Shown here: positions 1-64,000 of the stretch, piece after piece
How the letters are laid out: every line of letters begins with the position of its first letter
How positions within the stretch are numbered: position 1 is the first letter of the stretch
Assembly: GCA_000002445.1 (NCBI GenBank)
Contig: CP000070.1
Span: forward strand, 32,001 to 96,000
From: Trypanosoma brucei
Lineage: Eukaryota
Reading direction: 5' to 3'
Length of the DNA stretch: 64,000 nt
Program-made: the position numbers and the translations under genes
The notes under the pieces: model-generated
What the model was told of the DNA's origin: nothing
Seen by the model: only the letters and a program-made list of their open reading frames with translations
Databases searched by the model: none

Positions 1-2019
1 TTCCACTTCCCGACACTCCTCAGTATTTTCGATTCCCGTTGAGTAGTTTTTTACCTGTAGTTTAGCCCGTTTATCTCCATGTGCTTTAGTTGGTACACCA
101 CAGACGCCATTTTCTTCAGCAGAAGAAGGAAATTTCGATCTTCCTGTGGCAACAATCGGCTCAACCATGCGAAACAGTTTGTGTTTCGCGTCTTCTCAAC
201 CTCTGGCACGTTCTTTACCGGGGCATCTGAGAGTTTTGTCTGTCGTCGGTGGCACATTTTTGACCTTGGTTGCGGCTACCGCTCCTTCTATCAGCGTCTT
301 GCCGTTTATCACTGGTGGAAGGGTTGGTCCCCATTCTGGGGTGTGCACCGCGTTCAAAAACTTTCGGCCGCTTTTTTTCTGTTGCCGACGATTTGGGTAC
401 ATGATCTTTCCATTTTTTAAAGACTAGTTCATGCATGACATGTATCCTAACTTCAAAGAGGTCGCCTTTCCCTTGCACTTGTGGGGGATTATCAGCTTCC
501 TAGTTTAGTTCTGAAAAACAACTGTTCGTAGTAAGAGAAATTACTGGTCTACAGCTATGGATATTCCTCACCAGAGAGTCGCACATTGCTACGTGGATCG
601 TGTCCCCATTTCTGTTTATACACGCTTCCATCTTGCAGAGCACTTTCCTCTTCCCTGTTACCCACCGTTTCTTGGATTATATACAGGTTGCCTCTTTTGA
701 TGAGAAGTGGGAGCTTCGATGAGCGGTTGGCATTATTTTTTCAACTCCTGACCCAGCGGTGGCATGGAAGACTCTCGAACTGCGGTTTTTATTCAGCCTT
801 AGCACGGCGCTCTTCTGCGGCACCTCACAATTCTATTGGGAACTACTGTCCGGGGCGAATTTGGTTCTGCAATTTTTTCTCCTTGCAATTGTCCCTGTGT
901 GGACGACTCCCATTTCGTCATCCACAAACCAATTTGAGGTTGTCTTGCCTCTGTGAGTTCTTGAGATATGTTTGTCTTATGTAGGATGGTGGGAAATAAC
1001 GTTCACCCGGTTAATGATCTCAGCCTTTCCGTGCCCGTCGTGGCGTTCTCCAAAAAGCGGTTGGGCGCAACAGTGAGCTTTACATGGCGGTCAACCGCCA
1101 CAATGGTGGTTGCGTCTCCCATCAATTTCGGAGTTGACGACCCCTTTAGTAACTTCCACCACGTCCAGGACGAGGCATAGGCTCTGGGGACTCCGTTTTC
1201 AGTGCGTGCGTGTCCGCAACGCTTGTATCCCATCACATTAAAACAAAGGCTTTCCCCTCGGCTGAACCGCGTTTCTAAGGGAACGCAGAAAGTTACTTCG
1301 CCCTTTCGCAACGTTTCTACCGGGACGACCTCCTTCGATTAGGGCCGGAACTTTTTATGTCTCACTGAGCCGCGCGGGTGCCGGAACCAGTGGATTGACT
1401 GGGACCTTCGGCAAGTAACAGAGTGAGGCCGCGGGGATCTTGCGTATGGACTTGTTGGCATGTGCTTCGGTGCGGCAACATGCGTTTCTTGTTAGTGGAG
1501 CGTAGTGTTGCAATGTCCTTTGGTTCGGTTGTCATTGACTTACCTCCAGAGTCGGCCGCTTGTGGCAGGGAAGTAGGGCAGTGTCAGCGTTTCAATTTTC
1601 AGGAATGGGGGTAGTAGTGGGACCTTGTCGTGTTGATATCTAGGTGTTTGGAGACCGTCGGTGATTGTACTCGGTTCCCATGTTATGCATTTAAAGGATG
1701 CTTTCTGTTTTGCCACTTCATCCATTTATTAGGTGGCGTGTGTTGCTGCGTCGGTATTTCCCTTAATATTCTTGAGCCCGATATTACCTATTGTGTGAAT
1801 ATTTTTGCTTTGTTGCGCTTATGTTGAGACTTCTTTGCGTGACGTATTGTGAAGAGTTGTGCCAGCTGCTGTGCTGGACGCTACCGTGCCGTGACGGTCC
1901 CCATTTTGTTACTAGTGTCGTTAGTTTTTCTTTGACGACTCTCAGTTGCTTTACCGGCGTGAATAATAAGGCTATGTGGATGGTGCGGCGGCCTTTTTTT
2001 TGGTTGGAGCAGACACGGC

Positions 2020-4263
2020 GTGTTTCTTCGCATGTGTTCTTGTTTAGTCTCCTCTTGGGATTTGTTGATCGGTTCTTTTCTTTCACCTGTTTCCTGTTTC
2101 ATACTTTTATTAACATACCAACTTGATCCCACCACTTTTTGGCGTGCATGTGTGCGTTTGTACTACTTTGTTCCAAAGAATTATACACACTTATCTAAGG
2201 GGCTGATGACGTCGAGACTGTTTGCGGATATCGTTGATGCAAGCAAATGTGCTAAGTTTTTCCCTAAGACCCCTTCTGCGGTTCAAGAGGTCGCAGCTGA
2301 GGCAAAGAGGAGGGCACTGGAGAAACTTGAAAGAATTTATTCCCTTTCCAGTGCGTCTCGAACATTCTTAAATACGGCCTCTGTAGCAGACGTTGCTGCG
2401 GCGGAGATTGGCGTGTCAGCTTCTTTGCTTTCCGTTGCGATGAACGTTTCTCCTGACGAGGCCACACGGCAGGAAGCGAAACAGCAAATGGTTGATCTAC
2501 AATCGTTTTCAATTGATCACTTTGAATCAAACAAGCGTCTTTTTGAATCACTTAAAGCCGTTTCTCAGAGTAATGCATACAGGGATGAATATGTAAATGG
2601 CGGGCGGGACAGGGAGTATTCATATTGGCTCGATGAGGAACTTAAGGGTTACAAGCGAAAAGGAATGGAGCTACCGGACAGCGAATTGGAGAAAGTTGTG
2701 TCGCTTCAAAAGGAACTTTCATCTTTATGTACAACTTTTTCTCGGAACATAAGTGAGGACAAAAGCGAGATTGTTGTCTCAGCTGAGGAGTTGGCAGGAG
2801 TACCTGAAAACGTTATAAGTGGTCTCAGTAAGACTAAGGATGGATTGTTTGTCTTAAAAATGGATTATCCGACCCTTTTTTCAGTGATGAAAAATTGTGA
2901 AGTCGCCTCTACTCGTCGGGAAATGTCGCGTGCCGCGAGCAACAAGGCTTATCCTGAAAATTTATGTGTTCTCAGAGAGATTGTCACGAAGCGGCAGAAA
3001 CTGGCGGAGCTTCTCAAATTTTCTTCCTTCAGCGAACTTAATCTTGACGACAAGATGGTCAAATCTCCTGAGGCAGCGCGAGCATTTATCGATGACCTCG
3101 TCCCGCGCTTGCAGGAGAAGTGGAAATCGGAGCTTGAGCTAATACTAAGAAATTTACACAGCAGCTGTGCTCTGACTGAAGATGGAAGGCTCAGGGACTA
3201 TGATGTGCCGTTTATGATTAATCAGGTTAAAAAATTCAAATTCAACGTCAGTGAGACGGATCTTCAGGAGTACTTTCCTCTTGACACAACCGTGAAAGGA
3301 CTCTTTGATATATATGAAAGATTTTTTGATGTTACCTTTACCCGCGTTGATAACGGTGACGAGCTTTGGCATAAGGACGCGTTTACGCTTCATGTGTTAA
3401 ACAATAAAACAAAGGACACACTGGGCCATGTGGTGCTTGATTTATTTCCTCGTGAGGGTAAATTTTCACACGCCTGTTGTATCTCTGTTGTTCCTCCCGT
3501 TTTGTTGGAGGGCTCTGAGAGCAAGTTTTCTCCTGCGTTATCCGTGGTTCTTGCCAATTTCCCTGCACCGTCCGCCGAACGTCCGTCTCTTTTTCTTCAT
3601 GATGATGTGGTTACCTTTTTCCATGAGTTTGGACACGCTATTCATTCTCTCTTTGGACGGAGTAAAATGGCTACGTTTGCGGGTACCCGCGTGAAGAGGG
3701 ACTTCGTCGAACTTCCATCGCAGATGCTTGAAGAATGGGTTTGGGAAGTTGATATTCTCAGGAATATATCTTGCCATTACAAAACAAAAGAGAAGTTACC
3801 TACTGAACTTGTTGAATCAAAGGTTAACACCCGAAATACTTTCAGTGGTCGGGATTCCCTAAGACAACTGGAGTTTGCTTCGTATTCTCTGGAGTTGTTC
3901 AGTGCCCCATTTGCCAGAGTGAAGGACATAAAGGAGATGGACACTTCTGCACTTATGGCTGACATTCGCAGCCGAATAAATCCACACATTAAGTATGATG
4001 ATGAAACTCACTTTGAATGCAGTTTCGGCCACCTTACCGGCTACGGAGCTGGATACTACGGTTACATGTGGTCCAAGGTGTTTGCTCTTGATGTGTATGA
4101 CTTTATCAAGAATAATGGGGGCTTATTGAACCCTGCCGTAGGGGAGAGATATGTTTCTGAAATAATTGGTGTGGGAGGTGGAAAAGATCCAAGTGAGATG
4201 CTGAGAAACTTCCTCGGGAGAGAACCAAGCAGCGACGCTTTTTTCAAAAGCCTTGGTGTATAA
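2020..4263 (+). CDS. Thimet oligopeptidase (M3 family zinc metallopeptidase). Probable true start is the ATG at 2206 (MTSRLFADIV...), giving ~685 aa.
   Basis: HEFGH zinc-binding motif (FHEFGHAIHS) in the 747-aa ORF. Overall M3A architecture, including the C-terminal GYGAGYYGYMWS motif typical of thimet/oligopeptidase A. Polypyrimidine tract 2040-2110 followed by AG upstream of ATG 2206. Confidence 0.85.
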   Translation: MFLRMCSCLVSSWDLLIGSFLSPVSCFILLLTYQLDPTTFWRACVRLYYFVPKNYTHLSKGLMTSRLFADIVDASKCAKFFPKTPSAVQEVAAEAKRRALEKLERIYSLSSASRTFLNTASVADVAAAEIGVSASLLSVAMNVSPDEATRQEAKQQMVDLQSFSIDHFESNKRLFESLKAVSQSNAYRDEYVNGGRDREYSYWLDEELKGYKRKGMELPDSELEKVVSLQKELSSLCTTFSRNISEDKSEIVVSAEELAGVPENVISGLSKTKDGLFVLKMDYPTLFSVMKNCEVASTRREMSRAASNKAYPENLCVLREIVTKRQKLAELLKFSSFSELNLDDKMVKSPEAARAFIDDLVPRLQEKWKSELELILRNLHSSCALTEDGRLRDYDVPFMINQVKKFKFNVSETDLQEYFPLDTTVKGLFDIYERFFDVTFTRVDNGDELWHKDAFTLHVLNNKTKDTLGHVVLDLFPREGKFSHACCISVVPPVLLEGSESKFSPALSVVLANFPAPSAERPSLFLHDDVVTFFHEFGHAIHSLFGRSKMATFAGTRVKRDFVELPSQMLEEWVWEVDILRNISCHYKTKEKLPTELVESKVNTRNTFSGRDSLRQLEFASYSLELFSAPFARVKDIKEMDTSALMADIRSRINPHIKYDDETHFECSFGHLTGYGAGYYGYMWSKVFALDVYDFIKNNGGLLNPAVGERYVSEIIGVGGGKDPSEMLRNFLGREPSSDAFFKSLGV

Positions 4264-4650
4264 AACGTCGAAGCCTGATGGCAGACTATTTTTACATTTT
4301 TTTTTTCTTAATACCTGTCTACTTCCTTTTATTTTCAAGTATCAATCTGTCTGAATGTTGTAATGAACTTCTTTCTCCTCCTCCCAAGCATGAAGATTAT
4401 CGCTGGCATGTGTAGGATATATAAACTTCTATCGAACAGGAAATGTCCGTACACATATTTTTAATTTCCCCCGGAGTAACAAATACGTAATGACAGGGAA
4501 GTTGGTGGGAGAGCGCGAGTGGTCGATATGTAGACGCCTTTACATGGTGTTACTCTACATATGTGTATATACGTATATATTTATACGCGGGTACATTCTC
4601 ATCTTTTTTCTACTTATACAATTAAGGTGGCGTTGATTTGAAGAGTAGTC

Positions 4651-6267
4651 ATGCCGGTAGGCTGGTCCTCTTCCTCTTCTTCATCGGATGAGGAACTTCG
4701 TATGAGGCTGATGGCTAACTTGAGGGAGAGACGTGTTTGTGGGAGAGCGGGCCCTTCTGCACCCTCTCGTTTTGTCATGTACAACGGTGATAGTATAGTA
4801 GTAAAATGTGGAACTGTATTTTGCCCGTTGAGGAAAAGGTACTTTCATTTACAAGCAGTGAAACGAAACCCAGCAGCATATTTTGGAGACGGTACTCTAA
4901 GGAGATACGAGCGTAGCTCCCTGTCGTTGGATTCAATCTATCTAATTGACGCCTCAAAGGAAAGGAATATAAACAACCAATCTAGGCGGGTGAACCTTCT
5001 CCAGTCAGTTGATATCGGGTTTTATATATATGACAGCCAGAGCATGTCTTGTAATTCTAGTTGCGTGAAGAATTCGAGTTCGAAAGTTTGCACGGATTTT
5101 CGTTACGAGAGGGTGACGAGACCCGAAAACTTTATGAGATCCGTAAGCTCCCCAGAAGTGTTACGGACTCAAAGTTGTTCCTGGGTGCCTGTGCCATATC
5201 AAATACACCCTTCATGTAGTGTGGAGAGTTACGCCCCTGGGAGGTTTGCCTTCTTTGAGAGGGGAACTCAGCACTGTCTAAGTATGGTGGAAAATGATAC
5301 TGTGACTCACCATCAAATTGATTCAATAGATAGTGGCGGCTCTGCTGTAGGATTTTACGTCAGGGGAAGAGTGGTTGTGATATTACAGGGAAAGTTTGTT
5401 CGTTGCCTGACGTGGGACCCCGACAATTCGTTTATCTCCCCCAAATGTGTGTTTACTGCCAACTTGAATGCGGTATTTTCTTGCCCGATATTTGCTTCTT
5501 TACCAGGTGATGCCGAAGAAGCGTGTATCATATTTGGAACCGGTCGGAGTATTTTCAGTGTTGCAGTGCCGAAGGAAGACTCACCCCTACTGAAGAAGTT
5601 ATGCGCTTTTAGTGTAACGCCTCTTTCCTCACTGGAAACATTTTCGTTTGGACGCAAGGACAATACTCTGCTTCTATGTGGAATGAGGAACGGGACAATT
5701 CAGGTTCTTCCACTTTGTGATCCCAATCCACGGGGGGTCAGCGGCGTAGCGCCACGCCACGACAAGGCTTGTGTATCTTATGTTCGGCGCATAGAAAACA
5801 CGTTTAACTTCGTTTCCGTGGGTAGCAACGGTGAAATAAAGTTGTGGGATTTGAGATATATGCATGTTAACACACCTGTTGGTCAAATGGGTTGTGATGT
5901 TGCTGCTTCAAGATATTGTGGGTCCGAAGCCGTATTCATGGATGACATCGCGTGCGTTACATCTGCCAACGGGCACATTTCTTGCCTAAATGCAAGGAAA
6001 TGGGCCCATATCGGCCGATTACAACGAATTGCTGGAGGTAATAGGCGATTGCACATCATTGAGAGTTCTTGTGGTTATGATCTGCTGGACGCTGACGAAC
6101 TGGGAACGGTGAGTCATGCACTGCCTGTTACATACTCCTCTTATGGAATGCAAACTGATATGCCCTTATCAAAAGTTATTTATCTTTACCGTGTTGCAGC
6201 GTCACTTTCCCCCTCCTTTCATTGCTTTCAATTCCTGTCCGTATGCGTACTAATTCGCAATGTTTAG
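4651..6267 (+). CDS. Hypothetical protein, possibly WD-repeat containing
   Basis: 538-aa ORF in the same orientation as its neighbours. One WD-like segment (GSNGEIKLWDLR). N-terminal Ser-run. No confident family assignment from sequence alone. Confidence 0.45.
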   Translation: MPVGWSSSSSSSDEELRMRLMANLRERRVCGRAGPSAPSRFVMYNGDSIVVKCGTVFCPLRKRYFHLQAVKRNPAAYFGDGTLRRYERSSLSLDSIYLIDASKERNINNQSRRVNLLQSVDIGFYIYDSQSMSCNSSCVKNSSSKVCTDFRYERVTRPENFMRSVSSPEVLRTQSCSWVPVPYQIHPSCSVESYAPGRFAFFERGTQHCLSMVENDTVTHHQIDSIDSGGSAVGFYVRGRVVVILQGKFVRCLTWDPDNSFISPKCVFTANLNAVFSCPIFASLPGDAEEACIIFGTGRSIFSVAVPKEDSPLLKKLCAFSVTPLSSLETFSFGRKDNTLLLCGMRNGTIQVLPLCDPNPRGVSGVAPRHDKACVSYVRRIENTFNFVSVGSNGEIKLWDLRYMHVNTPVGQMGCDVAASRYCGSEAVFMDDIACVTSANGHISCLNARKWAHIGRLQRIAGGNRRLHIIESSCGYDLLDADELGTVSHALPVTYSSYGMQTDMPLSKVIYLYRVAASLSPSFHCFQFLSVCVLIRNV

Positions 6268-6944
6268 TGGCATCACTGAAGTGCCGCCCATTTAGTCCTT
6301 TCGAAAATGTGCCCCTTTCGAGTGCTTTATTCGCCAGACAGCTCGTAACACGCCGAACAGTCAACGGCGACACTCTATCGTGCTTTCCGTAATATCTGAG
6401 AGTTGTACCGTTTGCATCGAGCTACCGAGTGTTTTATAGACTGCGAGCGTCAACTAATTACAAGCTCATTTTTGTGTACGGCCTCTTGTTTTTGCTTGCA
6501 ACAGCAGGTGCGCGATGAAGGAACGTTTGGTGTAATAACCCTGGCATCCTAAGCAATAAGGGACTCCGACTCCGATGTCGTCTCTGTGTTGCTGCACTGC
6601 GTGATTTGTCGAAGTGTTACGGCTGACTCATCCGGTGACTCGGGTGGAGGTTGACATCGACGAAACATGTTGCTAATTTTATTTTTGAAGGTCCAGTGCG
6701 TACGTACTGTTGGAACTATCCAATTTTCCCTTGTGAGGGCTATGTTTTTGCTGTTGCATCGTAGTACGCGACGAAAAGAAGTAGTGATTCACTTTAATTT
6801 TACGTGTACGCGGCACCTCTGTACACTGTGGATTCCTCTCCTTACACATTGTTTGAAAATGTAACCTTGGCGTCTCCTAATTTTTTTTTTTAAACAGAGA
6901 TACAATGTGTGTGGCACCATGTTATTGTTGGAGGAATACCCCCT

Positions 6945-6971
6945 TGTGTGTGTGTGTGTGTGTGTGTGTGT
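6945..6971. repeat. (TG)n microsatellite, ~13 units
   Basis: Direct read of gtgtgtgtgtgtgtgtgtgtgtgtgtg in the intergenic region. Confidence 0.9.
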
Positions 6972-7608
6972 CTTGCGTAAAAACGCGGACGCTTATTGTT
7001 TTTTCTCATTAATATCTTTCATTACAACTACGGTTGACTATATTGGCATTTCCTTTACTCTTTTATTGGACGATAATGGTCCGAAGATTTCTCGAACTGA
7101 ATGTGCGTACATCCTCTCGCTTAAGTGGGCGGTTAAAAACTATACCTGAAAGCACTATTTGTTTCCAAAGGCGGTGTCGCCGCAAGGTATGCAGGTTCAC
7201 TCACTATGCTGATGTTAACTCTCCATACTTTCATTAAGTACATATTAGTATCGTTTATTGGTGAGAGATTTCTTTGTATCTTGGAATTTATTTATTTATT
7301 TGCCCAGCGTCACCTGCACTCGTGATTTTGAGTTTATTTTTTAAAAAAATTCGCTTCTTCACCTGTTTTTCCTGCTTTGAGCGTTTATGTATCGTTTGTT
7401 TTGAAATCAAATGGTGCCGCGGCGGTTTGTCGAAGAGCACATGAAGGCATCCCGTGGATGCTCTGGGTTTTCTATGTTGTGCCACAAAGCATTGAAGGTC
7501 TTACGTTATACATTTTTCTCTCATTTGGACCATGGGCAGCAGTGGGGCGCAGTGGAGTTTGTTATGTGGCACAAAGGTGGTATAGCTCCGGATGGTCTAA
7601 CATTCAAC

Positions 7609-7662
<54 letters not shown>
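7609..7662. repeat. (ATT)n microsatellite, ~18 units
   Basis: Direct read of an uninterrupted attattatt... run in the intergenic region upstream of the proline dehydrogenase gene. It generates the spurious poly-I/poly-L ORFs 7377..7697 and 7411..7665. Confidence 0.9.
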
Positions 7663-7713
7663 TAACCTCATTCATTGTGTCTGCTACAAAACCTTAGAGT
7701 AATTTAAGCTATC

Positions 7714-9384
7714 ATGTTTCGCCTCCTGTGCCGACGCTCCGCCGCGAATGTAAAAATGCAAGACGCCAGTCTCCGCACCATGACAAAAGTGGATTTCTCG
7801 GACCCATCCATATTTCGTCAGAAATCTCTGTGGTGGTTGTTGCGCGCACTCTTTGTGCTCCGCATTTGCAAGTTTGAATTCATTTCCAACAATTCTGTGG
7901 CTCTTATGAAGCGTGCTGAGGCAATTTTTGGACCCTTTTTGACCTATAACACACTTGTGAAGGGGACAGTGTACGGCCACTTTTGTGCTGGCGAGTCCGA
8001 TCGTGAAGTCAAGAACACCGTCAAATCGCTTGAAAATTTGGGTATTGGATCTGTTCTTGACTATGCCGCTGAAGCTGAAGCTGAGGGTTTCGCACCCTCC
8101 CCAGGTATTGCAGAAGCGCCGAACTTGTCTATGGCAAGTCTTGTCAACAACACATCCGTTACCTATCTGCCTCACAAGCAAGCCTTTGACGAAAACATGA
8201 AACTATACGTAATGTGTGTTTTACATGCCGCACTACATAAACCGGAGGGTGGCGTTGGATTGGCTGCTGTTAAGGTGACAGGCATGTGTGATCCACAGCT
8301 TCTCGCCCGCGTCTCGGCAATCCTGCACTCCGTTCACCGTGACTGGATAGAATACTTTACGGAGGAGCAACCACCACCAGTGGAGGAGTGTAATGTTGTG
8401 ATGGGAACAAAAACGGAGCACAAGCGATATATTACGCGTGACCAAGTGCGGAAGGGACTCACAAAATTGGCCTCTTCGCAAAAATACACAGAAGATGAGA
8501 TCAATGCCGTCTTACAAGTTCTCGATCCAAATAATGAAGGAAAAACAAACTACTACAAGTTTAAAACGGTTGTGTCTGAGGCCGTACTTGCACTGGATCC
8601 CACACCAGTGCAGAAGATAATTATCGACAAACTTCCAAAACTTACTACAGAGGAGCGCGAACTATGGCGCCATTTGCACTGGAGGTTGTCAGTCATTGTT
8701 CGGACTGCGAAGGACTTGCGGGTGCGAGTTTTGTTTGACGCCGAGCAAACGTTTTATCAACTTGCCATTGATAATATTGTGTTGCAGTTTCAGCGCCAGT
8801 TCAATAAAAAGGAGGCTATAGTTTATAACACATATCAATGCTATTTGACTTACACCGAAGACCGTGTTTTCAATGACTTAACCCGAGCAGAGCTCGAGGG
8901 GTGGGTTTGGGGAGGGAAAATTGTTCGAGGTGCCTACATGAGGCAGGAGAGGGAGACAGCAGAAAAATACCATTACAAAAGCCCCATTTGGCCAACGTAC
9001 GAGGAAACTAACGCGTGCTACAAAGCTGTGGCTGAGCGAATACTAAGAGAGATAGCCCGGTTACCTGAAACACGTTTTGAGGCCCTGTTCGGAACTCACA
9101 ATCAAAAATCACTTGAAGAAATAACTGAGGCTGTTCTTCAACTTCCTCCTGTTAAAGGTTATGTGGCATTTGCCCAATTGTATGGCATGTCGGACAACTT
9201 GACAATTCCGCTTAAGAGAGCCGGTTTTCCAGTTTTTAAATATGTTCCGTACGGACCTGTCAAAGAGACTGTTCACTACCTGGGAAGGCGTGCTATGGAG
9301 AATGCGTCAATTTTATCGAATGGGGGTAGCCGGGAAGTGCGGTTGATGAGGAAAGAGCTTAGGCGTCGCGTCTTTTGGATGTGA
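7714..9384 (+). CDS. Proline dehydrogenase (proline oxidase), mitochondrial type
   Basis: 556-aa ORF. The C-terminal block AFAQLYGMSDNLTIPLKRAGFPVFKYVPYGPVKETVHYLGRRAMEN matches the conserved PRODH signature (..LLGM.D.L...L...GY.V.KY.PYGP....L.YL.RRA.EN). N-terminal region is compatible with a mitochondrial presequence. Confidence 0.85.
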   Translation: MFRLLCRRSAANVKMQDASLRTMTKVDFSDPSIFRQKSLWWLLRALFVLRICKFEFISNNSVALMKRAEAIFGPFLTYNTLVKGTVYGHFCAGESDREVKNTVKSLENLGIGSVLDYAAEAEAEGFAPSPGIAEAPNLSMASLVNNTSVTYLPHKQAFDENMKLYVMCVLHAALHKPEGGVGLAAVKVTGMCDPQLLARVSAILHSVHRDWIEYFTEEQPPPVEECNVVMGTKTEHKRYITRDQVRKGLTKLASSQKYTEDEINAVLQVLDPNNEGKTNYYKFKTVVSEAVLALDPTPVQKIIIDKLPKLTTEERELWRHLHWRLSVIVRTAKDLRVRVLFDAEQTFYQLAIDNIVLQFQRQFNKKEAIVYNTYQCYLTYTEDRVFNDLTRAELEGWVWGGKIVRGAYMRQERETAEKYHYKSPIWPTYEETNACYKAVAERILREIARLPETRFEALFGTHNQKSLEEITEAVLQLPPVKGYVAFAQLYGMSDNLTIPLKRAGFPVFKYVPYGPVKETVHYLGRRAMENASILSNGGSREVRLMRKELRRRVFWM

Positions 9385-9927
9385 AGTAAATTGACGCGAT
9401 TTAGGGATATTGCTCCGTTTAAGTGTATGATTACCGCACCCCGATTATGGGAAGGTATCAACTTGGTGGCGAGTGTAAGATTGCGCAACTGCACCATCTT
9501 TATGCTGTAAAGGGTTATTGACTTAAAGGTTCTTTATGTGTGCGTAGATAGTTGTTTTTAAATGATTTTTTTTTGTTAACGAACGTACCCTATCTAGTTT
9601 AAAAACGGCGCAATTTTTTTTTTACTCCTTTATTTTTTTTTTTTTGTACTTCCACGTTTTCGTAAGACGCATTTCTCCTCTATTTTTCTATTATTATTAT
9701 TATTTTTTACCCTTAACCTTGTTGGGAGCGTAGATAGCTATTTGGTTGATTAAAGACGCATTAGCGTTTTCCTCATATATATTTTTTATTGGGCCAGATG
9801 ATCTGTTATTGTGCGCTTTGGGCACACCACCAGTACCGTCGAGGGGAGTGCAAATCTTCTTCAACTTTTCTACACTTAACCATTCCCACTTTTTTCTGAC
9901 CTTGCATTTTTCAGTGAAAGCTTCTAG

Positions 9928-11148
9928 ATGAAAAGCAAGTCCAGCAAGCAGGTTCTTTTGCCCCTTCAGGGGAACATTTCTCCATCCGCTGAATCGCCAA
10001 GGCCCGGCTCACTGATGACAACTGAGGGAAGGACTCGCAACTACAAGGACCTTATAAATAGGACAGTGTTCTCATTGATCATGGCGTACTTCTTTCTTGG
10101 ACTCGTTTCCATTGGTGCAGAAGCCATTATTTTCCTCCTTATCATCATTTTGTGCTTGATGTTTCATGAAGTCAGCAGGATCAATCAACGGGAGAGAAAG
10201 AACAAGCAGCTGCCATCAGTTTTCATAATGAAAGTATGGTTTCTTTGCACTACTATGTTTTCCATGACAGCGTATAGCATACGTGACCCCTTGGTAGCAA
10301 CATACCCAGGCGCTATGAGGTATTACAGGAATGCCTGGATGATCGCATTTGGTTTTCCACTCGTTGGGATGGTGGGTTTTGTGCTGTCGCTTCGCAAGGG
10401 GATGTATCGCTACCAGTTCATGCAACTCGCGGCGATTGTAATGACTCTGTTGTATGTCACTGCTCAAGGGTACGCCCAAATATCAAATGTAATGCGAGGA
10501 ATGCTTTGGTTCGTTCTTCCAATAAGTTGTGTTATAAACAATGACACCTGGGCATATATTTTTGGTAAACTTTTTGGGAGAACGAAGTTGCTGGCCCTCT
10601 CTCCCAAAAAGACTGTGGAGGGCTTCGTTGGGGCTTTCGTTTTTACCATCATATGGTCTTTTTGGTTCGCCGGATTCCTCAGCTATTTTCCCCACATGTA
10701 CTGCGCTAAAACTGACTTCCACTCAGCATTCCACTGTGAGAAGGATCCTCTATTTGTAAAGCGAGATGTCCCCATGCCTGCGTTTGTGCAAGCGTTGACT
10801 TTCAACAGGTTGACAACCATCAGGTGCGCCAGGGTGCAGCAACATGCACTTGTTTTTGCTGCGTTCGCATCCCTTATTGCGCCATTTGGTGGGTTTTTCG
10901 CCAGCGGACTGAAACGAGCATTTAAAATGAAAGATTTTGGTGACCTGATACCCGGACACGGGGGAATAACAGACCGGATGGACTGCCAAGGCATCATGGG
11001 TTTTTTCACCTGGGTGTACTTACAGTCATACGTTTACCGTGATGAGAATTGCCCTTCATGGCATACGATCAGTAGTTGCGCCCTTCAACTACCCGAGGAG
11101 CAACGGCGTTCACTATTGTCGACTCTTAATAGGTCTCTCACAGAATAG
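9928..11148 (+). CDS. Phosphatidate cytidylyltransferase (CDP-diacylglycerol synthase)
   Basis: Perfect match to the CDS family signature: SGLKRAFKMKDFGDLIPGHGGITDRMD. Multiple hydrophobic transmembrane segments. The start is ambiguous (9928 or a downstream in-frame Met). Confidence 0.85.
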   Translation: MKSKSSKQVLLPLQGNISPSAESPRPGSLMTTEGRTRNYKDLINRTVFSLIMAYFFLGLVSIGAEAIIFLLIIILCLMFHEVSRINQRERKNKQLPSVFIMKVWFLCTTMFSMTAYSIRDPLVATYPGAMRYYRNAWMIAFGFPLVGMVGFVLSLRKGMYRYQFMQLAAIVMTLLYVTAQGYAQISNVMRGMLWFVLPISCVINNDTWAYIFGKLFGRTKLLALSPKKTVEGFVGAFVFTIIWSFWFAGFLSYFPHMYCAKTDFHSAFHCEKDPLFVKRDVPMPAFVQALTFNRLTTIRCARVQQHALVFAAFASLIAPFGGFFASGLKRAFKMKDFGDLIPGHGGITDRMDCQGIMGFFTWVYLQSYVYRDENCPSWHTISSCALQLPEEQRRSLLSTLNRSLTE

Positions 11149-11392
11149 TCCATGTTGGAAGGGCACGAGTAATAAAACGGAGCACGGCGACCTGTCATGG
11201 TTAGCGTTTAGAATTGCTGCGAGCGAGCATGTTACCATAGTTGTAAGAAGCTGCTACCTGTATTGGTCTTTGCCGTTATATCGTATGCATTTGTATACAC
11301 CATTGTTTTCAAGTAAACTTGTACCTCTCCCCTATTTTTTTTTCTTTTCAAATTTCTACCACACATGCACTTCATACTATTCTTTTTAAATT

Positions 11393-11704
11393 ATGTGTAG
11401 CTCTGTAGCCATGGCCGAGGTAGCAACAGCCGCCACGACAGCAGCGACGAAGAAGGACAAGAAAGCCCCTCAGGAGGAGGTTGTCGTGCAGCAGACGGAT
11501 CAGGCACAAGTTGGTGTAATCATCAAAGTGCTGGGCCGCACTGGTTCCCGTGGTAACGTGACTCAGGTTCGCGTTCGCCTCATGGCGGAGGAGGGATCAC
11601 CGGAAGCTAATCGCACGATTGTGCGCAACGTAAAGGGTCCGTGCAAGGAGGGTGACATGCTTTCTCTGATGGAAACGGAACGTGAAGCGCGCCGGCTACG
11701 CTGA
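11393..11704 (+). CDS. RPS28: 40S ribosomal protein S28e, copy 1
   Basis: 103-aa ORF. The C-terminal 65 aa ([23 protein letters not shown]...[26 protein letters not shown]) align closely with eukaryotic RPS28. The N-terminal Ala/Thr/Lys-rich extension is typical of kinetoplastid S28 as I recall it. Confidence 0.9.
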
Positions 11705-11918
11705 GTAATGGTTTAATTCTACATCTCTTTAATGTGACTCGTTTTTCCCTTACTGAGCATATTTTAGGTTATTTGTGAGTACTTTCCATTATATTGAGTA
11801 ATTTCGTGCCATGCCCTACATACAATAACCGTTTTTGGTTAAACTTGTACCTCTCCCCTATTTTTTTTTCTTTTCAAATTTCTACCACACATGCACTTCA
11901 TACTATTCTTTTTAAATT

Positions 11919-12230
11919 ATGTGTAGCTCTGTAGCCATGGCCGAGGTAGCAACAGCCGCCACGACAGCAGCGACGAAGAAGGACAAGAAAGCCCCTCAGG
12001 AGGAGGTTGTCGTGCAGCAGACGGATCAGGCACAAGTTGGTGTAATCATCAAAGTGCTGGGCCGCACTGGTTCCCGTGGTAACGTGACTCAGGTTCGCGT
12101 TCGCCTCATGGCGGAGGAGGGATCACCGGAAGCTAATCGCACGATTGTGCGCAACGTAAAGGGTCCGTGCAAGGAGGGTGACATGCTTTCTCTGATGGAA
12201 ACGGAACGTGAAGCGCGCCGGCTACGCTGA
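11919..12230 (+). CDS. RPS28: 40S ribosomal protein S28e, copy 2 (protein identical to copy 1)
   Basis: Identical 103-aa translation. The upstream ~85 bp, including the polypyrimidine tract ctctcccctatttttttttcttttc + AG, is also duplicated. Confidence 0.9.
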
Positions 12231-12610
12231 GTAATGGTTTCATTCTACATCTCTTTAATGTGACCTTTCTCCTTTTCTCTTTTTTCTGTGATCCGTGACT
12301 AACTTTGTTTACTTTTCTGATTGAGATGGCTGGTGCTCCCTTCCCCCCTGTGTTCTTGCTATTTCCCTCCCTTTCGGTTCTCTATCTTCTTATTTGGTGA
12401 CATGTGCCGCCGCGTAAGGATTCATGTTACGGTGGGAATGATTGCATATATTCTTCTTCCCAAGCGGTAGGTAAAAACGCCGAAGCTTTGGGGGAGACCA
12501 AGGCACGCGGTTAAAATGTAAGGAGTTGTAAGGAATGAATTTGATCGGCTTGACTCGTACATCTGTAACGAGCATATTCTCCTCCCTCACCTAATTGTTG
12601 GAGACACAAA

Positions 12611-12621
12611 GGGGGGGGGGG
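12611..12621. repeat. G11 homopolymer
   Basis: Direct read (aaaggggggggggggaattt) in the intergenic region downstream of the RPS28 pair. Confidence 0.9.
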
Positions 12622-13205
12622 AATTTGATTGGCTGTGAGTTGAAAATGATGAAGCACAAGACAAAGTTTTCCATATTTTAGGGTGCGGGAACGTGCGGTG
12701 GATCGATTCTAGCGAAGCCTTAAAGAGGACACCGGACTCAATACTGTAGATTTTTATGATCAATACGACAGCTGAAGCTTATCGTGAGGGATGTTTTTTT
12801 TTTTTTGTGGTCTTAACTCTTAACTCCCAAAGCGATACCTCTACGGTAGTTTAGGAGGGTCAGCGACTCGAGAAAGACCACTCCACTTCTGTCATGCAAC
12901 TGATCATTTGAAGGTGCTGTGGAGTGTCGTTGAGTTGCCGTCTGTCTTCACATTGAATCAAGTGTCTTTTGTTTTCCTGATATGATTGTGCTTACGGATC
13001 GTCAGTGAGCAGGAAGTAACAGGGATTTCCCAGCTTGTTTCTGCTCGGCATGGGGTCAGCGAGTTGCTCCAAAGTAGTGGCAGACGTGTTAGGCGTAAGC
13101 ATTGTGACGGTGCGTGGGTGTTCTCTTCTCTGTCCCTTTTATTACTTTTGAGTCAAGTGGTTTATTTGTTGTGTCGGGATCTGGTTCTCCGCCATATAAT
13201 ATTCA

Positions 13206-14987
13206 GTGTCTTTTTTCTCTCTCTTTTCGAAGATGCAGAAACAGCGTATCACTTTCGATGCTGCGTACAAATTTACCTTGTGGTATTCGCTGCTTTGTGA
13301 GGCGCAGAGGGATCGTGCGAAGTCTGTGGAGCGAGCCCGTCATGGCTCACATGTGAGAGATGTGGCTTCTGTACTCGTGAGGGCATCTTTACCTCGGCGA
13401 GCATATAAGAGTTGCTGCTTAGCCGGTGTGTGTGACCGCGACTCTCTAACACACAAAGCAGTGCATTTTGGAAGACCCGAGGTGCACATCACTCATGGCG
13501 AGCGTGACGATGTGTACCACTGCCTCGCTCACTCAACGGCATGCATTGGTCGCTCTGTTGACTTGTGCGTTAAGAACTACTGCTCTGCAGCACCGCTATC
13601 TGGCGACTGTTATGGTGGTTTGCGCTGCATAATTCAACATTTGCAATTGCGAAGCTTAACCTTTTCTAGCATTACCAGCCTTCATGATGCGCAGCAAGTT
13701 GTCAACACGCTTAGCGCCGCGGTTAGATGCGGCTTGAGGTGGCTGACGCGGCTTAGCATCGGGGGCATTCCCTTGTATGCGGATTTAGGGCCTCTACTGT
13801 ACTCCCTGAGAGAAACAGATGCGATAACGGAGCTACGGCTTGAGGAGTGCGGCATTGAGAATGTTGATGGCTTGGGGCACTACTTGAAGTCGTCCAAAAA
13901 GTTGCAAAAGCTTTCGTTGCGTGGGAACCAAGGGATCTGTGGGGATATGAAGTCTTTGGCCGTTGCAGTCTCTTTGTGTTCGTCACTGCAATCTTTCGAC
14001 GCAGGGTTATGCCGTTTGAATGACACTCATCTAAGTGAATTTCTTCTTGGGTTGGACAACTTTCTTAAGCGAAGCTGCTTTTCACTGGATATGTCTAGCA
14101 ACGTGCTGACCAAGACATGTTTTTTGTGTTTCCTAGAGGCACCACTGGCCTTTCGCAGGGAAGTCACTCAACTTGACATCAGTGGGCATAATTTTAACGG
14201 TGCAGGTGATGGTGCTGCCGCCATGCTGTTGGAACTTCCCGCGCTCCGTGGGGTTGTGTTTGACCGTTGCGACATCGGGTCCCGAGATGTCCAGCGGCTC
14301 GTCCGGGTTTTCACTCGAAAGGATCGCACTTGGAGTTGCCTGTCATTTCGAGGGAGCGCATTGACTTTGAACGATATGAAACGGTTGGTAATGACAACAT
14401 TTGCTGAACGGTCGCGTCTTTGTATAGGAGGTAATAATATTGGCGGTGGTATCCAGAAGTTGTGTCTGAATATTGTGCTTCCTTTTTTATGCGAGTTGGA
14501 CCTCTCCTTGTGTGATATTGGTGACACTGGTGTACTACAGCTCGCTAACAGCATCGAGAAGGCGCAGCCTGTCCCACTGCGTTCATTGCGGTTAGACAAC
14601 AACGGAATCGGCGGTGAAGGCGTGAGGGGCCGTGGCGGTCTTCAGTTTCTCGGCAGGGCGCTGAGATCAAGCTATAGCCCATGTCTTGAGGTGCTTTCTC
14701 TTGCACATAATAAACTTTCGCTAAAGCCACTGTTAACACTTGTGGAGCAGGTTTCATCAACTCTACGCGAGTTGTGCATTTCATACACGCCCATAGCTAG
14801 CGATAGTTGCGAGATGGCGGATCTCGTTGGGCGCATAATGCGTCGTCAAAAAGGGAGTCATGCATTTGACGAATTGGATGTATGGGCGCTGCGCTCTACT
14901 GATCTTGATAGCAGTTGCGGTAGCGAAGCAACGTCATGGTTGGAGAGGCAGAGGGCTGTTCGTGTAATCATGGAAGCAAGGGTGTAA
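13206..14987 (+). CDS. Leucine-rich repeat protein, ribonuclease-inhibitor-like (LRR_RI) type. Hypothetical.
   Basis: 593-aa ORF with repeated LxxLxLxxNxIGxxG-type units (LSLRGNQGICGDM, LDISGHNFNGAGDGAAAMLLEL, LCIGGNNIGGGIQKL, LRLDNNGIGGEGV, LSLAHNKLSLKPL). Start codon uncertain. Confidence 0.55.
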   Translation: MSFFSLFSKMQKQRITFDAAYKFTLWYSLLCEAQRDRAKSVERARHGSHVRDVASVLVRASLPRRAYKSCCLAGVCDRDSLTHKAVHFGRPEVHITHGERDDVYHCLAHSTACIGRSVDLCVKNYCSAAPLSGDCYGGLRCIIQHLQLRSLTFSSITSLHDAQQVVNTLSAAVRCGLRWLTRLSIGGIPLYADLGPLLYSLRETDAITELRLEECGIENVDGLGHYLKSSKKLQKLSLRGNQGICGDMKSLAVAVSLCSSLQSFDAGLCRLNDTHLSEFLLGLDNFLKRSCFSLDMSSNVLTKTCFLCFLEAPLAFRREVTQLDISGHNFNGAGDGAAAMLLELPALRGVVFDRCDIGSRDVQRLVRVFTRKDRTWSCLSFRGSALTLNDMKRLVMTTFAERSRLCIGGNNIGGGIQKLCLNIVLPFLCELDLSLCDIGDTGVLQLANSIEKAQPVPLRSLRLDNNGIGGEGVRGRGGLQFLGRALRSSYSPCLEVLSLAHNKLSLKPLLTLVEQVSSTLRELCISYTPIASDSCEMADLVGRIMRRQKGSHAFDELDVWALRSTDLDSSCGSEATSWLERQRAVRVIMEARV

Positions 14988-15128
14988 CCAGTGGATGTAA
15001 CACCTCATCGTTCTTTATCACTTTATACTTGTCCCGCAGTAGCCGCTTACCTTTGCAAGAAAGTATCACATCAGCTTTGCGTGTGGCATAACCACTTTTT
15101 CGATTATCTTCTTTTTTAAAATCCAAAC

Positions 15129-15710
15129 TTGTCCCTCTCTCGATTTCGTTTTCAACTCTTTTTATGCCGTGTAGTGCGTTGTGCAATGACGGAGCGTTCA
15201 CCGGCGCTTGTACCCGCAGTGTCCCTCTTGCGGGAGGAGTTGCAGCTCCTAAACGGTGTTGTTGAGGGCCAGGCGAGAAGCCGTGTGTATCGGCACCATA
15301 TTTTCTTCCGCAAGGCCAGTTTTTTGCGCTCAGCTTTGAGGAATGCGCTACCGCAATTTGCGCGACGTGCTGCAGATCCCACTGACTTAAGGACTGTGGC
15401 AGGTCGGTTACTTACGTTGACTATTAGGTGTGCGGAGAGTGCGACACTCGAATTAAGTGCATCTCATATTGACACAGTTTCTGTTGCTCTCCTACTTTTG
15501 GCAATTACATCACGAATTGGGTGCGTACTTTGTGTTGTTTTGGGTCGGAAACCAGAAACTTTTGGAAAACTGCATTTTATCGGCTCAAAGTTTGGTGTGA
15601 AGTATAAAAGGTCTCGTTCAGAAGCGGAGTTGGCTGAAGAAACAATTGGAGTTGCCACTCCTATTAGGCGGCGCACGATTGGTGGGGTTATTGAAGCAGT
15701 CATAAAGTGA
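15129..15710 (+). CDS. Possible small hypothetical protein (193-aa ORF; alternative start MTERSP at ~15187)
   Basis: The only sizeable sense-strand ORF in the ~970-bp gap between the LRR gene and RPF2. No recognisable domain. Overlapped by antisense ORFs of similar size, so coding status is uncertain. Confidence 0.2.
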   Translation: MSLSRFRFQLFLCRVVRCAMTERSPALVPAVSLLREELQLLNGVVEGQARSRVYRHHIFFRKASFLRSALRNALPQFARRAADPTDLRTVAGRLLTLTIRCAESATLELSASHIDTVSVALLLLAITSRIGCVLCVVLGRKPETFGKLHFIGSKFGVKYKRSRSEAELAEETIGVATPIRRRTIGGVIEAVIK

Positions 15711-15960
15711 AATACACCGCAAATTTTCCCACTCCCCAACGTGTGAACATTGTTTACTTATGTCTAGCGTCGCGCTGCTTCTTCCCCTCTGTTCCAAGCC
15801 CAGCTACGCAATGCGAATACACTCGGTACATCCCTCAAGTCTTCACTGTATTGCGATTTTTTCCCCCTTCGCTGCTTTTCATCACCTCGTCGCCCTGTTG
15901 TTTGTCCTTTATTGCTACCTTTTCAAGTCTTCCTTCTTCTTCCATCAGAGTAGGTTCGCG

Positions 15961-17073
15961 ATGTCCTCTATCGGTGGCTTCAAGCGCCGTGCGCCCAAGT
16001 CGCTAAAAACACGCCGTGCTTTGAAGAAATATGACCCGAAGGTTGTGGAGAACCCGAAGAAGATTCTATTTTTAAGGGGGACGAAGACGAGCAGCGTTGT
16101 TAACGATGCAATTGTCGACCTCACAGCCGTGACGAAGCCGTATAACAAGCGTTTACAGAAACGTAACGCTTTTTATCCCTTCGATGGACGCGAGCACCTG
16201 GAGTTCCTCGGTTTTAAGAACGACTGCTCATTGTTTTGTTTTGGTAACGACAGCAAAAAGCGACCTCACAACCTCGTAATCGGTCGCCATTTCGATTTCC
16301 ACATTCTTGACATGTTAGAGCTGGGCATCATCGCTGCGGACAGAATGGAAATGCCGCGGGACGAAGCGATTGATCTCGCGTCACTAGGCGGAAAACCCTT
16401 TTTTGTGTTCGAAGGAAGTGAATTTGTGTCTGACCCCACATTCGTACGACTGAAGAACCTCCTCATTGATTTTTTTCGCGGTAGCAGTGAAACGGAAATA
16501 AACCTGGATGGATATGACCGCGTGTTGTCCTTTTCTCTGAGGTCGGCCAATGGTGGGGACGTTTGTGTGCCGCCGGCGACAGATTGTTATGGCACTGGGA
16601 AGCAACAACAGGAAAAGGGGAACACTATTTTGTGCATGCGGCACTATGCACTGCACAAACCGTCCACAGCTGCTGGGATTCCGAGGAACTTTGGCGCAAA
16701 TATCCGACTGTTAGACATTGGACCAAATTTCGATTTTATTCTCCGCCGCGCATCCTTTGCTACACCCGCAGAATTCAAGGTCTCAACCAAACTACCCAAG
16801 GAGGTTTTGGCCACATTACGTTCCACGGCGGCTAACGTAAGCGCAGATCCACTAAATAACCTCCGAGGACAACTACACGTTGGTAAACAGGACGTCCAGC
16901 AGCTCAATCTTCGGCGGTTTAAAGCACATAAAAGGTCAGCTCGCTCTGCAACTGAAGGAGAGAATGATACGCAGCAGAGGGAAGAAGCGGAGGGTGAACC
17001 GATGGTAAAACGTCACCGGCGTAGGCGAGGCAATGAAAATGAGGATGACATAAACCCCGATAGGGATATTTGA
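15961..17073 (+). CDS. Ribosome production factor 2 (RPF2) homologue, Brix-domain ribosome biogenesis protein. Start placed at the internal Met of ORF 15760..17073.
   Basis: From MSSIGGFKRRAPKSLKTRRALKKYDPKVVENPKKILFLRGTKTSSVVNDAIVDLTAVTKP...DCSLFCFGNDSKKRPHNLVIGR the sequence tracks the conserved N-terminus of yeast/human RPF2 (KNARTKRALEKR.PK..EN.K..L.L.G.KTS...LFVFGS.SKKRPNNLV.GR). Basic C-terminal tail. The 67 codons upstream of this Met are hydrophobic/low complexity, probably 5' UTR. Confidence 0.75.
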   Translation: MSSIGGFKRRAPKSLKTRRALKKYDPKVVENPKKILFLRGTKTSSVVNDAIVDLTAVTKPYNKRLQKRNAFYPFDGREHLEFLGFKNDCSLFCFGNDSKKRPHNLVIGRHFDFHILDMLELGIIAADRMEMPRDEAIDLASLGGKPFFVFEGSEFVSDPTFVRLKNLLIDFFRGSSETEINLDGYDRVLSFSLRSANGGDVCVPPATDCYGTGKQQQEKGNTILCMRHYALHKPSTAAGIPRNFGANIRLLDIGPNFDFILRRASFATPAEFKVSTKLPKEVLATLRSTAANVSADPLNNLRGQLHVGKQDVQQLNLRRFKAHKRSARSATEGENDTQQREEAEGEPMVKRHRRRRGNENEDDINPDRDI

Positions 17074-17636
17074 TGGAGAGAAGTGTAATTCGTTTAAACA
17101 GTGAGACTTAAGGCACTCTGTAAGTTTATAAAAATTAGGTGACGGAAAAGCGCGGGGAGCGAGTTCAAGAAAGTAAAGGGAAGAGGAAAGCGAATGTCTT
17201 TGGAGTGTAAAGGGAACAGTGGCAAGTACACGAAAACACGGAGTGACGGCGAATGGTTCTCATTCGTCTGGCAAGCCACTTTTTTTTTTTTACGTGTGTC
17301 ATTTCCACCGCTTTTTCCCCTTTGAGGGGGAAAAATAACACCGTGGACTGAAGTATCAATGCAAGAAACTTCCATGGAGTACAGTTTTTTTTCTCGAGTT
17401 TTTCCTCTTATATCCTTGAACTAACCCTCTGTCTCCGCGTGGAGGGGCTGGTTTTTATATCGTTTCTGTGATTTTATACATCCGCCGAAGATGTAATTGC
17501 GAATAGGAGCGGAATGTTGTGCTCTCCAATTTTTCCGCCCCCTCATTCCTTAAAAAGAAAAAAAAAAGGGTGAATTAGGTTGCAGTGGTTCATAGGGTAG
17601 ACGGCAATCCAAAGGCAGGACCCACTGCATAGAGAT

Positions 17637-18314
17637 ATGCCCCTTCGGTTCACCTCTGCATTTTTGCTCGGTGGCGCCATGAATGTGTTTGTGGGTGGTG
17701 CCGCCTACGCTGCCAGTAAAGCGTACACAAGCCCTTATCCGCAGAATCCAAAGAATTCCGTTGTTTATTTTGATACAGCCGTGCAAGATGGTCATACATG
17801 GTTTGGCACCGCATCCACATCACCCGTGGGGCGCATAGAAATGGAGTTATTCGATGACACGGTCCCCATCACAGCCCGCAACTTTCGTGAACTCTGCCGT
17901 GGGTACACCAAAGCGACACCGGAAGGGAAACCATTGCACTTCAAGGGTTCGATTTTCCATCGTATCATTCCTGATTTTATGATTCAAGGTGGAGATATCA
18001 CAAAAGCTAACGGAACCGGCGGTTGCTCCATCTATGGTGTGCGCTTCAAAGATGAGTCTTTTGAGGCGAAAGCGGGCCGGCATTGTGGTCCTGGTATTTT
18101 GTCAATGGCCAATGCTGGTCGAAACACCAACGGCTCTCAGTTTTTCATTTGTACCGTGCCGTGCCCGTGGCTTGATGGGAAGCATGTGGTGTTCGGGCAG
18201 GTGCTCCGTGGGTTTGATCACGTGAGGTTAATTGAGGGACATGGCACACCGCATGGGAAACCAACCAAAACGGTTATTATTTCTGACAGCGGAGTGCTGA
18301 AGGAACCGGCGTAG
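17637..18314 (+). CDS. Cyclophilin-type peptidyl-prolyl cis-trans isomerase with an N-terminal hydrophobic (signal-like) extension
   Basis: Canonical cyclophilin core: [51 protein letters not shown]. The N-terminal ~30 aa are hydrophobic ([27 protein letters not shown]), suggesting a secretory/ER (CypB-like) or organellar form. Confidence 0.9.
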
Positions 18315-18637
18315 GTGTGTGTTTGTATGGGAAAACGTTATCGCTCATTTAGGCGGCTGCTGGTGCACAAACTTTGTGCGGGCGGTGGCCTTTATTTGTA
18401 TAGCGGGATCACATTAAACTTCATCGGCTGGTGCTCGTATCGGTTGTGACGCGTCTTAAGAGGTAAGATACGTATGAATATGTAAATATCCTCTCGTAAA
18501 AGTTTGTGCCTTTTTGATGAACGTGCTTCAGTTAAGGTATAACACTGTTTTCTCACCGTATTTGCTACCGTTTTTGTCTCTTTTATCAATTTAGGCAACT
18601 TCCTTGTTGGTGAATTAATCATTACTGAGCTGGGACG

Positions 18638-20251
18638 ATGCCAAATGCTATTGGCCTGCATTGCATGAGTCGAATGCGTGAACTGCATCTAAGTGGTTCC
18701 TGCGTCACAGACAGGCATTTATGTAATGTTGGTGTTGGAAAATGCCTTGTGAGATTATCAATCGAGTCATGCACAAATTTGACAGATGTGTCCCTTCTTA
18801 CGGCTGTTGAAACGCTGGAGGAAGTCAGGCTTGACGGCTGCAAGAATGTAGTGAAGGGTATTAATGAATTTGGCCGCATGCCGTACCTTCGTGTGTTAAT
18901 TTTGAAAGAAACGAGTGTTACAGATCGATGTCTGCGTGGGTTCGCCAGTAGCCGCAGCCTTGTGAAGCTCTTCATTGAGTCCTGCTCGCAGCCAACAGAT
19001 GTGTCCCCCATTTCTGCTGTTGAAACGCTGGAGGAAGTCAGGCTTGACGGCTGCAAGAATGTAGTGAAGGGCATTAATGAATTTGGCCGCATGCCGTACC
19101 TTCGTGTGCTCATCTTAAGAGAGGTTGGCGTTACAGATCGATGTCTCCGTGGGCTCAGTTGCTGCCGCAGCCTTGTCGAACTTGCCCTCGAATACTGTTT
19201 ACAACTAACAGACGTGTCACCTATTTCGATGCTTGAGACTCTGCAGAAAGTTCGTTTTGATGGATGTAAGAATGTGGTAAAGGGTTTCGGAGAACTTGGC
19301 AGGGTCCCTTACCTTCAAACGCTTTCCTTGAATGAAACGAATGTGGATGATAGAGCCCTTTTCACACTTCGGGCCACTGGCAGTTTGGTCGAGCTCTCAC
19401 TTGAATCGTGCCCGCAACTCACTGATGTGACACACCTTTCCATGATTGACACGCTGCAAAAGATCGTTCTTGAGGGGTGCGCAAATGTGGCGAAAGGTGT
19501 AGGGCTCTTGGGTAGGCTTCCTGCGCTCCGTGAACTTTATGCTGGTGCAACTTCTATTGCGGATACGTCCATTTCTGCGCTCTCCCGCAGCGGAACACTT
19601 ACAAAGATTGATGTTAAGTTCTGTCAGGGGCTTACGGACGTCTCGCCGCTTGTAGATATGAAACTTCTTGAGGAAATCAATCTTGAGGGGTGCAAAAATG
19701 TCGAACACGGCCTACCATGTTTGGAAAAGCTGAATTTGTTACGTGTACTCCACTTGACGGAAACACAAATGACTGATGACTACTTACGCGGCCTTTGCGC
19801 CAGTTGCAGCATTGTCGTGCTCGACGTCAGTTTGTGTGACCAATTAGTGGACATGTCTCCCCTTGCAAGTATTGAAACGCTTGAAGTTTTAAGGGCCAAC
19901 AATTGCAAAAGTGTGGTGCGAGGTGTCGGTGCACTCGGTGGGCTTCGGGCACTACGTGAGTTGGGCTTAAAAGCAACTATGATCAAAAATAAGTCTCTCT
20001 GTGGTCTCGGGCAAAGTCGTACTCTTGTCCAGATTGATCTAGAGGCATGCGAGCGCTTGACAGATGTCACTCCGCTATCGCAAATAAGAACGTTGGAGGT
20101 TGTCAATCTTAATGGGTGTAAAAACGTAGTTAGTGGTTTGAAATCAATGGCAGTGATGCCGCGGTTGCGCCTGCTGCATCTTATGGATGTGGAATTGGGC
20201 AGCGATGTCTTAGATGAACTAAAGTCAATGAACGTATGGGTTAATAAATAA
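18638..20251 (+). CDS. Leucine-rich repeat protein (LRRP; ESAG8-like LRR architecture)
   Basis: 537-aa ORF built of ~24-residue LRR units in a ~72-aa super-repeat: L..L.L..C..LTDVSPL...ETLE...L.GC.NVVKG. Contains a near-identical internal nucleotide duplication (18800-18900 vs 19016-19116). Confidence 0.7.
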   Translation: MPNAIGLHCMSRMRELHLSGSCVTDRHLCNVGVGKCLVRLSIESCTNLTDVSLLTAVETLEEVRLDGCKNVVKGINEFGRMPYLRVLILKETSVTDRCLRGFASSRSLVKLFIESCSQPTDVSPISAVETLEEVRLDGCKNVVKGINEFGRMPYLRVLILREVGVTDRCLRGLSCCRSLVELALEYCLQLTDVSPISMLETLQKVRFDGCKNVVKGFGELGRVPYLQTLSLNETNVDDRALFTLRATGSLVELSLESCPQLTDVTHLSMIDTLQKIVLEGCANVAKGVGLLGRLPALRELYAGATSIADTSISALSRSGTLTKIDVKFCQGLTDVSPLVDMKLLEEINLEGCKNVEHGLPCLEKLNLLRVLHLTETQMTDDYLRGLCASCSIVVLDVSLCDQLVDMSPLASIETLEVLRANNCKSVVRGVGALGGLRALRELGLKATMIKNKSLCGLGQSRTLVQIDLEACERLTDVTPLSQIRTLEVVNLNGCKNVVSGLKSMAVMPRLRLLHLMDVELGSDVLDELKSMNVWVNK

Positions 20252-22468
20252 AGCGAAAGTGGCATCCATGTACATAGGCATACATGTATGGATACACGGA
20301 TGCACGGGCATCCATAATAATTCTTCATTAGCCGACGGTGAGTGATCGCTACCTTTCTTTTCACTTTCTGTACTAATAAATAAGCAGTTTTGGGTTCACT
20401 TTCTTATGTTCTTATTTTTTTTTTTTTTGCCTTCTCGTTTTATTATTACCAAATGTGGCGTACGAAATATCAGCATTATGTTCGTTTATCTTTTTTTTCT
20501 TTTGTTGTTGTTCCTCCCGCATGTTCACTGCAATCAGTGTGCGCGGTTGCCACTCTTTTGCCTTGTATACGCGCATGTGCATGTACATATGCTTGTCTGT
20601 CTGATAATGCTGCAGCGGTGTTTTTTTTTCTTCTCCCCTTCACGCTCAAATTTCCTCGTCATTGCCGCTGCAGTTTCACCTCCCTTTTTTTTCCCCCTTT
20701 AATTTCAATTTTACACCTCCCCCTTTTTTTCTTTCCATCTTTTTTGAGAATTTGTTTCGCGTCTCGTCGTCTTCCGAGCGTGTCTGCGGGTTTGTTATTT
20801 TGATTACCCGCACATCTTCCACTGAACAGCCGTGTATTTGAGTGAATGTGTAGCGAATGAAGAGGAGAGGGACAACAAAAAACCAAATGAACGATTTGCG
20901 CTTTGTCTCGTTTCCATTTTTTTCCCCCCCTTTTTTTTTACTTCCGTCCATCTCTCCCCTTTCCCTTCCCTTCTTTTTTTTTTTGTTCGACTCGGTTTGT
21001 TGGTGTGTGTTCCAATCTTTCCAGTGGTGATGAAAAAAGAATTTATCCGATTGTTGTGCGTTCCCCTCCCGTTTCTATTGCTTTTCCAACAGACCGTATT
21101 TGCACACACACGCACACACAACACTTTCAACGGTTGTTATATGCCAAATGCCGGATTTTATGCAACGGAGGGATCGCGTCACGAACCGAACTCACAAAAG
21201 CGAAAGAAAAAAAAAAGTGTGACGGGTGGAGGAGGAATTCGGTCTGTAAGTGTTCTTTAATATTACCTACAGCCATCTGCAGTTTGGGAGCGGTGGTGCA
21301 AATAATGTTAAATATTTTTGTAAACTCCACTGCTTGTGTTTGATGTTGCCTACCATGTGGACACCTTTTTCTTTTTCTTTTTCCTTTTCTTTTCTTCTCT
21401 CTCTCTTTCTGCTTTCATGTTGTGGGGACCGGGTTTATGTACTCGTGATCTTGTCGAAGCCGTTTGTAAATTAGTTTCAATATGATCGACAATTTCCAAG
21501 TGATATGTGCCGTGTCTTGGCTGTAACCGTTGGGGCACATGCTTCAGTGCGTTGCCAAAAAAAAAAGGGGGAGGGGAGGTATTTGATGATTTACATCGTC
21601 TCATGGATTCTCACGTTTTCCCTCCTTCTTTTGGAAGTGGATGATTAATTCCATTGATTAATTCCATTTGTAGTTACGTTGTAGCGTCTCATTAAGAAGC
21701 GCAGTGGGGTTTGACTTTACCGGTTGCAACCGCAAAATGCAGGATTGTTAGTGAGGAGGTTGTCATTTGAGAAAAAAAAAGGGAGAGAAAATATGTTGCA
21801 TGCGCTTTCGCGTGTCGGTTGCTCAGTTGTTTGGTTACGGCACATTCCCTTGCGGTGGTCGTAAAACCCATAAGGTGTCAAACGTGTCTTTATATGAAAT
21901 ACGAGTGACAAGGAAAAAAAATAAATAAAATGTGCGAGTGATGGAAATTCCACGCTGCAAAATCGCGCACCTCCGTTCCGCAGAGTATCCGCAAAATGCG
22001 ACTCCAGTGTGTAATGAAGTTGTTGAAATGCGTATAATTGTGGTTACTCGTTGTCCTCTGTTGAACCATCACATATAAATCCCATCAAATTCTTTAGGAA
22101 TCATCTCTGAGGGACATTAACTCATTGTTGTATGTTTTGATGATGTGGAGGGATTTCGCTTGAAGAGGGAAGTGAGCGATTTTACGGGTTGCTGCAGTTT
22201 TTGTTTATAGCCTTGCCGCTCTATTCGCGGTTGGGTGGGTTGCGGGGACGGTACTCACATATCTTTCTTTTTTTTATTTTTATTTTTATTTTTCTTCCGT
22301 ATTTTCGTATCGCCGCTTCATTTCCGTGAGTAGCGAAGTGAAGTTGATGACAAGTAACACTTTTCAATGTTCTTTTTTTCCCCCCACCCTTTGGTTGTTT
22401 GTTGAGTTTCCTTCAACACTATTAGTTAAGTGCCTTTACCAACAGATTTATATAGGTCATAAAGGTAT

Positions 22469-23605
22469 TTGGCTTTTAAAGTGCGTAGGGAAAGAAAAAT
22501 AATGGTGTGGAGTGGGCATAAATACAAGAGACTATTGCCTCTGTGTTTACTGACATTGTTATGGTTTTTGTCCCTTTCACGGTTCCGTCGTGTTGAAGTA
22601 CCAAAACAGCGTGAGAACATACAACACAGTTTTGAGCCGACACTTACCACACTTAACGAGGAAGACCTTCAATCTGTCCAATTTATTCCTCAGGCTACGG
22701 TGGATGTGTTGAGGCGACGGGATTTTTTTGTTGCAGTTGGATTCTTATCGCCTGATAACAACGAGAGACGGAGACGACGTTATTTACTTCGCTTAACATC
22801 TTTTCAGTACCCGGGGGTGGCAACGAAGAGCAATAATTTCAGTGGTGAGTTGATGATTGCTTTTATATTAGCCCGTCATCCGGACCACAATTACACATTT
22901 TCCGCCAAATTGAAGGAGGAAGCGTGGCATTGGAATGATATAATTTCGCTTCCCATGGATGAAGGGAAAGTTTCAACCAACAAAACAACGGGAGATGGCA
23001 CTCATTGGGGTCCCGCAACAGAAATTGGAATGAGTCGCAAAGTGTTTCATTGGTATGATTTTGCGCTTCGGTTCTTTCGTAATGTAACTTACATTTCAAA
23101 GGCGGATGACGATGCTTTTCTTCACGTACCGCAGTTCCTTGCAGATTTGCACACTTTACCGCGGCGTCGTGTTTATTGGGGGTACATGAAACCAATGACT
23201 GTAAAGGATCCCTTTTATTTTGCAGCTGGCATCTTGTACACATTGTCGCGGGATGTGAGTGAGGCTTTCGTGGCTTACGAACCGCTCCGTAAAATAATTC
23301 GAGTACCATACAGTAAAGAGCGAGAAATGGAATTTAAACCTTTGATATTGGAAAATGAGGATATTATGGTGGCCCGAGTGATCTCTTATCTAAGGTTGGA
23401 TAATCTGAGGTATTATGTGGAGTCCTGCTGTCGTTTCAATGATCTCAACTACGGATTTTGCAGTGGTGTGCGTGACACTTCTGTTATCATACATGGAGTT
23501 AAAGAGGGCCAGTACGCAGATATTGTGAATCGACTCGGCAAACATCGTACAGTTGCAAACCCATTTTACCGCGGGTACTTGGGATGGCACGCCTCGTGCA
23601 CATGA
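22469..23605 (+). CDS. Type II membrane glycosyltransferase. GT31/fringe-like beta-1,3-Gal/GlcNAc-transferase, resembling the trypanosome UDP-Gal/UDP-GlcNAc-dependent glycosyltransferase family. Alternative start at 22502.
   Basis: Short N-terminal cytosolic tail, then a single TM helix (LLPLCLLTLLWFLSLS). DxD motif in typical context (VTYISKADDDAFLHVP). A conserved Cys-rich C-terminal region. Last gene of the + strand run. Confidence 0.6.
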   Translation: MAFKVRRERKIMVWSGHKYKRLLPLCLLTLLWFLSLSRFRRVEVPKQRENIQHSFEPTLTTLNEEDLQSVQFIPQATVDVLRRRDFFVAVGFLSPDNNERRRRRYLLRLTSFQYPGVATKSNNFSGELMIAFILARHPDHNYTFSAKLKEEAWHWNDIISLPMDEGKVSTNKTTGDGTHWGPATEIGMSRKVFHWYDFALRFFRNVTYISKADDDAFLHVPQFLADLHTLPRRRVYWGYMKPMTVKDPFYFAAGILYTLSRDVSEAFVAYEPLRKIIRVPYSKEREMEFKPLILENEDIMVARVISYLRLDNLRYYVESCCRFNDLNYGFCSGVRDTSVIIHGVKEGQYADIVNRLGKHRTVANPFYRGYLGWHASCT

Positions 23606-25552
23606 AAAGCGGAATAAAAATAAATCAAGATATAAACAAACAACACCCGTTTCTTTTGGCAAATGGTCATCGTTCCCCTCCCCCCTTTTTTTTTGGGGGG
23701 GGGCGCACACAACCTTTCTTTGATGTCCCTTCGTGGGGATGCTTCAAAATACGCGGCAACAATTGGGGAGTGGTATGCTCCAGATTTAATGGAGGAGTGG
23801 GGGTGGAGGGCCGTGTTTTTATCCCCGGACTGCGCGTTGTGATGAGACAACACCTTCCTTTCTTTTTTTTTATTTCGTTTTGCCATGAGAAGCTGTCGGT
23901 GAGTTTGAGCCATGCGAGAGGGATTTGGAGCCACAAACACCAAATTTAACGACGCGCTCTCCTCTCCGTTCATTTGATGGCTTTTGCGTGCCTTCAGAAA
24001 GTTGAAAATTTAATGAGTCCCCGCACCCCCCTGCCCCGTTTTTCTTGCGCGACATCTGCTTTTTAAATTTATTATTTCCCCTTCTTTTGTTTGTCTGTTT
24101 TTTTTAAATTTTATTCAAAGGGTTTTAATATTTATTTCCCACCCTGTCGTTACGAACTGGCATATTCCGTTGCGTGTTTGAAATGCGGGTGGGAGCGGCT
24201 TGTTGGCACCGTATTATTTTCCCCCCCTCCCTCTTTTATTTTCTTTGGGATGCGTCCGCAATTCCCCTCAGCAACGCATCACATGTGTGGGAATGCGGCG
24301 GTCGGTTGCTCACAAATGCGTTGAGGGAAAAATTAAATTGTGCTGCACGTTTTTTTTTCATACAAAAAAACAAAAAGAAGGTGTCAGGCGGGGCAAAGTC
24401 AGTTGGTTCATTTGGGCGCGCAACTCCGCGGTGAAAAGGCGGAGATGGACGCACACCAAAATATGCGGCGACAACCGCCATTATTGGCTTGATTAGTTGT
24501 GTGACTGGCGAAGCTGAGTGGGGAGCAAAAATTTAAATATATATTTTGACCTTTGAGAGGCGATGCGGAATTCCGGATTTCCACATTATTTCCCCACCCC
24601 CCACCGTACCGAAAACTTTATGGGATTTGGGCTCAAGAAAGCGATTGGAATGCGCGTAGTTGAAGCACCGCCTCAAGGAAGCGCCGCGTCTGATGTTTGT
24701 GGTCTCTTTTTTTTTTATTTTTTAATGGGAACGGAAGAATCCAACGCAGGGCGCAGGACAGGATAATAATAATAATAATGGATTTGTGTTTGTTTGAAAT
24801 ACCGCAGAAGTGTGGTGGCGTGAGAACCTACAAATTATGGAACCCTTGAGGGCACTTAATTATTTTTTTTTCCTCCTCGGCACCGCGTTGCCGACATTTA
24901 AACCAGCCGTTGGAGAGCGGAACAAAACCAAATTAAAAAGTGGCATTTAACCATCCGCAGCCTTCCACTAATCACCGGAGCCATGCGAGTTTTTATTGTC
25001 GGGATTAATCCAAAAAATAAATAAATAAAATATGATGCCAAAAATTTGCGTAGCGGCGTAAACGTTTTTCATTTTTTCCCTCTTCTCAATCCAACGCGGG
25101 TGGCGACAGTCGCCATTTCCGTTTCCTTCCGGTACTTTACGCATTAATTCCATGAAAAAATGCGGTGGCCGGGTCATGCGACGACGTGGCCCAAATAAAT
25201 TCCCCCGCCGCTGCGCCTTCATGTTGTGAAAAAAAAAATCCGTATGCTTCGCGGGGTCCCTCACCTTTTGTCTCCGCCCCTCTTCCGAAAAAAAAAAAGA
25301 AAAAATGAGGATAAAAAGTATAAATATGAATAAAACCAGAGCAGTGCACCAGTTATTTTCTCTTTCCTTTGGATATATATATATATATATATATATGAGT
25401 CATGAAGGTTTCGGTAAAGCTTAACAACCGTTTTTTCCCTACTTTTTCACCCACGGGGCAGAGGCAAAGTTCCTTACAAAACAGCTGCGGCTGCGGGTGT
25501 CAAGAAAATAAGGAGGAAAATATGTTCGTCCGCTGAATGTTTTTTTTTTCAA
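23606..25552. other. Convergent strand-switch region (inferred RNA Pol II transcription termination zone) between the + strand and - strand gene runs
   Basis: Last + strand gene ends at 23605 and the first - strand gene ends at 25553. The interval has no credible ORF. It is rich in homopolymer runs (C5T9G9 at 23681-23703, A/T runs, (AAT)n at 24764-24780, (TA)12 at 25373-25396). No tRNA-like sequence recognised. Confidence 0.6.
25373..25396. repeat. (TA)n microsatellite, ~12 units
   Basis: Direct read of atatatatatatatatatatatat. Confidence 0.9.
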
Positions 25553-26629
25553 TTATTTTTTTGTCACATGCGTCCGCTTCTGCAACGCCGCTTCCATGGC
25601 TGCACACCATTCTTTCAGCGGTCCTTCGTGAAGAGCGCTCCGAAGTCTCGGATGGGCGTCAATAATACGCGTCAGGCCATACATTTCCACATCTGCAATA
25701 TCCGGTTCCTTCCCGCCGTGAAGTTGGTGGCAACCGCCGGAAAGGCGCGTAGCAAAACCGGACAACTCCGCAGCGAGCCAAGCGGAAGGGTCCCTTTGAA
25801 GAGAATTTTCCATTGAGGGAAATCCGCTTGTGGCCGATTCTTCAGCTGCAAACCGGGGGGCGACTTTATATTTTGCTAAAGCGTAAAGGGCAGTGGCACC
25901 AACCACGTGAAAGATCGGATTTTGGTAGTAGTAATGGGATGGGGTTACGTGTGGATATGTGGTGTACGCATCTCTCCAAGTGCTGTTAATTGCTAAGAAA
26001 CCTGCCGCTTGAAACCGCTCCATCATCCATTTCCGTGTCTCCATAATGCGCGGGTCACTCAACTGCTTCGTGAATCCCAGTGGCGCTGAAATCGCTGCAA
26101 TGATGTGTTGAGAATCCGCCACGTACGCCACACTTTTTTCCGCCGCGTGCGGATTGTTTGGATCAGCGACCGCCTCCAGCCCGATCTGTGGGACTTGTAC
26201 AAAACGTTGGTCCGGAAACCCTTTTGTCGTGAGCGGGCCAACTTCAACAATTTCAAATGGCACGAGATGGTAACGAAGCAGCCACTCAACCCTCTCACAA
26301 TACGGGCATCCCTTCATGCGGTATAACGTCATATTAAAATCCCGTCCGGAGGGGGAAACTCCTTTTTTTCGCTCAGGACGGTTGGGCCACGGCCGGTGTG
26401 ATGCATCGAAGGCTTCGGATAAAAGTACGGAATCCTGCATTGCGTTAAATTCATCAGCGGAAATCCGTGCCGGTGTTCTGCTTCCAGTTGCGTTCCGTTG
26501 GCCACCAAATAGGGAAACCAAACCAGCTCCCAGGACACCGCCTGCTGATGCATAGACAAACCGGGCAGATGGCCACCGCATTCCCCGCCGTTTCAGGGCT
26601 GCAGCTAACCAAAAAAAAATTGAAAGCAA
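25553..26629 (-). CDS. Glutaredoxin-like/GST-like protein resembling prostaglandin E synthase 2 (mPGES-2) family
   Basis: MTLYRMKGCPYCERVEWLLRYHLVPFEIVEVGP closely parallels the mPGES-2 Grx-like motif (LTLYQYKTCPFC.KVRAFLDFH.LPYQVVEVNP), with a CPYC dithiol. N-terminal hydrophobic segment. The C-terminal half is GST-C-like in length and composition. Confidence 0.6.
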   Translation of the reverse strand: MLSIFFWLAAALKRRGMRWPSARFVYASAGGVLGAGLVSLFGGQRNATGSRTPARISADEFNAMQDSVLLSEAFDASHRPWPNRPERKKGVSPSGRDFNMTLYRMKGCPYCERVEWLLRYHLVPFEIVEVGPLTTKGFPDQRFVQVPQIGLEAVADPNNPHAAEKSVAYVADSQHIIAAISAPLGFTKQLSDPRIMETRKWMMERFQAAGFLAINSTWRDAYTTYPHVTPSHYYYQNPIFHVVGATALYALAKYKVAPRFAAEESATSGFPSMENSLQRDPSAWLAAELSGFATRLSGGCHQLHGGKEPDIADVEMYGLTRIIDAHPRLRSALHEGPLKEWCAAMEAALQKRTHVTKK

Positions 26630-27533
26630 ATAACGCTACGGCGCTTGCAACGCGCCCCGACAGACACACAGAGAAGTTGAAAGGCAAACGAGGAAGGAGA
26701 AAATAACGCTGAGAAAAAAAACATGGAAGCAACCAAACATTCAATAGCAGCTTTAGTGGGCATGGACGGGTACTCGTTCGAACACGTGATGCCATCCCGG
26801 TGGGGGAAAAGCATTCTTTTGAGTGTATGTGTGTGTAGGTGGGAGGGAGGGGACTAACATGAGTACCGTGACGTTAAAATTGAAACAGAGGAACAAATAG
26901 GACATTATAATAGAAGAAACTAACTAACTGCGGCCGAAGCCCTCGTCTTTGTTTTACGAAATAATAATAATAGAGATAGCTACAAGTAACAAAGAGAAGG
27001 AGGAAAAAATAAAATATGCGGCAACGCGCCCAAACTCCGCTGCCACCACCTATGCACCGGGCGTATCGCCTTCCCTTCCACATCTCCGCATAGCCATCAC
27101 ATTTACTAGACAAAGCAAACAATGTATGGAAATAACGTAAAACCTAACGAGTGCTGTCGGAGGCGTGCAACCGGAGGAAGATGAGAAAAGGAAGGACGCA
27201 TTCCCATTTCATTTTTTCCCGCATGTACGGGGGAAACGACCATCAAGCGGTACATCCTTCCTTGGGTTCGCAATCTCCTCTTGATGACACCTAAAGGGAA
27301 AACATTCCGAGAGCCGTCATCCTTTCCGTTCCCTTTTCTTTCCCTCCCTTTTCTATCAAACCATTTCCAACGCGTATTGCCACCATTTGCTCACCTAAAA
27401 ATATTCACCAACATCTCAGGTGTCTTTTGCATCGTGCGGCAACGCATCGGCTCCAAGAAATGATGGAAATGACACCCGGTGCAACCGCCTCGCAGCCTCC
27501 GTGGCGATTGCTGAATTGCCGGGCCCAAAACCG

Positions 27534-28202
27534 CTAAATCACGCGACTCTCCGGGGTTACATTTGCCATATCCGGGACGGGGTTTGTGGGGTTCATACGG
27601 TGCACTGCTATGGCATTACACGCCCCAAAAAGCGATATGTTTGCACTGTTTTTGGCATAACTCACCTGAATCATGCGGTTCGCCAGCATCTTGTATCGGT
27701 TGTGAAGGGTGAAGATGGCCGTATCCGCCTCCTCCACGTTGGAGTATGTGACGAATGCTGCACCTTTACTCCTGTTTTGTGAGTCACGGAGAATATGAAT
27801 GTGCTCCACCGTACCGTATGCGCTGAAGAGATCATACAGGCGTTTTTCGTCTGTTTCAAAGGGAAGTTGGCCCACAAACAACTTCGCTGCGGTCGGGCTC
27901 GCCTGATGGGTGCTTTCGGCGTCGAACTGTCTTCCAAGTGTCTGTTGTTGTTGTTGTTGCTGTTGGTGGCGCCGCGGCTGCTTCAAGGGGAAAGAGTATG
28001 TTGCCTTCTGCTGAAGTGGGGCATTAATACCTTCAGTTCCCCACGATCTGGTGCTCGGATGGCCACTGGTATACATGTTGCGTGTTTTTTTAGGTGCGCG
28101 CTTCAACCTTACAAGAACAAGAATGGAGTTCGGGATAATGGTTGAGGGCTCAGGTTGACGAAGAGCTTGTCGAGGAGGGATTAGTGTAGGGCGGCATTCC
28201 AC
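27534..28202 (-). CDS. RNA-binding protein with a single RRM domain and a poly-Q tract. The true start may be the internal Met at ~28076.
   Basis: RRM with RNP2 (KLFVGQL) and RNP1 (KGAAFVTY) motifs. A run of 9 Gln encoded by the (CAA/CAG)n at ~27940-27966. Confidence 0.7.
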   Translation of the reverse strand: MECRPTLIPPRQALRQPEPSTIIPNSILVLVRLKRAPKKTRNMYTSGHPSTRSWGTEGINAPLQQKATYSFPLKQPRRHQQQQQQQQTLGRQFDAESTHQASPTAAKLFVGQLPFETDEKRLYDLFSAYGTVEHIHILRDSQNRSKGAAFVTYSNVEEADTAIFTLHNRYKMLANRMIQVSYAKNSANISLFGACNAIAVHRMNPTNPVPDMANVTPESRVI

Positions 28203-28374
28203 TCATTTTTTTAAAAATAAAAGAACATAGAGGACTGGGTAATATGCATTTTTCAAACAACACCAAAAGACACAAATTACAATAACAGGGGTTGTACTAT
28301 ACCACGTTGTTGCGATAGATTTCCCCCCCCCCCAAATTGAAGGGATTAATGCGAAGGAGGGCAGTGACTGCTCG

Positions 28375-29028
28375 CTACAGTTTTGAGATGGCCGCACGTC
28401 GGGTTTTGTTTGGTGATTTCGTGTCGTTGAAAACTTTAGTGTGGTCGGCTCTGGCGCATAAAACTGTTTTCCCATTTTGTTCCTGTCGCACCTCGGCGCT
28501 AAGGGAGCAAATCCGGCGACCCGACCGCAGGAGACGACTCACCAAAATAAAAGGACGCTCTGAAAGAAGGGGTCGCACGAAATCAATCGTTAGAGAAACG
28601 GAGACATGTTTCATTTTCACTAGAAGAGCCAAATGTGCAGATGTTAGTGCATCAATAAGGAATGACAAGACCCCTTGATCCACGTACACGTCGCCTGTTT
28701 TATTGAGGGAATCATGTGATGCGAGCGTTTTACTCGCTTTCATGGGCCACTCAACAACTGATCCGTTTAAATCAGATGCATCGCCTCCAAGAGACGTGCT
28801 GGCAGCCATTGCGCCGCTACCAACAAATGTCATACGTACATCCTTCACATTCAAACTTGCATGGCGGAGCGCGACATCTCTCGTGCATTGCGTAGTTGCA
28901 GCGAAGAAGTCCTCGATTCGGCGCTCAGTACTTGGGCTTATTTCGTTGTAGTCCATGCTTATTTCTTTTTGTTTTTTCTTCCTAATGATTCTTTTTTCCC
29001 TTCCCCTCCCCCTAGTGGCCTTAACCAA
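28375..29028 (-). CDS. Hotdog-fold (4HBT/PaaI-like) thioesterase superfamily protein. Probable start at the internal Met at 28956 (MDYNEIS...).
   Basis: Central block GVLSFLIDALTSAHLALL...VSVSLTIDFVRP resembles the PaaI/4-hydroxybenzoyl-CoA thioesterase core. Small protein of ~190 aa. Confidence 0.5.
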   Translation of the reverse strand: MVKATRGRGREKRIIRKKKQKEISMDYNEISPSTERRIEDFFAATTQCTRDVALRHASLNVKDVRMTFVGSGAMAASTSLGGDASDLNGSVVEWPMKASKTLASHDSLNKTGDVYVDQGVLSFLIDALTSAHLALLVKMKHVSVSLTIDFVRPLLSERPFILVSRLLRSGRRICSLSAEVRQEQNGKTVLCARADHTKVFNDTKSPNKTRRAAISKL

Positions 29029-29526
29029 ACAAGTGCAAATACACGTATTTTAAAACCATGCGATAGGGGAAACTCGGTGAGGTGTTCGCATCTGGAGCAT
29101 CAATCTTCAGTAGTCACTGGGGTGTACGTGTGAGGTGCGTTTACAGCCTTCCCGTAGCGACATGCAAATAAATATCAACAACTACTCGTGACGCAAGCGC
29201 CATGAAAAAAAAAAAACGCGTCTTGGTGCCATCCGCAAATAATTGTTTGTAATGGAAGTTTGCCAGCACGCGAGACGCCTTTTTATTTCGCCACGCGGCT
29301 GCAACCCCTAACCCCTCCCCCCCAAAAAAAAATAATAATAATAAATACGGCCCAACGCGCCGTCGCGCCCCCGCGATCGCGCTCATTTGAGCTCGAAGGG
29401 ATAATATGACGAAGAACCGCCTCCCACTCCCCGCCTTCGTTTGCGAATGTGTTTTGAATTGACAAGGATAAAAATTGAACAAAATAAAAAAAAAAACGAC
29501 CACAAGTACAAAGCATAGATCGAATG

Positions 29527-30615
29527 CTAGGAAGTTTGCAGTGTCTCCAATCGCCTAGCAAACCCAGCTATAAGGGAGGTTGTGCCACTCAAATCATCAT
29601 AAAAAACATTATGACCTGCTTTCGGTAATATGTGTTCTTCCGTTGTTGCAATACTACAGCCTTTCCATAGGCCCTGGAGGCGTTTGTGCCTTCCCACTTC
29701 AGACTCGGCCCCTAATATGGAAAGAATAGGAACATCAATTTCCCCCCGTGCACAAACCCTCGCATCAGCGTCAGTTAAGAAAATGGATCCGTTGCGTAAG
29801 TTTTCATCCAATACGGGAAGGTTGCACCTCCACGATACATCAGGTGGCGCACCACCGCTTTTACGAATAATTTGTAAGTTAGTTGTGAGAAACCCCTGCA
29901 GCCTTCTGTCCCGAATGCCACACCGATTGAATTCCTCATGAGCACTGCGCATGTCCGTTATTGCCGAGAGACGCACCCTCCTCATATAATCAATATATTC
30001 ATGTAACAAATTACGAAGTGACGACGGGAATAAGGATTTAGTGAGGGGCGGCATGTCCAGGCTGACAAAACCGGCAACGGGCGCCCGGTGCACATCTCCA
30101 TGGCGATGATCCAAAAGGTATTTTGCCCACGTCAAGGTACCCATGCTGTGACCAACGGCTATAATCCTTGGTGTCATTAAATTACCCTCAGCCCGCTTCC
30201 CCGCCACAACATATCCGTGCCAATGCAGCCATTCACGCAAATCAGCCACCATATCTTCAAGTGTGTGAGTTGAGGTGTGCGGTGATCTGCCATGATTTCG
30301 ACTGTCCACAACGATGGCCTCCACCGAAGCCGCCATGCGTTCCGTTGCTAAACATTCATGCAGCCGTCGGGCAAGCGACATAAGCGAACCTCCATGACTC
30401 AGAAATCCGTGCAAAAAGATGAAATGCACGGGGTTTTCCGGTGAGGAAACCCTCGCCGTATTTGATACCCTCGTGCTGTGGAGTTTAACGGGCGCCCTCA
30501 CATTCCCCATGCGGTCAGAGCTCCTGAAACTATATGCCGGTTTCTTTTCCCTCCCCCCAACGGCGCGAGACTGAGAAAATCGTAAAAAGAAAAGGATATG
30601 AGTAAAGGAAGGCAT
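29527..30615 (-). CDS. Alpha/beta-hydrolase fold protein (serine hydrolase)
   Basis: Nucleophile elbow GHSMGT in a 362-aa ORF. HGF/HGxxxxG-type oxyanion region (FIFLHGFLSHGGS). C-terminal His/Asp-containing segments consistent with a catalytic triad. Confidence 0.6.
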   Translation of the reverse strand: MPSFTHILFFLRFSQSRAVGGREKKPAYSFRSSDRMGNVRAPVKLHSTRVSNTARVSSPENPVHFIFLHGFLSHGGSLMSLARRLHECLATERMAASVEAIVVDSRNHGRSPHTSTHTLEDMVADLREWLHWHGYVVAGKRAEGNLMTPRIIAVGHSMGTLTWAKYLLDHRHGDVHRAPVAGFVSLDMPPLTKSLFPSSLRNLLHEYIDYMRRVRLSAITDMRSAHEEFNRCGIRDRRLQGFLTTNLQIIRKSGGAPPDVSWRCNLPVLDENLRNGSIFLTDADARVCARGEIDVPILSILGAESEVGRHKRLQGLWKGCSIATTEEHILPKAGHNVFYDDLSGTTSLIAGFARRLETLQTS

Positions 30616-30822
30616 CCTTTAGACCGTAGCCAAGCAGCTCCCAATTGATCATGTTTCCCGAAACAAGCAAGCAAACAATATTGTTCCCATTTCTTCGTTA
30701 TTAATGCACCAGACATCTCGACTCGAGTGAAAAATATGACGATAAATTGATTGTTGCGGAAACGAGTGGCCCTTGTACCGCTGCCCAGTCAGGAGTGCCG
30801 TTCAAATATCGGAAAAGTCAAT

Positions 30823-31542
30823 CTATTGCATGCAAGCACAGGCTTCCTGTAAGAAAATACCGTTTGTTTTGTATTCAACACTGCTGTTGCATTCACATCC
30901 TCCTTTTGGTGATGCACCGGACGAACGATGTCGCGAAAAGACAACCTTCCCAACGGCTATTTGATATATCAAAAAAGTTTCAGTTTTCCATAGTTCTGTA
31001 CCAAACCAATGAAAACACAGAGATGTCTGCAGAGTTTTCCCAAATAAACTTTCTTCACACTCCAGCACGGGGAACCGCTCGGTGACTTTGCTAAGGGGAT
31101 GTGGCGTGACAAAATCACAAAACAACTTCCTTCTTGTTTGTATTGTGTGTGTGTGGTTTCTGTTCGTACCAGAAAATGCACACGCTAATACCGACGTTAT
31201 CTTCCGATACGCGTGATTGGTTTCGAAGTTTATACAGTCAGTCGAAGTGGTTAGAACCTTAGTTGGAGTGGTGAAACGTAAATAAGCTCCTCTGTCACTT
31301 GCAAAAGTGGTGGTCCTCCTTTTTCCCTTGGCGGCGAAAACTGTCCTCCAAAAACCCGGCGACATCACTTCATGATGCTGCACAGTAACCGATTCAAAAG
31401 TTTGTAGTGCCCAACTTGTCACGGTTTCGTTTCGATTAGTAATAGTGATGGGATATTTTAACCATACAAGTGAAATAACTGCTGGAGCTTTCCAGTGCCG
31501 CAACACCAAAAACTGTGTACAAGGAACTGAGGCCAAGGACAT
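30823..31542 (-). CDS. Possible hypothetical protein (239-aa ORF on the transcribed strand of this run). Weak.
   Basis: Only the ORF orientation supports it. No domain recognised. It lies in an otherwise ~3.3 kb gene-free stretch between the hydrolase gene and the array. Confidence 0.2.
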   Translation of the reverse strand: MSLASVPCTQFLVLRHWKAPAVISLVWLKYPITITNRNETVTSWALQTFESVTVQHHEVMSPGFWRTVFAAKGKRRTTTFASDRGAYLRFTTPTKVLTTSTDCINFETNHAYRKITSVLACAFSGTNRNHTHTIQTRRKLFCDFVTPHPLSKVTERFPVLECEESLFGKTLQTSLCFHWFGTELWKTETFLIYQIAVGKVVFSRHRSSGASPKGGCECNSSVEYKTNGIFLQEACACMQ

Positions 31543-33971
31543 TATGGGGAAGCATAGAGGAGAATTGTTTCGATCCTCTCTTACAACAAATGTGGCAGGC
31601 AGTACATAACACCGATAGCATGGAAAACAAAACCATAGGCGTCACTCTATTTTCTCACCTTACCCCCTCCCCCCAATAACAGATGCGGCGTCAAGTGGTG
31701 AAAGTTGTCTTGCACAAACAACACAATATCGAGTAATTTGTAGCGCCTTTTTTTTTCTTGTTTAACTGTTAGTACGAGGAGAACATCATGATTGTTATTC
31801 CATTTTTTTCCTCGCGCGGCGTTGAAGGTGCTGAAAGTAAAAGTATGAAAACATTATCGAAATGAGTATAACCGCCAGGCATAGGAGCAACATCCCAAAC
31901 ACCTCAAAAATCACTACATGAGACTCCTTTTCCTTTGAAGCGCGCTCATTTCCATTAAATCCCGCATCGGTTACATTTGGAAATGAGGCCCCAACCAACA
32001 GAAAGTTATAAAATGCCAACATCCCAACACCTGTTGGTTGCGCACCGCAGCGCGAAATAGTAATTATACCAAAAATATGCTTACCTTTCCCCCCTTACGA
32101 TTCCTAATTTAAGAAACAATAATTCCCCCCTCCTCCAACCTGAGTGTGCTATTAATCAAATAAAAACAACAATAACAATAACATGAACATGAACACAATG
32201 GAGTTGGTGACTGGTTAAGTAACACTGAGCCGCGTTACAGCCAACTTCGAACATAACAATGTAACAAGAGGCGCCGTATGGAAAGTGCCGTTTGTTGTCT
32301 GAAATTACAGCCTAAGGATTGGCGCAGCACACATTACTCATATGATAATCTCACTTTTGCAATTCAGATATTGGGAAATGCAACCTTCCGCAAACCCCAT
32401 CATCACGCATTTCCATTTAAAAAGGGGTTTAAACCTGATAAAAAAAAAAAAAGAAAGCAAAGAGAAAATGTTATCCTCCTCCACCCCTGTTGTGTGGAGA
32501 CTAAAAAAGCGGACGTTACTGAAAAGCCATTGTTAGTTTCGTGACCAAACACGCATGATTAGAGAACCATTTACGCACCATTACGAACCGTCTCGCTTCA
32601 CCGTGCAACAATTAAAGCTGCAAAGATATGAAAAAAAAAAATGAGTTCCAGAATTGCATTGCCACGGCGACGCGATAATGCGATGAAAGATAAATGTCTA
32701 TAAAAAAAATATATGACCAAATCGGTATTAAAAATTTTAAAAACAGCGTACTTCATTACATAACATAACACTGCACTACAAAGCAACCCACCACCATAAT
32801 GGAGCGAATGCAAAAACACAATGCCCAGTGAAAAAAAAAACGCAAGTGGAAAGACATTCTACAACAGCGACCAAATCATGCATTAAACAAATTCCTTTCC
32901 CTCCAATAAAACTCACATTCGGTTAATTACACACCTGGCGCCCACAAGTCAAAATGTGCAATGCGCTAAAGATGTTGTGACTGCAGGATTGTACATCTCA
33001 AATAACATTCTCACAAGTATTGACTCTTCCGGCAGGTCTTCCAACTGAAGGTACGAATAATCAAACGCCGTCAACTCGCAACATTTAAAAGAAAATTATT
33101 TCTCTCCTTTCTTTCAGGGACTTTGAAATTGGAGGTTCTGCACAAATCCTCAATCCTCCGGCAGGTGTAAGCTCCACTTCATTTCAGTGGTCAGATACAT
33201 AACTAAATGAAAGTAAAGTATAACTAAACGACAGAGAGATTAAAGCAAAGGGGAAAACAAGTAACGACACTTACAAACAAGAAACAAGATAGTAAAATAA
33301 GTAAGTGGAAAGAAACTTAGGGAATCTAGAAGAAACATGCAGATGAAATAAAAAGAATATGGAGTCCCAAAACACATCACAACGATAAAAACTGAATACC
33401 CCATGACAATAAAAATGGAAACAATTGTGTGGAAGAAAACACTGACAAAATAAATAAAAATAAAATAACAATATCACTATTTGAAAAAAAAAAAGAATCA
33501 AGGGCAAAACGAGTCAGATAAAATAGCAGATGGGTATAGCCGCTATTTGAACACTTTCACAATAAATCCATCAACAAACGATGGGTAAGATGCGGTGTCT
33601 CAACAATGCAGCGTCTGCACACAGAAATCTCCAGTGTCATGTGCCCACCCGAATGTTTAAAGACGCCACACCAATAGGATAGCATTTAAAAAACAATAAT
33701 AACAGAAAAGATAAATATGTGGGAGACGTATGGTTTAAAAAAATGAGTAAAAAGACTTTTTTGTAGCACTGGTGCGGTACGTAAAAATTTAGTATACCAT
33801 TGAATTAAATAAGAATATAATAATGAAACGACCAGCGAAGAAAGCATAGGGGTGAGAAACGCCGTAAGTGGCCCCTCCCGTTGCAGTAGCGCCCTGTAAA
33901 CACGTGTTTAGCTAACGCCTAACTTCGACCTGTCGACACGGTAAGAGGATTAGGGAAACAGTTGACAGCTT

Positions 33972-35120
33972 TTAAAAATGTGCGGCAGCACTGTGAGAAA
34001 GTGCTGCAAGAAGGATCAGTAATGTGTATCCTCCTATAGATTCTGCATAGCTGCCGTCATTACCAACTTCTGCTTCCTCACCCTCATCGTCACCCAATTC
34101 CTGCACATGATCATCGTCAGAAATTTCCACTTTTCCTTCAGGATCCTTCTTCGGTACTTCCTCAACTTCCGTTCTTTCCGTCTTTTCCTTGTCCTCTGGA
34201 ACCTCCACGTTTCCTTCAGGATCCTTCTTCGGTACTTCCTCAACTTCCGTTCTTTCCGTCTTTTCCTTGTCCTCTGGAACCTCCACGTTTCCTTCAGGAT
34301 CCTTCTTCGGTACTTCCTCAACTTCCGTTCTTTCCGTCTTTTCCTTGTCCTCTGGAACCTCCACGTTTCCCTCAAATTCCTCCCTCGAAATCTCTTGAAC
34401 ATCCGCTTTTTCCGTCTCTGCCGTCCTTTCGGCTTCCTCAGCTGCCTTGTGTGCGTTGCTTTCAGCTGCCCTTGCTGCAACTCTTGCTTCGCTGGCACGC
34501 CGCACAGCAGCCTCTAATTGATCATATTCCGCCCTGAGATCAGCCATACCATCCGTCAAGATTTTGCAGATATCGCCAGTGAAGAACTCACACCCAAATT
34601 CCACAGCCTTTTTCAGCACCCAGGAGTTAACTCCTCTATTTGGGAGACTGCAGCCTCTCGCAATTCGTCTTGCAGTACTGGCGGCACTATTGTCCTCTGC
34701 AACACTTTTCAGATAATCATCAACCGGAGCGGTCTTTCCGGCTGCGAGCAGTGGGGCACGGGCCGCGTATTGCTCCACATCCGACAGGGCCGTCTTGGCG
34801 GCATTCTCCGCGCTCTCTGCTTCCTTTAGGGCAGCGCGAGCGCGTCCGACGGCCTCCTCCACCTTGGGAGTACTCGAAAAGGCATCCTCCGCTCGTCTCA
34901 CGGCATCTTGGCAACCTTCTCTCGCTTTAGAGGCATCCGAGACATTCGCTGCCGCCAACGCTTTGAGGGCCTTCACACCGAAGGGTATTCCATGCAGCGC
35001 TTCTGAAAAGAGACATGCCGCACTTACATGGCTCACTGTGTTTTGAGACCCTTCCTCAATTATGGAGTCGGCGGTGACATACGTAAGTATAGCAAGCAAG
35101 CACAAAAAACGGGCAGTCAT
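33972..35120 (-). CDS. Ala/Glu-rich predicted GPI-anchored surface protein, array copy 1 (382 aa, subtype A, three 26-aa repeats)
   Basis: N-terminal signal peptide MTARFLCLLAILTYVTADS. ~20% Ala, acidic. 5-6 conserved Cys. 3 x EGNVEVPEDKEKTERTEVEEVPKKDP. C-terminal GNDGSYAESIGGYTLLILLAALSHSAAAHF (small-residue omega region + hydrophobic tail = GPI signal). Possibly related to GARP/BARP-type alanine-rich trypanosome surface proteins; not verified. Confidence 0.8.
   Translation of the reverse strand: MTARFLCLLAILTYVTADSIIEEGSQNTVSHVSAACLFSEALHGIPFGVKALKALAAANVSDASKAREGCQDAVRRAEDAFSSTPKVEEAVGRARAALKEAESAENAAKTALSDVEQYAARAPLLAAGKTAPVDDYLKSVAEDNSAASTARRIARGCSLPNRGVNSWVLKKAVEFGCEFFTGDICKILTDGMADLRAEYDQLEAAVRRASEARVAARAAESNAHKAAEEAERTAETEKADVQEISREEFEGNVEVPEDKEKTERTEVEEVPKKDPEGNVEVPEDKEKTERTEVEEVPKKDPEGNVEVPEDKEKTERTEVEEVPKKDPEGKVEISDDDHVQELGDDEGEEAEVGNDGSYAESIGGYTLLILLAALSHSAAAHF
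34130..34365 (-). repeat. 78-bp in-frame tandem repeat (3 copies) inside surface gene copy 1
   Basis: ttccttcaggatccttcttcggtacttcctcaacttccgttctttccgtcttttccttgtcctctggaacctccacgt is repeated with period 78. Copy 2 has 2 copies (~37290-37445), copy 5 has 1, copies 3 and 4 have none. Confidence 0.85.
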
Positions 35121-35394
35121 GATTATCCCGAATTGCTGTAGTGGTAGTTGTTAAAATGAATGTTAAGTCTAAATGCAGGCAACAGTAGGAAAGAGTGGGT
35201 AAATGTTTGTATTAATAATTTCCCCCCTCGTGGAAAGCAGTTGTAACATGGGAGGAGGCATGGATGTTGTTCTTTTTGTGATTTTTAAAATTTTTTGTGT
35301 TCAATTTTCTGAGCATTGCTTTATTGGAAGAGATGACGGGACTTATTGCTTTTTCACAGTTGCCGTCGCTAACGGTAGTTGCGTTTCACTATGG

Positions 35395-36071
35395 TTATTC
35401 TTTCGACTGTCCCTGTTCAGCTATAAGTTCTCGAATGGCGATTGTGCTTCCAGATTTTATACTTGCAGTTTTTAATCGGGAGAGAACGCTTTCCAGTCGC
35501 TCGAAAGGATCATCACTAACTGCAGCCAGAATGCTTTTCAAATAACTCAAGTCGGTTACAAGTTGTTCTACTGCAAGGGCCGCAGCATCGTCGCTATTAA
35601 GTGGGAAACACATTGTAATGTTTTGTCAGGAAAGAACTGAAGAACGGCCTTTACAGCTTCCATCAGTCCATTCATAACTACTTGAAATCGATCATACTTC
35701 ATGATAGATTGCGAATCCTTTAAGAGGTCTTCCACGCGCTCTGCTTCTCGCCGTGCAAATGATTCCAGCACCTTAGGTTGCTCGAATATGTGTGCAAGCT
35801 CAGTTTGAGTATAAAAATTAATTTGCTCTGCAATATCGTCCCGCCTACACAAACTGTTTTTAACGTTTCTTCCGTCCTCAGCACCAACACATACCTTCGG
35901 AGGAGTAGAATCAATTTTAATACTAAGCTGCCTTACTGCCTCAAAGCAGGAAATAAGCTCAACATTCCTCTCCACACACTGCAAAATGGGAGTTAAGCAA
36001 GTGGAAAGACATTCTACAACAGCGATCAAATCATGCATTAAACAAACTCCTTTCCCTCCAATAAAACTCAC
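35395..36071 (-). pseudogene. Truncated 3' fragment of the 784-aa (COG7-like) gene with a ~630-bp internal deletion (array unit 1)
   Basis: ORFs 35568..36071 and 35395..35613 together reproduce the C-terminal region of the intact gene (…ECLSTCLTPILQCVERN… and …LAVEQLVTDLSYLKSILAAV…AEQGQSKE). They lack the 5' two-thirds. Deletion junction at taatg|ttttgtcagg. Confidence 0.85.
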
Positions 36072-37131
36072 ATTCGGTTAATTACACACCTGGCGCCCAC
36101 AAGTCAAAATGTGCAATGCGCTAAAGATGTTGTGACTGCAGGATTGTACATCTCAAATAATATTCTCACAAGTATTGACTCTTCCGGCAGGTCTTCCAAC
36201 TGAAGGTACGAATAATCAAACGCCGTCAACTCGCAACATTTAAAGGAAAATTATTTCTCTCCTTTCCTTCAGAGACTTTGAAATTGGAGGTTCTGCACAA
36301 ATCCTCAATCCTCCGGCAGGTGTAAGCTCCACTTCATTTCAGTGGTCAGATACATAACTAAATGAAAGTAAAGTATAACTAAACGACAGAGAGATTAAAG
36401 CAAAGGGGAAAACAAGCAACGACACTTACAAACAAGAAACAAGATAGTAAAATAAGTAAGTGGAAAGAAACTTAGGGAATCTAGAAGAAACATGCAGATG
36501 AAATAAAAAGAATATGGAGTCCCAAAACACATCGCAACGATAAAAACTGAATACCCCATGACAATAAAAATGGAAACAATTGTGTGGAGGGAAGGGTTAT
36601 AAAAGAAAAAAAATAATAATAATGTTATCGTCTTTTTTTATCAAAAAAAATAAATAAATAAAAATGAAGTGAAGCAGATAAAATAGCAGATGGGTATAGC
36701 CGCTATTTGAACACTTTCACAATAAATCCATCAACAAACGATGGGTAAGATGCGGTGTCTCGACAATGCAGCGTCTGCACACAGAAATCTACAGTGTCAT
36801 GCGCCCACCCGAATGTTTAAAGACGCCACACCAATAGGATAGCATTTAAAAAACAATAATAACAGAAAAGATAAATATGTGGGAGACGTATGGTTCAAAA
36901 AAATGAGTAAAAAGACTTTTTTGTAGCACTGGTGCGGTACGTAAAAATTTAGTATACCATTGAATTAAATAAGAATATAATAATGAAACGACCAGCGAAG
37001 AAAGCATAGGGGTGAGAAACGCCGTAAGTGGCCCCTCCCGTTGCAGTAGCGCCCTGTAAACACGTGTTTAGCTAACGCCTAACTTCGACCTGTCGACACG
37101 GTAAGAGGATTAGGGAAACAGTTGACAGCTT

Positions 37132-38202
37132 TTAAAAATGTGCGGCAGCACTGTGAAAAAGTGCTGCAAGAAGGATCAGTAATGTGTATCCTCCTATAGA
37201 TTCTGCATAGCTGCCGTCATTACCAACTTCTGCTTCCTCACCCTCATCGTCACCCAATTCCTGCACATGATCATCGTCAGAAATTTCCACTTTTCCCTCA
37301 GGATCCTTCTTCGGTACTTCCTCAACTTCCGTTCTTTCCGTCTTTTCCTTGTCCTCTGGAACCTCCACGTTTCCTTCAGGATCCTTCTTCGGCACTTCCT
37401 CAACTTCCGTTCTTCCCGTCTTTTCCTTGTCCTCTGGAACCTCCACGTTTCCCTCAAATTCCTCCCTCGAAATCTCTTGAACATCCGCTTCTTCCGTCTC
37501 TGCCGTCCTTTCGGCTTCCTCAGCTGCCTTGCGTGCGTTGCTTTCAGCTGCCCTTGCTGCAACTCTTGCTTCGCCGGCACGCCGCACAGCAGCCTCTAAT
37601 TGATCATATTCCGCCCTGAGATCAACCATACGCGTCCTCGCGATCCTACATATTTCACCCATGAAAATAGCACATGCGGATTCCACAGCCTGTGTCAGCA
37701 CCCAGGAGTTAACTCCTCTATTTGGGAGACTGCAGCCTCTCGCAATTCGTCTTGCAGTACTGGCGGCACTATTGTCCTCTGCAACACTTTTCAGATAATC
37801 ATCAATCGGAGCGGTCTTTCCGGCTGCGAGCAGTGGGGCACGGGCCGCGTATTGCTCCACATCCGACAGGGCCGTCTTGGCGGCATTCTCCGCGCTCTCT
37901 GCTTCCTTTAGGGCAGCGCGAGCGCGTCCGACGGCCTCCTCCGCTTTGGGATTATTCCAAGAGGCATCCTCCGCTCGTCTCACGGCATCTTGGCAACCTT
38001 CTCTCGCTTTAGAGGCATCCGAGACATTCGCTGCCGCCAACGCTTTGAGGGCCTTCACACCGAAGGGTATTCCATGCAGCGCTTCTGAAAAGAGACATGC
38101 CGCACTTACATGACTCACTGTGTTTTGAGACCCTTCCTCAATTATGGAGTCGGCGGTGACATACGTAAGTATAGCAAGCAAGCACAAAAAACGGGCAGTC
38201 AT
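37132..38202 (-). CDS. Ala/Glu-rich predicted GPI-anchored surface protein, array copy 2 (356 aa, subtype A, two 26-aa repeats)
   Basis: Same signal peptide and GPI signal as copy 1. Differs from copy 1 in the central segment (VLTQAVESACAIFMGEICRIARTRMVDL vs VLKKAVEFGCEFFTGDICKILTDGMADL). Confidence 0.8.
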   Translation of the reverse strand: MTARFLCLLAILTYVTADSIIEEGSQNTVSHVSAACLFSEALHGIPFGVKALKALAAANVSDASKAREGCQDAVRRAEDASWNNPKAEEAVGRARAALKEAESAENAAKTALSDVEQYAARAPLLAAGKTAPIDDYLKSVAEDNSAASTARRIARGCSLPNRGVNSWVLTQAVESACAIFMGEICRIARTRMVDLRAEYDQLEAAVRRAGEARVAARAAESNARKAAEEAERTAETEEADVQEISREEFEGNVEVPEDKEKTGRTEVEEVPKKDPEGNVEVPEDKEKTERTEVEEVPKKDPEGKVEISDDDHVQELGDDEGEEAEVGNDGSYAESIGGYTLLILLAALFHSAAAHF

Positions 38203-38476
38203 GATTATCCCGAGTTGCTGTAGTGGTAGTTGTTAAAATGAATGTTAAGTCTAAATGCAGGCAACAGTAGGAAAGAGTGGGTAAATGTTTGTATTAATAA
38301 TTTCCCCCCTCGTGGAAAGCAGTTGTAACATGGGAGGAGGCATGGATGTTGTTCTTTTTGTGATTTTTAAAATTTTTTGTGTTAAATTTTCTGAGCATTG
38401 CTTTATTGGAAGAGATGACGGGACTTATTGCTTTTTCACAGTTGCCGTCGCTAACGGTAGTTGCGTTTCACTATGG

Positions 38477-39775
38477 TTATTCTTTCGACTGTCCCTGTTC
38501 AGCTATAAGTTCTCGAATGGCGATTGTGCTTCCAGATTTTATACTTGCAGTTTTTAATCGGGAGAGAACGCTTTCCAGTCGCTCGAAAGGATCATCACTA
38601 ACTGCAGCCAGAATGCTTTTCAAATAACTCAAGTCGGTTACAAGTTGTTCTACTGCAAGGGCCGCAGCATCGTCGCTATTAAGTGGGAAACACATTATAA
38701 TGTTGGCCACTTTAGACTCAATAAAGTCCGATACCGCCGTGCGCACAATATCATCTAACCAATATTCCGTTACTTCTTCGAGTAACTCTTCAATGCCGTC
38801 GAACCGTCCCTCGCTGCCACCCCGTAATGATTCGAGTGCTAATGGTATTTCCACAATGGCTTCACCAAAGCCGCGCACCATTTCACTAGGCGCAAGATGT
38901 AATGGCGTGTGTAGCACAGAATTGGAAATCACAGCGCTTCCTCCGTTACTCGACTGTAACCTCCAGAGTGGTTGCGACTCATAACCGTCAGCTGTGGCAA
39001 TAACGGGAGCAATGACAGTTTGTTTTATAGCCTGCTGGCATTCAGCAGCACAAATCACCAGTACATTGTTTAGTGGCCGCCACAGCTGTTCACTTAGTTG
39101 ACTATTGATAGACTCAACCTCAGTTGGACGTAGTCGGCGCACCTCCGCAGATTTGACATAGTCTTCGCACATTTTCTGCGTAGACAGAAGCAATTGTTGA
39201 ACAATTTTGCGTAACGCTGAAAGGCGCTCTAACAACTCCGTCTGGTGCGTGTGAGGTGCGGGTTGAAAAAATGTCAGCGACTGGACGAGTGCCACCTTCC
39301 ATCGGCTCACACAGATCGGTAATGTTTTGTCAGGAAAGAACTGAAGAACGGCCTTTACAGCTTCCATCAGTCCATTCATAACTACTTGAAATCGATCATA
39401 CTTCATGATAGATTGCGAATCCTTTAAGAGGTCTTCCACGCGCTCTGCTTCTCGCCGTGCAAATGATTCCAGCACCTTAGGTTGCTCGAATATGTGTGCA
39501 AGCTCAGTTTGAGTATAAAAATTAATTTGCTCTGCAATATCGTCCCGCCTACACAAACTGTTTTTAACGTTTCTTCCGTCCTCAGCACCAACACATACCT
39601 TCGGAGGAGTAGAATCAATTTTAATACTAAGCTGCCTTACTGCCTCAAAGCAGGAAATAAGCTCAACATTCCTCTCCACACACTGCAAAATGGGAGTTAA
39701 GCAAGTGGAAAGACATTCTACAACAGCGACCAAATCATGCATTAAACAAATTCCTTTCCCTCCAATAAAACTCAC
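38477..39775 (-). pseudogene. Truncated 3' fragment (C-terminal 432 codons, undeleted) of the 784-aa gene (array unit 2)
   Basis: Translation is collinear and near-identical to residues ~353-784 of ORF 47933..50287. It begins abruptly at the unit junction. No upstream part of the gene is present. Confidence 0.85.
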
Positions 39776-40834
39776 ATTCGGTTAATTACACACCTGGCGC
39801 CCACAAGTCAAAATGTGCAATGCGCTAAAGATGTTGTGACTGCAGGATTGTACATCTCAAATAATATTCTCACAAGTATTGACTCTTCCGGCAGGTTTTC
39901 CAACTGAAGGTACGAATAATCAAACGCCGTCAACTCGCAACATTTAAAAGAAAATTATTTCTCTCCTTTCTTTCAGGGACTTTGAAATTGGAGGTTCTGC
40001 ACAAATCCTCAATCCTCCGGCAGGTGTAAGCTCCACTTCATTTCAGTGGTCAGATACATAACTAAATGAAAGTAAAGTATAACTAAACGACAGAGAGATT
40101 AAAGCAAAGGGGAAAACAAGCAACGACACTTACAAACAAGAAACAAGATAGTAAAATAAGTAAGTGGAAAGAAACTTAGGGAATCTAGAAGAAACATGCA
40201 GATGAAATAAAAAGAATATGGAGTCCCAAAACACATCGCAACGATAAAAACTGAATACCCCATGACAATAAAAATGGAAACAATTGTGTGGAGGGAAGGG
40301 TTATAAAAGAAAAAAAATAATAATAATGTTATCGTCTTTTTTTATCAAAAAAAATAAATAAATAAAAATGAAGTGAAGCAGATAAAATAGCAGATGGGTA
40401 TAGCCGCTATTTGAACACTTTCACAATAAATCCATCAACAAACGATGGGTAAGATGCGGTGTCTCAACAATGCAGCGTCTGCACACAGAAATCTCCAGTG
40501 TCATGTGCCCACCCGAATGTTTAAAGACGCCACACCAATAGGATAGCATTTAAAAAACAATAATAACAGAAAAGATAAATATGTGGGAGACGTATGGTTT
40601 AAAAAAATGAGTAAAAAGACTTTTTTGTAGCACTGGTGCGGTACGTAAAAATTTAGTATACCATTGAATTAAATAAGAATATAATAATGAAACGACCAGC
40701 GAAGAAAGCATAGGGGTGAGAAACGCCGTAAGTGGCCCCTCCCGTTGCAGTAGCGCCCTGTAACACGTGTTTAGCTAACGCCTAACTTCGACCTGTCGAC
40801 ACGGTAAGAGGATTAGGGAAACAGTTGACAGCTT

Positions 40835-41746
40835 TTAAAAATGTGCGGCAGCACTGTGAAAAAGTGCTGCAAGAAGGATCAGTAATGTGTATCCTCCTAT
40901 AGATTCTGCATAGCTGCCGTCATTACCAACTTCTGCTTCCTCACCCTCATCGTCACCCAATTCCTGCACATGATCATCGTCAGAAATTTCCACTTTTCCT
41001 TCAGGATCCTTCTTCGGCACTTCCTTAACTTTCGCTTTTTCCGTCTCTGCCGTCCTTTCGGCTTCCTCAGCTGCCTTGTGTGCGTTGCTTTCAGCTGCCC
41101 TTGCTGCAACTCTTGCTTCGCTGGCACGCCGCACAGCAGCCTCTAATTGATCATATTCCGCCCTGAGATCAGCCATACGCGCCCTCGCAGTGTTGCAGAT
41201 AACTGTCATGAAAACGGCACAACCGGATTCCACAGCCTGTGTCAGTACCCAGGAACTAACTTCAAGTGGGGCATTGCAGTCTCTCGCAATTCGTCTTGCA
41301 GTACTGGCGGCACTATTGTCCTCTGCAACACTTTTCAGATAATCATCAACCAGAGCTACATTGTTGTTCGCGAGCGCTGAGGCATTGGCAGCGTATTGCT
41401 CCACATCCGACAGGGCCGTCTTGGCGGCATTCTCCGCGCTCTCTGCTTCCTTTAGGGCAGCGCGAGCGCGTCCGACGGCCTCCTCCACCTTGGGAGTACT
41501 CGAAAAGGCATCCTCCGCTCGTCTCACGGCATCTTGGCAACCTTCTCTCGCTTTAGAGGCATCCGAGACATTCGCTGCCGCCGACGTCTTGAACACTTTG
41601 ACACTGTTGGGTACTCCATGCAGCGCTTCCGACATGAGACATGCCGCACTTACATGACTCACTGTGTCTTGAAACCCTTCCCCACCTTTGGGACCGGTGG
41701 TGACATACATAAGTATAGCAAGCAAGCACAAAAAACGGGCAGTCAT
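40835..41746 (-). CDS. Ala/Glu-rich predicted GPI-anchored surface protein, array copy 3 (303 aa, subtype B, no 26-aa repeat)
   Basis: Shares signal peptide, Cys positions, central Ala-rich helical region and GPI signal. Divergent N-terminal third (TTGPKGGEGFQDTVSHVSAACLMSEALHGVPNSVKVFKTSAAANV…ANASALANNNVALVDDY…). Confidence 0.8.
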   Translation of the reverse strand: MTARFLCLLAILMYVTTGPKGGEGFQDTVSHVSAACLMSEALHGVPNSVKVFKTSAAANVSDASKAREGCQDAVRRAEDAFSSTPKVEEAVGRARAALKEAESAENAAKTALSDVEQYAANASALANNNVALVDDYLKSVAEDNSAASTARRIARDCNAPLEVSSWVLTQAVESGCAVFMTVICNTARARMADLRAEYDQLEAAVRRASEARVAARAAESNAHKAAEEAERTAETEKAKVKEVPKKDPEGKVEISDDDHVQELGDDEGEEAEVGNDGSYAESIGGYTLLILLAALFHSAAAHF

Positions 41747-42020
41747 GATTATCCCGAATTGCTGTAGTGGTAGTTGTTAAAATGAATGTTAAGTCTAAAT
41801 GCAGGCAACAGTAGGAAAGAGTGGGTAAATGTTTGTATTAATAATTTCCCCCCTCGTGGAAAGCAGTTGTAACATGGGAGGAGGCATGGATGTTGTTCTT
41901 TTTGTGATTTTTAAAATTTTTTGTGTTCAATTTTCTGAGCATTGCTTTATTGGAAGAGATGACGGGACTTATTGCTTTTTCACAGTTGCCGTCGCTAACG
42001 GTAGTTGCGTTTCACTATGG

Positions 42021-42693
42021 TTATTCTTTCGACTGTCCCTGTTCAGCTATAAGTTCTCGAATGGCGATTGTGCTTCCAGATTTTATACTTGCACTTTTTA
42101 ATCGGGAGAGAACGCTTTCCAGTCGCTCGAAAGGATCATCACTAACTGCAGCCAGAATGCTTTTCAAATAACTCAAGTCGGTTACAAAATGACAGCGACT
42201 GGACGAGTGCCACCTTCCATCGGCTCACACAGATCGGTAATGTTTTGTCAGGAAAGAACTGAAGAACGGCCTTTACAGCTTCCATCAGTCCATTCATAAC
42301 TACTTGAAATCGATCATACTTCATGATAGATTGCGAATCCTTTAAGAGGTCTTCCACGCGCTCTGCTTCTCGCCGTGCAAATGATTTCAGCACCTTAGGT
42401 TGCTCGAATATGTGTGCAAGCTCAGTTTGAGTATAAAAATTAATTTGCTCTGCAATATCGTCCCGCCTACACAAACTGTTTTTAACGTTTCTTCCGTCCT
42501 CAGCACCAACACATACCTTCGGAGGAGTAGAATCAATTTTAATACTAAGCTGCCTTACTGCCTCAAAGCAGGAAATAAGCTCAACATTCCTCTCCACACA
42601 CTGCAAAATGGGAGTTAAGCAAGTGGAAAGACATTCTACAACAGCGACCAAATCATGCATTAAACAAATTCCTTTCCCTCCAATAAAACTCAC
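42021..42693 (-). pseudogene. Truncated 3' fragment of the 784-aa gene with a ~630-bp internal deletion and frameshift (array unit 3)
   Basis: ORF 42142..42693 matches the intact gene over …ECLSTCLTPILQ…KVALVQSL, then goes out of frame at the deletion junction gttacaa|aatgacagcgactgg. The extreme 3' end through the ancestral stop position (42021) is retained. Confidence 0.85.
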
Positions 42694-43753
42694 ATTCGGT
42701 TAATTACACACCTGGCGCCCACAAGTCAAAATGTGCAATGCGCTAAAGATGTTGTGACTGCAGGATTGTACATCTCAAATAATATTCTCACAAGTATTGA
42801 CTCTTCCGGCAGGTCTTCCAACTGAAGGTACGAATAATCAAACGCCGTCAACTCGCAACATTTAAAAGAAAATTATTTCTCTCCTTTCTTTCAGGGACTT
42901 TGAAATTGGAGGTTCTGCACAAATCCTCAATCCTCCGGCAGGTGTAAGCTCCACTTCATTTCAGTGGTCAGATACATAACTAAATGAAAGTAAAGTATAA
43001 CTAAACGACAGAGAGATTAAAGCAAAGGGGAAAACAAGCAACGACACTTACAAACAAGAAACAAGATAGTAAAATAAGTAAGTGGAAAGAAACTTAGGGA
43101 ATCTAGAAGAAACATGCAGATGAAATAAAAAGAATATGGAGTCCCAAAACACATCGCAACGATAAAAACTGAATACCCCATGACAATAAAAATGGAAACA
43201 ATTGTGTGGAGGGAAGGGTTATAAAAGAAAAAAAATAATAATAATGTTATCGTCTTTTTTTATCAAAAAAAATAAATAAATAAAAATGAAGTGAAGCAGA
43301 TAAAATAGCAGATGGGTATAGCCGCTATTTGAACACTTTCACAATAAATCCATCAACAAACGATGGGTAAGATGCGGTGTCTCAACAATGCAGCGTCTGC
43401 ACACAGAAATCTCCAGTGTCATGTGCCCACCCGAATGTTTAAAGACGCCACACCAATAGGATAGCATTTAAAAAACAATAATAACAGAAAAGATAAATAT
43501 GTGGGAGACGTATGGTTTAAAAAAATGAGTAAAAAGACTTTTTTGTAGCACTGGTGCGGTACGTAAAAATTTAGTATACCATTGAATTAAATAAGAATAT
43601 AATAATGAAACGACCAGCGAAGAAAGCATAGGGGTGAGAAACGCCGTAAGTGGCCCCTCCCGTTGCAGTAGCGCCCTGTAAACACGTGTTTAGCTAACGC
43701 CTAACTTCGACCTGTCGACACGGTAAGAGGATTAGGGAAACAGTTGACAGCTT

Positions 43754-44665
43754 TTAAAAATGTGCGGCAGCACTGTGAGAAAGTGCTGCAAGAAGGATCA
43801 GTAATGTGTATCCTCCTATAGATTCTGCATAGCTGCCGTCATTACCAACTTCTGCTTCCTCACCCTCATCGTCACCCAATTCCTGCACATGATCATCGTC
43901 AGAAATTTCCACTTTTCCTTCAGGATCCTTCTTCGGCACTTCCTTAACTTTCGCTTTTTCCGTCTCTGCCGTCCTTTCGGCTTCCTCAGCTGCCTTGTGT
44001 GCGTTGCTTTCAGCTGCCCTTGCTGCAACTCTTGCTTCGCTGGCACGCCGCACAGCAGCCTCTAATTGATCATATTCCGCCCTGAGATCAGCCATACGCG
44101 TCCTCGCAGTGTTGCAGATAACTGTCATGAAAACGGCACAACCGGATTCCACAGCCTGTGTCAGTACCCAGGAACTAACTTCAAGTGGGGCATTGCAGTC
44201 TCTCGCAATTCGTCTTGCAGTACTGGCGGCACTATTGTCCTCTGCAACACTTTTCAGATAATCATCAACCAGAGCTACATTGTTGTTCGCGAGCGCTGAG
44301 GCATTGGCAGCGTATTGCTCCACATCCGACAGGGCCGTCTTGGCGGCATTCTCCGCGCTCTCTGCTTCCTTTAGGGCAGCGCGAGCGCGTCCGACGGCCT
44401 CCTCCACCTTGGGAGTACTCGAAAAGGCATCCTCCGCTCGTCTCACGGCATCTTGGCAACCTTCTCTCGCTTTAGAGGCATCCAAGACATTCGCTGCCGC
44501 CGACGTCTTGAACACTTTGACACTGTTGGGTACTCCATGCAGCGCTTCCGACATGAGACATGCCGCACTTACATGACTCACTGTGTCTTGAAACCCTTCC
44601 CCACCTTTGGGACCGGTGGTGACATACGTAAGTATAGCAAGCAAGCACAAAAAACGGGCAGTCAT
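43754..44665 (-). CDS. Ala/Glu-rich predicted GPI-anchored surface protein, array copy 4 (303 aa, subtype B; 4 aa differences from copy 3)
   Basis: Near-identical to copy 3. Differences: ILT/ILM, NVL/NVS, ART/ARA, LSH/LFH. Confidence 0.8.
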   Translation of the reverse strand: MTARFLCLLAILTYVTTGPKGGEGFQDTVSHVSAACLMSEALHGVPNSVKVFKTSAAANVLDASKAREGCQDAVRRAEDAFSSTPKVEEAVGRARAALKEAESAENAAKTALSDVEQYAANASALANNNVALVDDYLKSVAEDNSAASTARRIARDCNAPLEVSSWVLTQAVESGCAVFMTVICNTARTRMADLRAEYDQLEAAVRRASEARVAARAAESNAHKAAEEAERTAETEKAKVKEVPKKDPEGKVEISDDDHVQELGDDEGEEAEVGNDGSYAESIGGYTLLILLAALSHSAAAHF

Positions 44666-44939
44666 GATTATCCCGAATTGCTGTAGTGGTAGTTGTTAAA
44701 ATGAATGTTAAGTCTAAATGCAGGCAACAGTAGGAAAGAGTGGGTAAATGTTTGTATTAATAATTTCCCCCCTCGTGGAAAGCAGTTGTAACATGGGAGG
44801 AGGCATGGATGTTGTTCTTTTTGTGATTTTTAAAATTTTTTGTGTTCAATTTTCTGAGCATTGCTTTATTGGAAGAGATGACGGGACTTATTGCTTTTTC
44901 ACAGTTGCCGTCGCTAACGGTAGTTGCGTTTCACTATGG

Positions 44940-45612
44940 TTATTCTTTCGACTGTCCCTGTTCAGCTATAAGTTCTCGAATGGCGATTGTGCTTCCAGAT
45001 TTTATACTTGCAGTTTTTAATCGGGAGAGAACGCTTTCCAGTCGCTCGAAAGGATCATCACTAACTGCAGCCAGAATGCTTTTCAAATAACTCAAGTCGG
45101 TTACAAAATGACAGCGACTGGACGAGTGCCACCTTCCATCGGCTCACACAGATCGGTAATGTTTTGTCAGGAAAGAACTGAAGAACGGCCTTTACAGCTT
45201 CCATCAGTCCATTCATAACTACTTGAAATCGATCATACTTCATGATAGATTGCGAATCCTTTAAGAGGTCTTCCACGCGCTCTGCTTCTCGCCGTGCAAA
45301 TGATTCCAGCACCTTAGGTTGCTCGAATATGTGTGCAAGCTCAGTTTGAGTATAAAAATTAATTTGCTCTGCAATATCGTCCCGCCTACACAAACTGTTT
45401 TTAACGTTTCTTCCGTCCTCAGCACCAACACATACCTTCGGAGGAGTAGAATCAATTTTAATACTAAGCTGCCTTACTGCCTCAAAGCAGGAAATAAGCT
45501 CAACATTCCTCTCCACACACTGCAAAATGGGAGTTAAGCAAGTGGAAAGACATTCTACAACAGCGACCAAATCATGCATTAAACAAATTCCTTTCCCTCC
45601 AATAAAACTCAC
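44940..45612 (-). pseudogene. Truncated 3' fragment of the 784-aa gene with the same ~630-bp deletion as unit 3 (array unit 4)
   Basis: Same junction gttacaa|aatgacagcgactgg as unit 3. ORF 45061..45612. Confidence 0.85.
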
Positions 45613-46665
45613 ATTCGGTTAATTACACACCTGGCGCCCACAAGTCAAAATGTGCAATGCGCTAAAGATGTTGTGACTGCAGGATTGTACATCTCAAATA
45701 ATATTCTCACAAGTATTGACTCTTCCGGCAGGTTTTCCAACTGAAGGTACGAATAATCAAACGCCGTCAACTCGCAACATTTAAAAGAAAATTATTTCTC
45801 TCCTTTCTTTCAGGGACTTTGAAATTGGAGGTTCTGCACAAATCCTCAATCCTCCGGCAGGTGTAAGCTCCACTTCATTTCAGTGGTCAGATACATAACT
45901 AAATGAAAGTAAAGTATAACTAAACGACAGAGAGATTAAAGCAAAGGGGAAAACAAGCAACGACACTTACAAACAAGAAACAAGATAGTAAAATAAGTAA
46001 GTGGAAAGAAACTTAGGGAATCTAGAAGAAACATGCAGATGAAATAAAAAGAATATGGAGTCCCAAAACACATCGCAACGATAAAAACTGAATACCCCAT
46101 GACAATAAAAATGGAAACAATTGTGTGGAAGAAAACACTGACAAAATAAATAAAAATAAAATAACAATATCACTATTTGAAAAAAAAAAGAATCAAGGGC
46201 AAAACGAGTCAGATAAAATAGCAGATGGGTATAGCCGCTATTTGAACACTTTCACAATAAATCCATCAACAAACGATGGGTAAGATGCGGTGTCTCGACA
46301 ATGCAGCGTCTGCACACAGAAATCTACAGTGTCATGCGCCCACCCGAATGTTTAAAGACGCCACACCAATAGGATAGCATTTAAAAAACAATAATAACAG
46401 AAAAGATAAATATGTGGGAGACGTATGGTTCAAAAAATGAGTAAAAAGACTTTTTTGTAGCACTGGTGCGGTACGTAAAAATTTAGTATACCATTGAATT
46501 AAATAAGAATATAATAATGAAACGACCAGCGAAGAAAGCATAGGGGTGAGAAACGCCGTAAGTGGCCCCTCCCGTTGCAGTAGCGCCCTGTAAACACGTG
46601 TTTAGCTAACGCCTAACTTCGACCTGTCGACACGGTAAGAGGATTAGGGAAACAGTTGACAGCTT

Positions 46666-47658
46666 TTAAAAATGTGCGGCAGCACTGTGAAAAAGTGCTG
46701 CAAGAAGGATCAGTAATGTGTATCCTCCTATAGATTCTGCATAGCTGCCGTCATTACCAACTTCTGCTTCCTCACCCTCATCGTCACCCAATTCCTGCAC
46801 ATGATCATCGTCAGAAATTTCCACTTTTCCTTCAGGATCCTTCTTCGGCACTTCCTCAACTTCCGTTCTTCCCGTCTTTTCCTTGTCCTCTGGAACCTCC
46901 ACGTTTCCCTCAAATTCCTCCCTCGAAATCTCTTGAACATCCGCTTCTTCCGTCTCTGCCGTCCTTTCGGCTTCCTCAGCTGCCTTGCGTGCGTTGCTTT
47001 CAGCTGCCCTTGCTGCAACTCTTGCTTCGCTGGCACGCCGCACAGCAGCCTCTAATTGATCATATTCCGCCCTGAGATCAACCATACGCGTCCTCGCGAT
47101 CCTACATATTTCACCCATGAAAATAGCACATGCGGATTCCACAGCCTGTGTCAGCACCCAGGAGTTAACTCCTCTATTTGGGAGACTGCAGCCTCTCGCA
47201 ATTCGTCTTGCAGTACTGGCGGCACTATTGTCCTCTGCAACACTTTTCAGATAATCATCAATCGGAGCGGTCTTTCCGGCTGCGAGCAGTGGGGCACGGG
47301 CCGCGTATTGCTCCACATCCGACAGGGCCGTCTTGGCGGCATTCTCCGCGCTCTCTGCTTCCTTTAGGGCAGCGCGAGCGCGTCCGACGGCCTCCTCCAC
47401 CTTGGGAGTACTCGAAAAGGCATCCTCCGCTCGTCTCACGGCATCTTGGCAACCTTCTCTCGCTTTAGAGGCATCCGAGACATTCGCTGCCGCCGACGCT
47501 TTGAGGGCCTTCACACCGAAGGGTATTCCATGCAGCGCTTCTGAAAAGAGACATGCCGCACTTACATGACTCACTGTGTTTTGAGACCCTTCCTCAATTA
47601 TGGAGTCGGCGGTGACATACGTAAGTATAGCAAGCAAGCACAAAAAACGGGCAGTCAT
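46666..47658 (-). CDS. Ala/Glu-rich predicted GPI-anchored surface protein, array copy 5 (330 aa, subtype A, one 26-aa repeat). Sits immediately downstream of the intact 784-aa gene.
   Basis: Same signal peptide and GPI signal. Essentially copy 2 with one fewer 78-bp repeat. Confidence 0.8.
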   Translation of the reverse strand: MTARFLCLLAILTYVTADSIIEEGSQNTVSHVSAACLFSEALHGIPFGVKALKASAAANVSDASKAREGCQDAVRRAEDAFSSTPKVEEAVGRARAALKEAESAENAAKTALSDVEQYAARAPLLAAGKTAPIDDYLKSVAEDNSAASTARRIARGCSLPNRGVNSWVLTQAVESACAIFMGEICRIARTRMVDLRAEYDQLEAAVRRASEARVAARAAESNARKAAEEAERTAETEEADVQEISREEFEGNVEVPEDKEKTGRTEVEEVPKKDPEGKVEISDDDHVQELGDDEGEEAEVGNDGSYAESIGGYTLLILLAALFHSAAAHF

Positions 47659-47932
47659 GATTATCCCGAATTGCTGTAGTGGTAGTTGTTAAAATGAATG
47701 TTAAGTCTAAATGCAGGCAACAGTAGGAAAGAGTGGGTAAATGTTTGTATTAATAATTTCCCCCCTCGTGGAAAGCAGTTGTAACATGGGAGGAGGCATG
47801 GATGTTGTTCTTTTTGTGATTTTTAAAATTTTTTGTGTTCAATTTTCTGAGCATTGCTTTATTGGAAGAGATGACGGGACTTATTGCTTTTTCACAGTTG
47901 CCGTCGCTAACGGTAGTTGCGTTTCACTATGG

Positions 47933-50287
47933 TTATTCTTTCGACTGTCCCTGTTCAGCTATAAGTTCTCGAATGGCGATTGTGCTTCCAGATTTTATAC
48001 TTGCAGTTTTTAATCGGGAGAGAACGCTTTCCAGTCGCTCGAAAGGATCATCACTAACTGCAGCCAGAATGCTTTTCAAATAACTCAAGTCGGTTACAAG
48101 TTGTTCTACTGCAAGGGCCGCAGCATCGTCGCTATTAAGTGGGAAACACATTATAATGTTGGCCACTTTAGACTCAATAAAGTCCGATACCGCCGTGCGC
48201 ACAATATCATCTAACCAATATTCCGTTACTTCTTCGAGTAACTCTTCAATGCCGTCGAACCGTCCCTCGCTGCCACCCCGTAATGATTCGAGTGCTAATG
48301 GTATTTCCACAATGGCTTCACCAAAGCCGCGCACCATTTCACTAGGCGCAAGATGTAATGGCGTGTGTAGCACAGAATTGGAAATCACAGCGCTTCCTCC
48401 GTTACTCGACTGTAACCTCCAGAGTGGTTGCGACTCATAACCGTCAGCTGTGGCAATAACGGGAGCAATGACAGTTTGTTTTATAGCCTGCTGGCATTCA
48501 GCAGCACAAATCACCAGTACATTGTTTAGTGGCCGCCACAGCTGTTCACTTAGTTGACTATTGATAGACTCAACCTCAGTTGGACGTAGTCGGCGCACCT
48601 CCGCAGATTTGACATAGTCTTCGCACATTTTCTGCGTAGACAGAAGCAATTGTTGAACAATTTTGCGTAACGCTGAAAGGCGCTCTAACAACTCCGTCTG
48701 GTGCGTGTGAGGTGCGGGTTGAAAAAATGTCAGCGACTGGACGAGTGCCACCTTCCATCGGCTCACACAGATCGGTAATGTTTTGTCAGGAAAGAACTGA
48801 AGAACGGCCTTTACAGCTTCCATCAGTCCATTCATAACTACTTGAAATCGATCATACTTCATGATAGATTGCGAATCCTTTAAGAGGTCTTCCACGCGCT
48901 CTGCTTCTCGCCGTGCAAATGATTCCAGCACCTTAGGTTGCTCGAATATGTGTGCAAGCTCAGTTTGAGTATAAAAATTAATTTGCTCTGCAATATCGTC
49001 CCGCCTACACAAACTGTTTTTAACGTTTCTTCCGTCCTCAGCACCAACACATACCTTCGGAGGAGTAGAATCAATTTTAATACTAAGCTGCCTTACTGCC
49101 TCAAAGCAGGAAATAAGCTCAGGATTCCTCTCCACACACTGCAAAATGGGAGTTAAGCAAGTGGAAAGACATTCTACAATTTCATCTGCCATTAAACGCA
49201 AAACTTTCACGGGTTGCGACTCGGGCCCTTCAGAAATCTCCGCATTATCCGTGATATCGCGATTACCGCTGTAAACATGTGCCAACTGCATTAAATAGTC
49301 TAACTGGTCGGTGAGTGCACATCCTAAGGAAGGTATAAGTTGCGTTTTCAGCACCTCTGCCGCACGCACGGGAGAAATTGGATGCCTTGAAACTTTTGAC
49401 TCAGAGTGATGTAGCAGACAAAACACTTTTTCCTTTTCGGAGGCTATGCTCTCTGCGGAAAATTGCTGAAGAACAGCATCAGCCCTCCCAATAGTATCAA
49501 GTACCTTGAGGAGATGAGCAGCACGGTCTACTACTCTTCGGCGTAACTGTTCCATACATTCGGTCTCCACCACGCGTTGCAGGAGTTGTTCATGCCTCTC
49601 AACTGCTTCCAGCTGCTTTCCACCAAACGTTACCTCTAATTTCTGAAGGTCTGCGAGGTTTTGCCGCACCTCCCTAATAGACACCGCCACTAAGTCTATG
49701 TCCACCTCTGACACCGAAACACGAAGTTTCTCCATAATATCGTCCAATTGCTTCATATTGCTATCAACTTCCGATGCCTTCTTAAGTGTTTCAGAGCAGC
49801 GCATGAGCTTCTTCTGCGTTTTCTTCAGATCATTGAGCTGTGCAACGTATGGTTTGGAGATCATTTCTACCGCTGGTTGCGCCTCCTCTCTTATTTTGCA
49901 AAGTGCCTGTTGAAGTTGTTGAACTTCCGTAACCATACGGCCGACTTCCAGCCCAGTTCGGGGGAGCCGAACGAGCGCCTGTGTGATAGTGTCGTCAACA
50001 GAACTTGCAACCTCCTGTGAGTATGAATGCAATCTGCCGTACAAATTTGTGATGCGCCCTTCCAACTCCGCATCGGTTTCTACCCCATCAGGATTCGCCG
50101 AAGAAATACATTGCAAAGAGGTATTTATCCACTGAATAACGTCAAAGTTCTCACTTGCTAATTCATCTAACGAGAACGCGAACGACGCGGGATCAGTGGA
50201 AGGTGAAGTACCAATCGAAGGGTTTGGATTTGGTACGTCCTGCATTTTTGGGCTTAAAGAAGAAGGAAAGTTAAGGCAGCAGTGCAC
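47933..50287 (-). CDS. Intact 784-aa helical protein, tentatively conserved oligomeric Golgi complex subunit 7 (COG7)-like. Source of the fragments in the array.
   Basis: The N-terminal ENFDVIQWINTSL followed by a long coiled-coil-like region resembles the COG7 N-terminus (FDVKEWINAAF…). Length is similar to COG7 (~770 aa). The assignment is from motif recall only. Confidence 0.4.
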   Translation of the reverse strand: MHCCLNFPSSLSPKMQDVPNPNPSIGTSPSTDPASFAFSLDELASENFDVIQWINTSLQCISSANPDGVETDAELEGRITNLYGRLHSYSQEVASSVDDTITQALVRLPRTGLEVGRMVTEVQQLQQALCKIREEAQPAVEMISKPYVAQLNDLKKTQKKLMRCSETLKKASEVDSNMKQLDDIMEKLRVSVSEVDIDLVAVSIREVRQNLADLQKLEVTFGGKQLEAVERHEQLLQRVVETECMEQLRRRVVDRAAHLLKVLDTIGRADAVLQQFSAESIASEKEKVFCLLHHSESKVSRHPISPVRAAEVLKTQLIPSLGCALTDQLDYLMQLAHVYSGNRDITDNAEISEGPESQPVKVLRLMADEIVECLSTCLTPILQCVERNPELISCFEAVRQLSIKIDSTPPKVCVGAEDGRNVKNSLCRRDDIAEQINFYTQTELAHIFEQPKVLESFARREAERVEDLLKDSQSIMKYDRFQVVMNGLMEAVKAVLQFFPDKTLPICVSRWKVALVQSLTFFQPAPHTHQTELLERLSALRKIVQQLLLSTQKMCEDYVKSAEVRRLRPTEVESINSQLSEQLWRPLNNVLVICAAECQQAIKQTVIAPVIATADGYESQPLWRLQSSNGGSAVISNSVLHTPLHLAPSEMVRGFGEAIVEIPLALESLRGGSEGRFDGIEELLEEVTEYWLDDIVRTAVSDFIESKVANIIMCFPLNSDDAAALAVEQLVTDLSYLKSILAAVSDDPFERLESVLSRLKTASIKSGSTIAIRELIAEQGQSKE

Positions 50288-50553
50288 ACCAAAGATGAAG
50301 AAGCCGGTTACGAACCCGGAGAAGGCGTATCACAACTACAGAGGAAGATCAAATGTATTGGGGTTCTGTTCCATCCTTTTCGCACTGAAGTTACATTCGC
50401 TGCCAATTATAAAAAATAGAAGTTGTATAGAGGTGTTTGTCACATGGAAACATTTACCACGCGACTCAACCCCGCTCTCCTCCCACTTTTTTTTTTTTGA
50501 TCGTCCCCAGACTGAATGTCTTCGGGGCACAACACTTTGAAATACCTTTAACG

Positions 50554-52329
50554 TCAGCACATGAAAGTCTTTGCGCCCCAAGTACGCAGTGCAAACAAAA
50601 CCTTTGACTGGTTGATGTTGAAAATGGGGTTTGTAGGGCGAAGACAGTTCTTGCTCAGGTGCAACTCACTACTAACACCACTACGTTCATCTGAAGGGAG
50701 GACAATTCCATAACTGTCCCTCCGCCCAGGAATATAACCCCGTGAGACCGCAGCTGCATAAAATGAGTTCCCACTCAAGTCACGGCCGTCTCTGTTGACT
50801 TGCATGCCTTGCAGATTTTGCGCGGAGCTCATCCCTGAAAGTGAATAACAAGTGTGATAAAAATCATTGGGATAGTTCGGTTTATCCATCAACCCACCTT
50901 CTTCCCTGTTTTGGCAGCACGCCAAAATGTAAAGTTGTAGCCGCCTCTGATTGAAGTAAAAGTCGCCCGCATCGTCGTCCAAAACGTTAGGTACACCTGA
51001 TGATGACCACGACGCTGCAAGTGGTGTAGCGCTAAGGTACGCTTCCACACGGCTGGCTCGTTCCTGTTTTTCTTCCTCATGTTGGGACCATGCCTCAAAA
51101 CTCTCTGGATGTAAGTTTGAGATGTCGACCAACTGCGCGTGGTCGAGCAAAAGCATTTCCCGTGATGTTAAGCTGCGTTTCGTTTCACCACAAGTCGTTA
51201 TTTTAGCAAGGCTCTCACCAACACGCAGTAACACGTGTGATGCGCCCACCCAGTGGGCGTAGCAAGAGTCCACCAGTTTATTTGTTCTTCCGTTAAAACC
51301 ACCTTCAAAACGCAGTTGACGCGCCGCTAGCCATCCTCTCAACGCCGTATAATTGCATAACTCTGGTCTCTTCATCAAAATCAGGGCAGCTAACCCGCAT
51401 TGAGTGTAGGCCCCGTGCGCTTCGCTGGCAAACCTCCCGCACGCAAATCCGCCCTCGTGTGTCTGACACGAAGCTACGAATTGCGCCTCCTGCTCTCTCA
51501 GAATATCTCCACTACTTGCATCCACGTCCTGGAGCTGTAGTAATGTGGTAATAACCGCGACACAATATGATGCGCGAATATCCGCCTCCCCGCCTATGTG
51601 CATGCGGAAACTGCCGTCGGCACAGCGAAGTGAGAGCAACCAGCGCTTAATGGCGGAACGTGGAAGAGCCTGAAGGTATTCTGGACATTCCAGGATGCAG
51701 AGCGAGCAAACTCCCGCGTACGATGTAGCCAAATGCGGAATCTGTCCATAGTTTCCCCCGGAGAACCCAATAGCACACGTATGATCAGCATCGCACCGAC
51801 GGAGAAAATCATACACATTGCCACATTGCTGAGGCATGCTTCCCTTTCCGTGCTTTCCCCCTTCTTCACTTCCCCAACAACCCTTCTGCTCATCTTCAAC
51901 AGGTTGTTCCTGCAAGCAGCTGAGTATGAACTCCCCTAATGCGTCTTGAGATATCTGCTCATACAATTTCTCTGTGATTCCGAGCATCTCAGCAGCCTGC
52001 AACGTCCAGTAAACCATCCACGGCTGCGCGTTGTACAGCCGTTGCGCATACTCAGGAAGCTTTACCAACCGACTCTTCAGGTACTTTTCGTGGCTCTCTC
52101 GGTTGAGAGAATGTACAATCCCCTCCTCGTTGTCTATAGTACACATTTCCTCTTCTTTCTCATTGGAATCGGCATGCAAATAGATGTTAGAGTGCGTACC
52201 CCAAAGATCGCAGACCTCCGGCCGGTATTTCTCTAAAAAACGTAAGAGAGTGAGCTCAACTTCCCGTTGAGCGTGAGTGGTGGATGATGCTGGAGGTGGT
52301 ACAAAAGACATTACTATGTATCGTTGCAC
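50554..52329 (-). CDS. Protein farnesyltransferase beta subunit (with trypanosomatid-type insertions)
   Basis: Prenyltransferase alpha-alpha toroid repeats. GGFNGRTNKLVDSCYAHWVGAS aligns with the FTase-beta zinc-ligand block (GGFQGRCNKLVDGCYSFWQAG; Asp and Cys ligands conserved). 591 aa, larger than mammalian FTase beta, as known for kinetoplastid FTase. Confidence 0.85.
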   Translation of the reverse strand: MQRYIVMSFVPPPASSTTHAQREVELTLLRFLEKYRPEVCDLWGTHSNIYLHADSNEKEEEMCTIDNEEGIVHSLNRESHEKYLKSRLVKLPEYAQRLYNAQPWMVYWTLQAAEMLGITEKLYEQISQDALGEFILSCLQEQPVEDEQKGCWGSEEGGKHGKGSMPQQCGNVYDFLRRCDADHTCAIGFSGGNYGQIPHLATSYAGVCSLCILECPEYLQALPRSAIKRWLLSLRCADGSFRMHIGGEADIRASYCVAVITTLLQLQDVDASSGDILREQEAQFVASCQTHEGGFACGRFASEAHGAYTQCGLAALILMKRPELCNYTALRGWLAARQLRFEGGFNGRTNKLVDSCYAHWVGASHVLLRVGESLAKITTCGETKRSLTSREMLLLDHAQLVDISNLHPESFEAWSQHEEEKQERASRVEAYLSATPLAASWSSSGVPNVLDDDAGDFYFNQRRLQLYILACCQNREEGGLMDKPNYPNDFYHTCYSLSGMSSAQNLQGMQVNRDGRDLSGNSFYAAAVSRGYIPGRRDSYGIVLPSDERSGVSSELHLSKNCLRPTNPIFNINQSKVLFALRTWGAKTFMC

Positions 52330-53330
52330 TCCAGTGGAATGCGACAGCCTGCCGGCTTAACGTACTGAAACCAACTACAACTCGAGGTTCTTAAGCTCAA
52401 AGGAATATGAATGAAGGATATTTTTCCGTGCAGTAAAATAATAGTGACGGCTCAGTTACGAAACTCCAGGGTTTGGTTGAACACTAGGCAGAGAAACACT
52501 CCAAATTAAATACAACCAATGCAACTCCACGGGTAAGCGAAAGGGTCAAACTAAGTTTTACGTGTCTCTCTCCCCTGATATATAAACATAGTTTTATATA
52601 TAACTAATAAGGGAGAGCAACCATCATTTCAATCGGTTTCGTCATGTTCTCCCCTTCCCAACTTCCAAAAGAACAGCGTATTCACCACACAGCTAATCAC
52701 TTACCCTAGAAGCACAAAGTTCAATACGCCGAGCAAAGTTAAGGCGTCATGGGGAAGGCGCAGGAAGCAAAAAAAAAAAAGCAACCTATGATAGGAAATA
52801 CTTAATGTGCACCTTCAGAATAAACGCATTGAGATTCTTCCTGAACAAAACGGTTACTAAATAATGACTTTCACTCCACAGAGGAAATCGGTGAAAGGCG
52901 CATAATTGGGGAGAAATAAACACAACCCCTCCCCCTAAATTACACGCACACAGCAAATGTAGCAATTGGACTGATGGCGTCTCCTTCCTTTTGCCCTCTT
53001 AGCCCTCTTGAACGCCAGTTCTCCCATACCTCATCTCCTGCAACCTAGTATTTATTTTCCACACAACGGCACATTAAAAGAACATTTAAAAGATATCCAT
53101 GCAGAACCGCAAATACGTTACTCGTCACCTTATTTTAAACAGCGGGTCATCCGACAAAACAGAAACGCCGGGGAAGGTTTATGCACAAAGTGGACGACAC
53201 CGCTTCCACTTACGTTTTTTTTTCTTCGCTTTTCTTTTTCTCTGCCCTGCTATCGTATCCCATCCCTCCTCTCATTACACTGAAGTTGTTTTGTTATTTC
53301 ATATCATTGTAACATTCCTGACGCATTTAC

Positions 53331-54224
53331 TCATAGTTGCGTTGGTTTTTGCATTCCGCCATCCCTCCCGTCATTACAAGCCACTTCTCCACTTGCCATT
53401 CCTTCCCGAGACATTACATTTACTCTATTATGCGGATCCATGTCTTCCAACTCCACATTATAGGCATCAGATCCACACTTTTGTACGGTTTGACCGCTAG
53501 ACGCATACATCTCCGCACATTTCATATGCTGCCTGTACGCCAGTTCAGAGTTAATGGAATTGCGTAGGAATTCCACGCACTGTTTGTCGCGAATACGTTC
53601 CCTCGTGCACGAGGTTAATAGGTAATAAAAAAGCAAAATGGGATATAAGAAAAGGACTACAACCGCCACCACATCGAAGGTATTGTCGCTGTTCATCATC
53701 CTTTCAACGAAATGCTGCCTTTTGTCTGGAGGGAAAAGTGCAGGATCTTCCCCCTGAATGAAAGGAGGCAAAATAGCTGAGAGTGAGGAAAAGGAAAGCC
53801 TCTTTAGAGATTCTCCATCAACACCCGCCACACCAAAACGCACAAGAGTTTGAGCCGCATATGTGGGCCCCTCATCTTCTGCACCACAGAAAGATTTCTC
53901 ATCCGCAACCCTAGTATCCCAACTGCAGTATTCTAGTAGTTCAAATTGCGATGTTCGATTGAATTCCCCCTTGGGGAGTTGTGTGAGAATACCAAGTGCT
54001 TTCTCAATGAATTCGTCTGCATCGAATTGAGTAAATGGAGTGTCCACGATGCAAGCAAATAGGATTACATTTTGATTCAGCAACATGGTGTCACCGTCAA
54101 TGGGTGGTACACTTATTGTGTTTGATCCATTGCTTTCTTGAGGAGCGGCGGCAATCGGTCGTAAAAACACAACTGCAAAAACTAGAGAAAGCACCATGCA
54201 GAGGGCAAGTGAATATCGGGTCAT
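53331..54224 (-). CDS. Hypothetical secreted/membrane protein
   Basis: 297-aa ORF. N-terminal signal peptide (MTRYSLALCMVLSLVFAVVFLRPIAAAP). One hydrophobic TM-like segment near the C-terminus (VVAVVVLFLYPILLFYYLL). No recognised domain. Confidence 0.5.
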   Translation of the reverse strand: MTRYSLALCMVLSLVFAVVFLRPIAAAPQESNGSNTISVPPIDGDTMLLNQNVILFACIVDTPFTQFDADEFIEKALGILTQLPKGEFNRTSQFELLEYCSWDTRVADEKSFCGAEDEGPTYAAQTLVRFGVAGVDGESLKRLSFSSLSAILPPFIQGEDPALFPPDKRQHFVERMMNSDNTFDVVAVVVLFLYPILLFYYLLTSCTRERIRDKQCVEFLRNSINSELAYRQHMKCAEMYASSGQTVQKCGSDAYNVELEDMDPHNRVNVMSREGMASGEVACNDGRDGGMQKPTQL

Positions 54225-54775
54225 TGCTTTTTTTTTTTTGAATATTGTTTTGTTATTATTTTATTGACTCCTTCCTCTTCCCCTTCCTTGTTCGCGTTGT
54301 ACCTTTACCCTCGCTGCTCTTTGTTTGTTTTGTGCCAGTGTTGTAACACATAAGCATACGAAAGTCGTAATGCGCCGGAGAAAAGTGAGCGGAAGGGAGA
54401 AGAAAAATTATATATAGCGAAGTAAAGTGGATAAGGGGTGAAAGGAAAGAATAGAAATAGAAGATGGAAAATAATGATGAGAATAATAACAATAACAATA
54501 ATAATAATAGAAAGCGGCTGCTCGAAACGTCACGAACAGAACACACACACACAAACACACAAACATACATACATAAATACAAGTACGCCTATATATATAT
54601 ATATGCTCACACCCAAGTTGCCGTCAACGATTTTTTCTTTTTTTCGCCCTTGAACGGAACAGCGATGGTTTTCAAAGATGGGGAAGGGGAACAGCAGCAG
54701 AAAGAAAGAAAAAAAACTTTCTACCTTTTCGGTGCTGCGCGCTACGACGACCCGTTACAAGGGAATTCGCAAAAA

Positions 54776-54880
54776 ACAACAACAACAACAACAACAATAA
54801 CAAACAAACAAGCGGAAGGGCAACGTAAGTATTATTACAACAATGTAAACAAAAGACACAATCACAATCACAATCACAAT
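54776..54880. repeat. Simple-sequence cluster: (CAA)n ~8 units at 54776-54800 and (CACAAT)4 at 54857-54880
   Basis: Direct read. It lies in the intergenic region and drives several low-complexity spurious ORFs (54464..54961 etc.). Confidence 0.85.
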
Positions 54881-55349
54881 GAGAAGACGAAGGTGACGAA
54901 ACGCACGAAAATGCGAAATATGAGGAAGGAAAAGAAGGAGCTGTTCCTTTGCGACAAATAAACAAAACAAACACATGCATCTAACACTTTTGCACCCAAC
55001 GCCACTACACTCCCCTTTATGCTTTGAAAAATAAAACAAGAAAAACAACGAAAACACAAGCACTCATGCTCAAGAGGATAAAAGGGAGCAAGGAGAAGTT
55101 TTTTAAATTTTTTTTTAAAGGTTCACTAACTTTATTAACTGCCAAAACATGGAGTTACAGAATACAGGCGCGCACACGAAGAAAGAAAACAAGTAACCCC
55201 TCTCCCACCCCCCACCCCCCAAAAAATACGTAACGTAGTGGTCACATTCCAATATATCCATACATTAATCCATCCTGTCATGCACGTGAATACATAACCA
55301 ACACCAATAACAACGAAAAAAAAAAAGGAGCTTCATTTAATCAACTTCA

Positions 55350-58154
55350 TCAACTGCCAATGCGGCTCCTTTCGAAGGCGTTTAGTTGCGATGTGGCTTC
55401 CATGGTCTTTTTCAATTGCGTGCAGAATAGATTAATACCAACAAGAATAGCAATGCTCATATTCATGTCGTGATTGATTGTAAAATCTTTTGGAGCAAGC
55501 AAGAAACTTGCATTACGCGGCGCTGTTAGCTCCTCACAATCAAGTAGTTCGTCCAATCGTAGCGTATCGCCAAAAGAAAGACTCATTTCATTTGCATCAT
55601 GCGCAAAACTCGCACCATCAAAAGTGCAGCTCATGTCCAGGAAATTATGGTTTGGAAACTTTCCAAGTTTTATCTGCACCGCATTTCTCCTCAATCCCGC
55701 AATAATATCCTCGTACACACTTTTAAAAGCGGCCCTCAACAGCACAGTTAACTCGCGGAGTTTCGAGTAGTGTTCCGCAGCCAAGTCATAAGACCATTCC
55801 ATTGGTTTGTGGACCGCGTCTACGAAGTCTTGCATCACATGAACGGAGTATTTGTCAATTTCCCGCACAACAGGTTGTATTGTTGCGAACACTTGCTGGA
55901 TCTCATGATCCATTCCCCCTGGCCGCTGCCTGTGTGTGTGTAATAATCCAAGTAAAATAATATCCACAGAGGCTGCGAGGCGCCGCAAGACGGGAACAAA
56001 CTCCTCTTGACCACGCGCAGGATACGGTATACCGTGAAGAATAGGTTCTGTTGCCGCTACTCCCATGCACACGCGTACCGATTTCAACGTTTCCCACACC
56101 GCCTCCCTCCGTCCCTTAATCCTTAGCAAAAGTGACATTATTTCACTTCCCTCATCGTCTCCTTCACCAACTGGGGGATGGACGAGTCCCATAAGTTCCG
56201 AAAAGTTCTCTGACAATGCTTTCACCACACATACTTCCGTATTGTGCAACACCTTGATTGGGTCTACAGGGAATATGAACACAACTATCGCGTAATATGA
56301 CATCACTGAAAATGCATTTGATACGAGTCGACTGAGTGTGAGACGGAAGTCAGAGACCACGTGCAGAGAAGGTGGAAGTGTTATTGCGCAATGAAGAGCA
56401 CAACTAGCATAGGCTGGAGCTACACGCGCAAAAAGTGCGATGAATACCCCAAAAAGCACGCAGACGAACGATTCCCAACCATGATGATAGTTCCGGTCGA
56501 CAGCATACGCCAGGGATGTGGAAAAGAGAAGTCCCGCAACACGCTGCACTCCACTCATTATAGACTCACCAGCTGTGGGTAAGCCCACACCCATGAGAAT
56601 AGTCATGCCGAAATAGTAAACATTCTCCTTGTCGATGTAAAGTGAATACGCACACCCAACAATATACGCACAAGCAATTTTAAAAGCGTTCTTGAATACG
56701 CGTACATCATGGGGTGTGGCTAATGTGAAACGATTTTTGATCATCTTAACGAAGCCGTGGAAGACATCTAAGAAGAAAAACTCAATGAAGCGTCGCGATC
56801 CCGATTTGAATCGCGAAGGGTCAAAATTTCGGAGGTTTTCCGCATATTTGTGGATTTCCTCGCCTAACAAGATCATCATATGATGGGCAAATACCAGGTG
56901 CATATACCAAACAGTATCCTCAGGTACAAAATCGTGCGCCATGGTGTCGTAGTGTAGCTTGTCAAGTGCTGATTGAAGGTTAGATGTTGCAGTGGCGAAT
57001 TCGTCGAAAGGAACCCGCTCGATAACATCACGGGGTTCGAGCACCGTAGAGAGCTGCTCCATAGTGTTACTCAAGGCATCACAAAAACAATTCACGGAGT
57101 CGTTGAGTCGCTCAAGCGCCGTGCTCATTATCGCGTCTTCGCCCATTTTTTCAGTGCTCCTGTGCCGGTGCTTTCGATATGCCCCTTCTGCACTCATTAT
57201 ACGCGCCACTGCTGTAAGGCCGTGTAACATAGGCATAACGTCCTGCAAAACCTTTAAGCGTTCCCTCCGCAATTCTAACTGACGCGTGGAAACCCACACC
57301 TCGTAGGAGACGTAGGTTAGTTGGCCGGGAATGGTAATGAAACAGTCTTGCAAGGGATCTGAGCTTAGCTTTGGGAGTGTTAATTGAACTTCTAACGGAT
57401 CCTTCGACCAACAAACCTTCGCTGCGTCGCGTACGATGGCGGCTAAATACCCGCAAGCCTTTGCCATCTCTCTGTCCACACGACGGTTCATACTTACTGG
57501 AAGAAGAATCGCCTGTAACTGTGCGAAAAATGCACTCATAATTATGTCACGCCCAACAAGCAAAGCTGTGAGGGCGCTCCACTCTTCTTTCGATCGCTGC
57601 ACTTCCATAACGATGATCGTAAACAAAACGGCCTGTCGCCTGCACCGCAAGTTACCCGTGAGTCCAACAGCAAAACAACCGAGGAAAGCTAAGGACCACC
57701 ACAGCGCTTCGTTTTTAGGTATATCAAACAAACTTAAGAAACTGCCCCATATCGTGCTCCAAACCCCGACTTGGACTAATGTGATGGTAAAGGAAACTTG
57801 TTCCCCGACGGTATCTTGGCTATTGGCCACACCTAAAAGCCCGAGGACAGCATACATGGGAAGTTTCTCCTTGTAGAAGTGTGAAATTAGCATCAGAGGG
57901 AGCGCAGCAACCAACGTGATGCGCAACGCCAGCATTGCGGAGTATCTACAATTGGGAGATTTTATGGTTTTCCAGAAGGAAGTGATTGTTCCTGAATCGT
58001 CGCCGAGGTTTTTCCATACATGAAGAACCGGTTTTTCAGCATCCGTTCCGCTAATTGGACCCGCCGATCGCGTAGAAGTGCTCTCCGGAAGTTTTTTCCC
58101 GTACACGTCCCCTTTTATTGGTTCGGCCGCGCTGCAACGCCTGGAGGGTCGCAT
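55350..58154 (-). CDS. Large polytopic membrane protein, hypothetical (934 aa)
   Basis: Two clusters of multiple hydrophobic helices (N-terminal third and ~residues 480-640) separated by hydrophilic regions. No catalytic motif recognised. The layout is reminiscent of transporter/FUSC-like families, but this is unverified. Confidence 0.5.
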   Translation of the reverse strand: MRPSRRCSAAEPIKGDVYGKKLPESTSTRSAGPISGTDAEKPVLHVWKNLGDDSGTITSFWKTIKSPNCRYSAMLALRITLVAALPLMLISHFYKEKLPMYAVLGLLGVANSQDTVGEQVSFTITLVQVGVWSTIWGSFLSLFDIPKNEALWWSLAFLGCFAVGLTGNLRCRRQAVLFTIIVMEVQRSKEEWSALTALLVGRDIIMSAFFAQLQAILLPVSMNRRVDREMAKACGYLAAIVRDAAKVCWSKDPLEVQLTLPKLSSDPLQDCFITIPGQLTYVSYEVWVSTRQLELRRERLKVLQDVMPMLHGLTAVARIMSAEGAYRKHRHRSTEKMGEDAIMSTALERLNDSVNCFCDALSNTMEQLSTVLEPRDVIERVPFDEFATATSNLQSALDKLHYDTMAHDFVPEDTVWYMHLVFAHHMMILLGEEIHKYAENLRNFDPSRFKSGSRRFIEFFFLDVFHGFVKMIKNRFTLATPHDVRVFKNAFKIACAYIVGCAYSLYIDKENVYYFGMTILMGVGLPTAGESIMSGVQRVAGLLFSTSLAYAVDRNYHHGWESFVCVLFGVFIALFARVAPAYASCALHCAITLPPSLHVVSDFRLTLSRLVSNAFSVMSYYAIVVFIFPVDPIKVLHNTEVCVVKALSENFSELMGLVHPPVGEGDDEGSEIMSLLLRIKGRREAVWETLKSVRVCMGVAATEPILHGIPYPARGQEEFVPVLRRLAASVDIILLGLLHTHRQRPGGMDHEIQQVFATIQPVVREIDKYSVHVMQDFVDAVHKPMEWSYDLAAEHYSKLRELTVLLRAAFKSVYEDIIAGLRRNAVQIKLGKFPNHNFLDMSCTFDGASFAHDANEMSLSFGDTLRLDELLDCEELTAPRNASFLLAPKDFTINHDMNMSIAILVGINLFCTQLKKTMEATSQLNAFERSRIGS

Positions 58155-58639
58155 TACTCATGCAATGCAGGCAGCAGTCGCTTGCCCCGCGCACCAACGT
58201 TAACACGTATCACCCCAAGGGCCCTTCCAGTCCCCTCTTTTTTTTTTTTTGGTGCTTCCTTCACCTACACCAACCCTTTCATTGGGAAAGAGTTCACCTC
58301 GAAAGAAATGTGTGTGTTCATAAAGAACACAGAGAAGTATTGGAGAAAGGAAATGCTTGGGTAGTAACAAAAGTCTGAAAACAACAACAACAACATCAAC
58401 ATTATAGTATTTTCCATTCCAATAACAAATACGGCAAAGGAATAGTTATTATCACAATAGTGAGATAAACAAAAAGACGACGATGGCACATGTTTCAAAA
58501 TTACTGAGTGGGAGGGAGGACGAAGCCGGGTTGTGATATGGTGAACGAGCAAGGGACTCTTCAGTCTCCCATTCACCTACAACACAGCAACAAAACCCCA
58601 AAAACAAAAACAAAAACAAATAAACACACGTTTTGCCAG

Positions 58640-60334
58640 TTAATACGTGTGACCGTTGAGCACACTATTGTCTGCCAGCGCCGAGATTCTCATTTTCCTC
58701 GCATCGCCGCGACCGCTTTCCACGCATGAAAATAATTGCTCTCGCGCCCGTCGCTCCCTCGTAGATATTTGCTGCCGTTTCACGTGCTCCACGCGCTCGC
58801 AAATATAAACAGGAACTTCCCCGTGGTTCTGCAAGCGCAAGATATGCCTTTGTTCCGTTGTGAAACAGTGACCAGCTGTAACATGTTTAACGTTACGAGA
58901 AACAGCGAGAGTTGAAGGGTTGGAAGATAACGTACTTCCGTGGCTGGGCGTATCACCGCAGGAATGTGTGCTTTGAGTGGCGGGTGCATAAGGACTACTA
59001 CTGCAACTGCGTATGTCTCGCATGCTTGACAGTGTTCCATCACTTCGCGGTATAGGTATTTTCTGTTGTTTTGGGCACACCTTCCCTTCCACTGGTAGTT
59101 TAAAATCATTTATGTTTTCTATGAGTTCACGCATACACTCTTCTTCAGTTACCATTAGCGACTTACTCGTTATATGATGTATCATCAACTGGCGGTGAGC
59201 ATCAATAAGCTCCAACGACACGTGGGATTCCCTTTCAATTTGGGTGCGCTGTGTTGCTTCTGTTTCATACAATAATGTTTGAACGAAAGGTAACAAACGC
59301 ACGTGCTTTTTATACAAAATCGGGCTTTCCATATTTACACATACTGTCTTCACCGACCCTTTCACTACGGGAGAACACTCATCGCTGTCCGTGCTGCTAT
59401 CCTTTATGTAATTTCCGTTAACCCAAACCTTCTTCTTTTCTTCAATAAGTTTTTCTTGTGACTGCGCCACTAGAGTTTGGTTGTTGAGTTCTGATAACAC
59501 CGATGACGGTGTGTAATGTGGCGTGGCAGCGCTAATAACCGCGGTTACTTCTTCACGCGCGGCAACAACAAATGATGTAAAGTAAATTCGCTCCTCCGAA
59601 ACAATAACATACCGTTGAATTGTCTCCTCCGCGATACATCGCAGAAGCCACAAAAACTGCGTATCTTCGCGAGCTTCTATGAATATTTGTTCGGGTGTGC
59701 AACATTCACCCTTAAAATCGGAGGGCGATAGTTCATAATTGGACGGTCTCCGGGACATTCCGCTAAGAAGTGGTTTTGAGGGAACATCATTAGTTATTCC
59801 ATCATTTGTTAATAATTCTATACGTCCAGTTCCCAGGGCGTGTGGCATTAACTCCTCATGTATGGAACGTTGCTGACGGAAATGCATACCGGTATTTGAG
59901 GACGGGCATAACTGTTGTATAGCTGCTAATTTCCCTTCGCAGAATGCAATGGCGGCATCCACCTTGCCGACTAAACTCAGCGCTTCCACCAGTGGTGCTT
60001 CTTTTCCAGTGCCGCAGTTGCCTTTCCGTTGCGGTAATTTTCTTTCACGACTCGCATTCGCAGCAAATGCAACACCTGCGGAGAATTTCTTCCCACCACG
60101 TCGTTTCTTTTCCAAATCCACCAATTTCGTGTCTCCCGCAAGCAGTTGGTACGCCGTAATTATTCCTTCTCCAAATATTATCTGATCACCAGCGAGGCGA
60201 TGCACTATTGCCCTGTCGAGATTCCGTAAACGATGTGAATAAACCGCTGCATTTGCTTCTAATTTTGTCATTTCACTGCCTTTCAAAATATGCGCAAGGG
60301 GGACAAACCTCCTTTTCCTCTTCTTTTTTTCCAC
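58640..60334 (-). CDS. Hypothetical protein (564 aa) with a degenerate P-loop-like motif
   Basis: Long ORF on the transcribed strand. GNCGTGKE resembles a Walker A motif, but with Glu in place of Ser/Thr. Basic N-terminus (KKKRKRR). Ser/Thr-rich C-terminus. Confidence 0.45.
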   Translation of the reverse strand: MEKKKRKRRFVPLAHILKGSEMTKLEANAAVYSHRLRNLDRAIVHRLAGDQIIFGEGIITAYQLLAGDTKLVDLEKKRRGGKKFSAGVAFAANASRERKLPQRKGNCGTGKEAPLVEALSLVGKVDAAIAFCEGKLAAIQQLCPSSNTGMHFRQQRSIHEELMPHALGTGRIELLTNDGITNDVPSKPLLSGMSRRPSNYELSPSDFKGECCTPEQIFIEAREDTQFLWLLRCIAEETIQRYVIVSEERIYFTSFVVAAREEVTAVISAATPHYTPSSVLSELNNQTLVAQSQEKLIEEKKKVWVNGNYIKDSSTDSDECSPVVKGSVKTVCVNMESPILYKKHVRLLPFVQTLLYETEATQRTQIERESHVSLELIDAHRQLMIHHITSKSLMVTEEECMRELIENINDFKLPVEGKVCPKQQKIPIPRSDGTLSSMRDIRSCSSSPYAPATQSTHSCGDTPSHGSTLSSNPSTLAVSRNVKHVTAGHCFTTEQRHILRLQNHGEVPVYICERVEHVKRQQISTRERRAREQLFSCVESGRGDARKMRISALADNSVLNGHTY

Positions 60335-61675
60335 TCGTTCCTTCTCAATGAAACGTTAAACAGCATGAAATGGGAAAAAGAGGAGAGGGAAAAAGAAAAA
60401 ATATATATAGAAACAGAAATGAGTTTGATGTAGAATTTCAAAATATTTCCCCCCCTTACACATTGCTAGAGGTTCTTAAAGAATAAATAATAGCAATAAT
60501 AGAAGACTATTGTGATACCATGAAAACATGCCGGCACGTGAACATACAAACACCGTCATCAAAACCCATACACACATACACATACACGCACATATAAATT
60601 TATAAATTTATTTATTTATTCAATACCGTACAAAATGAGCACACAAATACAGATCTCTTAAAGGTAATTTTATCTCTTTGGGTAAATGTGGCACGGGATA
60701 TGGCCTATGAAGACACAAGAAAAGAAGTGCTAGGTATGAAAAAAAAAATAGGCGAACGAAGTACCGCATAAGCAACTGAAAAAGTCAAAAAAAAAGAATA
60801 GGTGAAAGAAGAAGAAATAAGAAAACAAAATAAAGAAAGGTCCCTCACATATAAGAGGAACTGGAGGTGTTAAGTGTTACTTTCATCCCGAAACGGATAT
60901 GAGGTAAATGTAACACGAAAAGAAATAACCGTAAGAAAAGAGTGTTGGAACTATTGCCAACATCCCGTTGGGACTCATACAAATAATAAATAGCAACAAA
61001 GAAAAAGACGATAAGACAGAAATTGAAAGGAAAAGAGAGAGTAACAGATAAACTGCACCATCCCGTTAGATGGCGCCAGCAATCATGCCATAAACAAATC
61101 AAAATACAAAATGGAGAAGGAACGCGGGTGTCAAAAATATGAATTGGGGGTAATGGGAAACGGGAAGGAAAAAAAAAAAGAACATCATTCAATAAGGGGC
61201 TTTGCTGAGAGTCTTGGTTAAAAAAAAATAAAAAAACAAAAAGGAATAGCACCGTTAAACAGAACGAATCGTCCCTAATATCCGTCTATTCTTTTTTTGT
61301 CAACCCCCCCCAAAAAAAGATATTCAGTCACTACACCTTTTCCGAGATTTTAAAAGAATAAATAATACATATGTATGTATTTATTTATTCTTTCCTCTCT
61401 TGACTCTTTGTTTTATTAATGAACACTATCAAAGGCAATTGCGACCTTTTTTTCTCTTTTATTTTTTTTGTTGCTTCGACACTCAAATGGGTCTTACCTC
61501 TCTCCCCTCTGGCGATATAAAGTGCCCGTTAAAACAAAAGAGAGGAGGAGGGGAGGGAATAAATACAAAGAGCAAAATCTACACACATTCATTAGCAATA
61601 CACGATGGAAGGAAAAAAAAAGCACGCAACTTCATCAACAAATGATAACACCAATTCAAGCAACCACTGTAGGTT

Positions 61676-64000
61676 TTACTCGCCGTCAACGAAACGGACA
61701 TCCTTCTTTCCATACTTTTCACGTCTTCTTTGAATGGTTCGATGGAGGAAACTTTTCAACGCAGTCCTTATGGCGCTCTCGGCCTTTTCCACACTTATTC
61801 CCATGTCTTTAAGCAAATCATCTTGCTTGTAACCCATAGATCCCTCATTTCCAGCACATGGAAGAGAAATCTCCTGGTGTTTAGTTGTCATGAGTTTTTG
61901 CGGTTGCGGCCGTCCCGGATGGTCAACAGAAAATTGTTCAGCAAAGCAGATATCACCAATTGATACGACAACAGAGGCAGGAGGTGTAATGTACTGCACC
62001 CGATTGCTTAGCACCCAATAACTCAGAACCTCATCCATGGGGTATGATTTCACTTCATCAAGTAATTGAGGGGGTGGTGTGCCCTCAAAGAGAGCGAGCG
62101 CATACCTGCCAGTGCGAACCGCACCATCCTCAGGAAACATCTTCAACAACGTCCAACCCACTTGCTCGACAAGAAGTTGTCTGCCTTCGTATTTTGGTAT
62201 GGTGTCCAAGTTTGTTATTCTCAATAGATACTTTTCAGCAACGGTAAAAGGGTGCGCCTTCACCATCCTTATTGCTTTGATGGGGTCATCGAAGTGTGGT
62301 GCACCAACATCCGACGACCAGCGAAATTTTTTGGTGTATGCTATGTTATTATGACCATTTATGTTGATGGATGTAACGACAACGTAAAGAGCTTCCCTTG
62401 TGCACATACCATGTACAGCCTCCGTGAGAATAAAGAAACCACGATTGGGGTCGTACGGCACAATGCTGCTGAAGTCCCGAAAGGATTGTGACCTTTGCTG
62501 GCCAAATGCCCTCATGGGTTCACCAATATCAGTATAATGAAACGACTTGCTGGTGTCAAGTGCTTCGCGTACAGAAAACAACTCCACTTCTCCATTCGAT
62601 AGCGGAGGCTCTCCGGGGTACTCAAAGGACGGTGCGTTCGGGTCAGAACCGACACACCATGAAATAAATCCACATGGATGACATTCGGCACGTGACTTCA
62701 ACGGTTGCAGAAGCTTGTCGTAAAGCGCTGCTGCATCAAACTTTCCCTCTGCGACTGCATGTTGGCGCTGTTTGGAGCTCCTGTACGATGTAAGAATGGA
62801 GGTGGGGCCTGAGAGCCTGTCAACATGCACCGACCGCGCTTCGGGTTCTCGGGGATCGCCTAATCGGATGCGTGAAAGGAAGTTTCCGACCGGTGCTAGC
62901 GTATGGATGGGAAGACTGACGTGGCCAAACGTGGTGGGGCCACATTTTGGGTTTGTAATGTATTCGATGATAACAATGGCATAAGTGTTGTTAGTAACCA
63001 TAATATCATCAAATTTGATGTCAAAGGTTGGTGATGTACCATTCCCACCACTTTTCTGATAACCAATAGCATTTGGTGGTCTCATGAACAGCTCACAATC
63101 AGAGGAGTCATTCACCAGCCCCTTTGTTTGACGGCTGATATAGTTGACAAAGTAAACCAAAACGCGAGCACACAAACAGTTCGGTGGTAGTCCAACAATT
63201 TTGTTAACACGCAAATCCACAGACGCAAAAGCCTCCCTTTCACTTCCAATTTTACGAGAGCTCGGTGCATCGCCCTCACTGCGGAGACCAAGCAAAACAC
63301 AAGCAGATAGAGGTGAGACTCTCTCCTCCACTGGAAACCTCTGCGACCCCGAGCCACCAGTAATTTTGTCCCCATTTCCATCGTTGTTGCGACCGCGGTT
63401 ACGCGTACCCGAGGCACCATTGGTTTTGGTGTCGGAACGTTCACCTTTCGAGGAAACACAACCTCCATTTGATTGACATGTCACGGCACCGGTATGATCC
63501 CTACCATCCCTTCCGTCCATACCGCCACGTCGAAACCGCCTCAATGTTGCAGTTGAGTTCTGAGGATCTGAGGGAGATGTAGTTTCCCTTTCCTCCTTGT
63601 ATTCACGTGGATACGGCCTCAATGTTGCAGTTGAGTTCTGAGGATCTGAGGGAGATGTACTTTCCCTTTCCTCTCTGTATTCACGTGGATACGGCCTCAA
63701 TGTTGCAGTTGAGTTCTGAGGATCTGAGGGAGATGTAGTTTCCCTTTCCTCCTTGTATTCACGTGGATACGGCCTCAATGTTGCAGTTGAGTTCTGAGGA
63801 CCTGAGGGAGATGTAGTTTCCCTTTCCTCCTTGTATTCACGTGGATACGGCCTCAATGTTGCAGTTGAGTTCTGAGGATCTGAGGGAGATGTAGTTTCCC
63901 TTTCCTCCTTGTATTCACGTGGATACGGCCTCAATGTTGCAGTTGAGTTCTGAGGATCTGAGGGAGATGTAGTTTCCCTTTCCTCCTTGTATTCACGTGG
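61676..64000 (-). CDS. Hypothetical protein, 5'-truncated by the window edge, with N-terminal 26-aa tandem repeats
   Basis: ORF open to the right edge. N-terminal (TLRPYPREYKEERETTSPSDPQNSTA)n repeats followed by a ~600-aa unique, globular-looking region. No domain recognised. Confidence 0.55.
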   Translation of the reverse strand, partial: PREYKEERETTSPSDPQNSTATLRPYPREYKEERETTSPSDPQNSTATLRPYPREYKEERETTSPSGPQNSTATLRPYPREYKEERETTSPSDPQNSTATLRPYPREYREERESTSPSDPQNSTATLRPYPREYKEERETTSPSDPQNSTATLRRFRRGGMDGRDGRDHTGAVTCQSNGGCVSSKGERSDTKTNGASGTRNRGRNNDGNGDKITGGSGSQRFPVEERVSPLSACVLLGLRSEGDAPSSRKIGSEREAFASVDLRVNKIVGLPPNCLCARVLVYFVNYISRQTKGLVNDSSDCELFMRPPNAIGYQKSGGNGTSPTFDIKFDDIMVTNNTYAIVIIEYITNPKCGPTTFGHVSLPIHTLAPVGNFLSRIRLGDPREPEARSVHVDRLSGPTSILTSYRSSKQRQHAVAEGKFDAAALYDKLLQPLKSRAECHPCGFISWCVGSDPNAPSFEYPGEPPLSNGEVELFSVREALDTSKSFHYTDIGEPMRAFGQQRSQSFRDFSSIVPYDPNRGFFILTEAVHGMCTREALYVVVTSININGHNNIAYTKKFRWSSDVGAPHFDDPIKAIRMVKAHPFTVAEKYLLRITNLDTIPKYEGRQLLVEQVGWTLLKMFPEDGAVRTGRYALALFEGTPPPQLLDEVKSYPMDEVLSYWVLSNRVQYITPPASVVVSIGDICFAEQFSVDHPGRPQPQKLMTTKHQEISLPCAGNEGSMGYKQDDLLKDMGISVEKAESAIRTALKSFLHRTIQRRREKYGKKDVRFVDGE
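63535..64000 (-). repeat. 78-bp tandem repeat, at least 6 units, in-frame coding, continuing beyond the window
   Basis: ctcaatgttgcagttgagttctgagga… recurs at ~63540, 63618, 63696, 63774, 63852 and 63930 with period 78 and only 1-3 substitutions per unit. Confidence 0.9.

What the first reader, a model, noticed from the sequence alone, without database searches (positions are those of the whole stretch)
32826..47700. Five-copy tandem array of Ala/Glu-rich, signal-peptide + GPI-signal surface protein genes
Five paralogous - strand genes (382, 356, 303, 303 and 330 aa) share an identical cleavable signal peptide (MTARFLCLLAILTYVTADS/TTG) and conserved cysteines. They have a long Ala/Glu-rich predicted helical core. 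Their identical C-terminus (…GNDGSYAESIGGYTLLILLAAL(S/F)HSAAAHF) has the shape of a GPI-addition signal. This combination typifies trypanosome stage-specific surface coat or surface antigen families. I cannot place the family with certainty. Composition and organisation recall GARP/BARP-type alanine-rich surface proteins, but the match is unverified and it could be a different or undescribed family. Arrayed, diverging copies next to housekeeping genes suggest a highly expressed surface molecule under diversifying pressure.
Basis: partly seen in the sequence, partly recalled or inferred. Interest (0 to 1): 0.8.

Follow-up and report, generated by a model that had tools for sequence, protein, structure and literature searches.

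The report
Known trypanosome MISP surface-protein gene array

Summary
Five paralogous minus-strand ORFs of 382, 356, 303, 303 and 330 aa sit at the stated coordinates. They share a signal-peptide-like N-terminus, six invariant cysteines and a GPI-signal-like C-terminus. All five are exact matches to T. b. brucei TREU927 proteins XP_845660/662/664/666/668. The 382-aa copy is about 98% identical to PDB 5VTL (Tb427.07.360, "metacyclic invariant surface protein") and hits Pfam GARP (PF16731) at 6e-51. This is the MISP family (Tb927.7.360–440, Fam50, alias SGE1) of Casas-Sanchez et al. 2023. That paper reports five paralogues, MISP-A with 1–3 26-residue repeats, MISP-B with none, a triple-helix-bundle ectodomain, surface expression on tsetse salivary-gland stages, and a knockout that still develops in the fly. 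The ligand and function remain unknown. My additions are minor. The repeat unit runs 32842–49179 and carries a truncated 3' copy of the upstream COG7 gene. Unit boundaries share a 23-bp microhomology. Non-coding flanks are 99–100% identical, while the ectodomain coding region is about 11% variable (dN/dS about 1) and mosaic. Novelty: already known. Interest: low.

The parts
33972..35120 (-). MISP360 (Tb927.7.360; MISP-A, three 26-aa repeats; 382 aa)
   Evidence: ORF. Exact match to XP_845660/AAZ12101. About 98% identical to PDB 5VTL over residues 26-234. Pfam GARP 6e-51.
37132..38202 (-). MISP380 (Tb927.7.380; MISP-A, two repeats; 356 aa)
   Evidence: ORF. Exact match to XP_845662. Alignment.
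40835..41746 (-). MISP400 (Tb927.7.400; MISP-B, no repeat; 303 aa)
   Evidence: ORF. Exact match to XP_845664/AAZ12105 (the alternating accession order places this copy as 400). Pfam GARP 1e-44. Extra sequon at N121.
43754..44665 (-). MISP420 (Tb927.7.420; MISP-B, no repeat; 303 aa)
   Evidence: ORF. Exact match to XP_845666/AAZ12107. The N59 sequon is lost (NVL) in this copy.
46666..47658 (-). MISP440 (Tb927.7.440; MISP-A, one repeat; 330 aa)
   Evidence: ORF. Exact match to XP_845668.
47933..50245 (-). Intact COG7-like gene (770 aa from its first ATG). Its 3' 1247 bp (47933-49179) form the head of the ancestral repeat unit.
   Evidence: Pfam COG7 9e-19. Exact match to XP_845669, named COG7 by UniRef. 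Homology of 46820-49179 to 37364-39723 at 99.4%.
38477..39742 (-). Truncated COG7 copy (Tb927.7.390; 421 aa). It holds the complete duplicated 3' segment.
   Evidence: Identical to COG7-like residues 376-770. Exact match to XP_845663.
35568..36038 (-). Truncated, internally deleted COG7 copy (Tb927.7.370; 156 aa)
   Evidence: XP_845661. The deletion shifts the frame.
42142..42660 (-). Truncated, internally deleted COG7 copy (Tb927.7.410; 172 aa)
   Evidence: XP_845665.
45061..45579 (-). Truncated, internally deleted COG7 copy (Tb927.7.430; 172 aa)
   Evidence: AAZ12108. The identical protein is present in T. b. gambiense and T. b. equiperdum.
32842..32864 (.). 23-bp microhomology GCAAGTGGAAAGACATTCTACAA at the distal end of the array. 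The same 23 bp occur at 49157-49179 inside COG7 and at every unit junction (35997, 39701, 42619, 45538).
   Evidence: Junction listing. BLAST boundaries.
49157..49179 (.). Matching 23-bp microhomology inside the intact COG7-like coding sequence. This is the proximal boundary of the repeated DNA.
34126..34374 (-). 78-bp tandem repeat (3.2 copies, 98% matches) encoding the 26-aa acidic stalk repeat of MISP360
   Evidence: The MISP380 equivalent is at 37286-37456 (2.2 copies).
34543..34612 (-). Hypervariable patch (codons ~170-193, around the Cys177-Cys185 disulphide) with three allelic forms: 360, 380/440 and 400/420. Equivalents lie at 37625-37694, 41172-41241, 44091-44160 and 47081-47150.
   Evidence: The paper places non-conserved residues near the apical pocket.

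Best explanation
The region is the MISP gene array (metacyclic invariant surface proteins, alias SGE1; genes Tb927.7.360, 380, 400, 420 and 440) on chromosome 7 of Trypanosoma brucei brucei TREU927.

Shown:
- Each gene encodes a protein with an N-terminal signal peptide, a ~210-residue Ala/Glu-rich triple-helical-bundle ectodomain of the GARP/Fam50 type, an acidic disordered C-terminal stalk and a C-terminal GPI-addition signal.
- The ectodomain is pinned by two disulphides, Cys36-Cys157 and Cys177-Cys185.
- Stalk length is set by 0-3 copies of a 26-residue repeat.
- The proteins are displayed on the surface of tsetse salivary-gland stages (epimastigotes to metacyclics), alongside BARP and metacyclic VSG.

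Inferred function: the stalk holds the bundle at different heights within or above the VSG coat. The membrane-distal hydrophobic pocket, where paralogue differences cluster, probably binds a still unknown ligand. This would resemble the related three-helix-bundle receptors HpHbR and FHR.

Inferred origin of the array: tandem duplication of a ~3.7-kb unit made of the 3' part of COG7, the intergenic region, MISP and its downstream region. The duplication used a 23-bp microhomology. Internal deletions in three COG7 relics followed. Ongoing gene conversion keeps the non-coding DNA nearly identical while the ectodomain variants persist.
For: Identity:
- All five ORFs are exact matches to TREU927 proteins on a 2,205,233-bp contig.
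- PDB 5VTL 'Tb427.07.360 metacyclic invariant surface protein' matches at E=1.4e-123 and about 98% identity.
- Pfam GARP matches at 5.8e-51 and 1.1e-44.
- The paper's repeat motifs EVEEVPKKDPEGNVEVPEDKEKTERT and DVQEISREEFEGNVEVPEDKEKTERT, and its MS peptide SVAEDNSAASTAR, are present verbatim.
- Paralogue number, sub-families and repeat counts match the paper.

Structure and biology (PMC10089363):
- 1.82 A crystal structure, disulphides and apical pocket.
- SignalP and PredGPI predictions.
- Surface localisation by confocal microscopy and immuno-SEM.
- Peak expression in salivary-gland and metacyclic forms.
- A CRISPR knockout that is viable in tsetse.
- Independent single-cell RNA-seq names the same five genes SGE1, Fam50 lineage iv.

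Array anatomy.

Concerted evolution and mosaicism:
- Variable sites are 4/549 and 2/274 in the upstream non-coding or relic DNA, against 101/912 in the MISP coding sequence.
- Site patterns are mutually incompatible.
- Proteins of T. b. gambiense and T. b. equiperdum are A/B chimeras.
Against: Nothing argues against the identification. The gaps concern mechanism.

- GPI anchoring rests on prediction plus surface localisation. No direct anchor chemistry appears in the parts of the paper I read.
- No ligand is known.
- Vaccination with MISP360 gave no protection, and the knockout had no significant phenotype in the fly.
- Two studies disagree on stage: metacyclic-predominant (MISP paper) versus epimastigote-specific (SGE1 paper).
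- dN/dS of about 1 fits relaxed constraint as well as a mix of purifying and diversifying selection.
Confidence: 0.93

Rival explanations
1. An undescribed surface-antigen family.
For: GenBank/RefSeq still label the genes 'hypothetical protein, conserved'.
Against: Exact sequence identity to the genes named MISP in PMC10089363 and SGE1 in PMC7007551. A deposited crystal structure, 5VTL. A Pfam GARP hit far above threshold.
Confidence: 0.01
2. The genes are BARP (brucei alanine-rich protein) or direct orthologues of T. congolense GARP, rather than a separate Fam50 lineage.
For: Same Pfam family, same fold, and co-expression with BARP.
Against: BARP is encoded by 14 paralogues, Tb927.9.155xx-156xx, on chromosome 9, and almost all lack a C-terminal stalk. 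The MISP ectodomain is only 15% identical to GARP. A profile of the five copies reaches GARP 2Y44 only at E=2.6. The SGE1 paper assigns the family to its own Fam50 lineage, iv.
Confidence: 0.01
3. The copy number or arrangement is an assembly artefact, from expanded or collapsed near-identical repeats.
For: Units 400 and 420 are about 99.6% identical. Flanks are 99-100% identical across all units, which is the kind of sequence that Sanger-era assemblies mis-count. T. b. gambiense DAL972 shows only two MISP genes.
Against: Four distinct coding lengths differing by 78-bp steps were amplified by PCR and RT-PCR. KO genotyping targeted them as well. The alternating MISP / COG7-fragment / MISP / COG7 order recurs in independent assemblies of T. 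b. gambiense (CBH12047-12050) and T. b. equiperdum (DPX39_070015400-15700). Each of the five units carries private substitutions.
Confidence: 0.05
4. Functional rival: MISP is chiefly an adhesin, or passive coat filler, of attached salivary-gland epimastigotes (the SGE1 view). It is not a ligand receptor acting at transmission to the vertebrate.
For: Single-cell RNA-seq found the five genes expressed only in epimastigote clusters. CESP, a Fam50 member of T. congolense, is an adhesin, and the authors raise an adhesion role. The knockout showed a slight, non-significant drop in salivary-gland infection.
Against: Protein staining peaks on metacyclics, and MISP peptides occur in infected saliva. 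The knockout does not block gland colonisation. The conserved apical pocket with paralogue-specific lining suggests specific binding.
Confidence: 0.3

Closest known systems
MISP / SGE1 family of T. brucei (Tb927.7.360-440; PDB 5VTL)
   Same: Everything matches: exact protein sequences, five paralogues, A and B sub-families, the 26-aa repeats, chromosomal neighbours, signal peptide and GPI signal.
   Different: Nothing in the coding sequences. The paper calls the interleaved genes 'unrelated hypothetical proteins', but they are truncated COG7 duplicates. It states that all isoforms carry the Asn59 sequon, but the 420 copy here reads NVL.
BARP (brucei alanine-rich protein, Tb927.9.155xx-156xx)
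   Same: Fam50/GARP-domain triple helical bundle. GPI-anchored, Ala-rich, expressed in salivary-gland stages, and encoded in a tandem array.
   Different: Chromosome 9, 14 paralogues and almost no C-terminal stalk. A different lining of the apical pocket, with hydrophobic plus basic residues.
GARP of T. congolense (PDB 2Y44; Pfam PF16731)
   Different: Only about 15% sequence identity. The profile of the five copies gives E=2.6 by sequence. Different species, and a different pocket chemistry.
Three-helix-bundle receptors HpHbR (4X0J/4E40) and factor H receptor FHR (6XZ6)
   Different: Those have defined host ligands (haptoglobin-haemoglobin, factor H) and act in bloodstream or stumpy forms. 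No ligand is known for MISP, and key binding residues are not conserved.

Membership tests
MISP / SGE1 (Fam50 lineage iv) | Sequence identity to Tb927.7.360/380/400/420/440 and to the crystallised Tb427.07.360 ectodomain | tested here: met
   Exact matches to XP_845660/662/664/666/668. 5VTL matches at E=1.4e-123 and about 98% identity.
MISP / SGE1 (Fam50 lineage iv) | Five paralogues in one chromosome 7 array, interleaved with Tb927.7.370/390/410/430. MISP-A has 1-3 repeats of 26 residues and MISP-B has none. | tested here: met
   Repeat counts are 3, 2, 0, 0 and 1. The interleaved ORFs are exact matches to AAZ12102/04/06/08.
MISP / SGE1 (Fam50 lineage iv) | Signal peptide (Met1 to Ala/Thr17) and a C-terminal GPI omega site | tested here: inconclusive
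   Only a hydropathy and shape check was possible here. Hydrophobic blocks occur at residues 1-8 and the last ~22 residues and nowhere else. SignalP 4.1 and PredGPI predictions are reported in the paper.
MISP / SGE1 (Fam50 lineage iv) | Surface expression restricted to tsetse salivary-gland stages | not testable with these tools
   Taken from PMC10089363 and PMC7007551.
Pfam GARP (PF16731) / Fam50 triple-helix-bundle fold | Score above the Pfam gathering threshold across the full domain | tested here: met
   173.2 and 152.7 bits against a 27.4-bit cut-off, covering profile positions 2-193 of 193.
Pfam GARP (PF16731) / Fam50 triple-helix-bundle fold | Triple helical bundle with a membrane-distal head stabilised by disulphides | tested here: met
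   Met through about 98% identity to the solved structure 5VTL. All four disulphide cysteines (36, 157, 177, 185) are invariant in the five copies. The structure is described. No new model was computed.
BARP | Member of the chromosome 9 array Tb927.9.15520-15660, with no C-terminal stalk | tested here: not met
   These genes are the chromosome 7 loci. They carry 66-145-residue C-terminal regions. No direct sequence comparison with a BARP protein was run.
VSG | Dimeric, hypervariable N-terminal domain, conserved VSG C-terminal domain, expression-site or subtelomeric location | tested here: not met

The most novel reading that the evidence does not exclude
The 'invariant' MISP array may in fact be a small recombining cassette system. 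Gene conversion homogenises the promoter-less flanks. Selection preserves and reshuffles three or more alternative versions of the pocket-lining segments, and independently the stalk length. Different T. brucei subspecies would then carry different chimeric receptors tuned to different host or vector ligands. A dimorphic ~85-bp downstream patch ({360,440} versus {380,400,420}) might contribute to the unexplained differential expression of the paralogues.
Probability: 0.2. Interest if true: 0.4.

Novelty: already known. Interest (0 to 1): 0.1.

Why it matters
[quoted passage not shown] That work is published: the structure, the localisation, the failed vaccination and the dispensable knockout. 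Re-finding the array adds nothing new about the family.

The residual value is small. The duplication unit and its 23-bp boundary are now defined. The 'unrelated' interleaved genes are recognised as COG7 relics. The flanks are homogenised while the ectodomain is mosaic and about 11% variable, which bears on how paralogue diversity is kept. The open question of ligand and function is unchanged.

Tried and rejected
- An exact-protein contig look-up for the 382-aa copy found nothing on record. Independent assemblies were therefore assessed through cluster members instead.
- tRNA and Rfam scans of the whole window were empty.
- A profile search of PDB with the five copies did not reach GARP or FHR significantly (E=2.6 and 6.5). 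The relationship to those proteins rests on Pfam and on published structural comparison.
- The literature search for the interleaved gene IDs returned mostly prefix matches to unrelated genes such as Tb927.7.3700. Only the MISP papers cite them.
- I did not run the large homologue searches, structure prediction or fold search. Exact sequence matches and an existing crystal structure had already settled the question, and the shared compute was not justified.
- I considered whether whole-domain dN/dS shows positive selection. It does not: values are 0.9-1.05, and the few values above 2 rest on fewer than 10 substitutions.
Full report
**Observation**

One search lists five minus-strand ORFs at 33972-35120 (382 aa), 37132-38202 (356 aa), 40835-41746 (303 aa), 43754-44665 (303 aa) and 46666-47658 (330 aa). 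Their alignment gives 84-94% identity to the first copy.

- The N-terminus MTARFLCLLAIL(T/M)YVT is shared by all five.
- Cysteines 7, 36, 70, 157, 177 and 185 are invariant.
- The C-terminus ...GNDGSYAESIGGYTLLILLAAL(S/F)HSAAAHF is identical apart from the S/F position.
- Composition is Ala 16-20% and Glu 10-15%.
- The only strongly hydrophobic stretches are the first ~8 and last ~22 residues. This is the shape of a secretory signal plus a GPI signal.
- Length differences come entirely from 0-3 copies of a 26-aa repeat, encoded by a 78-bp tandem repeat.

**Identity**

The 382-aa protein matches PDB 5VTL, 'Tb427.07.360 putative uncharacterized metacyclic invariant surface protein', at E=1.4e-123 and about 98% identity over residues 26-234. 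It also matches Pfam GARP (PF16731) at 5.8e-51 over the whole profile. The 303-aa copy gives 1.1e-44.

All five proteins are exact matches to T. b. brucei TREU927 entries XP_845660, 662, 664, 666 and 668, on a 2,205,233-bp record.

Casas-Sanchez et al. 2023 (PMC10089363) describe exactly this locus:
- Five paralogues, Tb927.7.360/380/400/420/440, on chromosome 7, members of Fam50.
- MISP-A with one to three 26-residue repeats and MISP-B with none. The quoted motifs occur verbatim in these ORFs.
- Predicted signal peptide (Met1 to Ala/Thr17) and a predicted GPI omega site.
- A 1.82 A triple-helical-bundle structure with disulphides Cys36-Cys157 and Cys177-Cys185 and an apical hydrophobic pocket.
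- Surface localisation on salivary-gland stages, peaking in metacyclics.
- No protection from vaccination with MISP360.
- A CRISPR knockout of all paralogues that still develops in tsetse.

Vigneron et al. 2020 (PMC7007551) independently named the same five genes SGE1 (Fam50 lineage iv). They reported them as epimastigote-specific.

**Anatomy beyond the finding**

Self-comparison shows five repeat units: 32842-35996, 35997-39700, 39701-42618, 42619-45537 and 45538-49179.

- The repeated DNA begins inside the upstream gene at 47933-50245. That gene is COG7-like: Pfam COG7 at 9e-19, and UniRef names it COG7.
- Each unit therefore carries a copy of the 3' part of COG7. The copy upstream of MISP380 is complete (421-aa ORF, identical to COG7 residues 376-770).
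- The copies in the other three units have internal deletions of roughly 560-680 bp that shift the frame.
- These relics are the annotated genes Tb927.7.370/390/410/430 (exact matches). The MISP paper calls them unrelated hypothetical proteins.
- Every unit junction shares the same 23 bp, GCAAGTGGAAAGACATTCTACAA. The sequence is also present once at the distal end (32842-32864) and once inside COG7 (49157-49179). This is the expected footprint of a first duplication by recombination at a short direct repeat (inference).

**Is the array real?**

The same alternating order recurs in two other assemblies.
- T. b. gambiense DAL972: CBH12047 MISP, 12048 COG7 fragment, 12049 MISP, 12050 COG7.
- T. 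b. equiperdum: DPX39_070015400 to 070015700.

The paper amplified four coding lengths differing by 78 bp. Each unit also has private substitutions. Copy-number error cannot be excluded without long reads, but an artefact is unlikely.

**Divergence pattern**

Variable sites across the five aligned units:

| Region | Variable sites / aligned columns |
|---|---|
| COG7 relic | 4 / 549 |
| 5' intergenic region | 2 / 274 |
| MISP coding sequence | 101 / 912 |
| Downstream region | 46 / 1126 |

Of the 46 downstream sites, 32 lie in one ~85-bp dimorphic patch, with {360,440} differing from {380,400,420}.

Between sub-families the ectodomain has dS about 0.12, dN about 0.11 and dN/dS of 0.88-1.05. Replacements are concentrated in codons 17-55, 121-133, 156-165 and 170-193. 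The last patch has three forms.

Site patterns are mutually incompatible. For example, {380,440}|{360,400,420} conflicts with {360,440}|{380,400,420}. T. b. gambiense and T. b. equiperdum proteins are A/B chimeras. The array is therefore a mosaic shaped by gene conversion.

I infer that flanks are homogenised while ectodomain variants are retained. This is compatible with selection for paralogue diversity near the pocket.

**Mechanism**

Shown, by sequence here and by the cited experiments: secreted, surface-displayed, triple-helix-bundle proteins of the GARP/Fam50 fold, with a variable-length acidic disordered stalk (net charge -17 to -36).

Inferred:
- GPI anchoring. This rests on prediction plus surface localisation.
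- The stalk setting the height of the bundle relative to the metacyclic VSG coat.
- The apical pocket binding an unknown ligand, by analogy with HpHbR and the factor H receptor.

An adhesin role in attached epimastigotes is the main functional rival.

**Comparison and verdict**

The genes are MISP, not BARP (chromosome 9, no stalk), not GARP (15% identity, T. congolense) and not VSG.

- Novelty: already known.
- Interest: low.
The family it could not name is MISP/SGE1.

Noticed in passing
window 35568-36038, 38477-39742, 42142-42660, 45061-45579 (minus strand): The four genes interleaved with the MISP copies (Tb927.7.370/390/410/430) are truncated duplicates of the 3' part of the upstream COG7-like gene (47933-50245). 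The MISP paper calls them unrelated hypothetical proteins. Three of them carry a frame-shifting internal deletion of ~560-680 bp. UniRef already labels them COG7.
   Followed up: yes
window 32842-32864 and 49157-49179; junctions at 35997, 39701, 42619, 45538: An identical 23-bp sequence (GCAAGTGGAAAGACATTCTACAA) marks both ends of the repeated DNA and every unit junction. This suggests the first duplication arose by recombination at a short direct repeat.
   Followed up: partly
window 33434-33514, 36589-36674, 40293-40378, 43211-43296, 46130-46209: A ~85-bp T-rich patch about 460-540 nt downstream of each MISP stop codon exists in two very different forms: 360 and 440 versus 380, 400 and 420. 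The surrounding DNA is 99-100% identical. [quoted passage not shown] It might bear on the unexplained paralogue-specific mRNA levels.
   Followed up: partly
window 43754-44665 (MISP420), codon 61: This copy reads N59-V-L instead of N-V-S, so it lacks the Asn59 N-glycosylation sequon that the paper says all isoforms share. It keeps only the MISP-B-specific Asn121 sequon.
   Followed up: partly
proteins P0005 (T. b. gambiense, 337 aa) and P0008 (T. b. equiperdum, 329 aa) versus the window copies: The gambiense protein has a B-type N-terminal segment joined to an A-type pocket region and one repeat, plus a 7-residue C-terminal extension. The equiperdum protein has a B-type ectodomain with an A-type stalk repeat. 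The A/B sub-family definition (repeats versus none) therefore does not hold across subspecies, and segments are exchanged between paralogues.
   Followed up: partly
window ~23600-25550: Plus-strand ORFs end at 23605 and minus-strand ORFs begin at 25553. Cumulative GC skew peaks here. This is a convergent strand-switch region between two polycistronic units. No tRNA or Rfam family was detected there or anywhere else in the window.
   Followed up: partly
window 50554-52329 (minus strand): A 591-aa prenyltransferase alpha-alpha toroid protein (PF00432, 2e-86) whose match to the 304-position profile spans residues 75-572. It therefore carries large insertions relative to the family profile.
   Followed up: no
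literature (PMC10089363 versus PMC7007551): The same five genes carry two names with conflicting stage assignments. MISP is described as peaking on metacyclics at the protein level. SGE1 is described as epimastigote-specific by single-cell RNA-seq.
   Followed up: no

What the first reader, a model, noticed from the sequence alone, without database searches (positions are those of the whole stretch)
34130..47000. Copy-number polymorphism (3, 2, 0, 0, 1) of a 78-bp/26-aa acidic repeat among the array genes
The membrane-proximal region just upstream of the GPI signal contains 0-3 copies of EGNVEVPEDKEKTERTEVEEVPKKDP. This gives proteins of 382, 356, 330 and 303 aa from otherwise near-identical genes. 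A variable-length charged Pro/Glu/Lys stalk next to the anchor would set how far the folded domain projects from the membrane. It is also a classic substrate for slippage and unequal exchange.
Basis: seen in the sequence. Interest (0 to 1): 0.55.

Follow-up and report, generated by a model that had tools for sequence, protein, structure and literature searches.

The report
Known MISP surface-protein tail repeats
The five genes are the already published MISP surface-protein genes of the sleeping-sickness parasite Trypanosoma brucei, and their 0 to 3 copies of a 26-residue acidic repeat, and the idea that it acts as a variable-length tether, were described in 2023, so the finding is real but not new.

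Summary
Five minus-strand genes carry 3, 2, 0, 0 and 1 exact or near-exact 78-nt units (EGNVEVPEDKEKTERTEVEEVPKKDP) and encode proteins of 382, 356, 303, 303 and 330 aa. None of this is new. The window is T. b. brucei TREU927 chromosome 7. The five proteins are exact matches to XP_845660/62/64/66/68, which are Tb927.7.360/380/400/420/440. This is the MISP family (Fam50 subfamily iv, also called SGE1; head-domain crystal structure PDB 5VTL). Casas-Sánchez et al. [quoted passage not shown] The paper's primers applied to the window give exactly its amplicon sizes, so an assembly artefact is effectively excluded. Small corrections: the repeats sit next to the head, not next to the anchor; the variation is between paralogues, not alleles; and the tail looks like a flexible coil, not a rigid stalk. 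Modest additions from this work: repeat number and head-domain segments reassort between subspecies, and the ORFs between the MISP genes are fragments of the neighbouring COG7 gene, with array units bounded by a 23-bp direct repeat. Function remains unproven, because MISP knock-out has no tsetse phenotype.

The parts
33972..35120 (-). MISP360 (Tb927.7.360, XP_845660) CDS, 382 aa, 3 repeat units
   Evidence: ORF. Exact match to the TREU927 protein. Pfam GARP PF16731 E=6e-51. PDB 5VTL_A E=1e-123.
34140..34373 (-). Three tandem 78-nt units (aa 250-327), EGNVEVPEDKEKTERTEVEEVPKKDP x3. Units 2 and 3 are identical in DNA; unit 1 differs by one synonymous base.
34374..34403 (-). Degenerate leading part-unit DVQEISREEF (aa 240-249), homologous to EVEEVPKKDP. 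In the paper's register it forms part of the first motif.
   Evidence: Tandem Repeats Finder extended rows
34050..34139 (-). Post-repeat acidic segment EGKVEISDDDHVQELGDDEGEEAEVGNDGS (aa 328-357), ending at the predicted GPI attachment site Ser357
33972..34049 (-). C-terminal hydrophobic GPI-addition signal YAESIGGYTLLILLAALSHSAAAHF plus the stop codon
   Evidence: Sequence inspection and hydropathy. Predicted helix 357-381. The paper predicts attachment at Ser357.
37132..38202 (-). MISP380 (Tb927.7.380, XP_845662) CDS, 356 aa, 2 units
37300..37455 (-). Two tandem 78-nt units. The first carries the TGRT variant and is identical in DNA to the single unit of MISP440.
40835..41746 (-). MISP400 (Tb927.7.400, XP_845664) CDS, 303 aa, MISP-B type. 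It has no full unit and retains only KVKEVPKKDPEGKVEIS...
43754..44665 (-). MISP420 (Tb927.7.420, XP_845666) CDS, 303 aa, MISP-B type, no full unit
46666..47658 (-). MISP440 (Tb927.7.440, XP_845668) CDS, 330 aa, 1 unit
46834..46911 (-). Single 78-nt unit (TGRT variant)
32842..49179 (-). Whole tandem array: five units of 3155, 3704, 2918, 2919 and 3619 bp. They are delimited by six exact copies of the 23-mer GCAAGTGGAAAGACATTCTACAA (starts at 32842, 35997, 39701, 42619, 45538 and 49157).
47933..50287 (-). Intact COG7-like gene (784 aa). Its 3' 1.25 kb forms part of every array unit.
   Evidence: Pfam PF10191 E=9e-19
38477..39775 (-). Duplicated 3' fragment of COG7 (432-aa ORF, full-length 3' part). 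Shorter, internally deleted fragments lie at 35568-36071, 42142-42693 and 45061-45612.

Best explanation
These are the five Metacyclic Invariant Surface Protein (MISP) genes of Trypanosoma brucei brucei TREU927 chromosome 7: Tb927.7.360, 380, 400, 420 and 440 (Fam50 subfamily iv, also called SGE1).

Each protein has four parts: a signal peptide, a triple-helical-bundle head of the GARP type, a highly charged acidic C-terminal tail, and a GPI-addition signal. The tail holds 3, 2, 0, 0 and 1 copies of a 26-residue unit. The unit number changes by slippage or unequal exchange within the 78-nt array, and by gene conversion between the paralogues of the roughly 3-kb tandem gene array.

The repeat region most likely behaves as an intrinsically disordered polyampholyte tether between head and anchor. 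More units give the head a longer reach relative to the surrounding metacyclic VSG coat, rather than a fixed height.

Shown: the identity of the genes, the reality of the repeat, the copy numbers, the composition, and the between-subspecies reshuffling. Inferred: the disorder (from sequence metrics and a low-confidence model), the mutational mechanism, and the tether function.

All the main points are already published (PMC10089363).
For: Identity:
- All five translated ORFs are exact matches to TREU927 proteins XP_845660/62/64/66/68 on a 2,205,233-bp contig.
- Pfam GARP domain, E = 6e-51 and 1e-44.
- PDB 5VTL_A, 'Tb427.07.360 metacyclic invariant surface protein', aligns over aa 26-234 with 5 differences.

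Repeat:
- Six 78-nt units, none expected by chance.
- Whole-unit indels in the protein alignment.

Reality of the copy numbers:
- The paper's primers applied to the window give amplicons of 410, 332, 176, 176 and 254 bp. These are the sizes the paper lists, and it reports four RT-PCR bands for trypanosome cDNA.
- MISP360 amplified from AnTat 1.1 genomic DNA spans Asp18-Phe382.
- T. equiperdum also has a 3-unit gene.

Disorder and tether:
- Unit net charge -5, fraction of charged residues 0.58, mean hydropathy 0.29 against a boundary of 0.48.
- Tails of 118, 92, 66 and 40 residues.
- AlphaFold gives coil at pLDDT 30-40 for residues 253-356.
- The paper predicts the same and models the head above the VSG coat. 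A 2024 paper treats the MISP tail as an intrinsically disordered region.

Exchange:
- Units differ at only 4 of 78 positions, in recombinant combinations.
- Array order in the direction of transcription is 1,0,0,2,3 in TREU927 and 1,1,0,0,3 in T. equiperdum; the T. b. gambiense assembly has 1,0.
- Head segments reassort independently of repeat number.
Against: - No function is demonstrated. CRISPR knock-out and RNAi of all MISP paralogues had no effect on development in tsetse, and vaccination did not protect mice.
- The tether model rests on modelling, both here and in the paper.
- The AlphaFold model is of low overall confidence (mean pLDDT 56, 8-sequence alignment), so low pLDDT in the tail is only weak evidence of disorder.
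- A random coil gains only about 12 Å of mean end-to-end distance per unit, so the effect on height may be small unless crowding in the coat stretches the chain.
- The most highly expressed paralogues are the repeat-less ones.
- The T. equiperdum and T. b. gambiense assemblies used for comparison are imperfect: one is a MiSeq plus low-coverage PacBio hybrid with homopolymer indels in this array, and the other holds only two genes.
Confidence: 0.85

Rival explanations
1. The copy-number differences are an assembly artefact: collapse or expansion of the 78-nt repeat, or chimeric joining of near-identical 3-kb array units.
For: The array units are 92-99% identical, which is the kind of region that assemblers mishandle. 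The T. b. gambiense assembly holds only two MISP genes. The T. equiperdum copies carry homopolymer indels.
Against: - The longest repeat block is only 234 nt, shorter than a Sanger read.
- In-silico PCR with the published primers gives 410/332/254/176 bp, and the paper reports four RT-PCR bands of those size classes for trypanosome cDNA.
- MISP360 amplified from AnTat 1.1 genomic DNA is 382 aa long.
- A 3-unit gene is also present in T. equiperdum.
Confidence: 0.02
2. The repeat-number variation is real but functionally neutral. It is a by-product of slippage and gene conversion in a tandem array of a dispensable gene family, and tail length has no selected role.
For: - Knock-out of all ten alleles gives no phenotype in tsetse.
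- Copy number at equivalent array positions differs between subspecies, and head type is not tied to repeat number.
- A disordered coil changes mean extension little per unit.
Against: - Every unit keeps its reading frame. The 12 units compared differ at 4 nucleotide sites, giving only two amino-acid variants (E/G at unit position 14, E/K at unit position 1).
- The 3-unit tail travels with the same '360-type' pocket segment (KKAVEFGCEFFTGDICKILTDG) in TREU927, Lister 427 and T. equiperdum.
- The long isoforms are specifically up-regulated in salivary-gland stages.
- The phenotype in the vertebrate skin has not been tested.
Confidence: 0.3
3. The repeat is itself the functional element rather than a spacer. 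It could be a protease-sensitive release linker that lets the head be shed into saliva, a multivalent adhesive or ligand-binding module, or an immunodominant decoy epitope, as tandem repeats are in other parasite surface antigens.
For: - MISP peptides are found in infected tsetse saliva.
- The authors note Lys/Arg-rich tails with predicted protease sites, and suggest both sequential binding and release.
- The unit sequence is almost invariant across subspecies, which is more than a pure spacer strictly needs.
Against: - No binding partner or cleavage has been shown.
- Near-identity of the units is equally explained by recent concerted evolution.
- No other protein family in 1.8 billion representative sequences carries the motif, so no function can be borrowed from relatives.
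- Vaccination with MISP360 gave no protection.
Confidence: 0.15

Closest known systems
T. brucei MISP family (Tb927.7.360-440; Fam50 subfamily iv; SGE1). Casas-Sánchez et al. 2023, PMC10089363; Vigneron et al. 2020, PMC7007551; Jackson et al. 2013, PMC3605285
   Same: It is this family. All five proteins are exact sequence matches. The gene order is the same, the 26-residue motif is the same (the paper writes it in another register, EVEEVPKKDPEGNVEVPEDKEKTERT), the counts of 1-3 and 0 are the same, and so is the tether interpretation.
   Different: Nothing differs in the object itself. Points not in the paper: the intervening 'unrelated hypothetical' genes are COG7 3' fragments, the array units are bounded by a 23-bp direct repeat, and in T. 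equiperdum a MISP-B-type head carries one repeat.
T. congolense GARP and T. brucei BARP (other Fam50 GPI-anchored insect-stage coat proteins)
   Different: Head identity is only about 15%. phmmer did not retrieve them. Nearly all BARP isoforms lack a C-terminal tail altogether. The 26-residue repeat is specific to MISP.
T. brucei haptoglobin-haemoglobin receptor (HpHbR), and the ISG65/ISG75 disordered C-terminal linkers
   Same: A helical-bundle head sits on a C-terminal extension that positions the binding site relative to the VSG coat. This comparison is made in the paper and in PMC11065263.
   Different: Their linkers are not built from a copy-number-variable tandem repeat. HpHbR has a known ligand, whereas MISP has none.
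EP/GPEET procyclins of T. brucei (comparison from my own knowledge, not tested here)
   Same: GPI-anchored insect-stage coat proteins encoded in tandem arrays. Their acidic Glu/Pro-rich repeat region next to the anchor varies in repeat number between paralogues.
   Different: Procyclin repeats are dipeptide (EP) or pentapeptide (GPEET) and make up most of the mature protein as an extended rod. MISP repeats are 26 residues long, mixed-charge, and form a minor part of the protein beneath a folded head.

Membership tests
MISP (Fam50 subfamily iv) of Trypanosoma brucei | Sequence identity to Tb927.7.360/380/400/420/440 | tested here: met
   All five translated ORFs are exact full-length matches to XP_845660, XP_845662, XP_845664, XP_845666 and XP_845668 of T. 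b. brucei TREU927.
MISP (Fam50 subfamily iv) of Trypanosoma brucei | GARP-type triple-helical-bundle N-terminal ectodomain | tested here: met
   Pfam PF16731, E = 6e-51 and 1e-44, covering profile positions 2-193 of 193. PDB 5VTL_A, E = 1e-123 over aa 26-234. AlphaFold gives long helices across residues 27-252.
MISP (Fam50 subfamily iv) of Trypanosoma brucei | Five tandem paralogues on chromosome 7 downstream of the COG7-like and prenyltransferase genes | tested here: met
   Five units between 32842 and 49179. COG7 (PF10191) at 47933-50287 and prenyltransferase (PF00432) at 50554-52329. The same neighbours are present in T. b. gambiense and T. equiperdum.
MISP (Fam50 subfamily iv) of Trypanosoma brucei | One to three 26-residue C-terminal motifs (MISP-A) or none (MISP-B) | tested here: met
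   3, 2, 0, 0 and 1 units. This matches the paper's description.
MISP (Fam50 subfamily iv) of Trypanosoma brucei | [quoted passage not shown] | not testable with these tools
   Literature only: RT-PCR, immunofluorescence and saliva proteomics.
GPI-anchored surface protein | N-terminal signal peptide, plus a C-terminal hydrophobic signal preceded by small residues at the attachment site | tested here: met
   By inspection only: MTARFLCLLAILTYVTA at the N terminus, and ...NDGS|YAESIGGYTLLILLAALSHSAAAHF at the C terminus with mean hydropathy +1.6 over the last 17 residues. No dedicated predictor was run. The paper predicts attachment at Ser357. Actual anchoring cannot be tested here.
Intrinsically disordered tether (IDR linker) | Low hydropathy and high net charge, with no stable predicted secondary structure | tested here: met
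   Tail mean hydropathy 0.32-0.34 against a boundary of 0.50-0.52; net charge per residue -0.25 to -0.29. Coil with pLDDT 30-40 for residues 253-356, but the model is of low overall confidence.
Intrinsically disordered tether (IDR linker) | Experimentally disordered, and length-dependent positioning of the head | not testable with these tools
   Needs NMR, SAXS or CD, and isogenic add-back lines. The paper offers modelling only.

The most novel reading that the evidence does not exclude
Tail length may be an independently evolving module. Repeat number and head-domain segments reassort by gene conversion or unequal exchange within the array on the timescale of T. brucei subspecies. TREU927 reads 1,0,0,2,3 in the direction of transcription and T. 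equiperdum reads 1,1,0,0,3. In T. equiperdum a MISP-B-type head carries one repeat, and a mosaic A/B head carries three. If so, the published split 'MISP-A = repeats, MISP-B = no repeats' is not a stable lineage division. The 3-unit tail, however, stays linked to the '360-type' pocket segment in three strains, which hints at co-selection of the longest tether with one pocket variant.
Probability: 0.4. Interest if true: 0.25.

Novelty: already known. Interest (0 to 1): 0.1.

Why it matters
[quoted passage not shown] Whether tail length decides if the head emerges above the VSG coat bears on how 'invariant' proteins stay accessible or hidden. That question is already posed and partly addressed in the literature, so this scan result adds no new biology. 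What it adds is small: confirmation that the repeat counts are genuine, a note that repeat number and head type reshuffle between subspecies, and a re-annotation of the intervening ORFs as COG7 fragments.

Tried and rejected
1. Looking for the repeat in other proteins. phmmer of the 382-aa protein against 1.8 billion representative sequences returned only the MISP cluster itself, plus one weak hit (E = 3e-4) to the tail from an unrelated repetitive 150-aa protein. I judged that hit to be low-complexity noise. Even T. congolense MISP, GARP and BARP were not retrieved, probably because they are too distant or absent from the library. The gain-versus-loss polarity of the repeat therefore could not be set with an outgroup.\n\n2. 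The word-indexed protein search returned only 5 clusters, all from the T. brucei group. T. evansi and the Lister 427 long-read assembly were not available, so a same-strain long-read check was not possible.\n\n3. T. equiperdum as an 'independent long-read assembly'. The genome paper shows a MiSeq plus roughly 7,500-read PacBio hybrid, and the array copies carry homopolymer indels. I treat it as supportive only.\n\n4. AlphaFold for disorder. The alignment was shallow (8 sequences) and the mean pLDDT was 56. I used it only as weak support and ran no fold search, since a crystal structure of the head already exists.\n\n5. Alternate-frame ORFs across the repeat (34034-34498 on the minus strand, 34107-34517 on the plus strand, and their equivalents in genes 2 and 5). 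I rejected these as stop-free by-products of a repeated sequence.\n\n6. A relationship between the MISP unit and the other 78-nt tandem repeat at 63526-64000. There is no sequence similarity.


Full report
**What is there.** The region holds five minus-strand ORFs of 382, 356, 303, 303 and 330 aa, at 33972-35120, 37132-38202, 40835-41746, 43754-44665 and 46666-47658. Tandem Repeats Finder reports a 78-nt period with 3.2 copies at 98% matches (34126-34374) and 2.2 copies (37286-37456). A search with the 78-nt unit finds six copies with at most 3 mismatches, all on the minus strand. Three are in gene 1 (34140-34373), two in gene 2 (37300-37455) and one in gene 5 (46834-46911). None was expected in 100 dinucleotide-preserving shuffles. 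The protein alignment shows that the length differences are whole 26-residue units. The observed pattern of 3, 2, 0, 0, 1 is therefore correct.

**Corrections to the observation.**
- The step from 330 to 303 aa is 27 residues. The two repeat-less genes also lack one residue in the head domain.
- The units occupy aa 250-327 of the longest protein. They begin about 13 residues after the helical head, and 30 acidic residues (EGKVEISDDDHVQELGDDEGEEAEVGNDGS) separate them from the predicted GPI attachment site Ser357. They are next to the head, not 'just upstream of the GPI signal'.
- Degenerate part-units flank the perfect ones: DVQEISREEF upstream and EVEEVPKKDPEGKVEISDDD downstream. The '0-copy' genes keep the downstream part as KVKEVPKKDPEGK....
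- The heads are 84-94% identical and fall into two types, so the genes are not 'otherwise near-identical'.
- The variation is between paralogues in one haploid assembly. It is not a shown allelic polymorphism.

**What it is.** All five translated ORFs are exact full-length matches to T. b. brucei TREU927 proteins XP_845660, XP_845662, XP_845664, XP_845666 and XP_845668, on a 2.2-Mb contig. The head matches Pfam GARP (PF16731) at E = 6e-51. It is nearly identical to PDB 5VTL chain A, 'Tb427.07.360 metacyclic invariant surface protein' (E = 1e-123). These are the MISP genes Tb927.7.360, 380, 400, 420 and 440, which belong to Fam50 subfamily iv and are also called SGE1.

**It is already published.** Casas-Sánchez et al. 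[quoted passage not shown] They give the motif in a shifted register (EVEEVPKKDPEGNVEVPEDKEKTERT, or DVQEISREEFEGNVEVPEDKEKTERT). They draw the repeats on the chromosome-7 map and predict a signal peptide and a GPI attachment site. They describe the tail as predicted to be highly disordered and compare its length with VSG C-termini. By that measure MISP360 and MISP380 tails are about 71% and 34% longer, MISP440 is equal, and MISP400/420 are 60% shorter. They model the longer isoforms as projecting above the metacyclic VSG coat. They also exploit the 78-bp steps in an isoform-resolving RT-PCR. A 2024 paper on disordered regions of invariant surface glycoproteins cites MISP as a case of a disordered C-terminal region that allows operation beyond the coat.

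I ran the paper's primers on the window. They give amplicons of 410, 332, 176, 176 and 254 bp for genes 1 to 5. These are exactly the sizes the paper lists, and it reports a gel with four RT-PCR bands of those classes for trypanosome cDNA. The paper also amplified MISP360 from AnTat 1.1 genomic DNA as Asp18-Phe382, which is the 3-unit length. T. equiperdum IVM-t1 has a 381-aa gene with three units. The longest repeat block is only 234 nt. I consider collapse excluded for practical purposes. A same-strain long-read check could not be made with the data available here.

**Properties of the repeat.**
- The unit has 10 acidic and 5 basic residues: net charge -5, fraction of charged residues 0.58, and 3 prolines.
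- The tails between head and GPI attachment site are 118, 92, 66 and 40 residues long. All lie far on the 'disordered' side of the charge-hydropathy boundary, whereas the heads lie on the folded side.
- AlphaFold2 on an 8-sequence alignment gives helices up to residue 252, coil at pLDDT 30-40 for residues 253-356, and a terminal hydrophobic helix. The overall confidence is low, so this is weak support.
- With denatured-chain scaling, the mean end-to-end distance rises from about 43 Å with 0 units to about 82 Å with 3 units. That is roughly 12 Å per unit, against 94 Å of contour length per unit.

The repeat is thus better described as a flexible tether that extends reach than as a rigid stalk that sets height. 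Crowding in the coat could stretch it, but that is inference.

**How the copy number changes.** Twelve units from TREU927, T. equiperdum and T. b. gambiense differ at only 4 of 78 positions, and those variants occur in recombinant combinations. In TREU927 the single unit of MISP440 is identical in DNA to the first unit of MISP380.

| Assembly | Units per gene, in transcription order from COG7 |
|---|---|
| T. b. brucei TREU927 | 1, 0, 0, 2, 3 |
| T. equiperdum IVM-t1 | 1, 1, 0, 0, 3 |
| T. b. gambiense DAL972 (only two genes assembled) | 1, 0 |

A table of diagnostic head segments shows mosaics:
- T. equiperdum P0010 has a complete MISP-B-type head with one repeat.
- T. equiperdum P0001 combines an A-type N terminus, a B-type middle, the 360-type pocket segment and three repeats.
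- T. b. gambiense P0003 has a B-type N terminus on an otherwise 380-type protein with one repeat.

This fits slippage or unequal exchange within the 78-nt array together with gene conversion between array units. The paper does not discuss this and does not include T. equiperdum.

Caveats apply. The T. equiperdum assembly is a MiSeq plus low-coverage PacBio hybrid, and two of its MISP copies carry 1-nt indels, mostly in homopolymer runs, that may be sequencing errors. The T. b. gambiense array may be collapsed.

**Structure of the array.** Six exact copies of a 23-mer, GCAAGTGGAAAGACATTCTACAA, start at 32842, 35997, 39701, 42619, 45538 and 49157. They delimit five units of 3155, 3704, 2918, 2919 and 3619 bp. 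The right-most copy lies inside the intact COG7-like gene (47933-50287; PF10191). Each unit therefore consists of the 3' part of COG7, an intergenic stretch, a MISP gene and its 3' flank. The COG7 part is complete, about 1.25 kb, in two units and has an internal deletion of about 620 bp in three. The ORFs at 35568-36071, 38477-39775, 42142-42693 and 45061-45612 are COG7 fragments. [quoted passage not shown]

**Function.** Function is not established. Knock-out of all ten alleles and RNAi gave no defect in tsetse colonisation, and vaccination with MISP360 did not protect mice. The authors suggest a role at transmission or in the skin. The rival readings are neutral length drift, and a role for the repeat itself as a protease-sensitive release linker, adhesive module or decoy epitope. 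Neither can be excluded with sequence tools. No other protein family in 1.8 billion representative sequences carries the motif, so nothing can be inferred from relatives.

**Verdict.** Novelty: already known. Interest is low. The only additions are the between-subspecies reshuffling of repeat number and head segments, and the COG7-fragment and 23-bp-junction anatomy of the array.

Noticed in passing
window 32842-49179; 23-mers at 32842, 35997, 39701, 42619, 45538, 49157; ORFs 35568-36071, 38477-39775, 42142-42693, 45061-45612 (-): The ORFs between the MISP genes are duplicated 3' fragments of the adjacent COG7-like gene (47933-50287). They are annotated as hypothetical proteins Tb927.7.370/390/410/430, and the MISP paper calls them 'unrelated'. 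The five array units are bounded by exact 23-bp direct repeats, one of which lies inside the intact COG7 coding sequence. Three of the fragments carry an internal deletion of about 620 bp.
   Followed up: yes
L001 (T. equiperdum CM010678.1) 1174-11146; L003 10001-10990; L002 (T. b. gambiense FN554970.1) 10001-13907: Head-domain segments and repeat number reassort between subspecies. A B-type head carries 1 repeat in T. equiperdum, and a mosaic head carries 3 repeats. The array order is 1,1,0,0,3 against 1,0,0,2,3 in TREU927. T. b. gambiense P0003 has lost its stop codon and gained 7 extra residues (HFKSCQLFP).
   Followed up: partly
L001 4165-5079 and 7081-7994: Two T. equiperdum MISP copies carry 1-nt indels, mostly in homopolymer runs, that break the reading frame. 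They may be uncorrected PacBio errors in a repeat region. They may instead be decay of a tsetse-stage gene in a parasite that is not transmitted by tsetse.
   Followed up: partly
window 63526-64000 (-), ORF continuing from 61676: A second, unrelated 78-nt (26-aa) tandem repeat, PREYKEERETTSPSDPQNSTATLRPY, has at least 6 copies at 97% identity. It lies at the 5' end of a gene that runs off the window. The ORF has no Pfam match, and the repeat has no similarity to the MISP unit.
   Followed up: partly
window 18638-20251 (+), tandem repeat 18782-19284: A leucine-rich-repeat protein (537 aa, several LRR Pfam models) contains a 213-nt tandem duplication at 80-86% identity.
   Followed up: no
window ~23600-25550: A convergent strand-switch region. 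Plus-strand ORFs end at 23605 and minus-strand ORFs end at 25553. No tRNA gene was found anywhere in the window.
   Followed up: no
window 34034-34498 (-), 34107-34517 (+), 37194-37580 (-), 37267-37599 (+), 46728-47036 (-): Long alternate-frame ORFs (102-154 aa, Arg/Lys-rich or Phe/Leu-rich) overlap the repeats. They exist only because the repeated unit is free of stop codons in those frames, and they are not genes.
   Followed up: yes
window 7609-7661 and 6945-6971: Perfect microsatellites, (TTA)x17.7 and (TG)x13.5, lie in an intergenic stretch.
   Followed up: no

What the first reader, a model, noticed from the sequence alone, without database searches (positions are those of the whole stretch)
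33972..47658. Two gene subtypes plus mosaic segments and mosaic spacers: signs of gene conversion within the array
Copies 3 and 4 (subtype B) have a different N-terminal third from copies 1, 2 and 5 (subtype A), but an identical signal peptide, central helices and GPI signal. Copy 1 differs from copies 2 and 5 only in a central ~30-aa patch around two Cys residues. The ~1.1 kb downstream spacers exist in two variants (X at ~33430 and ~46127; Y at ~36600, ~40300 and ~43210). The spacer variants do not follow the gene subtype: copies 1 and 5 carry X, while copies 2, 3 and 4 carry Y. This patchwork points to segmental gene conversion or recombination between units rather than simple serial duplication. 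That mode of evolution is expected for exposed surface antigens.
Basis: seen in the sequence. Interest (0 to 1): 0.55.

Follow-up and report, generated by a model that had tools for sequence, protein, structure and literature searches.

The report
Recombining MISP surface-gene array, T. brucei
This is the known five-gene MISP surface-protein array of Trypanosoma brucei; its copies are kept almost identical by recombination except for a few short, very divergent blocks that are shuffled between copies, and recombination in this array was already reported in 2010.

Summary
The window is T. b. brucei TREU927 chromosome 7, and the five genes are MISP360/380/400/420/440 (Fam50 subfamily iv), with the published MISP-A and MISP-B subtypes.

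- **Repeat unit.** Each unit is 2.9-3.7 kb and holds a copy of the 3' part of the neighbouring COG7 gene, a MISP gene and a 1.1 kb spacer.
- **Divergence.** Outside six short islands, all unit pairs are 99.1-99.8% identical, with no synonymous differences in the protein core. Inside the islands there are 2-3 haplotypes. The four head islands (P1, P3-P5) are 72-75% identical between subtypes, with dS about 0.29. The non-coding X/Y island is 60% identical.
- **Shuffling.** Island haplotypes are shared with T. b. gambiense and T. b. equiperdum. They occur in 7 combinations among 12 units, and several island pairs show all four gametes. A PHI-type permutation test gave 0 of 2000.
- **Location.** Four coding islands lie in or next to the membrane-distal cap of the helical bundle.

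Serial duplication alone is excluded. Recombination between units is supported, most likely short-tract gene conversion on a background of concerted evolution.

Jackson et al. 2010 (Table 2) already list this array with PHI p<0.001 and 4 GARD breakpoints, so novelty is low. The new details are the X/Y island, the COG7 origin of the interspersed "unrelated" ORFs, and a truncated COG7 in the T. b. equiperdum assembly.

The parts
32842..49179 (-). Whole tandem array: five units plus a terminal 23-bp remnant. Units on the + strand are U1 32865-36019, U2 36020-39723, U3 39724-42641, U4 42642-45560 and U5 45561-49179.
   Evidence: Self-BLAST, unit alignments, and the 23-mer that marks every unit start and the array end.
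33972..35120 (-). MISP360 (copy 1, 382 aa). Type A at islands P1-P4, Cys-patch haplotype beta, 3 repeats, X spacer.
   Evidence: About 98% identical to PDB 5VTL (Lister 427 MISP360), which has the same beta patch.
37132..38202 (-). MISP380 (copy 2, 356 aa). Type A, own P2' patch (SWNNPKA, 37943-37961), Cys-patch haplotype alpha, 2 repeats, Y spacer.
   Evidence: It is 99.45% identical to unit 5 over 2360 bp, and 6 of the 13 differences lie in the 19-bp P2' patch.
40835..41746 (-). MISP400 (copy 3, 303 aa). Type B, Cys-patch haplotype gamma, no repeat, Y spacer.
43754..44665 (-). MISP420 (copy 4, 303 aa). Type B, Cys-patch haplotype gamma, no repeat, Y spacer.
46666..47658 (-). MISP440 (copy 5, 330 aa). 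Type A, Cys-patch haplotype alpha, 1 repeat, X spacer. 100% identical to a TREU927 protein.
47492..47621 (-). Island P1 (codons about 13-57) in unit 5. Equivalent positions: 34954-35083, 38036-38165, 41580-41709 and 44499-44628.
   Evidence: Two haplotypes, A and B.
47262..47302 (-). Island P3 (codons 119-133) in unit 5. Equivalent positions: 34724-34764, 37806-37846, 41350-41390 and 44269-44309.
47081..47192 (-). Islands P4 (47155-47192) and P5, the Cys patch (47081-47150), in unit 5. Equivalent positions: 34543-34654, 37625-37736, 41172-41280 and 44091-44199.
   Evidence: P5 has three haplotypes: alpha, beta and gamma.
46128..46211 (-). Non-coding island, X form, about 455-540 nt downstream of the stop codon. 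The other X copy is at 33432-33516.
43209..43298 (-). Non-coding island, Y form. Identical copies lie at 40291-40380 and 36587-36676. It is 60% identical to X.
34126..34417 (-). 78-bp (26-aa) tandem repeats of copy 1. Copy 2 has them at 37286-37499, copy 5 has a single unit at about 46874-46951, and copies 3 and 4 have none.
47933..50287 (-). Full-length COG7 gene. The annotated start is probably the ATG at 50245 (770 aa). Its 3' part from 49179 is the first part of unit 5.
   Evidence: Pfam COG7 match and orthologues across Trypanosoma.
38479..39723 (-). Undeleted COG7 3' fragment in unit 2, carrying the ORF 38477-39775. From its position this should be Tb927.7.390; the gene numbers were assigned by order, not checked against a record.
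   Evidence: 417 of 426 aa identical to COG7.
42023..42641 (-). COG7 fragment in unit 3 with the 626-bp deletion del-2. The same fragment is in unit 4 at 44942-45560.
35397..36019 (-). COG7 fragment in unit 1 with a different, overlapping 622-bp deletion, del-1.
32842..32864 (-). Terminal 23-mer TTGTAGAATGTCTTTCCACTTGC. It is identical to the first 23 bases of every unit, including the true COG7 copy at 49157-49179.
   Evidence: 6 exact matches against 0 expected.

Best explanation
**What it is.** This is a five-unit tandem array of MISP genes. MISP proteins are GPI-anchored triple-helix-bundle proteins on the surface of the salivary-gland and metacyclic stages.

**Origin.** The array arose from one founding duplication of a segment holding the 3' part of COG7, a MISP gene and a spacer. 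All junctions are identical, and a 23-bp remnant sits at the array end.

**Homogenisation.** Homologous recombination between units has since kept them almost identical. This covers the non-functional COG7 fragments and the spacers as well as the genes. The processes would be unequal crossing-over and gene conversion.

**Islands.** Six short islands of 19-130 bp escape homogenisation and persist as 2-3 old, strongly diverged haplotypes. They are older than the split of the T. brucei subspecies. They are moved between units by short recombination tracts whose ends lie in the conserved sequence between islands, and sometimes inside an island. The result is genes that combine different head segments, repeat numbers and 3' islands.

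**Structure.** Four coding islands lie in or next to the membrane-distal cap of the protein, around its apical pocket. One lies in the membrane-proximal helix I-II turn. One is a non-coding T-rich block downstream of the gene.

**Shown here:** the mosaic, the incompatibility of site patterns, the dS contrast, the sharing of haplotypes across subspecies, and strain-specific variants shared by units of different type.

**Inferred:** that the tracts are gene conversion rather than paired crossovers, and that islands persist because strong heterology limits conversion across them and/or because head diversity is selected.
For: - **Identity.** 100% match to a TREU927 protein on a 2.2 Mb contig, Pfam GARP domain, and the MISP paper.
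- **Unit structure.**
- **Background versus islands.** Background identity is 99.1-99.8% for all ten unit pairs. The head islands are 72-75% identical between A and B, and X/Y is 60% identical.
- **Synonymous contrast.** Islands have dS 0.288 and dN 0.275. The core has dS 0 over about 100 synonymous sites and dN 0.016. Fisher p=5e-8.
- **Recombination tests.** PHI-type permutation on the 5 units: observed 0.077, permuted 0.127, 0 of 2000. On 11 units: observed 0.28, permuted 0.57, 0 of 2000.
- **Haplotype table.** 12 units from three genomes give 7 combinations. All four gametes occur for P1/P2, P1/P3-P4, P4/P5 sites and head/XY.
- **Short internal replacement.** The 19-bp P2' patch sits in a unit that is otherwise 99.45% identical to unit 5. 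The same patch occurs in a gambiense unit with a B-type P1.
- **Concerted evolution.** Some variants are private to one genome but shared by units of different type. Examples are alignment columns 288, 1423 and 2783 in both gambiense units, 3396 in four equiperdum units (Ea-Ed), and 1884-1885 in all three TREU927 A-type units.
- **Independent confirmation of one mosaic.** The 5VTL sequence, cloned from Lister 427, has the beta Cys patch. It also has B-like V50 and N120.
- **Structure mapping.** Variable residues number 32 of 90 in the cap and 18 of 121 in the stalk, p=6e-4. Helix boundaries come from PMC10089363.
- **Published tests on this array.** PHI p<0.001 and 4 GARD breakpoints (PMC2854126).
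Against: - Only 12 units from three assemblies were compared.
- The gambiense array (2 units) may be collapsed.
- The equiperdum PacBio assembly carries 1-bp indels that look like errors.
- Gene conversion cannot be formally separated from repeated unequal crossovers.
- Island dN/dS is about 1 overall (0.4-2.4 per island on small counts), so diversifying selection is not demonstrated.
- The T. congolense outgroup does not polarise A versus B: 9 sites against 8.
- No rate or direction of exchange was measured.
Confidence: 0.85

Rival explanations
1. Simple serial duplication followed by independent point-mutation divergence. Local positive selection or relaxed constraint would make the head patches evolve fast, with no exchange between units.
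For: Differences concentrate in the exposed cap of a surface protein. Island dN/dS is about 1, and P3 and P4 are above 1.
Against: Synonymous divergence is 0.29 in the islands against 0 in the core, which selection on protein sequence cannot cause. A non-coding island shows the same behaviour at 60% identity. Blocks of 17-33 linked sites give incompatible splits and all four gametes. Non-functional COG7 fragments are about 99.5% identical to the live gene.
Confidence: 0.02
2. Assembly artefact: the mosaic units are chimeras made when near-identical 3-kb repeats, or the two haplotypes of a diploid, were assembled.
For: The gambiense assembly has only 2 units. The equiperdum assembly has homopolymer indels. 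Tandem repeats with about 99.5% background identity are hard to assemble.
Against: The same island haplotypes and the same unit junction recur in three assemblies made with different technologies. The copy-1 mosaic was cloned independently from Lister 427 for crystallography. The MISP paper reports resolving four repeat-length classes by RT-PCR. Within TREU927 the key discordance is unit 2, which is alpha with Y. It involves a block 90 bp long that is identical to two other units.
Confidence: 0.05
3. Ectopic import: the divergent islands were copied into a young, nearly identical array from diverged donors elsewhere, rather than being old array haplotypes that escaped homogenisation. Possible donors are another Fam50 locus, a pseudogene, or introgression from another lineage.
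For: Island boundaries are sharp and island dN is about equal to dS, as expected for sequence copied from a drifting donor. From my own knowledge, not checked here, ectopic conversion occurs in T. brucei.
Against: A protein search of 5.8 billion sequences with MISP440 returned only array members from three genomes. X and Y are absent from the rest of the 64-kb window. Islands are co-linear, in frame and clearly homologous between types. The same haplotypes are shared by three subspecies.
Confidence: 0.08

Closest known systems
T. brucei tandem gene arrays with subspecies-specific sequence mosaics (Jackson 2007, PMC1855330; Jackson et al. 2010, PMC2854126), for example the ISG65 array on chromosome 2
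   Same: Tandem duplicates evolve in concert yet carry recombinant mosaics. This very array is row '50bi, Tb927.7.360' of Table 2 in the 2010 paper: 5 Tbb and 2 Tbg copies, PHI p<0.001, 4 GARD breakpoints.
   Different: The published entry is one table row over 1170 sites. That length is close to the 1149-bp longest CDS, so it probably covers little beyond coding sequence. In the text read here there was no description of the islands, the non-coding X/Y island, the COG7 fragment inside the unit, or the link to the protein structure.
MISP family (Casas-Sanchez et al. 2023, PMC10089363); Fam50 subfamily iv (Jackson et al. 2013, PMC3605285)
   Same: These are the same five genes. The MISP-A and MISP-B subfamilies, the 26-residue repeats, and the clustering of non-conserved residues near the apical pocket are all published.
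   Different: That paper calls the interspersed ORFs 'unrelated genes' and states >99.7% conservation of UTR and intergenic sequence. It contains no occurrence of 'gene conversion', and its uses of 'recombination' concern VSG genes. Here the ORFs are COG7 fragments. X/Y is 60% identical between the two groups of units. An equiperdum unit combines a B-type head with one repeat.
Segmental gene conversion in programmed antigenic variation (T. brucei VSG mosaics, Anaplasma msp2, Borrelia vlsE, Neisseria pilE/pilS; recalled from knowledge)
   Same: Short variable cassettes flanked by conserved sequence are re-assorted by homologous recombination in a gene for an exposed surface protein.
   Different: There is no expression site and no silent donors. 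All five copies are complete genes in one transcription unit. Exchange is seen on an evolutionary scale, between subspecies, not within an infection. There are 2-3 haplotypes per island rather than a large archive.

Membership tests
MISP / Fam50 subfamily iv (GARP/BARP-like trypanosome surface proteins) | GARP-type N-terminal helical-bundle domain | tested here: met
   Pfam PF16731, E=6e-51 for copy 1 and 1e-44 for copy 3. PDB 5VTL (MISP360) matches residues 26-234 with 4 substitutions.
MISP / Fam50 subfamily iv (GARP/BARP-like trypanosome surface proteins) | Identity with Tb927.7.360-440 of TREU927 chromosome 7, five tandem paralogues | tested here: met
   Copy 5 is 100% identical to a TREU927 protein on a 2,205,233-bp contig. 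The lengths 382/356/303/303/330 aa and repeat numbers 3/2/0/0/1 fit the published description. Individual gene numbers were assigned by order and by the published 382-aa length of MISP360.
MISP / Fam50 subfamily iv (GARP/BARP-like trypanosome surface proteins) | N-terminal signal peptide and C-terminal GPI-anchor signal | not tested
   Hydrophobic N- and C-termini are visible in the translations. The prediction itself is taken from PMC10089363; no predictor was run here.
Concerted evolution with recombinant mosaics in a tandem array | Significant phylogenetic incompatibility between neighbouring sites | tested here: met
   PHI-type permutation gave 0 of 2000 for 5, 9 and 11 units. Published PHI p<0.001.
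Concerted evolution with recombinant mosaics in a tandem array | Paralogues within a genome share variants that are absent from their counterparts in other genomes | tested here: met
   About 17 sites are private to one genome but shared by at least 2 units, often of different type. Counts are small because the subspecies differ by less than 1%.
Concerted evolution with recombinant mosaics in a tandem array | Non-reciprocal transfer (gene conversion) as opposed to reciprocal unequal crossover | tested here: inconclusive
   Short internal replacements argue for conversion. These are the 19-bp P2' patch inside a unit-5-like unit, and the B-type head inside the equiperdum first unit, which keeps its repeat and X island. 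Reciprocal products cannot be observed in genome assemblies.
Programmed antigenic-variation cassette system (expression site plus silent donors) | Silent, truncated donor cassettes feeding one expressed copy | tested here: not met
   All five copies are complete ORFs with a start codon, signal sequence and GPI signal. The paper reports transcripts of four size classes.
Programmed antigenic-variation cassette system (expression site plus silent donors) | High-frequency switching during infection | not testable with these tools
   This needs longitudinal sequencing of parasite populations.

The most novel reading that the evidence does not exclude
The islands may be functional cassettes rather than leftovers of incomplete homogenisation. 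On this reading, T. brucei strains carry different combinations of cap segments, stalk length (0-3 repeats) and a non-coding X/Y processing element. The so-called invariant MISP coat would then be combinatorially polymorphic between strains. The X/Y island is overlooked in the published '>99.7% conserved' statement, and it could contribute to the unexplained isoform-specific expression.
Probability: 0.15. Interest if true: 0.5.

Novelty: already known. Interest (0 to 1): 0.3.

Why it matters

- **Vaccine design.** The membrane-distal cap is re-assorted between paralogues and differs in combination between subspecies. This tempers the label 'invariant' and is relevant to choosing antigens.
- **Model for concerted evolution.** The array shows homogenisation and preserved diversity side by side within 3 kb.
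- **Collateral damage.** Array recombination may reach a neighbouring housekeeping gene: COG7 carries a fragment-type deletion in the T. b. equiperdum assembly.

The central inference, recombination in this array, is already published. The value here is added detail, not discovery.

Tried and rejected
1. **X as an inversion of Y.** Rejected: global alignment score is 22 forward against -26 for the reverse complement.
2. **Distal spacer as diverged COG7 upstream sequence**, which would move the unit boundary. No similarity beyond the 23-mer was found.
3. **Structured RNA or snoRNA genes in the spacer.** No Rfam family reached its gathering score in the whole window.
4. **Polarising A versus B with the T. 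congolense orthologue.** Uninformative: 9 sites match A, 8 match B and 24 match neither.
5. **Exact-sequence look-ups of window COG7 and MISP360.** They returned nothing. The equiperdum locus was reached through a homology search instead.
6. **Jackson 2007.** Its main text and supplements do not name this array. The 2010 paper does.
7. **X or Y elsewhere in the window as a possible donor.** Only 18-19 bp T-rich chance matches were found.
8. **Frameshifts in two equiperdum copies as pseudogenisation.** Two of these 1-bp deletions lie in G or T runs and two do not. Together they look like long-read assembly errors, so no conclusion was drawn.


Full report
**Identity of the region**

The window is Trypanosoma brucei brucei TREU927 chromosome 7. 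The 330-aa product of 46666-47658 is 100% identical to a TREU927 protein on a 2,205,233-bp contig.

They are the five MISP paralogues Tb927.7.360, 380, 400, 420 and 440 described by Casas-Sanchez et al. 2023 (PMC10089363). The same genes are Fam50 subfamily iv of Jackson et al. 2013 (PMC3605285). That 2023 paper already defines MISP-A (1-3 copies of a 26-residue repeat) and MISP-B (no repeat). PDB 5VTL, which is MISP360 of strain Lister 427, matches copy 1 over residues 26-234 with four substitutions.

**Anatomy of the array**

Self-comparison and alignment show five head-to-tail units of 3155, 3704, 2918, 2919 and 3619 bp. Read on the minus strand, each unit holds three parts:
- a copy of the 3' part of the upstream COG7 gene, starting at the position equivalent to 49179
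- the 275-bp COG7-MISP intergenic region and a MISP gene
- a spacer of about 1.1 kb

The 23-mer TTGTAGAATGTCTTTCCACTTGC marks the first bases of every unit and occurs once more at the very end of the array, at 32842-32864. That is six exact matches against none expected. All four internal junctions are the same, so there was a single founding duplication.

The ORFs between the MISP genes are described in the 2023 paper as 'unrelated genes encoding hypothetical proteins'. From their positions they should be Tb927.7.370, 390, 410 and 430. They are in fact COG7 C-terminal copies: 417 of 426 aligned residues are identical for the unit-2 ORF.
- Unit 2 keeps the fragment intact.
- Units 3 and 4 share a 626-bp deletion (del-2).
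- Unit 1 has a different, overlapping 622-bp deletion (del-1). Each fragment keeps sequence that the other lacks, so the two deletions are independent events.

In T. congolense a single MISP orthologue (35% identity, GARP domain) follows COG7 directly. In T. theileri no such gene follows COG7. The COG7-MISP arrangement is therefore shared with T. congolense, which fits the array being a later expansion in the T. brucei lineage. The T. congolense contig is only 5.2 kb, so a second copy there cannot be excluded.

**Check of the observation**

The variable-site map of the five units shows differences that are extremely clustered. The variance/mean of differences in 50-bp windows is 9.7-12, and at most 2.3 in 2000 permutations. 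Outside six islands, all ten unit pairs are 99.1-99.8% identical, whatever their subtype.

| Island | Codons or position | Size | Haplotypes |
|---|---|---|---|
| P1 | codons about 13-57 | 130 bp | A, B |
| P2 | codons 81-87 | 19 bp | standard, P2' (unit 2 only in TREU927) |
| P3 | codons 119-133 | 41 bp | A, B |
| P4 | codons 155-167 | 35-38 bp | A, B |
| P5 (Cys patch) | codons 168-194 | 70 bp | alpha, beta, gamma |
| X/Y | about 455-540 nt after the stop codon | 84-90 bp, T-rich, non-coding | X, Y |

Taken together, the four head islands (P1, P3, P4, P5) are 72-75% identical between A and B. X and Y are 60% identical, with sharp boundaries.

The wording needs these corrections:
- The A/B difference lies in four islands, not in the N-terminal third.
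- The spacer 'variants' are a 90-bp island, not the whole 1.1 kb.
- Copy 1 differs from copies 2 and 5 by more than the Cys patch.
- The signal peptide and GPI signal are almost, not strictly, identical.

**Tests for recombination**

Within TREU927, about 12 sites group {2,5} against {1,3,4}, running from the Cys patch through the 3' CDS to the proximal spacer. The 33 X/Y sites group {1,5} against {2,3,4}. These two splits are incompatible. Four single sites add further conflicts.

A PHI-type statistic is the mean four-gamete incompatibility of neighbouring informative sites, tested against permuted site order.

| Data set | Observed | Permuted mean | Permutations at or below observed |
|---|---|---|---|
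| 5 TREU927 units | 0.077 | 0.127 | 0 of 2000 |
| 11 units | 0.28 | 0.57 | 0 of 2000 |

I fetched the orthologous arrays of T. b. gambiense DAL972 and T. b. equiperdum OVI. The gambiense array has 2 units, G2 and G1. The equiperdum array has 5 units, E0 and Ea to Ed. They have the same junction, the same del-2 and the same island haplotypes.

| Units | P1 | P2 | P3 | P4 | P5 | Spacer |
|---|---|---|---|---|---|---|
| T5 | A | std | A | A | alpha | X |
| T2 | A | P2' | A | A | alpha | Y |
| T1 | A | std | A | A | beta | X |
| T3, T4, G1, Ea, Eb, Ec | B | std | B | B | gamma | Y |
| G2 | B | P2' | A-like | A | alpha | X |
| E0 | B | std | B | B | gamma | X |
| Ed | A | std | B | B | beta | X |

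That is seven combinations in twelve units. All four gametes occur for P1/P2, P1/P3-P4, P4/beta-specific sites and head/XY. This implies at least three recombination events in non-overlapping intervals.

The Lister 427 MISP360 sequence was cloned independently for crystallography. It has the beta patch together with B-like V50 and N120, so exchange tracts can also end inside islands.

**Why this is not divergence plus selection**

| Region | dS | dN |
|---|---|---|
| Islands | 0.288 | 0.275 |
| Rest of the N-terminal domain | 0 (0 of about 100 synonymous sites) | 0.016 |

(. Fisher p=5e-8 for the synonymous counts.)

Every island has high pS (0.13-0.48). Per-island pN/pS ranges from 0.4 to 2.4 on small counts.

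The islands therefore have a much deeper coalescence than their surroundings. Positive selection on protein sequence cannot produce that, and it cannot explain the non-coding X/Y island at all.

Island haplotypes are shared across subspecies: 82 sites in the N-terminal domain region and 32 in X/Y. The few background variants are often private to one genome yet shared by units of different type. Examples are three sites in both gambiense units, one in four equiperdum units (Ea-Ed), and a 2-nt change in all three TREU927 A-type units. That is the signature of concerted evolution.

**Most likely mechanism**

Homologous recombination between misaligned or paired units keeps the whole unit homogeneous. 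This includes the COG7 pseudo-fragments, which are about 99.5% identical to the live gene. The islands persist as old haplotypes and are moved between units by short tracts.

Two cases look like non-reciprocal internal replacement, meaning gene conversion:
- The 19-bp P2' patch lies inside unit 2, which is otherwise 99.45% identical to unit 5 over 2360 bp. Six of the 13 differences fall in that patch.
- The equiperdum first unit has a B-type head between true upstream COG7 sequence and the 'first-unit' single repeat and X island.

Conversion versus paired crossovers cannot be settled from assemblies.

Why the islands persist is inferred, not shown. Heterology of 25-40% should limit recombination across them. 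From my own knowledge, mismatch repair suppresses recombination between diverged sequences in T. brucei. Selection may also favour diversity in the head of the protein.

I mapped the variation with the helix boundaries, bends and disulphides published for 5VTL. Variable residues are enriched in the membrane-distal cap: 32 of 90 against 18 of 121 in the stalk, p=6e-4. Most 'stalk' exceptions lie next to the bends or form the P2 turn. This agrees with the paper's remark that 51% of non-conserved residues lie near the apical pocket.

**Rival explanations**

- **Serial duplication with local fast evolution** is refuted by the dS contrast and the four-gamete violations.
- **Assembly chimeras** are unlikely. 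Three assemblies made with different technologies, plus an independently cloned gene, show the same haplotypes in different combinations. Individual units could still be affected: the gambiense array may be collapsed, and the equiperdum assembly has homopolymer indels.
- **Import from an ectopic donor** cannot be excluded with these tools. However, a search of 5.8 billion proteins returned only array members, and X and Y are absent from the rest of the window.

**Comparison with the literature, and novelty**

Jackson et al. 2010 (PMC2854126) list this very array in their Table 2 of tandem arrays (row '50bi, Hypothetical protein, Tb927.7.360'). It is recorded with 5 Tbb and 2 Tbg copies, PHI observed 0.126 against mean 0.210 (p<0.001), 1 LRT breakpoint and 4 GARD breakpoints over 1170 sites. 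The A/B subtypes and the 26-residue repeats are also published. The finding is therefore real but already known in substance.

I did not find the following in the papers read:
- the non-coding X/Y island. It contradicts the statement that UTR and intergenic sequences are >99.7% conserved, which was made when noting that isoform-specific expression is unexplained.
- the COG7 origin of the interspersed ORFs
- the island-versus-core synonymous contrast
- an equiperdum isoform with a B-type head and one repeat
- the full-length COG7 of the equiperdum assembly carrying del-2, which gives 521 aa instead of 770. This would be collateral damage from array recombination if it is not a misassembly.

**Verdict**

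The phenomenon is an ordinary, well-documented mode of evolution for T. brucei tandem arrays, and it has been reported for this array. Interest is modest, at 0.3.

Noticed in passing
window 35397-36019, 38479-39723, 42023-42641, 44942-45560 (ORFs 35568-36071, 38477-39775, 42142-42693, 45061-45612): The ORFs between the MISP genes are called 'unrelated genes encoding hypothetical proteins' in PMC10089363. By position they should be Tb927.7.370, 390, 410 and 430. They are copies of the C-terminal part of the adjacent COG7 gene and belong to the repeat unit.
   Followed up: yes
window 35560-35620 (unit 1) versus 42186-42238 and 45105-45157 (units 3 and 4): There are two independent, overlapping deletions of almost the same size in the COG7 fragments. 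One is 622 bp, with an AACATTA microhomology at the junction. The other is 626 bp. Unit 2 is undeleted. It is unexplained why two separate events removed nearly the same segment.
   Followed up: partly
L003 9959-11687 (T. b. equiperdum OVI, CM010678.1): In this assembly the full-length COG7 gene itself carries the 626-bp fragment-type deletion, and is called as 521 aa instead of 770. This could reflect array recombination reaching the housekeeping gene, or a repeat collapse in the assembly.
   Followed up: partly
window 33432-33516, 36587-36676, 40291-40380, 43209-43298, 46128-46211: The X/Y T-rich island lies about 455-540 nt after each MISP stop codon and is only 60% identical between forms. 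PMC10089363 states >99.7% conservation of UTR and intergenic sequence and leaves isoform-specific expression unexplained. The island is a candidate cis-element, perhaps a polypyrimidine tract for trans-splicing and polyadenylation, but X/Y does not obviously track the reported expression classes.
   Followed up: partly
L003 11962-12951 and L002 1174-2163 (units E0 and Ea): T. b. equiperdum has two identical 329-aa MISP genes with a B-type head and one 26-residue repeat. This breaks the published rule that MISP-B lacks repeats.
   Followed up: yes
L001 about 10985-11014 (gambiense unit G2); L002 units Eb and Ec: G2 has a 1-bp deletion in a T run just before the stop codon, which extends the protein by 7 residues to 337 aa. 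Eb and Ec carry several 1-bp deletions: one in a G run is shared by both, one in a T run is in Eb only, and two lie outside homopolymer runs. They may be assembly errors rather than real frameshifts.
   Followed up: partly
L004 10-4141 (T. congolense IL3000 contig CAEQ01002665.1): COG7 is followed directly by a single MISP orthologue of 453 aa, with 35% identity, a GARP domain and its own acidic repeats. The COG7-MISP synteny therefore predates the T. brucei array. T. theileri (L005) has no such gene after COG7.
   Followed up: yes
window about 23600-25550: Long ORFs run on the + strand up to about 23.6 kb and on the - strand from about 25.5 kb onward. The MISP array therefore lies near the downstream end of a transcription unit, about 8-24 kb from a convergent strand-switch region. 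No RNA family reached threshold anywhere in the window.
   Followed up: no

What the first reader, a model, noticed from the sequence alone, without database searches (positions are those of the whole stretch)
35395..49180. Every array unit carries a truncated 3' piece of the neighbouring 784-aa gene: a fossil of the duplication mechanism
The unit junction (gtggaaagacattctacaa|cagcgaccaaatc…) fuses interior sequence of the intact gene 47933..50287 (at 49161-49179) to a point ~1.1 kb downstream of a surface gene. Each duplication therefore copied [3' ~1.25 kb of the upstream gene + spacer + surface gene + downstream spacer]. Only unit 2 keeps the full 432-codon fragment. Units 3 and 4 share an identical ~630-bp internal deletion (gttacaa|aatgacagcgactgg). 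Unit 1 has an independent, slightly offset deletion at a taatg microhomology. These nested events order the history: an original duplication, a deletion, then re-duplication of the deleted unit (units 3 and 4 are 2915 and 2921 bp and nearly identical). The retained gene 3' ends may still supply processing signals (polyadenylation/trans-splicing context) for the downstream surface genes.
Basis: seen in the sequence. Interest (0 to 1): 0.7.

Follow-up and report, generated by a model that had tools for sequence, protein, structure and literature searches.

The report
COG7 gene fragments inside MISP array
Each repeat of the Trypanosoma brucei MISP surface-gene array carries a dead 3' piece of the neighbouring Golgi gene COG7, an ordinary scar of tandem duplication that published work has listed as 'unrelated hypothetical genes'.

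Summary
The window is T. b. brucei TREU927 chromosome 7, and all genes discussed lie on the minus strand. The 784-codon gene (47933-50287) is COG7. The five surface genes are the MISP/Fam50 genes Tb927.7.360-440.

Four copies of the last 1247 nt of COG7 (99.5-99.8% identical) sit between them. All four share one junction, at 49179|49180. One copy is complete. Two share a 626-bp deletion. One has an independent 622-bp deletion at a TAATGTT microhomology.

These ORFs are the annotated 'hypothetical' genes Tb927.7.370/390/410/430.

New points:
- A 23-bp piece of the junction also closes the far end of the array, so a 23-bp direct repeat brackets every unit.
- The junction, the terminal 23-mer and the 626-bp deletion recur in T. 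b. gambiense and T. b. equiperdum records, so they predate those lineages.
- T. congolense has COG7 followed by a single Fam50 gene.

Units are mosaics, and the 'intact' fragment unit is the one most like the COG7-MISP440 unit.

The processing signals lie in the 274-bp intergenic spacer, not in the coding fragment.

This is an ordinary duplication relic of modest interest.

The parts
47933..50287 (-). Intact COG7 gene (Tb927.7.450; annotated 770 aa from an internal ATG)
   Evidence: Pfam COG7 PF10191, E 9e-19. Colinear 750-780-aa orthologues occur in 8 other Trypanosoma species. The ORF ends with the exact sequence of AAZ12110.1.
49157..49179 (-). 23-nt element r (GCAAGTGGAAAGACATTCTACAA on + strand) inside COG7. 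It is the 5' limit of the duplicated segment.
46666..47658 (-). MISP440 (330 aa, A-type)
   Evidence: Pfam GARP PF16731, E 1.9e-54. Locus described in PMC10089363.
47659..47932 (-). 274-bp spacer U, made of the COG7 3'UTR plus the MISP splice-acceptor region. It is copied in every unit: 35121-35394, 38203-38476, 41747-42020 and 44666-44939.
   Evidence: Poly(A) site for Tb927.7.390 at window 38369, from Kolev 2010 Table S13.
44940..45560 (-). COG7 3' fragment u4 (Tb927.7.430) with the 626-bp frameshifting deletion
43754..44665 (-). MISP420 (303 aa, B-type)
42021..42641 (-). COG7 3' fragment u3 (Tb927.7.410) with the same 626-bp deletion
40835..41746 (-). MISP400 (303 aa, B-type)
38477..39723 (-). 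COG7 3' fragment u2 (Tb927.7.390). All 1247 nt are present, with 2 adjacent mismatches to the parent.
37132..38202 (-). MISP380 (356 aa, A-type, closest to MISP440)
35395..36019 (-). COG7 3' fragment u1 (Tb927.7.370) with an independent 622-bp deletion at a TAATGTT microhomology
   Evidence: The same deletion type occurs in a Logan contig of run ERR034315.
33972..35120 (-). MISP360 (382 aa, three 26-aa repeats)
45561..46665 (-). About 1.1-kb downstream spacer D with a T-rich middle part. It is repeated at 42642-43753, 39724-40834, 36020-37131 and 32865-33971.
32842..32864 (-). Terminal copy of the 23-nt element r. It is followed by unique flank, not by COG7 sequence.
   Evidence: No further homology to COG7. 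The same structure occurs in T. b. gambiense and T. b. equiperdum.

Best explanation
The array is a head-to-tail segmental duplication. One breakpoint fell inside COG7 and the other about 1.1 kb downstream of the single ancestral MISP gene. The ancestral order was COG7 - MISP - flank, as still seen in T. congolense.

One event joined COG7 position 49179|49180 to the end of spacer D. This made a 3.6-kb unit consisting of [last 1247 nt of COG7, 274-bp spacer, MISP, 1.1-kb spacer].

Inferred: later unequal crossing-over and gene conversion between these long, near-identical units did four things. They changed copy number, spread a 626-bp-deleted fragment, produced a second deletion, and kept all non-MISP parts about 99-100% alike.

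The fragments are by-products, that is, pseudogene pieces with no COG7 N-terminal half. They are transcribed within the polycistron and use COG7's own poly(A) region. Only one poly(A) site is actually mapped.

Inferred: the part that matters for MISP expression is the spacer, which gives each MISP copy its native splice-acceptor context. The fragments' main effect is to supply homology for further recombination.
For: - One identical junction occurs in all four fragments, with 99.5-99.8% identity to the parent.
- There are n+1 copies of a 23-nt element for n units.
- The same junction, terminal 23-mer and 626-bp deletion occur in the T. b. gambiense DAL972 and T. b. equiperdum records.
- In T. 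congolense IL3000, COG7 is directly followed by one GARP-family gene.
- Incompatible site partitions and segment-wise distances show exchange between units.
- Three of the four fragments are frameshifted.
- The COG7 Pfam match lies in residues 42-280, which are absent from the fragments, and the fragments have no Pfam hit of their own.
- A poly(A) site lies 108 nt after the u2 stop codon.
- The window ORFs equal the TREU927 proteins AAZ12102-12110.
Against: - The origin of the terminal 23-mer is unresolved. A perfect 23-nt match is far too long to be a chance pre-existing microhomology, and no extended homology surrounds it.
- The fragments keep open reading frames with an in-frame ATG, and u2 could encode 421 aa. 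Expression of a protein is therefore not excluded.
- No spliced-leader data for the fragments could be retrieved.
- Copy numbers in the gambiense and equiperdum records may be distorted by repeat collapse.
Confidence: 0.85

Rival explanations
1. The full-length fragment u2 is the surviving original copy. Deletions then arose, and the deleted unit was re-duplicated, so the array order records the history.
For: A full-length fragment must have existed originally. u1 retains sequence that u3/u4 lack and vice versa, so both deletions started from a full-length copy. u3 and u4 units are nearly identical.
Against: The u2-MISP380 unit is the closest relative of the COG7-MISP440 unit from the fragment through the proximal spacer, and it switches haplotype at 46209-46297. 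That is the pattern expected from a long conversion tract or unequal exchange with the intact gene. Unit partitions are mutually incompatible. Gambiense and equiperdum show only the 626-bp-deleted type.
Confidence: 0.35
2. The fragments are functional. Either they are expressed as truncated COG7 C-terminal proteins, or they are required cis-acting UTR sequence for the neighbouring MISP mRNAs.
For: There is an in-frame ATG and ORFs of 156-421 aa. Polyadenylation is mapped after u2 in procyclic forms. Both independent deletions are internal and spare both ends of the fragment. A T-rich tract with AG dinucleotides in spacer D could drive separate trans-splicing.
Against: Three of four copies are frameshifted by deletions of different extent. 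Near-identity to the parent is explained by concerted evolution and gives no signal of separate selection. In trypanosomes, poly(A) site choice follows the downstream splice-acceptor tract (established knowledge), which lies in the spacer and not in the coding fragment.
Confidence: 0.1
3. The repeat structure, or the intact COG7 gene, is an assembly artefact.
For: Arrays of near-identical 3-kb units are prone to mis-assembly. The equiperdum draft has very little long-read data.
Against: The same junction and deletion types occur in three independent assemblies and in a Logan short-read contig spanning spacer-junction-u1 deletion. Intact colinear COG7 exists in gambiense and 8 other species. 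Units carry private substitutions.
Confidence: 0.03

Closest known systems
T. brucei tandem gene arrays evolving in concert (Jackson 2007, PMC1855330; Fam50 arrays in Jackson 2013, PMC3605285)
   Same: Head-to-tail duplicates lie in a polycistron. Gene copies are chimaeric through partial gene conversion. Paralogues within a genome are as similar as orthologues between T. brucei subspecies.
   Different: Those accounts treat the repeated genes. They do not describe a truncated piece of a single-copy flanking gene carried in every unit. The array was not found by the terms searched in PMC1855330.
MISP locus as published (Casas-Sanchez et al. 2023, PMC10089363)
   Same: The same five genes, the same A/B subfamilies, the same 26-residue C-terminal repeats and the same >99.7% conserved intergenic sequence.
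   Different: The paper calls Tb927.7.370/390/410/430 'unrelated genes encoding hypothetical proteins'. It does not mention COG7, pseudogenes or duplication. UniProt's automatic names do call them COG7.
Human RCCX module (C4 - CYP21 - TNX, with truncated STK19P and TNXA copies); from my own knowledge, not tested here
   Same: A tandem module was duplicated with breakpoints inside flanking genes, so each extra module carries truncated gene pieces. One piece has an internal deletion. Unequal exchange can move that deletion into the functional parent gene.
   Different: The organism and genes differ. Here the transfer into the parent gene is seen only in one low-quality T. b. equiperdum record.
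Tandem duplication between short direct repeats / microhomology-mediated tandem duplication; general knowledge
   Same: There are n+1 copies of a short element for n units, with sharp boundaries on both sides.
   Different: 23 perfect nucleotides is too long for chance microhomology. The terminal copy could equally be the stump of a deleted extra unit, or a short over-run of a repair tract.

Membership tests
Relic gene fragment of a tandem segmental duplication | Fragment is homologous to, and colinear with, part of the adjacent single-copy gene | tested here: met
   1247 nt at 99.8% identity, same strand and order
Relic gene fragment of a tandem segmental duplication | The same novel junction occurs in every unit (single founding event) | tested here: met
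   Identical junction at 36019|20, 39723|24, 42641|42 and 45560|61. Also present in gambiense and equiperdum.
Relic gene fragment of a tandem segmental duplication | The outgroup has the unduplicated arrangement | tested here: met
   The T. congolense contig has COG7 then one GARP-family gene, with no COG7 fragment in the 1055 bp after it. The contig ends there.
Relic gene fragment of a tandem segmental duplication | Signs of decay or lack of constraint in the fragments | tested here: met
   Two independent frameshifting deletions in 3 of 4 copies
Processed (retrotransposed) pseudogene | Copy starts at the mRNA 5' end or ends in a poly(A) tract, lacks intergenic DNA, and lies at a dispersed location | tested here: not met
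   The fragment is contiguous with the genomic intergenic spacer and the next gene, and sits in tandem
COG7 (Pfam PF10191) functional paralogue | Contains the conserved N-terminal COG7 region | tested here: not met
   The Pfam match of the parent is at residues 42-280. Fragments start at about residue 370 and have no Pfam hit.
MISP / Fam50 (Pfam GARP PF16731) for the surface genes | GARP-domain match and identity with the published MISP genes | tested here: met
   E 1.9e-54 and 1.1e-44. The 382-aa product with Asp18 and Phe382 matches the published MISP360.
Array generated by recombination between pre-existing direct repeats | The repeat is present at the distal site before duplication | not testable with these tools
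   This needs a close outgroup with a single-copy locus. T. congolense non-coding DNA is too diverged, and only the derived state is seen in all three T. brucei-group records.

The most novel reading that the evidence does not exclude
The fragments are not inert. They act as recombination partners of their parent gene.

In the T. b. equiperdum chromosome 7 record, the COG7 5' half is fused to a 626-bp-deleted fragment-type 3' end, giving a 521-aa product. No undeleted 3' end exists in that array. This is the expected product of an unequal exchange that also removed the first MISP unit.

If real, a surface-gene array has truncated a conserved Golgi-tethering subunit in a tsetse-independent lineage. 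The two independent frameshifting deletions in the fragments might then reflect selection against a 421-aa C-terminal COG7 piece.
Probability: 0.2. Interest if true: 0.5.

Novelty: new member of a known kind. Interest (0 to 1): 0.3.

Why it matters
- It corrects the description of four annotated T. brucei 'hypothetical conserved' genes (Tb927.7.370/390/410/430), which are pieces of COG7 (Tb927.7.450).
- It gives the exact breakpoints of the event that founded the MISP array.
- Because the interspersed ORFs are duplicated COG7 sequence, short reads, RNAi fragments, CRISPR guides or peptides assigned to COG7's C-terminal half will cross-map to the array, and the reverse also holds.
- It explains why all MISP copies share the same upstream processing context.
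- The long, near-identical fragments are a ready substrate for copy-number change. They are possibly also a substrate for damage to COG7 itself.
- Beyond that, this is a textbook consequence of tandem duplication.

Tried and rejected
- I looked for extended homology between the unique distal flank and COG7 beyond the 23-mer, and between the end of spacer D and COG7 upstream of the junction. Local and end-anchored alignments scored no better than shuffles. An apparent 8-mer/12-mer resemblance was therefore dropped.
- I tried to polarise the Pro/Val difference at 49122-3 between the parent and the fragments. Outgroups have Ala/Gln/Glu, and gambiense COG7 itself has the fragment variant, so the site is uninformative.
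- I tested whether the divergent patch in spacer D is an inversion. It is not. It is an A/T-rich low-complexity stretch with two haplotypes.
- I searched for spliced-leader or poly(A) data on the fragments. Nilsson 2010 supplements had no hits. No Siegel 2010 supplements are held. The large Kolev 2010 tables were cut when stored, so only one poly(A) entry was recovered.
- I searched for literature naming the fragments. Only the MISP paper and its preprint name them. The other hits listed were not opened, and word-start matching also picks up longer gene ids. A 2026 T. brucei pangenome preprint does not mention MISP or COG7.
- The run ERR034315 could not be identified.
- A retroposition origin was rejected (see membership test).
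Full report
**Identity of the locus.** All genes from about 26 kb to 64 kb of the window lie on the minus strand.
- The 784-codon ORF at 47933-50287 matches Pfam COG7 (PF10191, E 9e-19, residues 42-280).
- The ORF at 50554-52329 is a prenyltransferase.
- The five ORFs of 303-382 aa match Pfam GARP (PF16731, E 1e-45 to 1e-54).
- The window ORFs end with the exact GenBank proteins AAZ12102, 12104, 12106, 12108 and 12110 of T. b. brucei TREU927.
- The surface genes are therefore the MISP genes Tb927.7.360/380/400/420/440 described in PMC10089363. The interspersed ORFs are Tb927.7.370/390/410/430.
- A poly(A) coordinate published for Tb927.7.390 places the window at chr7:32001-96000.

**Check of the observation.** blastn of the intact gene against the window gives four further copies of its 3' part.

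| Copy | Window coordinates | Parent nt retained (+ strand, counted from 47933) |
|---|---|---|
| u2 | 38477-39723 | 1-1247, 2 mismatches |
| u1 | 35395-36019 | 1-228 and 843-1247 |
| u3 | 42021-42641 | 1-167 and 785-1247 |
| u4 | 44940-45560 | 1-167 and 785-1247 |

- All four end at the same base. This corresponds to 49179|49180 in the parent, and all continue into the same spacer sequence.
- The u3/u4 deletion removes 48100-48725 (626 bp), with only an AA-type microhomology and one adjacent T>A change.
- The u1 deletion removes about 48153-48774 (622 bp) at a 7-nt TAATGTT microhomology.
- Both deletions shift the frame.

**Anatomy of the unit (gene sense).** Each unit consists of:
- the COG7 3' 1247 nt;
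- a 274-bp spacer U;
- MISP (about 0.9-1.15 kb);
- a spacer D of 1105-1112 bp.

They also occur once more after the last spacer D, at 32842-32864, followed by unique flank. Five units are therefore bracketed by six copies of a sharply bounded 23-mer. Alignment against shuffled controls shows no further homology on either side.

**Other genomes.** A search with COG7 and its 90% cluster led to three loci.
- *T. b. gambiense DAL972 (L002).* The order is intact COG7 (770 aa), MISP, one fragment with the 626-bp deletion, MISP-B, spacer D, the 23-mer, then the same flank.
- *T. b. equiperdum record CM010678.1 (L001/L003).* It has five MISP genes and four fragments, all of the 626-bp-deleted type, plus the terminal 23-mer.
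- *Logan contig of run ERR034315 (L005).* It spans spacer D, the junction and a u1-type deletion at 99.0% identity.

The junction, the terminal 23-mer and both deletion types are therefore not private to one assembly. The first three features predate the split of these lineages.

In T. congolense IL3000 (L006), COG7 is followed directly by one GARP-family gene (E 1.4e-34; 35% identity to MISP360). No COG7 fragment occurs in the remaining 1055 bp. COG7-then-Fam50 is therefore the ancestral single-copy order. In T. theileri, COG7 ends a directional cluster and no Fam50 gene follows.

**History.**
- Non-MISP parts of all twelve units from the three genomes differ by only 0-9 sites per 400-560 nt. 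Paralogues are as alike as orthologues.
- The MISP N-terminal coding part differs by 70-80 of 719 sites between A and B types.
- Within TREU927, informative sites support three splits:
  - {400,420} at 58 sites in MISP coding sequence;
  - {360,440} at 30 sites in an A/T-rich patch of D (46130-46209);
  - {380,440} at 13 sites (46297-47262).
- The last two splits are incompatible on any tree, so units have exchanged segments.
- The u2-MISP380 unit matches the COG7-MISP440 unit from the fragment through proximal D. There are 2 private changes in fragment end plus U, 8 in the MISP N-terminal part and 0 in proximal D. It then switches haplotype.
- This is what a long conversion tract or unequal exchange with the intact gene would produce. 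The 'complete' fragment may therefore be a re-copy rather than a survivor.
- It could still be a survivor, because a full-length fragment must have existed for both deletions to arise.
- The two-base difference between parent and fragments (Pro versus Val, 49122-3) does not polarise anything. Gambiense COG7 has the fragment variant and outgroups differ.

**Mechanism.**
- *Shown:* one founding junction, tandem head-to-tail units, a flanking 23-nt repeat, exchange between units, and different unit numbers among records.
- *Inferred:* unequal crossing-over or conversion is the engine.
- *Open:* the origin of the terminal 23-mer. There are three possibilities:
  - a pre-existing repeat, which is implausible by chance;
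  - the stump of a deleted extra unit;
  - a repair tract that ran 23 nt past spacer D and was then end-joined.

**Processing signals.**
- Kolev et al. 2010 Table S13 lists a predominant poly(A) site for Tb927.7.390 at chr7:70369, giving a 108-nt 3'UTR with dispersion 0.64. This corresponds to window position 38369, inside spacer U.
- Spacer U carries pyrimidine-rich stretches followed by AG just upstream of the MISP ATG. Spacer D has a long T-rich middle section.
- In trypanosomes, upstream polyadenylation is coupled to the downstream splice acceptor (established knowledge). The relevant signals therefore lie in U.
- Two independent deletions show that about half of the coding fragment is dispensable.
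- The data I could reach do not settle whether the fragments are separate mRNAs or MISP 3'UTR.

**What is known.**
- The MISP paper calls the interspersed ORFs 'unrelated genes encoding hypothetical proteins'. It does not mention COG7, pseudogenes or duplication.
- The tandem-array survey and the cell-surface phylome do not describe the fragments.
- Among the papers found by the identifier search, only the MISP paper and its preprint list these ORFs. The remaining hits were not opened.
- UniProt's automatic names already label them COG7.
- The C-terminal part has no Pfam model hit of its own. This probably explains the 'hypothetical' label.
- Truncated flanking-gene pieces in tandem modules are a well-known kind of relic. 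The human RCCX module is a close analogue (my own knowledge).

**A lead to treat with caution.**
- In the T. b. equiperdum record, the COG7 5' half carries the parent-type Pro variant. It is joined to a 626-bp-deleted 3' end, giving the 521-aa product RHW71609.1. That product ends in the same frameshifted tail as the fragments.
- This is the reciprocal outcome expected from exchange between parent and fragment.
- The published IVM-t1 draft was built from MiSeq reads plus only 7,508 PacBio reads, with reference-guided chromosomes. I could not confirm that the record is that draft, so mis-assembly is a real possibility.
- A T. equiperdum OVI contig (L004) does contain the undeleted region.

**Verdict.** This is a real, precisely mapped, but ordinary scar of tandem duplication. 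It offers a useful annotation correction and a modestly interesting record of array dynamics.

Noticed in passing
L003:2941-4506 (T. b. equiperdum CM010678.1); corresponds to window 47933-50287: The COG7 gene of this record carries the fragment-type 626-bp deletion, giving a 521-aa product (RHW71609.1). The array holds no undeleted 3' end. This is either a parent/fragment exchange that truncated COG7 or a repeat mis-assembly in a low-coverage draft.
   Followed up: partly
L003:7030-7045 (first fragment of the equiperdum array): Three clustered substitutions at fragment positions 38, 41 and 44 change ttttGcaGtgTg to ttttTcaCtgGg. This is the same 12-mer that follows the terminal 23-mer in the unique flank (window about 32825-32836, minus strand). 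It could be a short templated patch or coincidence.
   Followed up: partly
window 46130-46209 and the equivalent stretch in each spacer D (about 450-540 nt downstream of each MISP stop codon): An A/T-rich patch of about 100 nt exists in two haplotypes differing at about 33 positions. One type lies after MISP440 and MISP360, the other after MISP380, 400 and 420. Both types also occur in gambiense and equiperdum. It is not an inversion.
   Followed up: yes
window 49122-49123: TREU927 and equiperdum COG7 have CC (Pro, minus strand). All fragments, and also gambiense COG7, have GT (Val). The site varies between species.
   Followed up: yes
window 34036-34569, 37274-37651, 46730-47107: 78-bp tandem repeats (26-aa units) in the MISP C-terminal region, in 0-3 copies per gene, account for the length differences. 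The out-of-frame 154-aa ORF at 34034-34498 is a by-product of these repeats.
   Followed up: partly
window about 23600-25550: Plus-strand ORFs end and minus-strand ORFs begin here, which looks like a convergent strand-switch region. Cumulative GC skew turns at about 26 kb. ARAGORN finds no tRNA gene anywhere in the window.
   Followed up: no
L007:8001-10331 (T. theileri): COG7 is the last gene of its directional cluster and is followed by convergent genes. No Fam50 gene is present, so the COG7-Fam50 adjacency seems limited to the T. brucei/T. congolense side.
   Followed up: no
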